In this document: one piece after another, positions 1 to 32,000 of the stretch
Layout: each line of letters opens with the position of its first letter
Numbering within the stretch: position 1 is the stretch's first letter
From: Mycolicibacterium smegmatis
GTDB taxonomy: Bacteria; Actinomycetota; Actinomycetes; Mycobacteriales; Mycobacteriaceae
Direction of reading: 5' to 3'
Length of the DNA: 32,000 nucleotides
Assembly (NCBI RefSeq): GCF_001457595.1
Contig: NZ_LN831039.1
Location: 2,400,001 to 2,432,000 of the forward strand
Position numbers and translations under genes: made by a program
The notes under the pieces: model-generated
Databases searched by the model: none
Told to the model about the DNA's origin: nothing
The model's input: the letters and a program-made list of their open reading frames with translations, nothing else

Positions 1-1
1 G

Positions 2-373
2 GCGTGGCGCACATTGTTCGCCGACGACGTCGTCGTCACCCTGGACATGGCGGTGTCGACAGGAGGCGCCGATCCCCAGACCGCACCGCCCCTACATGGG
101 TTCGACGAATTCCTCCCGGTGGTGTGGGGTGGCGTCGAGCATGCGGCGACGGTGCACCACTGCCACACCCCGGAGATCGACCTCACCTCCGGTACGACGG
201 CATCGGGCATCTGGGCGATGGAGGACATGCTGTTCTTCCCCGACGGCAGCGAGTTACACGGCGCGGGCCACTACCACGAGACCTACGAAAAACGTGACAG
301 CACATGGGTGATCACCAGCCTGCACCTGACCCGGACGCTCCTGAAGTTCAAAGCTGCCCAGCGCGACACCTGA
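2..373 (+). CDS. SnoaL-like / NTF2-fold protein, C-terminal part (5' end lies outside the window)
   Basis: The frame of ORF 14..373 is open from the window edge to TGA 371-373 and is GC3-rich. Residues ...WGGVEHAATVHHCHTPEIDL...GIWAMEDMLFF...HYHETYEKRDSTWVITSL look like the second half of small SnoaL_4/NTF2-like proteins. Family assignment is by eye only. Confidence 0.55.
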   Translation, partial: AWRTLFADDVVVTLDMAVSTGGADPQTAPPLHGFDEFLPVVWGGVEHAATVHHCHTPEIDLTSGTTASGIWAMEDMLFFPDGSELHGAGHYHETYEKRDSTWVITSLHLTRTLLKFKAAQRDT

Positions 374-375
374 AA

Positions 376-1038
376 TCAGCTGAGAAATACCGGAACCCGC
401 GCATCACTCGTGACAAGGTCCGCCTCTTCCGCAGGTGTCGGCGGCCGGCGTCCGGTGCCGACCAGAAGCGCGTCGGCATCAGGCCACGAGGCGGGAAGTG
501 GTGAGCCCGCTATCGATTCCAACAGCTTTCGGGAGAAGGCCAGCCCTTCGGCCGGCGGCGGCGCCGTGTCGGGAAGGTGCGCGATCAGGTCGAGATGGTG
601 CAGCGTCCACTCGAGCACGTAGGCGCCGAGATAGTCGCGGACCGTCAGCACCTGACCTCGAGTGCCGACCCGCGCCTCGGGGTCGGCGAGTGCGGCGGCC
701 CGTCCGGCTGCCGAGCCGACGTCGTCGAGATGGAACTTCAGCAACGACGGGTCACCGTAGGCCGCCGCGAGCCGCACGGTCAGCGCGCTGAGTGGGTCCA
801 CCGGGTCGTCGGGGGGCAGTGCCTCGGCGACCTCCCAATAGGTCACGGCATTCCGCGTGGGCGGCGAGTCGTCGGGCGTGGCGAGGGTGATGAGGACGTC
901 CTGAGCGTCGATGATCAGGTGGCACACCAGGTCACGGATCAGCCAGCCTGCACAGCCGGACGGCCTGTCGAACTGTTGATCGTCGAGGCCGGCGACAGCC
1001 GCACGCAGCGCCGCCCAACAACCGCCGAACCGATCCAC
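376..1038 (-). CDS. DinB-fold protein of the mycothiol-dependent maleylpyruvate-isomerase N-terminal domain family
   Basis: 220-codon ORF. GTG 1038 is the first start after the in-frame stop at 1078-1080. The N-terminus ...LRAAVAGLDDQQFDRPSGCAGWLIRDLVCHLI... is the typical DinB_2/MDMPI_N signature of actinobacteria. GC3 bias is strong. Confidence 0.65.
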   Translation of the reverse strand: MDRFGGCWAALRAAVAGLDDQQFDRPSGCAGWLIRDLVCHLIIDAQDVLITLATPDDSPPTRNAVTYWEVAEALPPDDPVDPLSALTVRLAAAYGDPSLLKFHLDDVGSAAGRAAALADPEARVGTRGQVLTVRDYLGAYVLEWTLHHLDLIAHLPDTAPPPAEGLAFSRKLLESIAGSPLPASWPDADALLVGTGRRPPTPAEEADLVTSDARVPVFLS

Positions 1039-1187
1039 ACTCCGAACGTAGCAGCGGGTCCATGGTGTACTCCATCGTCACGCTGCCCACGCGTGCCCGG
1101 AACCGATGTTTTCACCGATTCAGCCAGTCGTACTGTAAACGCTACCGTAGCATCCGTTGCTGACCGGCCCGAGCGGATGGAGCAGCA

Positions 1188-2207
1188 ATGGATCGTCGTC
1201 GCAAGGTGCTCGTGATGGGTGCGAGCGGCAACGTCGGCGCCTGCGTCACCCGGCAACTCGTCGAACGCGGCGACGACGTGCGTGTGCTGCTGCGCCGCAA
1301 CAGCTCGACCAAGGGCATCGACGGGCTCGACGTCGAGCGCCACTACGGCGACATCTTCGACACCGGCGCGGTGGCCGCGGCGGTGGCCGACCGCGACGTG
1401 GTGTTCTACTGCGTCGTCGACACCCGCGCGCATCTTGCCGCCCCCGCGCCGTTGTTCAGGACCAACGTCGAGGGACTGCGCAACGTCCTCGAGGTCGCCG
1501 ACCATGTCGACCTCCACCGCTTCGTCTTCCTCAGCACCATCGGGACCATCGCGGTGGGACGCAACGGTGAAGCCGTCGACGAGGACACCCCGTTCAACTG
1601 GGCAGGCATCGGCGGGCCCTACATCGAATCACGCCGCAAGGCAGAGGAACTGGTGTTGTCCTACGCCGCGGAACGCGGGTTCCCGGCGGTGGTGATGAAC
1701 GTGTCCAACCCCTACGGGCCGCCGGACTGGCAGCCACGGCAGGGTGCGCTGGTCGCGATGGCGGCCTTCGGGAAGTTGCCCGTGTACATCCGTGGTGTCG
1801 GAGCCGAGGTGGTCGGGATCGATGACGCGGCCCGCGCGCTGATCCTCGCGGCCGAACACGGCCGGATCGGCGAACGCTACATCGTCTCGGAACGCTACAT
1901 GTCCCAGCAGGAGATGCTCACGGTCGCGGCCGAGGCGGTCGGCGCGCGGCCACCCAGAATCGGAATCCCGATGGCCGCGGTGTATGCGTTCGGATCTTTG
2001 GCCGGCCTGTCGAACCGGTTGTTCCGCACGGACTTTCCGATCAATCTCACCGCGGCCCGGCTGATGTGGTGGACCTCGCCCGCCGATCACAGCAAGGCGA
2101 CGCGCGAACTGGGGTGGAAGCCCGCGCCGACCGCCGACGCGATCGCCCGCGCCGCGCAGTTCTACGTCGAACGCAAGAACAACAACGAAAAGGTCATCTC
2201 GTTGTGA
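1188..2207 (+). CDS. NAD(P)-dependent epimerase/dehydratase family protein (extended SDR)
   Basis: 339-codon ORF starting at ATG 1188. It has an N-terminal Rossmann glycine motif KVLVMGASGNVGACVTRQLVERG, and its length and layout are typical of extended SDRs. It is divergent from the DinB-fold gene. Confidence 0.8.
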   Translation: MDRRRKVLVMGASGNVGACVTRQLVERGDDVRVLLRRNSSTKGIDGLDVERHYGDIFDTGAVAAAVADRDVVFYCVVDTRAHLAAPAPLFRTNVEGLRNVLEVADHVDLHRFVFLSTIGTIAVGRNGEAVDEDTPFNWAGIGGPYIESRRKAEELVLSYAAERGFPAVVMNVSNPYGPPDWQPRQGALVAMAAFGKLPVYIRGVGAEVVGIDDAARALILAAEHGRIGERYIVSERYMSQQEMLTVAAEAVGARPPRIGIPMAAVYAFGSLAGLSNRLFRTDFPINLTAARLMWWTSPADHSKATRELGWKPAPTADAIARAAQFYVERKNNNEKVISL

Positions 2208-2290
2208 ATTCCCGGCTGTTCAACAGCCACCGGGTCGTCGCCGGCTGCGTCACCGAATGTGGAATTGTGGTCACGAACGAGGAGTTTGAC

Positions 2291-3334
2291 ATGAGCGAAC
2301 ACGCACTCGATGAACTGGGCTACTACCTGCTGGCCGGCGCGGGCGGCGAGGGACCGGCCACGCTGATGGACGAGGCACGCCGCGGCGAGGAACTCGGTTT
2401 CGGCACCGCGTTCATCTCGGAACGATGGAACGTCAAGGAGGCGTCGTCGCTGGTCGGCGCGGCATGCGCGGTGACCACCCGCATGCAGATCGCCACGGCC
2501 GCAACCAACCACAACACGCGGCATCCGCTGATCACCGGATCGTGGGCGACCACCATGCACCGGCTCTCGGGCGGCCGGTTCACGCTCGGCATCGGCCGTG
2601 GCATCGCCGCGATGTACGGCGCTTTCGGGATACCGTCGGTCACCACCGCGCAGATGGAGGACTTCGCGCAGGTCATGCGCCGGCTGTGGCAGGGCGAGGT
2701 GATCTTCAACCACGACGGCCCGATCGGCAATTACCAGGTGCTCTTCCTCGACCCGGATTTCCGCGAGGACATCCGGTTGGCGATCGTCGCGTTCGGCCCG
2801 CAGACCCTCGCGCTCGGTGGGCGGGAATTCGACGACGTCATCCTGCACACCTACTTCACCCCCGAGACGCTGCAGCGTGCCGTCAAGACCGTCAAAACCG
2901 CAGCCGAGCAGGCAGGCCGCGATCCCGGCAGTGTCCGCGTGTGGTCATGTTTCGCCACGGTGGGCGATCACCTGCCAGAAGAGTTGCGCCTGAAGAAGAC
3001 CGTCGCGCGGCTCGCCACCTACCTGCAGGGTTACGGTGACCTGCTGGTCAACACCAATGGCTGGGATCCCGCTGTGCTGAAACGCTTCCGCGACGACAAA
3101 GTGGTGCAGTCGATCCCGGGCGGCATCGACCACAAGGCCACCGCCGAGCAGATCGAGCACATCGCGGCCCTGATCCCTGACGAGTGGCTCGAACCGTCGG
3201 CCACCGGATCGGCGCAGCAGTGTGTCGCCCGGATCCGCAAGGAATTCGACTACGGCGCCGACGCGGTGATCATGCACGGCGCGACGCCGGACGAACTCGA
3301 GCCGATCGTCGCGGAGTACCGGGCGACCCGCTAG
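2291..3334 (+). CDS. Luciferase-like monooxygenase (LLM) family, probable F420-dependent oxidoreductase
   Basis: The ORF track gives 2066..3334, but that extension overlaps the SDR gene. ATG 2291 follows GAGGAG (2279-2284) with a 6-nt spacer. Sequence ...GFGTAFISERWN...TRHPLITGSWATTMHRLSGGRFTLGIGRG... is LLM-like. I recall a TIGRFAMs 'probable F420-dependent oxidoreductase' subfamily named after a M. smegmatis gene in this neighbourhood; verify by HMM search. Confidence 0.8.
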   Translation: MSEHALDELGYYLLAGAGGEGPATLMDEARRGEELGFGTAFISERWNVKEASSLVGAACAVTTRMQIATAATNHNTRHPLITGSWATTMHRLSGGRFTLGIGRGIAAMYGAFGIPSVTTAQMEDFAQVMRRLWQGEVIFNHDGPIGNYQVLFLDPDFREDIRLAIVAFGPQTLALGGREFDDVILHTYFTPETLQRAVKTVKTAAEQAGRDPGSVRVWSCFATVGDHLPEELRLKKTVARLATYLQGYGDLLVNTNGWDPAVLKRFRDDKVVQSIPGGIDHKATAEQIEHIAALIPDEWLEPSATGSAQQCVARIRKEFDYGADAVIMHGATPDELEPIVAEYRATR

Positions 3335-5580
3335 GCGGCGTCCAGCGGGATCCGCACCGACAGCGTGGTTCCCGCGCCGGGCGGGCTGCTGACCTCCAAC
3401 CGCCCGGACAGTGCCTCGACCCGGTCCTTGAGGCCGATCAAACCCGATCCACCGCCCGAGACCGCACCGCCGATGCCGTCGTCGCTGACCGACACCGCGA
3501 GTTCGTCGCCGTCGGCCGCGGCGCGGACGGCCACCTCGGACGCCGACGCGTGCTTGGCGGCGTTGGTCAGCGCCTCCGCGACCACGTAATACGCGGCCAC
3601 CTCGACGGATTCGGGCAGCCGGTGACCGACGTCGATGTCGAGGACCACGGGCACCGAGGAGCGTCGCGCCAAGGTCCGCAGCGCGGGACCGAGCCCGCCT
3701 TTCGACAGGATCGCGGGGTGGATGCCGCGCGACAGTTCCTGCAGGTCCGCGTACAACCCGGCCAAACCGTCGACCACATGCGACATCTGGTCCTGAAGCG
3801 CGGTGTTCTCGTCGGGCACCGACGCCTGCACCGCGCGCAGCTCGAGCCCGAGCGAGACGATGCGTTGCTGCGCCCCGTCGTGCAGATCCCGCTCGAAACG
3901 GCGACGCGCCTGATCGGCTGCGGCGACGATACGCGCACGCGACGCGGTGATCTCGGCGCGGGACTCGGCGTTGAAGATCGCCGTCGACACCAGATCGGCG
4001 AAGTCGCCGACGCGTTCCTCGGTGCCTGGCGGCAAAGGCTCGTCGCCTGACGTGCCGGCGATCAGCGCACCCCAGGTGTGCCCGTCGACGATGATCGGCG
4101 CTGCGACTCCGGCCCGGACGCCGAATCCTCTCAGCCGCATCGCGATTTCGCTGTCGAGCCCGGCGTAGGAATCGATGCGTGCCGGTGCTCCGGTGCGCAG
4201 GATCCGGACCGCGAGGCTGTCGCCTTCGAGCGGGACCTTGTCGCCGACCTGCAATCGCTCGACAGACTCGGTGTCCAGCGCCGCGACCACGACGGCTGTC
4301 GACTCGGACTCGTAGCGCAGCAGCGTCGAATGGCTCACGCCGATACCGACACTCAGTTCGCCGACCGCCAACGGATACACCTCGTCGGGCTTGGCGCCGC
4401 GCGCCACCTGCGTCGCCACGCGGCGCAGCGCGGTCTGCTGCGTCGCCAGCGCGCTCACCTCTTGGTGGCTCGCCTCGATCTGGCGCTGCGCCTCGCGGAG
4501 CCGATCCTGTTCGCGCCGTCGTTCAGTGACATCGCGTCCCGCTCCGAACAGCAGACCGTGATCGGAGACGACGCTCCATTGGAACCATCGCGTCTCGCCG
4601 TCGTTGCGGATACACCGGTTCTCGAACTGGACCTCACGGTGATCGGTCCGCAACTCCTCGAGGGCCAGCCTTGTGTTGTCGCGGTCGTCGGGATGCACCA
4701 GGTCCATGAACGGCCGCTGGGCCAGCTCGGTGGCGGTGAAGCCCAGGGTGCGCGTGAACGCCGGATTGACCCGCGTCAGCGTGTGGTGATCGCTGATGAA
4801 CAGCGACTCCGAGGCGACATCGAAGAACCGTTCGAGTTCCTTGCGGCTGGTCTCCAGCTCCGCGGTGATGTGCTCGCGGTCCATCGCCGCGGTCAGCAGG
4901 GCCTCGATCGCGGGAACCATACGCTGCCACCGCCGCAGTGTGTTGAGGGGGAGTTGCGCGGGCACCAGCAGCGTGCCGATGCGTTCGTCACCGCTGCGCA
5001 GCGGGATCGCGTGATGGTCCCCGTCGGGTTCGAGCCGCCCCGTCGTGAGCGTCACCTCGGGGACGTCGAGCACCCGGGCCATGCGTTGTCCGGCCCGTTC
5101 CAGGGCGTGCGGCAGGTCACCGGCGCCGAGCATGAGTCGAGCCAGTTCGGCCGAGAGGTCCGCTTCGCGCCTGCGTTGCTCGGCTTCCTGGGTCTGCGAT
5201 CGCGCCTGGCCTGCCAGCAGGTTGGTCAGCAGCGCGATCGGGAGGAACACGAACATCGCCGGTGCCAGGCTGTCGGCACCCTCGAGATGGATGTAGATGT
5301 AGGCGAGCGTGCTGGCCAGCGACGTCGCGACCGCCAGCGGCATGCTCCAGCCGGCCGAGACCACCAGGACGCCCATCAGGAAGATCGCGCCGAACGCATT
5401 CTCCGGGGCGACTCGTTTGAACAGGTGGACCAAGACGATCTCGGCGACGATGAAGGCGGTGGCGACAACGATGCCCCAATGCACAGGGCGCGGGGCTGGA
5501 CGCACGACAAAGGCCAGCAGCCTCGCCACGAACGATGCCAGGCGGCCGTCTGCGACAGACGTGTCAGCAGTTCCGGGCAC
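3331..5580 (-). CDS. Multi-domain sensor histidine kinase (membrane DUF4118-like N-terminus, PAS, GAF, HisKA_3, HATPase_c)
   Basis: 749-codon ORF starting at GTG 5580. The first ~130 aa contain hydrophobic helices (WGIVVATAFIVAEIVLV, FGAIFLMGVLVVSAGW, FVFLPIALLTNLLAG). These are followed by a PAS-like segment (FFDVASESLFISD...VNPAFTRTLGF...RWFQWSVV) and a GAF-like segment (LRRVATQVARGAKPDEVY...HTWGALIAGT). The HisKA_3 His box is FERDLHDGAQQRIVSL, and the ATPase motifs are VAEALTNAAKHA, DDGIGGA and GSGLIGLKDRVEALSG. Confidence 0.85.
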   Translation of the reverse strand: MPGTADTSVADGRLASFVARLLAFVVRPAPRPVHWGIVVATAFIVAEIVLVHLFKRVAPENAFGAIFLMGVLVVSAGWSMPLAVATSLASTLAYIYIHLEGADSLAPAMFVFLPIALLTNLLAGQARSQTQEAEQRRREADLSAELARLMLGAGDLPHALERAGQRMARVLDVPEVTLTTGRLEPDGDHHAIPLRSGDERIGTLLVPAQLPLNTLRRWQRMVPAIEALLTAAMDREHITAELETSRKELERFFDVASESLFISDHHTLTRVNPAFTRTLGFTATELAQRPFMDLVHPDDRDNTRLALEELRTDHREVQFENRCIRNDGETRWFQWSVVSDHGLLFGAGRDVTERRREQDRLREAQRQIEASHQEVSALATQQTALRRVATQVARGAKPDEVYPLAVGELSVGIGVSHSTLLRYESESTAVVVAALDTESVERLQVGDKVPLEGDSLAVRILRTGAPARIDSYAGLDSEIAMRLRGFGVRAGVAAPIIVDGHTWGALIAGTSGDEPLPPGTEERVGDFADLVSTAIFNAESRAEITASRARIVAAADQARRRFERDLHDGAQQRIVSLGLELRAVQASVPDENTALQDQMSHVVDGLAGLYADLQELSRGIHPAILSKGGLGPALRTLARRSSVPVVLDIDVGHRLPESVEVAAYYVVAEALTNAAKHASASEVAVRAAADGDELAVSVSDDGIGGAVSGGGSGLIGLKDRVEALSGRLEVSSPPGAGTTLSVRIPLDAA

Positions 5581-5685
5581 GGGCCGATGGTAGTCGGGAA
5601 ACAGTCAGAATGTTCCGGCTAACGGTAGTGCCGGGCGCTGGGCGATCTGCCAAGCTCGAAGGATGTCCGGGCAGAGAGGATGCCG

Positions 5686-6036
5686 ATGCATTGTCTGATC
5701 GTCGATGACAGCGCGCAGTTCCGCGCTGCCGCGAGTGGGATGCTCGAACGTGCGGGCATCACCGTTGACCTGGCATGCAACGGAGCCGAGGCATTGCAGT
5801 GCTACCGCACCCGCCCGCCGGACGTCACCCTCGTCGACGTCGACCTGGGACCCGAGAGCGGGTTCGACGTCGCCGAGCAGCTGCATCACAGCGAGCCGGC
5901 AGGTATCCCCGTCATCATGATCTCGACGCACAGCGAGCTGGACCTCGCCGAGATGATCGCCGACAGCTCGGCCGTCGGCTTCCTGCCCAAGTTCGCGCTG
6001 TCCCCGGCGGCCATCAAGGAACTGCTCGACACGTGA
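5686..6036 (+). CDS. Single-domain (receiver-only, CheY-like) response regulator
   Basis: The ORF track starts at ATG 5680, which directly abuts the GAGAGG Shine-Dalgarno (5674-5679). ATG 5686 has a 6-nt spacer and gives MHCLIVDD. All receiver hallmarks are present: DD (IVDDS), acceptor Asp (TLVDVDLGP), Thr (MISTHS) and Lys (GFLPKF). The protein ends right after the receiver fold, with no output domain. Confidence 0.8.
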   Translation: MHCLIVDDSAQFRAAASGMLERAGITVDLACNGAEALQCYRTRPPDVTLVDVDLGPESGFDVAEQLHHSEPAGIPVIMISTHSELDLAEMIADSSAVGFLPKFALSPAAIKELLDT

Positions 6037-6074
6037 TGGCCATGCTCTGGATTTCCCTGCCCCTTTCACCATAA

Positions 6075-7589
<1,515 letters not shown>

Positions 7590-7665
7590 AGCGGAGAGCG
7601 CCCTAGGCCCGGAGCGCGCCGTAAATCGTCGAGCTCAAAGAGCACAATGCGCACAGTCGGCGGGT

Positions 7666-7726
7666 GCGAGCGTGCGTGACGTGCTGAGGATTTGCGGTGT
7701 GTCGAGAGGCAGACCCGCACGCTCGC
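7666..7726. repeat. Perfect 11-bp inverted repeat GCGAGCGTGCG / CGCACGCTCGC with a 39-nt spacer
   Basis: Read directly: 7666-7676 is the exact reverse complement of 7716-7726. It lies in the intergenic region between the monooxygenase stop (7589) and the bicupin start (7896). Confidence 0.6.
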
Positions 7727-7776
7727 GGTGCTGAGGTGGGGCGGGGTGCTGAGGTGGGGTGCTCCGGGGGTGGGGG
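7727..7776 (+). repeat. G-rich 18-bp tandem repeat (about 2.5 copies) with five G4-5 tracts
   Basis: GGTGCTGAGGTGGGG occurs at 7727-7741 and again at 7745-7759 (period 18), followed by a degenerate copy TGCTCCGGGGGTGGGGG. The core GTGCTGAGG also occurs at 7681-7689. G runs are at 7738-7741, 7743-7746, 7756-7759, 7766-7770 and 7772-7776. Confidence 0.65.
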
Positions 7777-7895
7777 CTAACGGGAATCGAGGTATCCCGC
7801 CAGCGTGAGGGGTGAATGGCGGTCAGCATTGACGACGCGAGAGGGCCGATCGGCGAGGCTTCTTGGCAACACGCTTCACGCAGAGGAGACCCCGC

Positions 7896-8942
7896 ATGAC
7901 CACGTCCCTGAGCCACAGCATCCATGCCACGTCGCTGCTCGACAGTGAACTCGTCGAAGAGAACGACCTGGGTTCGATCCGCCGCGTCACCGCCGACAAC
8001 TTCCCGATCCTGCGGGGGCTGTCCATCAAACGCCTCGTGATCAATCCGGGCGCCATGCGCACACCGCACTGGCACGCCAACGCCAACGAACTCACCTACT
8101 GCGTGTCGGGCAGCGCCCTGGTGTCGGTGCTCGACACCGCCAGCCGGTTCTCCACGTTCACCGTCAGCGCGGGCGAGATGTTTCACGTCGACTCCGGATC
8201 GCTGCACCACATCGAGAACATCGGCACCGAACCGGCCGAGTTCATCATCACGTTCCGCAACGAACGCCCCGAGGATTTCGGCCTCGGTGCGGCTTTCGGT
8301 GCGATGACCGACGCAGTGCTCGGCAACACCTACGACCTCGACGCCTCGGATTTCGCCGCGCTGCGTCGCGACACCACCGACCGCGCCCTCGCCGCGCGCC
8401 GCGGCGACCCTGTCATCCCGCAGGCGGCCCACTTCGGTGACCCGCACAAGTTCGGGGTGGAGGCCATGACACCTCCGGTGGCCTCGGCCGTCGGGTCGGC
8501 CCGCACCGCACGTGTGCAGTTCTGGCCCGCGCTCAAAGACCTCTCGATGTACTCGCTGCGCGTGCGTGAGGACGGCATGCGCGAGCCGCACTGGCATCCC
8601 GTGACCGCCGAGATGGGTTATGTGCAAAGCGGTTCGGCGCGGATGACCGTGATGGACCCGGACGGCACCCTCGACACGTGGGAGTTGCAGCGCGGCGACG
8701 TGTACTTCATCCCGCGCGCCTACCCGCACCACATCGAGGTTGTGCACGCACCCGATTTGCACTTCCTGATCTTCTTCGACCAGCCCACCCCCGCCGACGT
8801 GGGATACCGCACCTCGGTGAGCGCCTACTCGCGCGAGGTGCTCGCCGCCACGTTCGACACCCACATCGACGATCTGCCCGATTTCCCGCTCACCACGGCC
8901 GACCCGCTCATCGTCGGCCGGCGCAACCCGCTGGACCGCTGA
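7896..8942 (+). CDS. Bicupin protein (oxalate decarboxylase/oxidase-like, two metal-binding cupin domains)
   Basis: ATG 7896 follows AGAGGAG (7882-7888); the ORF-track start at 7863 is a TTG. Both cupin modules keep the HxH...E...H ligand pattern: RTPHWHANANELTY...SLHHIEN and REPHWHPVTAEMGY...AYPHHIE. Confidence 0.8.
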   Translation: MTTSLSHSIHATSLLDSELVEENDLGSIRRVTADNFPILRGLSIKRLVINPGAMRTPHWHANANELTYCVSGSALVSVLDTASRFSTFTVSAGEMFHVDSGSLHHIENIGTEPAEFIITFRNERPEDFGLGAAFGAMTDAVLGNTYDLDASDFAALRRDTTDRALAARRGDPVIPQAAHFGDPHKFGVEAMTPPVASAVGSARTARVQFWPALKDLSMYSLRVREDGMREPHWHPVTAEMGYVQSGSARMTVMDPDGTLDTWELQRGDVYFIPRAYPHHIEVVHAPDLHFLIFFDQPTPADVGYRTSVSAYSREVLAATFDTHIDDLPDFPLTTADPLIVGRRNPLDR

Positions 8943-8971
8943 GCGGCAACGGTTTTTCGGATCGCGCCGCC

Positions 8972-10471
8972 TCACGGCATGATCATGGTGCGGGAGACCG
9001 GCTCGGCCGGGGCCTGCCTGCTGTAGAGGCCCTGGTGCAGTGCCACCAGCAGCGCGTTGCGGGTCTCCTCGGGTGCGATCAACTCGTCGAACCCGAGGTG
9101 ACCCGCGGACCGGTAGGACGCCTCCAGCTCCATCGTCTTGAGCACCTCGGCAACGTCCTCACCGGCGTGCGCGGCGCGGCTGAGCGCGGCGGCGCCCATC
9201 GCGCCCATGGTCGCGCCGGGATAGGCGAACGTCGCGACCTGATCGTCGAAGCCCAACAGCGACATCACCATCGAGCCGAAGCCGAACGCCTTGCGCAGCG
9301 TGACGTGCATCTTCAGCGTCGTCGCCGCGGTCTGCGCGGCGAACATCCGCGCCCCGCTGCGCAGTACACCGGCCCGCTCCGAACGGCTGCCCGGCAGCAT
9401 GCCCGGGTTGTCGGCGAGGAACACGATGGGCAAATGGAACGAATCGGCGACGGTGATGAAATGTGCTGCCTTGTCGGCCGCGTCGGCGTCGATGGACCCG
9501 GCGAGCACCTGCGGCTGATTGGCGACCACCGCCACCGGGTGGCCGCCCAGATGTGCGAGTGCGCAGATGATGGCGCGGCCGAACTTGGGCTGCACCTCGA
9601 ACCAGTCGGTGCGGTCGAACACCACGTCGAGCACCTTGCGCATGTCGTAGATGCGCCGGTTGTCCCGCGAGACGATGTCGAGCAGTTCCGGTGTGGCCCG
9701 CGGTTCGACCGATTCGTCGATCTCGGCGGCCGGGGGATAGGACCACGCGCTCGCCGGGAAATACGACAGATACCGGCGGATGTCGTCGAGCACGGCTTCG
9801 TCGCTGTCGGCGAGATTGTGGATCACACCGCTCGCAAGTGCCACGTCCGGACCGCCGAGGTCCTCCTTCGAGATCTCCTCTCCGATGGACTCTTTCACCA
9901 CGGGCGGGCCCGCGGTGAAGATCGCGCCGTGCGGGCTCATGATGGTGAAGTCACACACCGGGGCGACCAGCGCGCCGTGCCCGGCCGAGGCACCCATGAT
10001 CGCCGAGACCGTGGGGACCTTGCCCGAACACCGGGCCTGGGCAAGCAGATCGGTGGGCGTGCGGCCGTAGTGTTCGCCCGCCGCGGCGCGGAAGCCGGCG
10101 CCCTCCAGCAGCATCACCAGCGGAATCTTGCTGCGCAGTGCCAGTTCCGCGAGCCGGTAGCGCTTGGCGTTGCCGCCGGGGCCGATGCTGCCCGCGTAGG
10201 TGGTGAAGTCTTCGGCGCCGACCATCACCGGGGTGCCGTTGACCAGGCCGGTGCCGGTCACGATGCCGTCGGAGGGGATGTCGCCGCCGACCAGGGTGCC
10301 GAACTCCTGGAAGGTGCCGGGGTCGAGCAGGTGGCCGATGCGGGCCCGGGCATCGAGCTTGCCCTTGGCGTGGTGCTTGGCCAGCCGTTCGGGACCGCCC
10401 ATGCCGTAGGAGTTCTGGCGCCTGCGGTCGAGGTCCTCCAGGGACTCCTTCCACTCAGGAGCATGCGTCAT
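8972..10471 (-). CDS. Acyl-CoA carboxylase carboxyltransferase (beta) subunit, AccD/PccB family
   Basis: The ORF track extends to 10846. ATG 10471 (MTHAPEWKESLEDL...) is preceded by GAGGGAG. Two carboxyltransferase halves are recognisable: GKLDARARIGHLLDPGTFQEFG...VNGTPVMVGAEDFTTYAGSIG...IPLVMLLEGAGFR, and ADKAAHFITVADSFHLPIVFLADNPGMLPG. The product is 499 aa. Confidence 0.9.
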   Translation of the reverse strand: MTHAPEWKESLEDLDRRRQNSYGMGGPERLAKHHAKGKLDARARIGHLLDPGTFQEFGTLVGGDIPSDGIVTGTGLVNGTPVMVGAEDFTTYAGSIGPGGNAKRYRLAELALRSKIPLVMLLEGAGFRAAAGEHYGRTPTDLLAQARCSGKVPTVSAIMGASAGHGALVAPVCDFTIMSPHGAIFTAGPPVVKESIGEEISKEDLGGPDVALASGVIHNLADSDEAVLDDIRRYLSYFPASAWSYPPAAEIDESVEPRATPELLDIVSRDNRRIYDMRKVLDVVFDRTDWFEVQPKFGRAIICALAHLGGHPVAVVANQPQVLAGSIDADAADKAAHFITVADSFHLPIVFLADNPGMLPGSRSERAGVLRSGARMFAAQTAATTLKMHVTLRKAFGFGSMVMSLLGFDDQVATFAYPGATMGAMGAAALSRAAHAGEDVAEVLKTMELEASYRSAGHLGFDELIAPEETRNALLVALHQGLYSRQAPAEPVSRTMIMP

Positions 10472-10628
10472 GTCGGTCTCCCTCTCGAACCTGCGGTCGC
10501 CGTGCAGCCTATCGCCGTTGACCATACTGAATTGCTTACTGTAGCGTCGATGAGGTGGCTGGGTGGCGCATGATCGCGAGTTTCGGCAAAGGCTTTTCCG
10601 GTGCCCACAGCAGGGGCACGCGCAGGCC

Positions 10629-11681
10629 GTGACCGACGCGCAGAACCCCGGCGTCAAGGTCGACCGTGGGATTTCGAGCCGTCTGTCCGACGTGGCGCAG
10701 ACCGCTCGTGATCTGGAAACCGCAGGCTGTGACGGATGCTGGACCGGCGAGATCAACCATGATCCGTTCCTGCCGCTCGCGCTCGCTGCCGAGCACACGC
10801 GGCGTATCCAGATCGGCACCAGCATCGCTGTGGCGTTCGCACGCAACCCGATGACCGTCGCGCACCTCGGCTGGGATCTGCAGGCCTACTCGGGCGGGCG
10901 TTTCATCCTCGGGCTCGGCACGCAGATCCGGCCCCACATCGAGAAGCGGTTCAGCATGCCGTGGAGCCATCCTGTGCGCCGTATGCGCGAGTACATCGCA
11001 GCGTTGCAAGCGATCTGGACCTGCTGGCGCGACGGGACAAGTCTGCGCTTCGAGGGCGAGTTCTACACCCACAAGATCATGACGCCCATGTTCACCCCGG
11101 AACCGTCGCCTGCGCCGTTTCCCAAGGTCTTCGTCGCGGCCGTAGGAGAGCGCATGACCGAGATGTGCGGTGAGGCCGCCGACGGTCTGCTCGCGCACGC
11201 CTTCACCACACGCCGCTACCTCGACGAGGTGACCCTCCCGGCACTGCAGCGCGGCATGGACCGTACCGGCCGCAGCCGCAACGACTTCGAGGTGTCCTGC
11301 CCGGTGTTCCTGGTCACCGGTTCCGATGAGCACCAGATGGCTGAGGCCGCCGTCGCCACCCGCAAACAACTGGCGTTCTACGGTTCCACGCCGGCGTACC
11401 GCAAGGTGCTCGAACTCCACGGCTGGGGTGATCTGCACACCGAGTTGCACCGGCTGTCGCTGGCCGGCGAGTGGGACACGATGGGCACGCTCATCGACGA
11501 CGACGTGCTCGACGCGTTCGCCGTCGTGGCGCCGCTGGACGAACTCGCCGACGCCCTGCGCCGCCGCTGCGAAGGCGCGATCGACCGGGTGCTGCCCGGC
11601 TTCCCCGCGGCCGTTCCGCCTGCCACCGTCAACGCCGTACTCGACGAATTCCGTGACCGCCCGCCTGTGACCCGCCTGTGA
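10629..11681 (+). CDS. Luciferase-like monooxygenase family, probable F420-dependent oxidoreductase (second, different subfamily)
   Basis: The conserved part begins at ...KVDRGISSRLSDVAQTARDLETAGCDGCWTGEINHDPFLPLALAAE. The two Val codons just before it are GTC, so the nearest usable in-frame start is GTG 10629. Codons 10563-10628 show weaker GC3 bias. I recall a TIGRFAMs F420-oxidoreductase family named after the M. smegmatis gene at this position; verify. Confidence 0.75.
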   Translation: MTDAQNPGVKVDRGISSRLSDVAQTARDLETAGCDGCWTGEINHDPFLPLALAAEHTRRIQIGTSIAVAFARNPMTVAHLGWDLQAYSGGRFILGLGTQIRPHIEKRFSMPWSHPVRRMREYIAALQAIWTCWRDGTSLRFEGEFYTHKIMTPMFTPEPSPAPFPKVFVAAVGERMTEMCGEAADGLLAHAFTTRRYLDEVTLPALQRGMDRTGRSRNDFEVSCPVFLVTGSDEHQMAEAAVATRKQLAFYGSTPAYRKVLELHGWGDLHTELHRLSLAGEWDTMGTLIDDDVLDAFAVVAPLDELADALRRRCEGAIDRVLPGFPAAVPPATVNAVLDEFRDRPPVTRL

Positions 11682-11691
11682 GGAGTGCGCC

Positions 11692-12927
11692 ATGACCGCC
11701 AGGACGATCGATGACGCCGCCAAGGTTTTCGCGATGCCGTCGGCCTACACCGACGAGGCGAAATTCCATGAGGCACTGACCCATCTGCGGGTGAACGCGC
11801 CGGTGTCCTGGGTGGACGTACCGCCGTACAGACCGTTCTGGGCCATCACCAGGTACGCCGACATCATGGCGATCGAACGTGCGAACGACCTGTTCACCAA
11901 CTCACCGCGGCCGGTTCTGATGACGGCCGAGGAGGACGAACAGCAGGCTGCCGTGGGTATCAGCACGTTGATCCACATGGACGATCCGCAACACCGCGTC
12001 ATCCGCGCCATCGGTGCGGACTGGTTCCGCCCCAAGGCCATGCGCGCGTTGAAGATCCGCGTCGACGAACTCGCGAAGATCCACGTCGACAAGATGGTGG
12101 CGGCCGGCGGTGAATGTGATTTCGTCCAGGAGATCACGGTCAACTATCCGCTGTACGTGATCATGTCGCTGCTCGGGATCCCCGAGGCCGACTTCCCGCT
12201 GATGCTCAAACTCACCCAGGAACTGTTCGGCAACAAAGACGACGAGTACCAGCGCAGCGCCGACGAGGGTGACTCGATGGCCGCGCTGCTGGAGATGTTC
12301 CAGTACTTCACCGAACTCACGGCGTCGCGACGTGCGAATCCCACCGACGACCTTGCGTCGGCGATCGCCAACGCCACGGTGAACGGCGAGCCGCTCAACG
12401 ACATCGAGACCGTGTCCTACTACGCGATCGTCGCCGCAGCCGGGCACGACACCACCAGCGCGACGATCTCGGGCGGCATGCTGGCGCTGCTCGAACACCC
12501 CGATCAGCTCGAGCGGTTGCGCAACGACCCGTCGTTGATGGGCACCGCCACCGAGGAGATGATCCGCTGGGTGACCCCGGTGAAGGCGTTCATGCGCACC
12601 GCGGCCACCGACACCGTGGTGCGCGACGTGCCTATCGCCGCAGGCGAATCCTTGTTGCTGGCATACCCGTCGGGCAACCGCGACGAGGAGGTCTTCACCG
12701 ACCCCTTCCGGTTCGATGTGGGCCGCGACCCCAACAAGCACGTCGCGTTCGGGTACGGCGTGCACTTCTGCCTGGGAGCGGCGTTGGCGCGTATGGAGAT
12801 CAACAGTTTCTTCGCTGAGCTGATCCCACGGCTGGAATCGATCGAGCTGACCGGGTCACCGCGGCACACCGCCACGACGTTCGTCGGCGGGCTCAAACAC
12901 CTGCCGGTGCGTTACGCGTTGCGCTGA
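11692..12927 (+). CDS. Cytochrome P450
   Basis: ATG 11692 lies 6 nt after AGGAG (11681-11685) and 10 nt after the upstream LLM stop. Motifs present are the I-helix AAGHDTTS, ExxR (EEMIRW) and the heme-thiolate loop FGYGVHFCLGAALARME. Confidence 0.95.
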   Translation: MTARTIDDAAKVFAMPSAYTDEAKFHEALTHLRVNAPVSWVDVPPYRPFWAITRYADIMAIERANDLFTNSPRPVLMTAEEDEQQAAVGISTLIHMDDPQHRVIRAIGADWFRPKAMRALKIRVDELAKIHVDKMVAAGGECDFVQEITVNYPLYVIMSLLGIPEADFPLMLKLTQELFGNKDDEYQRSADEGDSMAALLEMFQYFTELTASRRANPTDDLASAIANATVNGEPLNDIETVSYYAIVAAAGHDTTSATISGGMLALLEHPDQLERLRNDPSLMGTATEEMIRWVTPVKAFMRTAATDTVVRDVPIAAGESLLLAYPSGNRDEEVFTDPFRFDVGRDPNKHVAFGYGVHFCLGAALARMEINSFFAELIPRLESIELTGSPRHTATTFVGGLKHLPVRYALR

Positions 12928-12937
12928 GCATTCCGCG

Positions 12938-13141
12938 TCAGCAGCAGCGGGCGCCGGGGTTGGCGTCCGCGCTGCTGTGGCGCATCTTCCAGTAGTCGCG
13001 CTCGGAGAGCACCGGCTCACCGGGATGGGTGCGCGCCCGGTGCTCGACGTAGCGTCGATAGTGGTTGTCGCCCATCAATGTCGAGACGTACCAGCCGACT
13101 TTGCGTGCGGCCTGGCGTGTGCGCTGGGCAAGGCCTCCCAC
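12938..13141 (-). CDS. ybdD: YbdD/YjiX-family small protein (DUF466, CstA-associated)
   Basis: 67-codon ORF starting at GTG 13141. ...YVSTLMGDNHYRRYVEHRARTHPGEPVLSERDYWKMR...GARCC has the family's conserved core and terminal Cys-Cys, and it sits immediately downstream of cstA as in E. coli. An alternative start at ATG 13075 (TGATG overlap with the cstA stop) would give 45 aa. Confidence 0.7.
   Translation of the reverse strand: MGGLAQRTRQAARKVGWYVSTLMGDNHYRRYVEHRARTHPGEPVLSERDYWKMRHSSADANPGARCC
12942..12977. terminator. GC-rich hairpin between the convergent P450 and ybdD-like genes (candidate bidirectional, U-tail-less terminator)
   Basis: CAGCAGCG (12942-12949) pairs with CGCTGCTG (12970-12977). 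The inner pairs GG/CC and CGCC/GGCG each require a single-nt bulge, and the loop is GGGGTT. The hairpin starts 15 nt after the P450 stop and lies inside the last codons of the ybdD-like ORF. There is no U tract on either strand. Confidence 0.3.
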
Positions 13142-15381
13142 TGCTTGCTCACCTCCTTCTCCACGGCCGTGGGGATCAACCCCGACGGAGCGAAGATGCG
13201 CGACGGCACGGGCTCGTCCTCCGCCAGTGGCCGCCCCGTCCCGCGCAGCGCCTGCAGTGCCATCACCACACCGGCGATGAACACGATGAGCACCAGCACA
13301 GCGAACACGACCGACAGCGTGCCCTGGATGAACGTGTTGCGGATGACCGCGTCAAGCTGGCCGGCGTCCTTGGCCGCGCCGAATGTCGTCGCACCGCCGT
13401 CACGCGCGTTGCGGTACTGGAAGTGCTGCGTCCAGTAACCGACCTTCGGATCCCCGGAGAAGATCTTCTGCCACGACGCCGTCATGGTCACCGTCAGATC
13501 CCACATCAGCGGCAGCGCCGGAATCCACGCCCACTTGATCAATCCGCGTTTGATCACCACGACCGTCACGACGGTCAGGGCGATCGCAGCGAGCAACTGA
13601 TTCGCGATGCCGAACAACGGGAAGAGCGTGTTGATGCCGCCCAGCGGGTCGGTGACGCCCATCAGCAGAATGCTGCCCCACGCGGCCACCACGATGACGC
13701 TGCACACCCAGGCGCCGACGCGCCAGCTGGGATCCTTGAGCTTGCGCAGCGGACCACCGAGGTTGGACAGCCCGTCGGAGAGCATGAAGCGTGCCACGCG
13801 GGTGCCCGCGTCCACCGTGGTGAGGATGAACAGGGCCTCGAACATGATCGCGAAGTGGTACCAGAACGCCTTGAGCGCCGAACCGCCGAACACCTGGTGC
13901 AGCACCTCGGCCATGCCGAACGCCAGCGTCGGCGCACCACCGGTGCGCGACACGATCGACTGCTCACCGACGCCCTCGGCCGCCGCGGTGATCTCCTCGG
14001 GGGTGATCGGCGCTCCCGACAGGCCCAGGCCGTTGACGTAGTCGGCCGCGGTCTGTGCGGTGGTGCCGGTCTGCGCGCTCGGTGCGTTGATCGCGAAGTA
14101 CAGGTGCTGGTTGAGGATGGCCGCGGTGATGAGCGCCATGATCGCCACGAACGACTCGGTGAGCATGCCGCCGTAGCCGATCAGCCGCATCTGGCTTTCC
14201 TTTTCCAGCAGCTTCGGCGTGGTTCCCGACGAGATCAGCGCATGGAAGCCGGACAGGGCACCGCACGCGATGGTGATGAACAGGAAGGGGAACAGCGAAC
14301 CGGCGAACACCGGGCCCGTGCCGCTGCCGGCGAAGGTCGAGATCGCGGGCGCCTCCATCACCGGGCGGGCGATGAGGATGCCGACGGCCAGCAGTGCGAT
14401 GGTGCCGACCTTCATGAACGTCGACAGATAGTCACGTGGCGCCAGCAACAACCACACCGGCAGCACCGACGCCGCCAGGCCGTAGATGATGATGCACCAC
14501 GACAGCGTGACCTTGGACAAGGTGAACCAGTCTGCGCCCCACGACGTCTCGGCCACCCAGCCGCCCGAAACGACCGCGAGCAGCAACAGCACGACACCGA
14601 TCAGCGACACCTCCGACACCCGGCCGGGGCGCAGGAACCGCAGGTACAAGCCCATGAAGATCGCGATCGGAATGGTCATCGCGATGGAGAAGACACCCCA
14701 CGGGCTCTCGGCGAGGGCGTTGACCACCACGAGAGCGAGCACCGCGAGCAGGATCACCATGATGACGAGCACGCCGACGATCGCCGCGACGCCGCCGACC
14801 GTGCCGAGTTCATCGCGGGCCATCTGTCCCAGCGAACGGCCGCGGCGCCGCACCGAGATCGACAGCACCAGGTAGTCCTGGACGCAACCGGCCAGGACCG
14901 CGCCGATGATGATCCAGATGGTGCCCGGCAGATAACCCATCTGCATGGCCAGGACCGGCCCCACGAGCGGCCCGGCACCGGCGATCGCAGCGAAGTGGTG
15001 ACCGAACAACACCCGGCGGTCGGTCGGGACGTAATCGGTGGCGTTCTCGAAAAGCTCAGCCGGAGTGGCGATGTGATCGCGCGGCTGAACGATCTTCATC
15101 TCGATCAGCCGCGCGTAGAACCGGAAGCCGATGATGTAGGTGCAGATCGCGGCGATCACGAACCAGACGGCGTTGACCGTCTCCCCGCGGAAGAACGCGA
15201 TGATCGCCCAGGCGATCGCGCCGACCAGGGCGATGATCCCGAAGATGATCTTGTGCCGCGTGGTGATCGGCGAGCGGTCGATGATCGCTACCGGCGGTAG
15301 GTCCTTGTCGGTGCGGATATAGGTGATGTCGCCGTCTTGTTCCTCGATGCGATCCGTCGGTGGTGCATCAGGTGTAGCCAC
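13075..15381 (-). CDS. cstA: Carbon starvation protein A (CstA/BtsT-family peptide/pyruvate transporter)
   Basis: The ORF track extends to 15585. GTG 15381 is preceded by AAGGAGAG and gives VATPDAPP.... This is a large polytopic membrane protein with the CstA signature ...RRVLFGHHFAAIAGAGPLVGPVLAMQMGYLPG.... The product is 768 aa. Confidence 0.9.
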   Translation of the reverse strand: MATPDAPPTDRIEEQDGDITYIRTDKDLPPVAIIDRSPITTRHKIIFGIIALVGAIAWAIIAFFRGETVNAVWFVIAAICTYIIGFRFYARLIEMKIVQPRDHIATPAELFENATDYVPTDRRVLFGHHFAAIAGAGPLVGPVLAMQMGYLPGTIWIIIGAVLAGCVQDYLVLSISVRRRGRSLGQMARDELGTVGGVAAIVGVLVIMVILLAVLALVVVNALAESPWGVFSIAMTIPIAIFMGLYLRFLRPGRVSEVSLIGVVLLLLAVVSGGWVAETSWGADWFTLSKVTLSWCIIIYGLAASVLPVWLLLAPRDYLSTFMKVGTIALLAVGILIARPVMEAPAISTFAGSGTGPVFAGSLFPFLFITIACGALSGFHALISSGTTPKLLEKESQMRLIGYGGMLTESFVAIMALITAAILNQHLYFAINAPSAQTGTTAQTAADYVNGLGLSGAPITPEEITAAAEGVGEQSIVSRTGGAPTLAFGMAEVLHQVFGGSALKAFWYHFAIMFEALFILTTVDAGTRVARFMLSDGLSNLGGPLRKLKDPSWRVGAWVCSVIVVAAWGSILLMGVTDPLGGINTLFPLFGIANQLLAAIALTVVTVVVIKRGLIKWAWIPALPLMWDLTVTMTASWQKIFSGDPKVGYWTQHFQYRNARDGGATTFGAAKDAGQLDAVIRNTFIQGTLSVVFAVLVLIVFIAGVVMALQALRGTGRPLAEDEPVPSRIFAPSGLIPTAVEKEVSKQWEALPSAHARPHAKSAGTSRH

Positions 15382-15553
15382 GATCTCTCCTTGTCGACCC
15401 CTGTGTCGTGCGTCTCTGGTCCCGATCCTTCCATCGTGCGCAAGTCGAGTGCCATCGAATCCCGGTTTCCGCTGCGTTCCCGGCGTTTCGCGGCTTCGGC
15501 CCCGATCTCCTGCGACGGTGAGCATCTGCTCGGCCTGGCAGGGTTCGCCGTGC

Positions 15554-16615
15554 TCACCGCCGCAGCGTTTCAGATGGCGTCTCACCCCACCGTTTTCGGT
15601 ACTCCACGGCGAAGCTGCCGAGGTGGTGGAAGCCCCAGCGTTCGGCGACCGCGGTCACCGTGACGCCGTCGGACGGGATGGCGTCGGTCAGTTCCTCGCG
15701 CACGCGTTCCAGGCGACGTTCGCGGATGAACGTGGTTGGGCTCATTCCGAGTTCGGTGCGAAAGCCCTGCTGGATCGACCGGACGCTCATGTGCAGCGCC
15801 TCGGCCAGCGACTCCATGGTGATCTTCTCGGCCAGATGGTCCTCGATGTAGTCGACGGCCTGCTGGATCACCGCCCGGCGCGGGGTTGCCGGTGTGGGGC
15901 GGGTGATGTCGGAGTAGTAGGTCGACGGCTGCAGGTACAGCAGGCTGCTCATCACGAGTTCCTCGACGGGACCGATGGCGCAGCCGCGCTGCACCAGCGA
16001 ACCGGCGTGGTACACCTCGGTGTGGATCAGCTGTACCGCGGCGTGCCAGCGGGTGGCCGCCTCGGTGGTGAGGTCGAACTCGGGCTCGAACCTCAGCGGT
16101 CCGACCAGGTTCCGCCCGAGCAGGCGCGTGAGGTGGGCATTCATCGCCTCCTCCTCGATGCGCACCAGCATCTGCGGCGAGTCGTGTGCGAAGCTCATCC
16201 GGACCGGGTCGCCCGGGCTGGTGACCAGCGACCGTGTGGTGCCTGCGTCGAACTCGGCCGCTGGATGGGTCACCGTGGCGCTGCCGTTGAGCGGCATGTG
16301 CACCGCGAAGTAGCGCCCGGATTCCGGGATGTCGAGGGCCGCGGCCACGTGCAGGTCGAGGTAGAGCAGGCTGACGTTGCGCAACCGGACGCCGTGCATG
16401 GTCGCCGCGAAACCTCCGGCATCGGCGGCGTCGACCGTGAGCGTCAGGGGCGACAGCGTGCGACCGACCAGACGCGCGGCCTCGCGGACGTCCTCGGTGT
16501 AGAAGATCTCGTGATCGGCCAGCGCGGGCGGGACGCCGCGGCTGCGCACCTTTCGCCGCACGGGATCGCTGGTGCGGCGGATGTCGATGAACCCGAGCCG
16601 GGTCAGCCGTGACAT
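15554..16615 (-). CDS. AraC/XylS-family transcriptional regulator
   Basis: 353-codon ORF starting at ATG 16615. It has a C-terminal double HTH (AVDYIEDHLAEKITMESLAEALHMSVRSIQQGFRTELGMSPTTFIRERRLERVREEL) and an N-terminal AraC-type effector-domain-like half. It lies upstream of, and co-oriented with, cstA, and is divergent from hucM. Confidence 0.85.
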   Translation of the reverse strand: MSRLTRLGFIDIRRTSDPVRRKVRSRGVPPALADHEIFYTEDVREAARLVGRTLSPLTLTVDAADAGGFAATMHGVRLRNVSLLYLDLHVAAALDIPESGRYFAVHMPLNGSATVTHPAAEFDAGTTRSLVTSPGDPVRMSFAHDSPQMLVRIEEEAMNAHLTRLLGRNLVGPLRFEPEFDLTTEAATRWHAAVQLIHTEVYHAGSLVQRGCAIGPVEELVMSSLLYLQPSTYYSDITRPTPATPRRAVIQQAVDYIEDHLAEKITMESLAEALHMSVRSIQQGFRTELGMSPTTFIRERRLERVREELTDAIPSDGVTVTAVAERWGFHHLGSFAVEYRKRWGETPSETLRR

Positions 16616-16843
16616 CCGGGAACCCCCAGCAACGCCCGGCCTGATACGCGAGCTAAGGAAAGCCTAACTTTGGTCGGAGATAACGGATTTCGATCCCGCA
16701 CCGCAACCCTCCTGATCGTCAGACGCGCATGAGCGCACCTATCTTTGCGCAATCCGGACAGGAATTGCGCGAAAGCGATAGGCATCCGCGCATAGGTGAG
16801 GATATGTTTGCCGCGTCGCCGAAACTCCGAGCGGGAGGATGGA
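16616..16843. promoter_or_regulatory. Divergent AraC / hucM intergenic region with paired TTGCGC motifs (candidate operator/promoters)
   Basis: This 228-bp non-coding stretch is visibly less GC-rich than the flanks. The palindrome TTGCGCAA sits at 16745-16752 and TTGCGCGA at 16765-16772, 20 bp (two helical turns) apart. GCGCA (16733-16737) and TGCGC (16746-16750) form a short inverted repeat. No promoter boxes could be assigned confidently. Confidence 0.3.
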
Positions 16844-17413
16844 ATGGCCAGCAACGGTCACAGTGCCGGTCAGAATGCGATCGACGAACTTCCAGACATC
16901 TCGCCGGCCGACGGGATCCGTCGGCGTCTCGACGATCCCCAGGTTGCCGAGGCCCTCAACAGCTTGCTCGACCATGCGGACCTGCTCGCGGTCCTCGTCA
17001 AGGGTCTCGACGGATTCGTGCGTCGCGGTGACGACATCGCGAACAACCTGACGTCGGCGATCGGGGAGTTGAAGGCGCTCAACGCGGCTGACACGCCCAT
17101 CCCCGCACTCGCGGCGCTCAAGGACGTCGACCTGGCGGGGTTGGCGAACTCGCTGGCAACGTTGTCCGGGGGACTGGTGAAGGCGACGCCGGCGCTCAAC
17201 GCGGTGCTGGATTCGTTGACCGACCAGCGTGGCGCCGAGGTGCTGTCGGCACTGGGGGACGCGCTGGTGGCGGCGCGCACATCGGCGCCGCCCGCGCCGC
17301 GCGGTGTGCGGGGGATGTGGAAGACGCTGCGCGCGGCGGCCAAGGATCCCGACGTCGGCCGTGGTGTGTCGTACCTGATCGAAGTCGCCCGCGTCTTCGG
17401 CAGCAAGGTGTGA
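16844..17413 (+). CDS. hucM: HucM-like hydrogenase scaffold subunit (DUF1641-like)
   Basis: ATG 16844 lies 5 nt after GGAGG (16834-16838); the ORF-track GTG at 16796 would add 16 aa. The product is 189 aa, helical and Ala/Leu-rich (DDPQVAEALNSLLDHADLLAVLVKGLDGFVRRGDDIANNL), with no obvious TM helix. It lies directly upstream of the small subunit, as in the published M. smegmatis Huc operon. Confidence 0.7.
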   Translation: MASNGHSAGQNAIDELPDISPADGIRRRLDDPQVAEALNSLLDHADLLAVLVKGLDGFVRRGDDIANNLTSAIGELKALNAADTPIPALAALKDVDLAGLANSLATLSGGLVKATPALNAVLDSLTDQRGAEVLSALGDALVAARTSAPPAPRGVRGMWKTLRAAAKDPDVGRGVSYLIEVARVFGSKV

Positions 17414-17483
17414 TCGAAGCGAAAACCTTTACAGTCCAGCGGAATCCGGCAGCAGCCCTGGCCGGCGATCGAGAGGAGACCCA

Positions 17484-18455
17484 ATGGCATCGGTGCTTTG
17501 GTTCCAAGGCGGGGCATGTAGTGGCAACACCATGTCGTTCCTCAACGCAGACGAGCCCAACGTCGTCGACCTGATCGTCGACTTCGGCCTCGACCTGTTG
17601 TGGCATCCGTCGCTCGGGCTGGAACTGGGCAACAATGCGCAAAAGGTGTTCTGGGACTGCGCGAAAGGCGAACGGCCCCTGGATATCTTCGTTTTCGAAG
17701 GGACGGTCATCGAGGCGCCGAACGGCACCGGACAGATGGACATGTTCGCCGGCCGCCCGATGAAGGACTGGGTCACCGACCTCGCGGGTGCGGCCCAGAT
17801 CGTGGTGGCCATCGGCGACTGCGCCTGCTTCGGCGGCATCCCGGCCATGGAACCCAACCCCTCGGGCTCCACCGGACTGCAGTTCCACAAGCGGGAGAAG
17901 GGCGGCTTCCTCGGCCCGGACTTCCGTTCCAAGATGGGGCTTCCGGTGATCAACGTGCCGGGCTGCCCGGCCCACCCGGACTGGATCACCCAGATCCTCG
18001 TCGCGCTGGCCACCGGTCGTGCCGGTGACATCACCCTCGACGACCTGCACCGGCCTGAGACGTTCTTCAAGACGTTCACCCAGACCGGTTGTACGCGTGT
18101 GCAGTTCTTCGAGTACAAGCAGTCCACATTGTCGTTCGGTGAGGGCACCCGCACGGGGTGCCTGTTCTATGAATTCGGTTGCCGCGGACCGATGACCCAC
18201 TCGCCGTGCAACCGGATCCTGTGGAACCGGCAGAGTTCCAAGACCAGGGCAGGCATGCCGTGCCTGGGTTGCACCGAACCCGAGTTCCCGCACTTCGATC
18301 TGGCGCCGGGCACGGTGTTCAAGACCCAGAAGGTCAGCGGCATGATCCCGAAGGAAGTCCCCGAGGGCACCGATCACCTGACGTACATGGGTCTGGCGGC
18401 GGCAGCGCGGATCGCGGCACCGCAGTGGTCCAAAGAAGACATGTTCGTGGTTTAG
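17484..18455 (+). CDS. hucS: [NiFe]-hydrogenase small subunit, group 2a (Huc) type, no Tat signal
   Basis: ATG 17484 follows GAGAGGAG. The protein starts directly at the conserved core MASVLWFQGGACSGN, with no RRxF leader. Fe-S ligand blocks are IGDCACFGGIP, NVPGCPAHPDW, GCLFYEFGCRGPMTHSPCN and MPCLGCTEPEFP. Confidence 0.95.
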   Translation: MASVLWFQGGACSGNTMSFLNADEPNVVDLIVDFGLDLLWHPSLGLELGNNAQKVFWDCAKGERPLDIFVFEGTVIEAPNGTGQMDMFAGRPMKDWVTDLAGAAQIVVAIGDCACFGGIPAMEPNPSGSTGLQFHKREKGGFLGPDFRSKMGLPVINVPGCPAHPDWITQILVALATGRAGDITLDDLHRPETFFKTFTQTGCTRVQFFEYKQSTLSFGEGTRTGCLFYEFGCRGPMTHSPCNRILWNRQSSKTRAGMPCLGCTEPEFPHFDLAPGTVFKTQKVSGMIPKEVPEGTDHLTYMGLAAAARIAAPQWSKEDMFVV

Positions 18456-18486
18456 CGGCCAGCAGGAGAAAAGGACTCACACTGAC

Positions 18487-20094
18487 ATGACCGAACTCGA
18501 CCTTTTCGTCAGCCCGTTGGGCCGCGTCGAGGGCGACCTCGACGTCCGCGTCACCATCAACGACGGCGTCGTCACGTCGGCCTGGACCGAGGCGGCGATG
18601 TTCCGAGGCTTCGAGATCATCCTGCGCGGCAAGGACCCTCAGGCCGGGCTGATCGTGTGCCCGCGCATCTGCGGCATCTGCGGCGGCAGCCACCTGTACA
18701 AGTCCGCCTACGCCCTGGACACCGCCTGGCGCACCCACATGCCGCCCAACGCGACCCTGATCCGCAACATCTGCCAGGCCTGCGAGACGCTGCAGTCGAT
18801 CCCGCGGTACTTCTACGCGCTGTTCGCCATCGACCTGACCAACAAGAACTACGCCAAGTCCAAGCTCTACGACGAGGCCGTGCGCCGGTTCGCACCCTAC
18901 GTCGGCACGAGTTACCAGCCGGGCGTGGTGCTTTCGGCCAAACCGGTTGAGGTCTACGCGATCTTCGGAGGGCAGTGGCCGCATTCGAGTTTCATGGTGC
19001 CCGGCGGTGTGATGAGCGCGCCGACGCTGTCCGACGTCACACGTGCCATCGCGATCCTGGAGCATTGGAACGACAACTGGCTCGAGAAGCAGTGGCTGGG
19101 CTGCTCGGTCGACCGCTGGCTGGAGAACAAGACCTGGAACGACGTGCTGGCCTGGGTCGACGAGAACGAATCCCAGTACAACAGCGACTGCGGGTTCTTC
19201 ATCCGGTACTGCCTGGACGTCGGCCTGGACAAGTACGGCCAGGGCGTGGGCAACTACCTGGCCACCGGGACGTATTTCGAACCGTCGCTGTACGAGAACC
19301 CGACCATCGAGGGACGCAACGCCGCGCTCATCGGACGTTCGGGTGTGTTCGCCGACGGCAGGTACTTCGAGTTCGACCAGGCCAACGTCACCGAAGACGT
19401 CACGCACTCGTTCTACGAGGGCAACCGGCCGCTGCATCCGTTCGAGGGCGAGACCATCCCGATCAACCCCGAGGACGGCCGAAGGCAGGGCAAGTACAGC
19501 TGGGCCAAGTCACCGCGGTACGCCGTGCCCGGCCTGGGCAACGTACCGCTGGAGACCGGACCGCTGGCGCGCCGCATGGCGGCCTCTGCCCCCGACGCCG
19601 AAACGCACCAGGACGACGACCCGCTGTTCGCCGACATCTACAACGCGATCGGGCCGTCGGTGATGGTGCGCCAACTCGCCCGCATGCACGAGGGACCCAA
19701 GTACTACAAGTGGGTGCGGCAGTGGCTCGACGATCTGGAGCTCAAGGAGAGCTTCTACACCAAGCCCGTCGAGTACGCCGAGGGCAAGGGCTTCGGCTCC
19801 ACCGAGGCCGCGCGCGGCGCCTTGAGCGACTGGATCGTCATCGAGGATTCGAAGATCAAGAACTATCAGGTCGTCACGCCGACCGCGTGGAACATCGGCC
19901 CGCGTGACGCCTCGGAGGTCCTCGGCCCGATCGAACAGGCCCTCGTCGGCTCGCCGATCGTCGATGCCGAGGACCCCGTGGAGCTCGGGCACGTGGCACG
20001 CAGTTTCGACTCGTGCCTGGTGTGTACCGTGCACGCCTACGACGGCAAGACCGGCAAGGAACTGAACCGGTTCGTGATCAACGGGATGGTGTGA
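18487..20094 (+). CDS. hucL: [NiFe]-hydrogenase large subunit, group 2a (Huc) type
   Basis: ATG 18487, 535 aa. The N-terminal Ni-Fe ligands are PRICGICGGSH and the C-terminal ligands are DSCLVCTVH. These are followed by a 19-aa tail (AYDGKTGKELNRFVINGMV) that would be removed by the endopeptidase. Confidence 0.95.
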   Translation: MTELDLFVSPLGRVEGDLDVRVTINDGVVTSAWTEAAMFRGFEIILRGKDPQAGLIVCPRICGICGGSHLYKSAYALDTAWRTHMPPNATLIRNICQACETLQSIPRYFYALFAIDLTNKNYAKSKLYDEAVRRFAPYVGTSYQPGVVLSAKPVEVYAIFGGQWPHSSFMVPGGVMSAPTLSDVTRAIAILEHWNDNWLEKQWLGCSVDRWLENKTWNDVLAWVDENESQYNSDCGFFIRYCLDVGLDKYGQGVGNYLATGTYFEPSLYENPTIEGRNAALIGRSGVFADGRYFEFDQANVTEDVTHSFYEGNRPLHPFEGETIPINPEDGRRQGKYSWAKSPRYAVPGLGNVPLETGPLARRMAASAPDAETHQDDDPLFADIYNAIGPSVMVRQLARMHEGPKYYKWVRQWLDDLELKESFYTKPVEYAEGKGFGSTEAARGALSDWIVIEDSKIKNYQVVTPTAWNIGPRDASEVLGPIEQALVGSPIVDAEDPVELGHVARSFDSCLVCTVHAYDGKTGKELNRFVINGMV

Positions 20095-20134
20095 ACTGAC
20101 CTCTGCGCTCGAACCCCAGGTATGCGACGTACTC

Positions 20135-20932
20135 GTGGTCGGGTGCGGCAACCTCCTGCGGGGTGACGACGGGGTCGGTCCGGTGCTCGTCCGCCACCTG
20201 TGGGAGCGCGGCGTGCCGGCCGGCGCCCGCCTGGTCGACGGCGGGACGGCCGGCATGGACGTCGCGTTCCAGATGCGCGGGGCCGAGCGGGTGGTGATCA
20301 TCGACGCCGCCGCTACGGGGTCGGCACCGGGCACCGTGTTCCGGGTCCCCGGTGAGGAACTCGCCGAACTGCCGCCTCTGCAGGGGCTGCACACGCACTC
20401 GTTCCGTTGGGACCACGCGATCGCGTTCGCGCGGTGGGCGCTGGCGGACGACTGTCCCACCGACATCACGGTGTTCCTGATCGAGGCCGAGAACGTCGAC
20501 TTCGGCGCCGAGTTGTCCGAGCGGGTGAGCGCGGCGATGGAAGAGGTGATCGCGCTGATCGAGCGGGACTACCTGGGGCCGCTGCGGCCGCAGGCCGCCG
20601 ACGAGGTCGAGGTCGAGATCACCGAGGACGGCTACCTGCGCCTGACTGCCGACGTCGCCGCGGCCCGGTTCCCGTCCGACGCCGTGGCCGCGATGGTGCG
20701 TGACGACGATCTGTGGGTCATCCCGCTGCGGGGTCCGCGCAGCGGCGGTCTGCTGCTCAAACAGCGCAATCCCGCCGGGGACCGGTCGGTGCTGATCGCC
20801 GAGGTGCTCAGGGACCAAACCAGGGTTGAAGTTAGGGAGACCTTACTTTCTGGCCCCCATCGGGCATTCTGGGACGATGAGAAGTCAGCATTACGCATCC
20901 CCATCCCCGCTGATCTGCGGGAGGCGCGGTGA
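20135..20932 (+). CDS. Hydrogenase maturation endopeptidase (HyaD/HybD/HupD family) fused to a ~115-aa C-terminal extension of unknown function
   Basis: GCGNLLRGDDGVGPVLV...VDGGTAGMDV...VVIIDAA...HTHSF... is the canonical protease core, occupying roughly the first 145 aa. The ORF then continues for ~115 more residues to TGA 20930-20932. GTG 20135 is the only ATG/GTG/TTG start in frame after the stop at 20075-20077 (see findings). Confidence 0.8.
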   Translation: MVGCGNLLRGDDGVGPVLVRHLWERGVPAGARLVDGGTAGMDVAFQMRGAERVVIIDAAATGSAPGTVFRVPGEELAELPPLQGLHTHSFRWDHAIAFARWALADDCPTDITVFLIEAENVDFGAELSERVSAAMEEVIALIERDYLGPLRPQAADEVEVEITEDGYLRLTADVAAARFPSDAVAAMVRDDDLWVIPLRGPRSGGLLLKQRNPAGDRSVLIAEVLRDQTRVEVRETLLSGPHRAFWDDEKSALRIPIPADLREAR

Positions 20933-21201
20933 TCGCCGTGTGTGAGTGCCAGCGGCCGTTCCCGCACGGGCTGCCCCGCACCGAGGTACGCGCCGAGGGT
21001 TCCGCCGATGTCGCGCACACCGTCGAGACCGTCGTCGTCGCTGAACGTGGCCACTTCGCGGTGGACATCGTCGTGGTCTTCGCCGACGGCGTCGTACGCA
21101 AGCGCATCGACACCTACCGCACTCGCGGACGTGCCGAACTGGCCGCCAGTCTGATCAAACGGGCCGCCGAACGGGACCCGAGGGGGCCGTTCATCCAGTG
21201 A
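20929..21201 (+). CDS. Small conserved hypothetical protein (90 aa, N-terminal CxC)
   Basis: GTG 20929 overlaps the protease stop (GTGA). GC3 bias is strong throughout. I recognise no domain. Confidence 0.6.
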   Translation: MIAVCECQRPFPHGLPRTEVRAEGSADVAHTVETVVVAERGHFAVDIVVVFADGVVRKRIDTYRTRGRAELAASLIKRAAERDPRGPFIQ

Positions 21202-21217
21202 CAACCATGGGAGGGCC

Positions 21218-22468
21218 GTGACCGAGACCGCAGTACTGACCGACTGCACCGACGTGTGCGTGCGCCCGCAACCGCTTGGTGCCTTCGGCCTTCCCCTGGG
21301 TTACCTGCTCGTGCCGGCCGGTTCCGACACCGACGCCGCACGTGCCGCGCTGGTCGGTGGGACACTGCCGCAGGCGTGGCCCGAGCGTCTGGCCGCGCAC
21401 CGGCACGCGCTCGCCGGTGACCGTGACGCGGCGCTGGCGGCGTTGGCGGGCGACGATCCCGTCACGCGCTACAACAGGTTCGTCCTCGATCCCGACGCGG
21501 CCGATCCCGACACGCTGCGCGCCGACCTGGGCGTGTTCGGTGTCCTCGTCGACGTCGTGCTGTTCGCGCTCGGCCGCAGCGACGCCGTGCCGAGCGCCGA
21601 AGGACTCGACGGCGAACTGGTCGCCGTGGTGCTCTCGGCGCAGGCGTCCGCGGCGCTCGACGCGGGCGACCCCGACCGCGCGGTCGCGCTTCTCGATCGG
21701 GCCGCCGACCAGGCGACACCGGTGAGCAGGCCGCTGGCCGGTGTGCTGCTGGGTGCGGCCGCCGGCATGCTCCGGGATACAGACGCGCCCGCGGCGCTGA
21801 CCCGCCTCGAGCGCGCCATCAAGCTGCTGGACAGTGCCGACGCGCTGCACGTGAGCCGTGCCGAACTGCACCTGACCGCGGCCGGGCTCCTGCACGAACA
21901 GTCCGCCGGGCGTCCCGAACTGCTGCCGGGCTGCGTCCCGCATTATCACGCTGTGCTGCAACTCATCCGGCGTGAGGACGCACCCCTGATGTGGGCGTCG
22001 GCGCACGCCGACCTGGCCACCGCCTACCTGACCATGCCGATGGTCGAGGCGTCCGGTCAGCTGCGCCTCGGCATCGCCGCACAGTCCCTGCGGCAGGCGC
22101 TGACGGTGTTCACCCGCGAGGCGCATCCCGCGCGGTGGGCCAGCGCGCAGCTGAACCTGGCCAACTCCCTGGTGTACAGCCCGACGAAACACCGCACCGA
22201 GAATCTCGTCGAGGCCGTCGAGATCTACGAGGCCGTGCTGGCCACCCGCGACCGCGACACCGACCCGCAGGGCCGAGCACGGGTGCTGACCAACCAGGGC
22301 AATACGCTCGCGCATCTCGGGATGTTCGACGTCGCCAAGGCCAAGCTGTACGAGGCCCGTTTCCTCTTCGAGGAACTCGGCGACACCGAATCCGTGCAGG
22401 CGGTGCGCGGCATCCTCGACGAGATCGCCAAACAGACCACGCTCAGTCGCGACGAGGAAGCGAAATGA
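21218..22468 (+). CDS. TPR-like helical-repeat protein
   Basis: GTG 21218 follows GGGAGGG. The 416-aa product is all-helical and Ala/Leu-rich, with repeated W-A-x-A-x-x-N/D-L-A-x-x-L/Y units (WASAHADLATAYL, WASAQLNLANSLV, RVLTNQGNTLAHLG) as in TPR_12-type repeats. Confidence 0.7.
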   Translation: MTETAVLTDCTDVCVRPQPLGAFGLPLGYLLVPAGSDTDAARAALVGGTLPQAWPERLAAHRHALAGDRDAALAALAGDDPVTRYNRFVLDPDAADPDTLRADLGVFGVLVDVVLFALGRSDAVPSAEGLDGELVAVVLSAQASAALDAGDPDRAVALLDRAADQATPVSRPLAGVLLGAAAGMLRDTDAPAALTRLERAIKLLDSADALHVSRAELHLTAAGLLHEQSAGRPELLPGCVPHYHAVLQLIRREDAPLMWASAHADLATAYLTMPMVEASGQLRLGIAAQSLRQALTVFTREAHPARWASAQLNLANSLVYSPTKHRTENLVEAVEIYEAVLATRDRDTDPQGRARVLTNQGNTLAHLGMFDVAKAKLYEARFLFEELGDTESVQAVRGILDEIAKQTTLSRDEEAK

Positions 22469-23352
22469 CCGCGGCGGTCGAGGCGCCAGAACTCGAGAAG
22501 CTGGCCCAGCGCGTGGACAACGCGGTCCGCGCGCTGGTCGACCTGGATCCCGAGGCACGCAAGGTCGCCGAGGAACTGAAGGCCGCGCTCGAGGAGATCC
22601 ACCGCGTCGGCCTGGTGACCATCGTCAAGCGAATGCGTTCCGGCGAGGCGACCCGGGAGGCGTTGTTCGAGCTCGTCGACGACCCCGTGGTGCGCATGCT
22701 GTTCACCTTGCACGGCATCATCCGCCCGGACACGACGACCCTGGCCGAACAGGCCCTCGCGCAGGTGCGACCGCAACTGCGCAGTCACGGAGGCGACGTG
22801 ACCCTGGTGCGCATCGAATCGGGGACCGCGTTCGTGCGGCTCGAAGGCGCCTGCAACGGCTGCTCGATGTCCGCGGTGACGCTGCGCCAGCTGGTGGAAA
22901 CCGCACTGCTGGAAGGTGTTCAGGGCGTGTCGAAGGTCGAGGTGCTGCCCAACGAGCCCACACCCACGGTGATCTCGATCGACGCCGTGCTGGCCGGGAG
23001 CACCGTGCGGCGCCGTGCCGAGGAGGGCTGGGTGCGCGCGGGTTCGGTCGACGCGGCTGTGGTCGACGACGTGACACCCGTGACGGTCACGGCGCCCGAC
23101 GGCAGTGAGGTTCGGCTTCTGCTGGTGAACCTGGGGCAGCGGATGTCGGCCTACCGCAACGAATGTGCGCACGAGGCACTTCCGCTCGACGGCGCGGTGC
23201 TCGACGTCGGCAACGGTACGCTGACGTGCCCGTGGCACGGATTCTGTTACGACGCGACATCGGGGGAGTGCATGTCGGCTCCCGGGGTCCAGCTCGAACC
23301 GCTGCCGCTGCGGATCGACGACGGCGACATCTGGGTGCGGGTCACCGGATGA
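22465..23352 (+). CDS. Nfu/NifU-C-terminal-like Fe-S scaffold domain fused to a Rieske [2Fe-2S] domain
   Basis: ATG 22465 overlaps the TPR stop (ATGA); the ORF-track start at 21991 lies inside the TPR gene. The Nfu block is VRPQLRSHGGDVTLVRIESGTAFVRLEGACNGCSMSAVTL. The Rieske ligands are CAHE ... CPWHGFCYD. Confidence 0.85.
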   Translation: MTAAVEAPELEKLAQRVDNAVRALVDLDPEARKVAEELKAALEEIHRVGLVTIVKRMRSGEATREALFELVDDPVVRMLFTLHGIIRPDTTTLAEQALAQVRPQLRSHGGDVTLVRIESGTAFVRLEGACNGCSMSAVTLRQLVETALLEGVQGVSKVEVLPNEPTPTVISIDAVLAGSTVRRRAEEGWVRAGSVDAAVVDDVTPVTVTAPDGSEVRLLLVNLGQRMSAYRNECAHEALPLDGAVLDVGNGTLTCPWHGFCYDATSGECMSAPGVQLEPLPLRIDDGDIWVRVTG

Positions 23353-24539
23353 GTCGCTACTCTGTGCGCCCGGTCGCCGACGGACGTCCCGCCGGACGGA
23401 CCGCCGCTGTCCTGGAGGACGAACTCACCGGCGGCCGACGTCCGCTCGTGTGGCTCGGGGCGCCCGCTCCGGGTGGACTCGCGCTGCCGCCGGCCAGTCC
23501 CACCATGGCGTGGATGTACTCGCCGCGTGGGGTTTTCGTCGACGACGAGCACGTCGTCGTCGCCGACTCGGGCAATCACCGGGTGCTGATCTGGCACGGT
23601 GTCCCCGACCGCGACCACGCTCCCGCCGACGTGGTGCTCGGCCAGCCCGACGGAACCACCGAGGGACGTGCCGCTGGCGGCCGCGGCCCGGCCCGCGGGA
23701 TGAACCTGCCCACCGGGGTGGCGGTGATCGACGGACGACTGCTGGTTGCCGATGCCTGGCACCACCGCATCCTGATCTGGGATGAGGTGCCCACGCGTGA
23801 CGACGTCGCGCCCGATGTGGTGCTGGGGCAACCGGATCCCGAATCGGTGGAACCCAACGCGGGTGTGGAGTGTTCGGCGTCGAGTTTCTACTGGCCGTTC
23901 GGATTCGCCCTGCTGGGCGGGCGGTTCTGGGTGGCCGACACCGGCAACCGCCGGGTTCTGGCGTGGAACAACGGAATTCCCGACCCGGGACAGCCCGCCG
24001 ATGTCGTGCTCGGCCAACCCGATGCGTCGGCGCGCGAGGAGAACCGCGGCGAACCGGTCGGCCCCTCCGGTTTTCGCTGGCCACACGCCATCACGGGCAC
24101 CGGGGATCTGTTGCTGGTGGCCGACGCCGGTGACCATCGGATCCTCGGCTGGTCACCGCATCCGGGTGCCGATGTGCTGGCGAATGTGGTGTACGGGCAA
24201 CCCGATTTCTGTTCGGCGACCGAATGGCCGTACGGTCCCCAGACCGGGGACCGGTTCCGGTTCCCGTATGGCGCCGTGGTCGACGACGGCCGCCTGGCGG
24301 TGGCCGACACCGCCAACAACCGGATCCTGCTGTGGGACTCTCTGCCTGACGATCCAGTCGGTGGACGCCCGGCCGATCACGTGCTGGCGCAACCGGATTT
24401 CGCGTCCAACGGGGAGAACCGTTGGGACCTGGTGGGCCGGGACACCCTCTGCTGGCCCTACGGCCTGCATCTGCACCGCGATCTCTTGGCAGTCGCGGAC
24501 TCCGGCAACAACCGAGTCATGTTGTGGGGGCGGCGATGA
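23349..24539 (+). CDS. NHL-repeat six-bladed beta-propeller protein
   Basis: ATG 23349 overlaps the upstream stop (ATGA). There are six blades: VADSGNHRVLIW, VADAWHHRILIW, VADTGNRRVLAW, VADAGDHRILGW, VADTANNRILLW and VADSGNNRVMLW. They are joined by VVLGQPD-type linkers. I see no signal peptide. Confidence 0.85.
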   Translation: MSRYSVRPVADGRPAGRTAAVLEDELTGGRRPLVWLGAPAPGGLALPPASPTMAWMYSPRGVFVDDEHVVVADSGNHRVLIWHGVPDRDHAPADVVLGQPDGTTEGRAAGGRGPARGMNLPTGVAVIDGRLLVADAWHHRILIWDEVPTRDDVAPDVVLGQPDPESVEPNAGVECSASSFYWPFGFALLGGRFWVADTGNRRVLAWNNGIPDPGQPADVVLGQPDASAREENRGEPVGPSGFRWPHAITGTGDLLLVADAGDHRILGWSPHPGADVLANVVYGQPDFCSATEWPYGPQTGDRFRFPYGAVVDDGRLAVADTANNRILLWDSLPDDPVGGRPADHVLAQPDFASNGENRWDLVGRDTLCWPYGLHLHRDLLAVADSGNNRVMLWGRR

Positions 24540-25372
24540 GACCGCGCATCGTGCAGACCGACGAGCAGGTCGGCTTTCACTGGGCAACCCCGCACGGTCG
24601 TCCCACCACGTTGCGGCATCTGGTCGCCGCGGACGACGAACCGGCCCGGTTGGCCGCGACCCACCTGTCGGCGCTCGATGACACCCTGATCGACACAGCG
24701 GGACGGTTCGGGCAGGTGCTCGGTGGCGGGCGCCGCCCATCGGCGGACGAGTGGGAAACCCTCGCAGAGTTGTACCGCTGCCTGGACCGGTCGTGTCTCG
24801 AGTACGCCGAGGCCATCGCCGAGATCAACGTCGCACCGGATGTACGGGCGGGCAAGATCATCGGGACCGCGGTGCTGGTCTCGATCCTGGCCCGGCAGGC
24901 CCTCGGACTGCTGGGACCGGTCCCCCTGGACGGTGAACTCGACGAACCCACGCTGGGCGTGGTCGGGGGTTACGGCGAACTGGTTCAGGCCGATCCGGAC
25001 AAGCCGTGGAAGGGCGGCAGGTGGGTGGTGCGCACCGAGACCGGATCGAGGCTGCCGCTGACCCTGTCGATGCTGTTGTTCGACAGTTCCGGTGTGAACA
25101 AGGACGCCGCGCGTCGCGAGCACCGGGACCTCATCCGCGCCGTGATCGCGGCCGCGTCTGCGCCGCAGGCGGATCCGCTCGATGTCGCGAGCGCACTGGA
25201 CTGGCTGCTGTACGACTGGCTCATGGCGCACCGCACCGACCCCGACAGTGCCGAGATCGGGATGGTCGGTGACACCGCAACCCAGAATGACTGTGCGGCC
25301 GTGATCGTGGCTGCCGCGGCCGCGTCCGTGCGGGCGCGCGCCTGCGTCGATCCCGGACTGGCGCTCACATGA
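24536..25372 (+). CDS. Conserved hypothetical protein (278 aa), last gene of the huc transcription unit
   Basis: ATG 24536 overlaps the NHL gene stop (ATGA). GC3-rich. I recognise no motif. Confidence 0.65.
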   Translation: MRPRIVQTDEQVGFHWATPHGRPTTLRHLVAADDEPARLAATHLSALDDTLIDTAGRFGQVLGGGRRPSADEWETLAELYRCLDRSCLEYAEAIAEINVAPDVRAGKIIGTAVLVSILARQALGLLGPVPLDGELDEPTLGVVGGYGELVQADPDKPWKGGRWVVRTETGSRLPLTLSMLLFDSSGVNKDAARREHRDLIRAVIAAASAPQADPLDVASALDWLLYDWLMAHRTDPDSAEIGMVGDTATQNDCAAVIVAAAAASVRARACVDPGLALT

Positions 25373-25378
25373 TCCGCG

Positions 25379-26158
25379 CTAACGCCCCGCCGTGAGGAAC
25401 CGGCGCAACCAGTCGTACCAGGCCTCCATGCCCTCGCCCGTGCGCGCGCTGACCGGAAGGATCTCGGTGGTCGGATTGACCTCCCGCACACGGGAAGTGT
25501 AGGTCCGCACGTCGGCGTCGAGATGTGCGACCAGATCGATCTTGTTCAGCAGCACGACGTCCACGGCGCGGAACATCACCGGGTACTTCAGCGGCTTGTC
25601 CTCGCCTTCGGTGACCGAGTACACCATGACCTTGGCGTGCTCGCCGACGTCGAACTCCGCGGGGCACACCAGGTTTCCGACATTCTCGATGATCACCAGA
25701 TCGAGTCTGGTCAGGTCGAGGCCCTGCAGGGCACGGTTGACCATGGGTGCGTCGAGATGGCATTCACCGCCGAAACCGTTGGCGGTGTTGAGCAGCGAGA
25801 TCTGAGCTCCGCGGCCGCCGAGTTTCGCGGCGTCCAGGTCGGTTTCGATGTCACCCTCGACGATGCCGACGGAGACGTCGGCGCCGAGATCGTCGAGGGT
25901 GCGGGCCAGCAGCGTGGTTTTCCCGGAGCCCGGTGAACTCATCAGATTGAGTGCCCGCACACCGTGTTCGGCGAACAGGCCACGGTTGATGTCGGCACGG
26001 ATGTCGTTCTCGGCGAAGATCGATTCGAGCACCTCGATGCGCTCGGTGCCGGTCTGATAGCCGCTGTGATCCCCGTGAGCATGATCATGAACGTGACCAT
26101 CTTGATCATGATCGTGTGTGTGCACGGTGCCGTCGTCGTGGCGGTGAAATCTACCCAC
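25379..26158 (-). CDS. hypB: Hydrogenase nickel-insertion GTPase HypB with a His/Asp-rich N-terminus
   Basis: GTG 26158 follows AAAGGGG. Motifs present are the P-loop SSPGSGKTTLL, IIENVGNLVCPAEFDVGE and NKxD (LLNKIDL). The N-terminus is GRFHRHDDGTVHTHDHDQDGHVHDHAHGDH. Confidence 0.95.
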   Translation of the reverse strand: MGRFHRHDDGTVHTHDHDQDGHVHDHAHGDHSGYQTGTERIEVLESIFAENDIRADINRGLFAEHGVRALNLMSSPGSGKTTLLARTLDDLGADVSVGIVEGDIETDLDAAKLGGRGAQISLLNTANGFGGECHLDAPMVNRALQGLDLTRLDLVIIENVGNLVCPAEFDVGEHAKVMVYSVTEGEDKPLKYPVMFRAVDVVLLNKIDLVAHLDADVRTYTSRVREVNPTTEILPVSARTGEGMEAWYDWLRRFLTAGR

Positions 26159-26170
26159 AGTTGCCCCTTT

Positions 26171-26506
26171 TCACGTCACTTCCAGCGATGTCACGAGGAA
26201 TTCCTCGCCACCGACCACCGCCACGTCGCAGCTGTTGCACGACGGGCACAGGATCGACCACCGTGAGGTCAGCTCGTGGCGTTGACCGCACTGCCGGCAG
26301 TCGACGACACCGGGGACCACCTCGAGTTCCAGTGCGGCATCGGCAAGGTCGGCCTGATCACGGACGATGTTCCAGCAGAATGTGAGTGTGTCCGGGACGA
26401 CCTGGCGCAATGCGCCGACGCGAACCCGCACCACCTGCACGGATCTGCCCTTGGCATGTTCGTTCACAACGCCTGCGATGGCCTGGCACAACGACAATTC
26501 ATGCAC
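26171..26506 (-). CDS. hypA: Hydrogenase nickel metallochaperone HypA
   Basis: GTG 26506 gives the canonical MHE N-terminus (MHELSLCQAI). The zinc site is CRQCG ... CPSCNS. Its stop lies 12 nt upstream of the hypB start. Confidence 0.9.
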   Translation of the reverse strand: MHELSLCQAIAGVVNEHAKGRSVQVVRVRVGALRQVVPDTLTFCWNIVRDQADLADAALELEVVPGVVDCRQCGQRHELTSRWSILCPSCNSCDVAVVGGEEFLVTSLEVT

Positions 26507-26666
26507 GTGTCCGCGGCGCCTCCGATCGGTGTTCCGTAGCAGACCTTACTCCTGAATGTGTTTGCGGCGAAGTGGGTTCAGTTAATCGTGCCGAGGGACT
26601 AAGGTGATGACCAAGCCCGCGTGCCACAGCCCACCGCCGCGGGTGATCGAGTGGCCCAGGAGGCTG
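26507..26666. promoter_or_regulatory. Divergent hypA / hypF intergenic region (promoters inferred, not mapped)
   Basis: About 160 bp of non-coding sequence between two divergently oriented hyp units, locally less GC-rich (…GACCTTACTCCTGAATGTGTTTGCGG…GTTCAGTTAATCGTG…). I could not assign specific boxes. Confidence 0.3.
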
Positions 26667-28955
26667 ATGAGCGTCTGTTGTCGTGTGCGGCTACAGATCA
26701 CCGGCGTTGTGCAGGGGGTCGGTTTCCGCCCCGCCGTGGCACGTCTGGCACGTGACCACGGGGTCGGAGGCTTCGTCTACAACGACGCCGGCGCGGTGTA
26801 CTGCGAACTCGAGGGCCCACAGGACGCCGTCGACGTGGTGGTAGAAGCGCTGCAGGCGGATCCGCCGCCGCTCGCCCGCATCGACAGCATCTCGGTGCAC
26901 CCCGTCGCGCCCCTCGGCGAGCGGACTTTCGACATCGTCGAAAGCAGTACCGGGGACGCGGGAGAGCGCACGCTGATACCGCCGGACAGCGCGATCTGTG
27001 CCGACTGCCTCCGGGAGGTGCGTGACCCGGCGGACCGTCGCTTCGGCCACGCGTTCATCACCTGCACCAACTGCGGGCCCCGCTATACCGTGATCACCGA
27101 CCTGCCCTACGACCGTCCCGCCACCACCATGGCGCGGTTTCCCATGTGCGAGCGGTGCGCCGCCGAATACCACGATCCGGTCGACCGCCGGTATCACGCC
27201 CAGACCATCGCCTGTCCGGACTGCGGGCCGCGACTGTCGTGGAACGGCGACGAGCACGACGACCCGATCGGGGCCGCGGCAGCGGCGCTGCTGGCCGGCC
27301 GGATCGTCGCGATCAAAGGGATTGGCGGGTTCCATCTGGCGTGCGTGGCCACGGACACAACCACGGTGGCCGAACTGCGCCGGCGAAAGAACCGCCCGGC
27401 CAAGCCGTTCGCTGTGATGGTGGCCGACCTCGGTGCCGCGCGCCGCATCGCCGACATCAGCGCTGCCGCGGCCGCCGAACTCAGCTCACCCGCGGCCCCG
27501 ATCGTCCTGGTGCCCGGTCGCGACGACACCGTGCGGGACGCCGTGGCACCGGGTCTGCGAGACGTCGGCGTGATGCTCGCGTACTCGCCCGTGCACCACC
27601 TGCTCTTCGACAGGCTCGGCCCGGTGGTGCTCGTGATGACGTCCGCGAACGCCGGCGGATCCCCGATCGTCTACCGCGACGAGGACCTGCACTGGATCGA
27701 CGGCCTGGCCGACGCCGTGCTCAGCCACGACCGCCCGATCCATGTGCCGTGCGAGGATTCGGTGCTGACGGTCACCGACGACGGCCACACGGTGCCGATC
27801 CGCCGGTCGCGCGGTTTCGCGCCACTGCCGATGACCGTGCGTGTGCCAGGTCGTCGTGACGGTGGCGCACCGGTCATCCTGGCGACCGGAGGCGATCTGA
27901 AGACCACGTTCTGCCTGCTGGGTGGGGACGGACGGGCACACCTGTCCTCACACCTGGGCGATATGGCCGATCCGCGCACACAGCTGTGTTTCACCTCGGC
28001 CTACGCCCACGTGTCCCAGATGACCCGGCGGCGACCCGATCTCATCGCCTGCGATGCGCATCCGCGCTACGCCACCACCAACTGGGCGCTGCGGCAGGAC
28101 CTGCCGGTGTGGACCGTGCAGCACCATCACGCCCATGCGGCGTCGCTGCTCGCCGAACACGACCGGCTCGGCAGCCTGGCACTCGTGGTCGCCTACGACG
28201 GGACCGGCTACGGCACCGACGGAACCATCTGGGGCGGCGAGCTTCTGGCGCTCGGCGACCCAGCGACGTTCACCCGGGTCGGCCACCTCGGGGTGTTCAG
28301 CCTTCCCGGCGGTGACGGGGCCGTGCGCCAACCGGCGCGCATCGCGCTGGATCTGCTGCACCGCGCCGGAATCGAGTGGGATCCGGCGTTGCCGTGCGTC
28401 GCCGAACTCGACGCGAATGCGATGAAGATTCTGGCCCAACAGATTCCGCGGCAGTTCCGCTGCATACCCACCAGCAGCATGGGCCGGCTGTTCGACGCCG
28501 TGTCCAGCCTGTTGGGGGTGTGCCAGACCGTGACCTACGAGGGCCAGGCCGCGGTCGAACTCGAACACGTCGCGCGGTCGGGCCGGGCGGTGCCGATGGA
28601 TTTCGGTGTGCACGGCGGGATCCTCGACCCGCTGCCCCTGCTGGGTGACCTGGTCGCCGGACTGCGAGCGCGTACCGAGATCGCCGATCTGGCAGCCGGA
28701 TTCCACGCCGCGGTGATCCGTGCGACCGTCACGGCGGTCACCGACTGCGCGGAGTCGGCCGGCGTCGGGACGGTGGGGCTGACCGGAGGCGTGTTCGTCA
28801 ACCGGATCCTGCTCGACGGGTTGCGAGAAGAGTTGACCTCCCGGGGGTTGGAAGTGCTGACCCATGCCTGTCTGCCGTGCAACGACGGCGGCCTGGCGTT
28901 GGGACAGGCCGCGGTGGTCGCGGCCGGCGGGGGAATTCGGAAAGGAGAGGCCTGA
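26667..28955 (+). CDS. hypF: Carbamoyltransferase HypF
   Basis: ATG 26667 follows AGGAGG (26658-26663); the alternatives GTG 26604 and ATG 26607 would add ~21 aa. Recognisable parts are the acylphosphatase-like domain VQGVGFRP, two zinc-finger pairs (CADC...CTNCGPRY and CERC...CPDCGPR), the YrdC-like IVAIKGIGGFHLAC, and a Kae1-like C-terminal half. Confidence 0.9.
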   Translation: MSVCCRVRLQITGVVQGVGFRPAVARLARDHGVGGFVYNDAGAVYCELEGPQDAVDVVVEALQADPPPLARIDSISVHPVAPLGERTFDIVESSTGDAGERTLIPPDSAICADCLREVRDPADRRFGHAFITCTNCGPRYTVITDLPYDRPATTMARFPMCERCAAEYHDPVDRRYHAQTIACPDCGPRLSWNGDEHDDPIGAAAAALLAGRIVAIKGIGGFHLACVATDTTTVAELRRRKNRPAKPFAVMVADLGAARRIADISAAAAAELSSPAAPIVLVPGRDDTVRDAVAPGLRDVGVMLAYSPVHHLLFDRLGPVVLVMTSANAGGSPIVYRDEDLHWIDGLADAVLSHDRPIHVPCEDSVLTVTDDGHTVPIRRSRGFAPLPMTVRVPGRRDGGAPVILATGGDLKTTFCLLGGDGRAHLSSHLGDMADPRTQLCFTSAYAHVSQMTRRRPDLIACDAHPRYATTNWALRQDLPVWTVQHHHAHAASLLAEHDRLGSLALVVAYDGTGYGTDGTIWGGELLALGDPATFTRVGHLGVFSLPGGDGAVRQPARIALDLLHRAGIEWDPALPCVAELDANAMKILAQQIPRQFRCIPTSSMGRLFDAVSSLLGVCQTVTYEGQAAVELEHVARSGRAVPMDFGVHGGILDPLPLLGDLVAGLRARTEIADLAAGFHAAVIRATVTAVTDCAESAGVGTVGLTGGVFVNRILLDGLREELTSRGLEVLTHACLPCNDGGLALGQAAVVAAGGGIRKGEA

Positions 28956-29215
28956 TGTGTCTGGGAATACCCGGCAAGGTCGTCGCAGTGTGGGACGAAG
29001 CCGGAACCCGAATGTCCACGGTCGACTTCGGCGGCACCACCAAGACGGTCTGCCTGGCGTATCTGCCCGACATGCAGATCGGGGAGTACACGATCGTGCA
29101 CGCGGGCTTCGCCATCACCCGTCTGGATGAGGCCTCCGCACAGGAAACCCTGCGGATGTTCAAAGACCTCGGGGTGCTCGACGAGGAATTGGCCGAGGGG
29201 GTGGAAACGGCATGA
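28955..29215 (+). CDS. hypC: Hydrogenase assembly chaperone HypC
   Basis: ATG 28955 overlaps the hypF stop (TGATG) and follows AAAGGAGAGG. The N-terminus [10 protein letters not shown] is canonical. The product is 86 aa. Confidence 0.95.
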
Positions 29216-30315
29216 AGTACCTCGACGAGTTCCGTGACCCCGTCGCGGCGCGCACCCTGGTCGACCGCATCAACCGGGCCGCGACAAGAACCTGGACCAT
29301 GATGGAAGTCTGTGGTGGCCAGACACATTCGATCATCCGCAACGGCATCGACCAGCTCCTGGAGGGTTCCGTCGAGTTCGTGCACGGCCCCGGTTGCCCC
29401 GTGTGCGTCACGCCCCTGGAGGTGATCGACCGTGCGTTGGAGATCGCCGCGCGTGACGACGTGATCTTCTGCTCGTTCGGCGACATGCTGCGTGTGCCAG
29501 GAAGTCATCAGGACCTGTTCAGCGTCAAGGCCCGCGGCGGTGACGTGCGCATCGTCTACTCACCGCTGGACGCCACCCGTGTGGCCGCCGACAACCCGGA
29601 CAAGCAGGTGGTGTTCTTCGGGGTCGGCTTCGAGACCACCGCACCCGCCAACGCCATGGCCGTGGTGCACGCGAAACGTCTGGGCCTGAAAAACTTCTCG
29701 ATGCTGGTCTCACACGTGCTGGTGCCGCCGGCGATGACGGCCATCCTCAGTTCACCCAGCAACCGGGTCCAGGGATTCCTGGCAGCCGGGCACGTGTGCT
29801 CGGTGATGGGCACGTCCGAATACGGGCCTCTGGTGGAGAAGTTCGACGTCCCGATCGTGGTGACCGGATTCGAGCCGCTGGACCTGCTCGAGGGGGTGCG
29901 GCAACTCGTGGACCTGTTGGAGGCCGGTACACCGGAGTTGCGCAACGCCTATTCACGCGCCGTCACGGCCGAGGGCAACGTCTTCGCGCAGCAGACGCTG
30001 TCCGAGGTGTTCACGGTGACCGACCGGCAGTGGCGCGGCATCGGCATGATCCCGCGTTCGGGGTGGACGTTGTCACCGCAGTACGCGGAGTTCGACGCCG
30101 AACTGAGGTTCGGTGTCGGTCATCTGCAGGTCGCCGAATCGGCCGAGTGCCGCAGCGGCGAGGTGCTGCAGGGGCTGTTGAAACCCAACGAGTGCCCGGC
30201 CTTCGGCAAGACCTGCACACCGCGAAACCCGTTGGGTGCCACCATGGTGTCGAGCGAAGGCGCGTGCGCCGCGTACTACCAGTTCCGTCGACTCGAGGCG
30301 GCCGCTCATGTCTGA
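29212..30315 (+). CDS. hypD: Hydrogenase maturation factor HypD
   Basis: ATG 29212 overlaps the hypC stop (ATGA). Motifs CGGQTHSI and [10 protein letters not shown] are present. The product is 367 aa. Confidence 0.95.
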
Positions 30316-31381
30316 CGCACCGGTGACCATCGATCCCAGCGACTGGGTGTGCCCGCTGCCGCTGCGAGAGACCAAACGCATCGTGATGGGGCACGGCGGC
30401 GGGGGAGTGCTGTCGGAGGAACTGATCGAGAACCTCTTCCTGCCGGCCTTCGACACGGCCGACGCGGGACCGGCCCGAGACTCGGCGCTGTTAAAGGTCG
30501 GCGCGGGAACCGTGGCGGTGACCACGGATTCCTATGTGGTGCAACCATTGTTCTTCCCGGGCGGCGACATCGGCCACCTCGCCGTGAACGGCACCATCAA
30601 CGATCTGGCGTGCAGCGGTGCGCAACCGGTCGCCCTGACCGCGGGGTTCATCCTCGAAGAGGGCCTCGAGATCGACGTGCTCGGCGCGGTCGCGCAGTCG
30701 ATGGGTGCCGCAGCGCGGCACGCCGGCGTGCGGATCGTCACGGGCGACACCAAGGTGGTCGGCAAGGGCGGTGCCGACCAGTTGTTCGTCAACACCGCGG
30801 GTGTCGGCGTGGTCCCGCCGGGCGTCAGCATCGGCCCGGAACTTGTGCGCCCAGGCGACCACATCCTCGTCTCGGGCAACCTGGGCGAGCACGGTGTGGC
30901 GATCATGAGCGTGCGCGAGGGCATCGACTTCGGGACCGCGGTCACCACCGACAGCGCGCCGCTGCACCACCTGGTGGCGGCCATGCTGGCTACCGGCGAT
31001 CCCTCACACGTCCACGCGTTGCGCGACCCCACCCGGGGTGGTCTGGTGGCCTCGGTCGTCGAGATCGCGCGCGCCGCCCGGGTCGGCATGGAGCTCGACG
31101 AGGCGAACATCCCGGTGCCCGAATCGGTTTCGTCGGCCTGCTCGTTCCTGGGGCTGGATCCGCTGCAGGTGGCCAACGAGGGCAAGATCGTGGCCTTCGT
31201 CGACCCGGCGCACAGCGAGGCGATCCTGGAGACCATGCGGGCCAGGCCCGAGGGCGCGAACGCGGCGATCATCGGGCGCGTCGTCGAGGGCCACCCGGGA
31301 ATGGCGGTGGGCAAGACGCCGTTCGGCACCACCCGCGTGATCGAGCGCGAACTCGGCGAGCAGTTGCCCAGGATCTGTTGA
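30308..31381 (+). CDS. hypE: Hydrogenase maturation carbamoyl dehydratase HypE
   Basis: ATG 30308 overlaps the hypD 3' end by 8 nt. The layout is PurM/AIR-synthase-like, and the C-terminus is the canonical ...LPRIC. Confidence 0.95.
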
Positions 31382-32000
31382 TCAGTCGCGCTCGTAGAAC
31401 CGACGCACCGTCTCGACCGTGTCGGCCTCGGCCGGGGACTTGTCGTCGCGGTAGCGCAGAACGCGCACGAACCGCAACGCCATGCCGGCCGGGTAGCGTG
31501 ACGATCGCTGCACACCGTCGAACGCGATCTCGACGACCTGCTCGGGGCGCAGGTGCACGACGTATCCGTCGGTGGGCCCGTCGGCCAATTCGAGGAACCG
31601 CTGGGTCTGCCATTCGAGCATCGCGTCGGTCATGCCCTTGAACGTCTTGCCCAACATGACGAACCCGCTGGAATCCGGATCCCGCGCCCCCAGATGGATG
31701 TTCGACAGCTTGCCCTGGCGGCGTCCCGAACCCCACTCGACCGCGAGCACGACGAGATCGAGCGTGTGGACGGGCTTGACCTTGAGCCATCCCGCGCCGC
31801 GCCGGCCGGCCTCGTACGCAGCGTGCGGTGACTTCGCCATGACCCCTTCGTGTCCGGCCGCCAGGGTGCGCTCCAAGAACTCCTGCGCCGCAACAGTATC
31901 CGTCGTCACGAGACGGTCCACACGCTGATCCTGCCGCACCAGCGCGTCGAGCGCGCCGAACCGTTCCTCGGTGGGCAGATCGAGCAGATCGCGGCCGTCG
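31382..32000 (-). CDS. ligB: ATP-dependent DNA ligase, C-terminal part (5' end lies outside the window)
   Basis: The reading frame stays open to the window edge. Sequence ...[11 protein letters not shown]...[17 protein letters not shown]...[12 protein letters not shown]...[15 protein letters not shown] contains the adenylation-domain end and the OB-fold motifs (V and VI-like) of ATP-dependent ligases. The ligB symbol comes from my recollection of mycobacterial synteny. Confidence 0.8.

What the first reader, a model, noticed from the sequence alone, without database searches (positions are those of the whole stretch)
20929..25372. Five translationally coupled genes of unknown function between the Huc endopeptidase and the hyp genes
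Seen in sequence: five genes follow the protease. They are a 90-aa CxC protein (GTGA overlap with the protease stop at 20929-20932), a 416-aa TPR-like protein (16-nt gap) and a 295-aa Nfu-Rieske fusion (ATGA at 22465-22468). Next come a 396-aa six-bladed NHL propeller (ATGA at 23349-23352) and a 278-aa protein with no motif I can name (ATGA at 24536-24539). All show strong GC3 bias, so they are real genes, and I see no signal peptide or TM segment in any. Established: canonical [NiFe] maturation needs HypA-F plus the endopeptidase, and all of these are separately encoded here. Inference: this block is a co-expressed add-on machinery specific to this hydrogenase type. Candidate roles are building or repairing its Fe-S relay, O2 protection, or assembly of the HucM-scaffolded oligomer. 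To my knowledge none of the five has an assigned biochemical function.
Basis: partly seen in the sequence, partly recalled or inferred. Interest (0 to 1): 0.75.

Follow-up and report, generated by a model that had tools for sequence, protein, structure and literature searches.

The report
Known Huc hydrogenase accessory gene block
These five genes are real. They are the already described accessory genes MSMEG_2266 to MSMEG_2270 of the Mycolicibacterium smegmatis Huc hydrogenase: one (HucE) is known to be essential for Huc activity, and what any of them does chemically is still unknown.

Summary
Five same-strand ORFs lie at the stated coordinates with GTGA/ATGA overlaps, GC3 of 0.80-0.87 and the stated domains. 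The window is the M. smegmatis huc locus; the genes are MSMEG_2266-2270.

- The TPR/NifU/NHL block between hupSL and hyp was described in Nostoc in 2008.
- The Nfu-Rieske protein is HucE. Its deletion abolishes Huc activity and is complemented in trans (2019).

My synteny survey used 85 loci anchored on the NHL gene.
- hucS, hucL and the protease lie upstream in 65 of 67 informative loci, from at least 7 phyla.
- TPR was found in 66/67, HucE in 64/67 and the 90-aa protein in 52/67.
- The 278-aa protein is restricted to Actinomycetota and sits in two alternative operon-terminal positions.

New details:
- The protease carries a C-terminal domain ("X") that is a separate ORF in other phyla and is fused to the 90-aa protein's homologue in Sulfobacillus.
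- The "CxC" motif is not conserved.
- The 278-aa protein has a confident predicted fold with no PDB match.

Purified Huc contains only HucS, HucL and HucM and reduces menaquinone directly. The block is therefore best read as a type-specific maturation and assembly set, probably for the HucS Fe-S clusters. It is unlikely to be an electron relay.

The parts
16796..17413 (+). hucM (MSMEG_2261-type stalk subunit, DUF1641 C-terminus); first gene of the unit
   Evidence: Pfam DUF1641. HucM is identified as MSMEG_2261 directly upstream of hucS in PMC10017518.
17484..18455 (+). hucS, group 2a [NiFe]-hydrogenase small subunit
   Evidence: Translation. It is 70-93% identical to annotated hydrogenase small subunits in loci L001-L005.
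18487..20094 (+). hucL, large subunit
   Evidence: Translation shows the RICGICGGSH and DSCLVCTVH motifs. It is 54-86% identical to annotated large subunits.
20135..20566 (+). Huc maturation endopeptidase, HycI/HybD-type domain (aa 1-144 of the 265-aa ORF 20135-20932)
   Evidence: Pfam HycI at 59.9 bits and TIGR00072 at 140.9 bits.
20606..20905 (+). Domain 'X': C-terminal extension of the protease ORF (aa ~158-257). It is a conserved module that is a free-standing ~100-aa ORF in other phyla.
   Evidence: blastp against separate ORFs that follow the protease: Thermus (51% identity, 2e-26), Mesorhizobium, Sphingopyxis, and the N-terminal half of Sulfobacillus Sulac_3577. X is fused to the protease in 55 loci and separate in 9. 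It has no Pfam family.
20929..21201 (+). g1 = MSMEG_2266, 90 aa (87 aa in another annotation). Small beta-beta-beta-alpha protein; the conserved core is aa 24-83.
   Evidence: Exact match to M. smegmatis proteins. Homologues occur in 52 of 67 loci. It is fused to X in Sulfobacillus. C5 and C7 are not conserved. The g1-like half of the fusion model has pLDDT of about 88-91.
21218..22468 (+). g2 = MSMEG_2267, 416-aa TPR-like helical-repeat protein ('hcaA')
   Evidence: TPR_12 at 30.7 bits. Present in 66 of 67 loci. Detected as a protein in PMC5338346.
22465..23352 (+). g3 = hucE (MSMEG_2268): N-terminal helical region + Nfu-type domain (C130-x-x-C133) + Rieske domain (C234-x-H236 ... C255-x-x-H258)
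   Evidence: Pfam NifU and Rieske. Rieske ligands are 94% conserved and the Nfu Cys 87-88%. It falls in the same 90% cluster as ABK72538/AFP38681. Genetics are in PMC6883350.
23349..24539 (+). g4 = MSMEG_2269, 396-aa six-bladed NHL beta-propeller ('hcaB')
   Evidence: Pfam NHL at 94 bits. Six ADxGNxR..W repeats are visible and it is 41-69% identical across four phyla. At least 583 genome contigs encode a relative.
24536..25372 (+). g5 = MSMEG_2270, 278 aa. An orphan family detected only in Actinomycetota; last gene of the unit.
   Evidence: No Pfam, NCBIfam or PDB sequence match. Only 89 cluster representatives among 1.84 billion proteins. AF2 gives pLDDT 93.6 and pTM 0.92. No Foldseek PDB match. 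It takes two alternative positions in related loci.
25379..26158 (-). hypB, convergent with g5 (6-nt spacer)
   Evidence: Pfam cobW/HypB; sequence.
26171..26506 (-). hypA
   Evidence: Pfam HypA at 105 bits.
26604..31381 (+). hypF (26604-28955), hypC (within ORF 28877-29215), hypD (29212-30315), hypE (ORF 30236-31381; start not settled, 30349 also possible)
   Evidence: Pfam.
15554..16615 (-). AraC-family regulator, divergent from hucM (context, not part of the block)
   Evidence: Pfam AraC_binding_2 + HTH_18. The same arrangement occurs in 42 of 50 loci.

Best explanation
The five ORFs are the distal genes of the M. smegmatis huc structural operon (MSMEG_2266-2270). They are accessory factors for making active Huc. 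They are not subunits of the finished enzyme.

Shown:
- The genes are real.
- g2 (TPR), g3 (HucE) and g4 (NHL), and usually g1 plus a protease-linked domain X, travel with group 2a hydrogenase genes in a fixed order across at least seven phyla.
- HucE is genetically essential for Huc activity.
- Purified Huc contains only HucS, HucL and HucM and reduces menaquinone directly.

Inferred mechanism:
- HucE uses its Nfu-type CxxC domain as an Fe-S cluster carrier or donor. Its Rieske [2Fe-2S] domain acts as a one-electron partner. Together they build or finish the three [3Fe-4S] clusters of HucS in air. This is analogous to the rubredoxin and chaperone set (HoxR/HupI, HupG/H/J) of O2-tolerant group 1 hydrogenases.
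- The TPR solenoid and the NHL propeller are protein-binding platforms. They would hold apo-HucS or the HucS-HucL intermediate during this step.
- X and g1 form a module tied to the endopeptidase step, as shown by fusions in both directions.
- g5 is an operon-terminal add-on found only in Actinomycetota. It has an unmatched fold and many conserved polar residues, and its role is unknown.
For: Identity: exact or >=90% matches to M. smegmatis MSMEG_2266-2270.

Synteny, anchored on the NHL gene: hucS, hucL and the protease lie upstream on the same strand in 65 of 67 informative loci. TPR is present in 66/67, HucE in 64/67, X in 57/67 and g1 in 52/67. The taxa are Actinomycetota, Chloroflexota, Planctomycetota and Acidobacteriota from genomes, and Deinococcota, Bacillota and Pseudomonadota from plasmids. 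The literature adds Cyanobacteria, Kyrpidia and Parageobacillus.

Genetics: a hucE deletion loses Huc activity in whole cells and in NBT zymograms, and is complemented in trans.

Not a subunit or relay: purified Huc is HucS/L/M only. It binds menaquinone at the distal cluster and reduces menadione directly. All three HucS clusters are [3Fe-4S].

Motifs: the Nfu CxxC and Rieske CxH...CxxH ligands are conserved.

Expression: g2 and g3 are detected as proteins and co-vary with HucL, HucM and HypC.

Transcription unit: tight overlaps, and no internal promoter or terminator signal above shuffles.

Fusions: protease+X in 55 loci and X+g1 in Sulfobacillus.
Against: - No biochemical experiment shows cluster binding or transfer by HucE, or any interaction of g1, g2, g4 or g5 with HucS or HucL.
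- No deletion phenotype for g1, g2, g4 or g5 turned up in the papers I could search.
- HucE is absent from two Frankia loci and one Pirellulales locus that keep TPR and NHL. The set is therefore not strictly indivisible.
- In Parageobacillus thermoglucosidasius the TPR and NHL genes are reported at near-zero expression while their neighbours are induced hundreds-fold.
- g5's only distant relative outside the huc/hyp clusters lies among NAD+ synthase and NUDIX genes.
- My synteny set is anchored on the NHL gene. It measures how often NHL relatives sit beside hydrogenases, not how many group 2a loci carry the block.
- Only the best 80 of at least 583 NHL relatives were inspected.
Confidence: 0.55

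Rival explanations
1. HucE, possibly with the other proteins, is the physiological electron acceptor that carries electrons from Huc to menaquinone. This was the hypothesis originally favoured by Islam et al. 2019.
For: The Rieske domain is suited to high-potential electrons. The gene sits in the structural rather than the hyp operon. Group 2a enzymes lack a cytochrome b subunit.
Against: Purified HucS/L/M reduces menadione and carries bound menaquinone next to the distal cluster, and HucE is not in the complex. NBT cannot bypass the hucE deletion in zymograms. That result argues that the enzyme itself is defective.
Confidence: 0.1
2. The block protects or repairs the mature enzyme in air. For example, it could rebuild oxidised Fe-S clusters reductively or reactivate the enzyme, using the Rieske domain as electron donor. 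It would not act in first-time assembly.
For: Group 2a enzymes work in aerobes. [quoted passage not shown] HhyE carries CxxC pairs where HucE carries a Rieske domain, so the redox module is interchangeable.
Against: The hucE deletion phenocopies a hucS deletion completely rather than partially. Huc is reported as O2-insensitive in vitro without these proteins.
Confidence: 0.15
3. The TPR and NHL proteins are assembly chaperones for the 833-kDa HucM-scaffolded oligomer.
For: TPR and beta-propeller proteins commonly scaffold large assemblies. HucM is co-encoded here and in 50 of 67 loci.
Against: The block is intact in 13 loci with no detectable HucM homologue beside hucS. These include both proteobacterial plasmids, Frankia and Pirellulales. 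Both the high-MW and the low-MW Huc activity bands are lost in the hucE deletion.
Confidence: 0.1
4. g5, and perhaps g1, are lineage-specific hitch-hikers with no role in Huc biogenesis.
For: The g5 family is tiny, with 89 representatives in 1.84 billion proteins. It is absent from 17 of 60 informative loci. Its one distant relative is unlinked to hydrogenases.
Against: g5 is kept inside the huc/hyp supercluster in two different positions, directly after the NHL gene in 28 loci and further downstream in 15. Where DUF6390 was searched, g5 directly follows it in 17 loci. Retention through rearrangement argues for functional linkage. About 85 residues are >=90% conserved among the 60 g5 homologues, many of them polar. 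g1 is fused to X in Sulfobacillus.
Confidence: 0.1

Closest known systems
Cyanobacterial 'extended hyp operon' ORFs asr0689-alr0693 of Nostoc PCC 7120 (Agervald 2008, PMC2408588; Holmqvist 2011, PMC3126725)
   Same: It is a run of small ORFs, a TPR protein (alr0691), a NifU-like protein (alr0692) and an NHL protein (alr0693) between the group 2a structural genes hupSL and the hyp genes. It is found only in strains with the uptake hydrogenase. It was proposed to mature the small subunit.
   Different: In Nostoc the ORFs are co-transcribed with hypF and the following hyp genes. Here g5 is followed by the convergent hypB-hypA pair. The Nostoc small ORFs are described as membrane-spanning, whereas g1 is not. 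Nostoc has no g5 equivalent described. I did not have the Nostoc sequences, so equivalence rests on domain content and order.
HucE / HhyE putative iron-sulfur proteins (Islam, Cordero and Greening 2019, PMC6883350)
   Same: g3 is HucE itself (MSMEG_2268). It has the Nfu-like CxxC domain plus the Rieske motif and is essential for Huc activity.
   Different: Nothing differs for g3. HhyE, of group 1h, replaces the Rieske domain with two CxxC motifs and shares about 27% identity.
Small-subunit maturation set of O2-tolerant group 1 hydrogenases (HupG/H/I/J of Rhizobium leguminosarum; HoxO/Q/R/T of Ralstonia eutropha)
   Same: It is a type-specific accessory gene set between the structural and hyp genes. 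It includes a small redox protein (rubredoxin HupI/HoxR) needed for aerobic Fe-S maturation, plus chaperones that bind pre-HupS (as summarised).
   Different: No sequence homology was reported or found. The group 1 proteins act on a Tat-signal-bearing small subunit. The comparison is functional analogy only.
Nfu/NfuA-type Fe-S carrier proteins
   Same: The NifU C-terminal domain has the CxxC motif (PF01106 at 76.6 bits). The closest solved relatives are chloroplast NifU-like (NFU) proteins.
   Different: It is fused to a Rieske ferredoxin domain and to a ~90-aa N-terminal helical region. It scores far below the NfuA/NifU equivalog cut-offs (48.9 against 269 bits).

Membership tests
HucE (group 2a-associated Nfu-Rieske protein) | Sequence identity with MSMEG_2268 and position in a group 2a hydrogenase operon | tested here: met
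   It is in the same 90% cluster as ABK72538/AFP38681 of M. smegmatis mc2 155. It lies downstream of hucS and hucL.
HucE (group 2a-associated Nfu-Rieske protein) | CxxC in a NifU-like domain plus a C-terminal Rieske signature | tested here: met
   C130-N-G-C133; C234-A-H236 ... C255-P-W-H258. The residues are 87-94% conserved in 84 homologues.
HucE (group 2a-associated Nfu-Rieske protein) | Actually binds Fe-S clusters | not testable with these tools
   No biochemical data were found in the searched literature.
Rieske [2Fe-2S] domain (PF00355) | Pfam score above the gathering cut-off | tested here: met
   43.0 bits against 20.3.
NifU C-terminal / Nfu domain (PF01106) | Pfam score above the gathering cut-off | tested here: met
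   76.6 bits against 27. It is not an NfuA or NifU equivalog.
NHL-repeat beta-propeller (PF01436) | Repeated NHL units forming a six-bladed propeller | tested here: met
   94 bits with four stretches passing. Six ADxGNxR..W units are visible in the sequence and alignment. The propeller geometry itself was not modelled.
TPR repeat protein | Pfam TPR model above the cut-off | tested here: inconclusive
   TPR_12 scores 30.7 against 30.1 bits, and all other TPR models fall below their cut-offs. 'TPR-like helical repeat' is the safer label.
Extended hyp operon block (Nostoc type) | [quoted passage not shown] | tested here: met
   The same order occurs in 64-66 of 67 loci.
Extended hyp operon block (Nostoc type) | Co-transcription with the hyp genes | tested here: not met
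   g5 is followed after 6 nt by the convergent hypB-hypA pair, and hypF starts only at 26604. In other loci the NHL gene does overlap hypF (23 NTGA overlaps).
HycI/HybD hydrogenase endopeptidase (for the upstream ORF) | Protease domain model above the cut-off | tested here: met
   TIGR00072 scores 140.9 against 47.45 and PF01750 scores 59.9 against 23, covering aa 1-144 only.
AbrB/MazE/MraZ-like swapped-hairpin fold (considered for domain X) | Significant sequence or fold match | tested here: not met
   MazE_antitoxin E = 0.17. Foldseek MraZ E = 0.16-0.9 with TM of about 0.2, on a model of pLDDT 66.

The most novel reading that the evidence does not exclude
The conserved protease-X-g1-TPR-HucE-NHL set could be a dedicated aerobic pathway that installs the unusual all-[3Fe-4S] relay of HucS. 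In this reading HucE donates or converts clusters on a TPR/NHL platform, and the step is coupled to C-terminal processing of HucL through X and g1. g5 would be a new-fold metallochaperone or enzyme, found only in Actinomycetota, that tunes this step.
Probability: 0.25. Interest if true: 0.7.

Novelty: already known. Interest (0 to 1): 0.38.

Why it matters
Huc oxidises atmospheric H2 in air and is being pursued as a biocatalyst. The unusual chemistry of its small subunit, three [3Fe-4S] clusters, must be built by something. These accessory genes are the obvious candidates and would probably have to be co-expressed for heterologous production. The value of this locus is therefore as a well-defined open question, not as a discovery. 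The gene set, its conservation and the essentiality of HucE are already published. The present analysis adds three things. It gives a cleaner definition of the conserved core (X, g1, TPR, HucE, NHL) against the lineage-specific parts (g5, Y, small TM ORFs). It provides fusion evidence that links g1 to the protease step.

Tried and rejected
1. Two homologous-protein searches, for g5 and for HucE, listed only mycobacterial relatives at >=63% identity. They were useless for distant synteny. I obtained distant loci through tblastn against plasmids and a genome scan with an NHL alignment.
2. The third search, with the Sulfobacillus X+g1 fusion, found only 2 proteins. The AF2 model of the fusion is therefore weak (pLDDT 66), and its Foldseek hits (MraZ, dsRBD-like) are not significant.
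5. I tested whether g5 and the Y family, which have complementary distributions, are remote homologues. hhalign gave a probability of 0.2%, so this is rejected.
6. One literature search was swamped by 'hucMSC' stem-cell papers.
7. I considered the g1 CxC as a metal site and rejected it, because it is 0% conserved.
8. I considered TM helices in g2 and g5 from the Kyte-Doolittle peaks. I rejected this because of the charged residues and because the g5 stretch lies within a confidently predicted helix.

Full report
WHAT IS THERE

The window is the huc locus of Mycolicibacterium smegmatis. All six proteins I looked up are exact matches to M. smegmatis entries.

- cstA (-) and an AraC-family regulator (15554-16615, -).
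- hucM (16796-17413), hucS (17484-18455), hucL (18487-20094) and the endopeptidase (20135-20932).
- g1 (20929-21201), g2 (21218-22468), g3 (22465-23352), g4 (23349-24539) and g5 (24536-25372).
- hypB and hypA, convergent on the minus strand (25379-26506).
- hypF, hypC, hypD and hypE on the plus strand (26604-31381).

In public annotation g1 to g5 are MSMEG_2266 to MSMEG_2270.

CHECK OF THE OBSERVATION

GC3 is 0.80-0.87. I found no convincing TM segment. No promoter-like or terminator-like signal exceeds the shuffled expectation between 16500 and 26700. That fits one transcription unit from hucM to g5.

There are two qualifications.
- Public annotations disagree on four of the five start codons, so the overlaps are model-dependent. 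NTGA junctions do recur in most related loci, but my start choice favoured them and the loci are phylogenetically related.

IS IT LINKED TO THIS HYDROGENASE TYPE?

A tblastn of HucE against plasmids gave annotated group 2a loci in Thermus, Sulfobacillus, Mesorhizobium, Sphingopyxis and a Mycobacterium intracellulare plasmid. I aligned their NHL proteins with g4; they are 41-69% identical. I then used that alignment to scan one genome per species.

At least 583 contigs encode a relative, and the best 80 were fetched with 10-kb flanks. Iterative HMM searches with all window proteins gave the following for the 67 loci with at least 7.5 kb upstream of the NHL gene.
- hucS, hucL and the protease: 65/67.
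- TPR: 66/67.
- HucE: 64/67. It is missing in two Frankia loci and one Pirellulales locus.
- X: 57/67.
- g1: 52/67.

The two exceptions for the hydrogenase genes are a decayed locus in M. agri and a locus with a 7-kb insertion.

The taxa span Actinomycetota, Chloroflexota, Planctomycetota, Acidobacteriota, Deinococcota, Bacillota and Pseudomonadota. The literature adds Cyanobacteria, Kyrpidia and Parageobacillus with the same order.

g5 IS DIFFERENT

Its family has only 89 cluster representatives among 1.84 billion proteins, most of them fragments.

Among the 60 loci with enough downstream sequence:
- g5 directly follows the NHL gene in 28, as it does here.
- g5 lies further downstream in 15.
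- g5 is absent from 17. These are Frankia, Dactylosporangium, Acidimicrobiales and all non-actinobacterial loci.

Where a DUF6390 gene was found, g5 directly follows it at the far end of the hyp operon (17 loci).

A 30%-identical relative on a Euzebya plasmid sits among NAD+ synthase and NUDIX genes, with no hydrogenase nearby.

AF2 gives a confident mixed alpha/beta model (pLDDT 93.6, pTM 0.92). It has no Foldseek match in the PDB (best E = 2, TM <= 0.26) and no sequence match. About 85 residues are >=90% conserved in the family, including H43, H196, H232 and many Asp, Arg and Trp residues.

Retention inside the huc/hyp supercluster in two positions argues for a Huc-related role. What that role is remains unknown.

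A HIDDEN SIXTH MODULE

The M. smegmatis protease is 265 aa, but the HycI domain ends near residue 144. The remainder, 'X', is homologous to several ORFs.
- A free-standing ~100-aa ORF directly after the protease in Thermus. It is unannotated there (51% identity, 2e-26).
- The equivalent ORFs in Mesorhizobium and Sphingopyxis.
- The N-terminal half of Sulfobacillus Sulac_3577. The C-terminal half of that protein is homologous to g1.

X is fused to the protease in 55 loci and separate in 9. These fusions, in both directions, tie g1 to the protease step. X, g1, g5 and a further family 'Y' have no Pfam family.

Y is about 120 aa and lies between TPR and HucE in 10 loci, none of which has g5. It is not homologous to g5 (hhalign probability 0.2%).

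The hints that X has an AbrB/MazE/MraZ-like fold are not significant.

WHAT IS KNOWN

- Agervald et al. 2008 and Holmqvist et al. 2011 described the TPR/NifU-like/NHL ORFs between hupSL and hyp in N2-fixing cyanobacteria. They proposed small-subunit maturation.
- Islam et al. 2019 named g3 HucE. They showed that its deletion abolishes Huc activity in cells and in NBT zymograms and is complemented in trans. They favoured an electron-relay role while leaving maturation open.
- Islam et al. 2020 listed hucE and the NHL proteins as common neighbours of hucL.
- The Kyrpidia paper cites the names hcaA (TPR) and hcaB (NHL).
- Grinter et al. 2023 purified Huc as HucS/L/M only. They showed bound menaquinone at the distal cluster and direct menadione reduction. 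They also found that all three HucS clusters are [3Fe-4S].
- Proteomics detects g2 and g3 co-varying with HucL, HucM and HypC.
- I found no later paper that assigns a biochemical function.

MOST LIKELY MECHANISM

HucE is essential, but it is neither in the purified enzyme nor needed for quinone reduction in vitro. NBT also cannot bypass its loss. The relay model is therefore disfavoured and a biogenesis role is favoured.

The domain logic is an Nfu-type cluster carrier fused to a one-electron Rieske module. In HhyE the Rieske module is replaced by CxxC pairs. [quoted passage not shown] Together these point to redox-assisted Fe-S cluster delivery to HucS in air.

The TPR and NHL proteins would be binding platforms, and X and g1 would be attached to the endopeptidase step. 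This mechanism is inference. Only the genetics of HucE and the composition of Huc are shown experimentally.

Three observations count against a strict 'one machine' view.
- Frankia and one Pirellulales locus lack HucE.
- The TPR and NHL transcripts of Parageobacillus are reported at near zero.
- The block persists where no HucM is detectable beside hucS. This also argues against a role specific to the HucM oligomer.

VERDICT

However, the block is a re-discovery of a published and partly characterised locus. The open question of its biochemistry is genuine and experimentally tractable, but it is already recognised by the field.

Noticed in passing
window 20135-20932 (aa ~158-257 = 20606-20905); L001 6954-7274; L002 7212-7709; L004 6943-7257; L005 6912-7223: The C-terminal ~100 aa of the Huc protease is a conserved domain ('X'). 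It is a separate ORF in Thermus (unannotated there), Mesorhizobium and Sphingopyxis. In Sulfobacillus it is fused to a g1 homologue. It has no Pfam family.
   Followed up: yes
L001 8594-8971; L078 8940-9323; L079 8565-8954; L081 8996-9355; L082 8288-8650 (10 loci in all): A further conserved ~120-aa family ('Y', motif ERQQFDxLL...ERIVQRN...GVWLSxFVD) sits between the TPR and HucE genes in Thermus, Chloroflexota, Planctomycetota, Acidobacteriota and some Actinomycetota loci. It occurs only in loci without g5 and is absent from the window. Proteobacterial loci have two small hydrophobic ORFs at that position instead.
   Followed up: partly
window 15554-16615 (-); e.g. L003 2004-3059: An AraC-family regulator transcribed divergently from hucM is conserved in 42 of 50 loci that have hucM. 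A 2026 paper (PMC13098282) reports that the direct regulators of the huc promoter are still unidentified and does not mention AraC. This gene is an obvious candidate.
   Followed up: partly
L007 5249-6843; 17 loci: In loci where hypF directly follows the NHL gene, g5 is the last gene of the hyp operon. There it always directly follows a DUF6390 gene, and the two ORFs often overlap. The window and other 'type A' loci have no DUF6390 gene.
   Followed up: partly
L006 11836-12717 (Euzebya pacifica plasmid): The only distant g5 relative found outside the huc/hyp clusters (30% identity) lies between NAD+ synthase and NUDIX genes. The region also holds nicotinate phosphoribosyltransferase, ligA, ruvB and sbcCD genes, and no hydrogenase.
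   Followed up: no
L007 6832-9741 (M. intracellulare plasmid NZ_CP012886.2): On this 437-kb mycobacterial plasmid the huc-hyp cluster directly abuts cbbX and the form I RuBisCO large and small subunit genes. This suggests a plasmid-borne H2-driven CO2-fixation module.
   Followed up: no
L048 (Mycolicibacterium agri) 8789-9063; L056 2686-10076: L048 is a decayed huc locus. A hucM fragment abuts a g2 fragment, and hucS, hucL, the protease, X and g1 are missing, while HucE, NHL, hyp and g5 remain. L056 carries a ~7.3-kb insertion between HucE and the NHL gene.
   Followed up: no
PMC12976888 Table, Parageobacillus thermoglucosidasius IMI45_RS09620 and RS09635: The TPR and NHL genes of the Huc-type locus are reported at near-zero expression (0.01-0.04). 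The flanking hypothetical and NifU-family genes rise to about 400-600. This is either an artefact or evidence that these two genes are dispensable there.
   Followed up: no
window 20800-20850 (protease aa ~228-238): Compared with homologues, the window's X domain carries a short insertion: '...RDQTRVEVRETLLSGPHRAFWDD' against '...ADRPVTGVHQAFWDD'.
   Followed up: no
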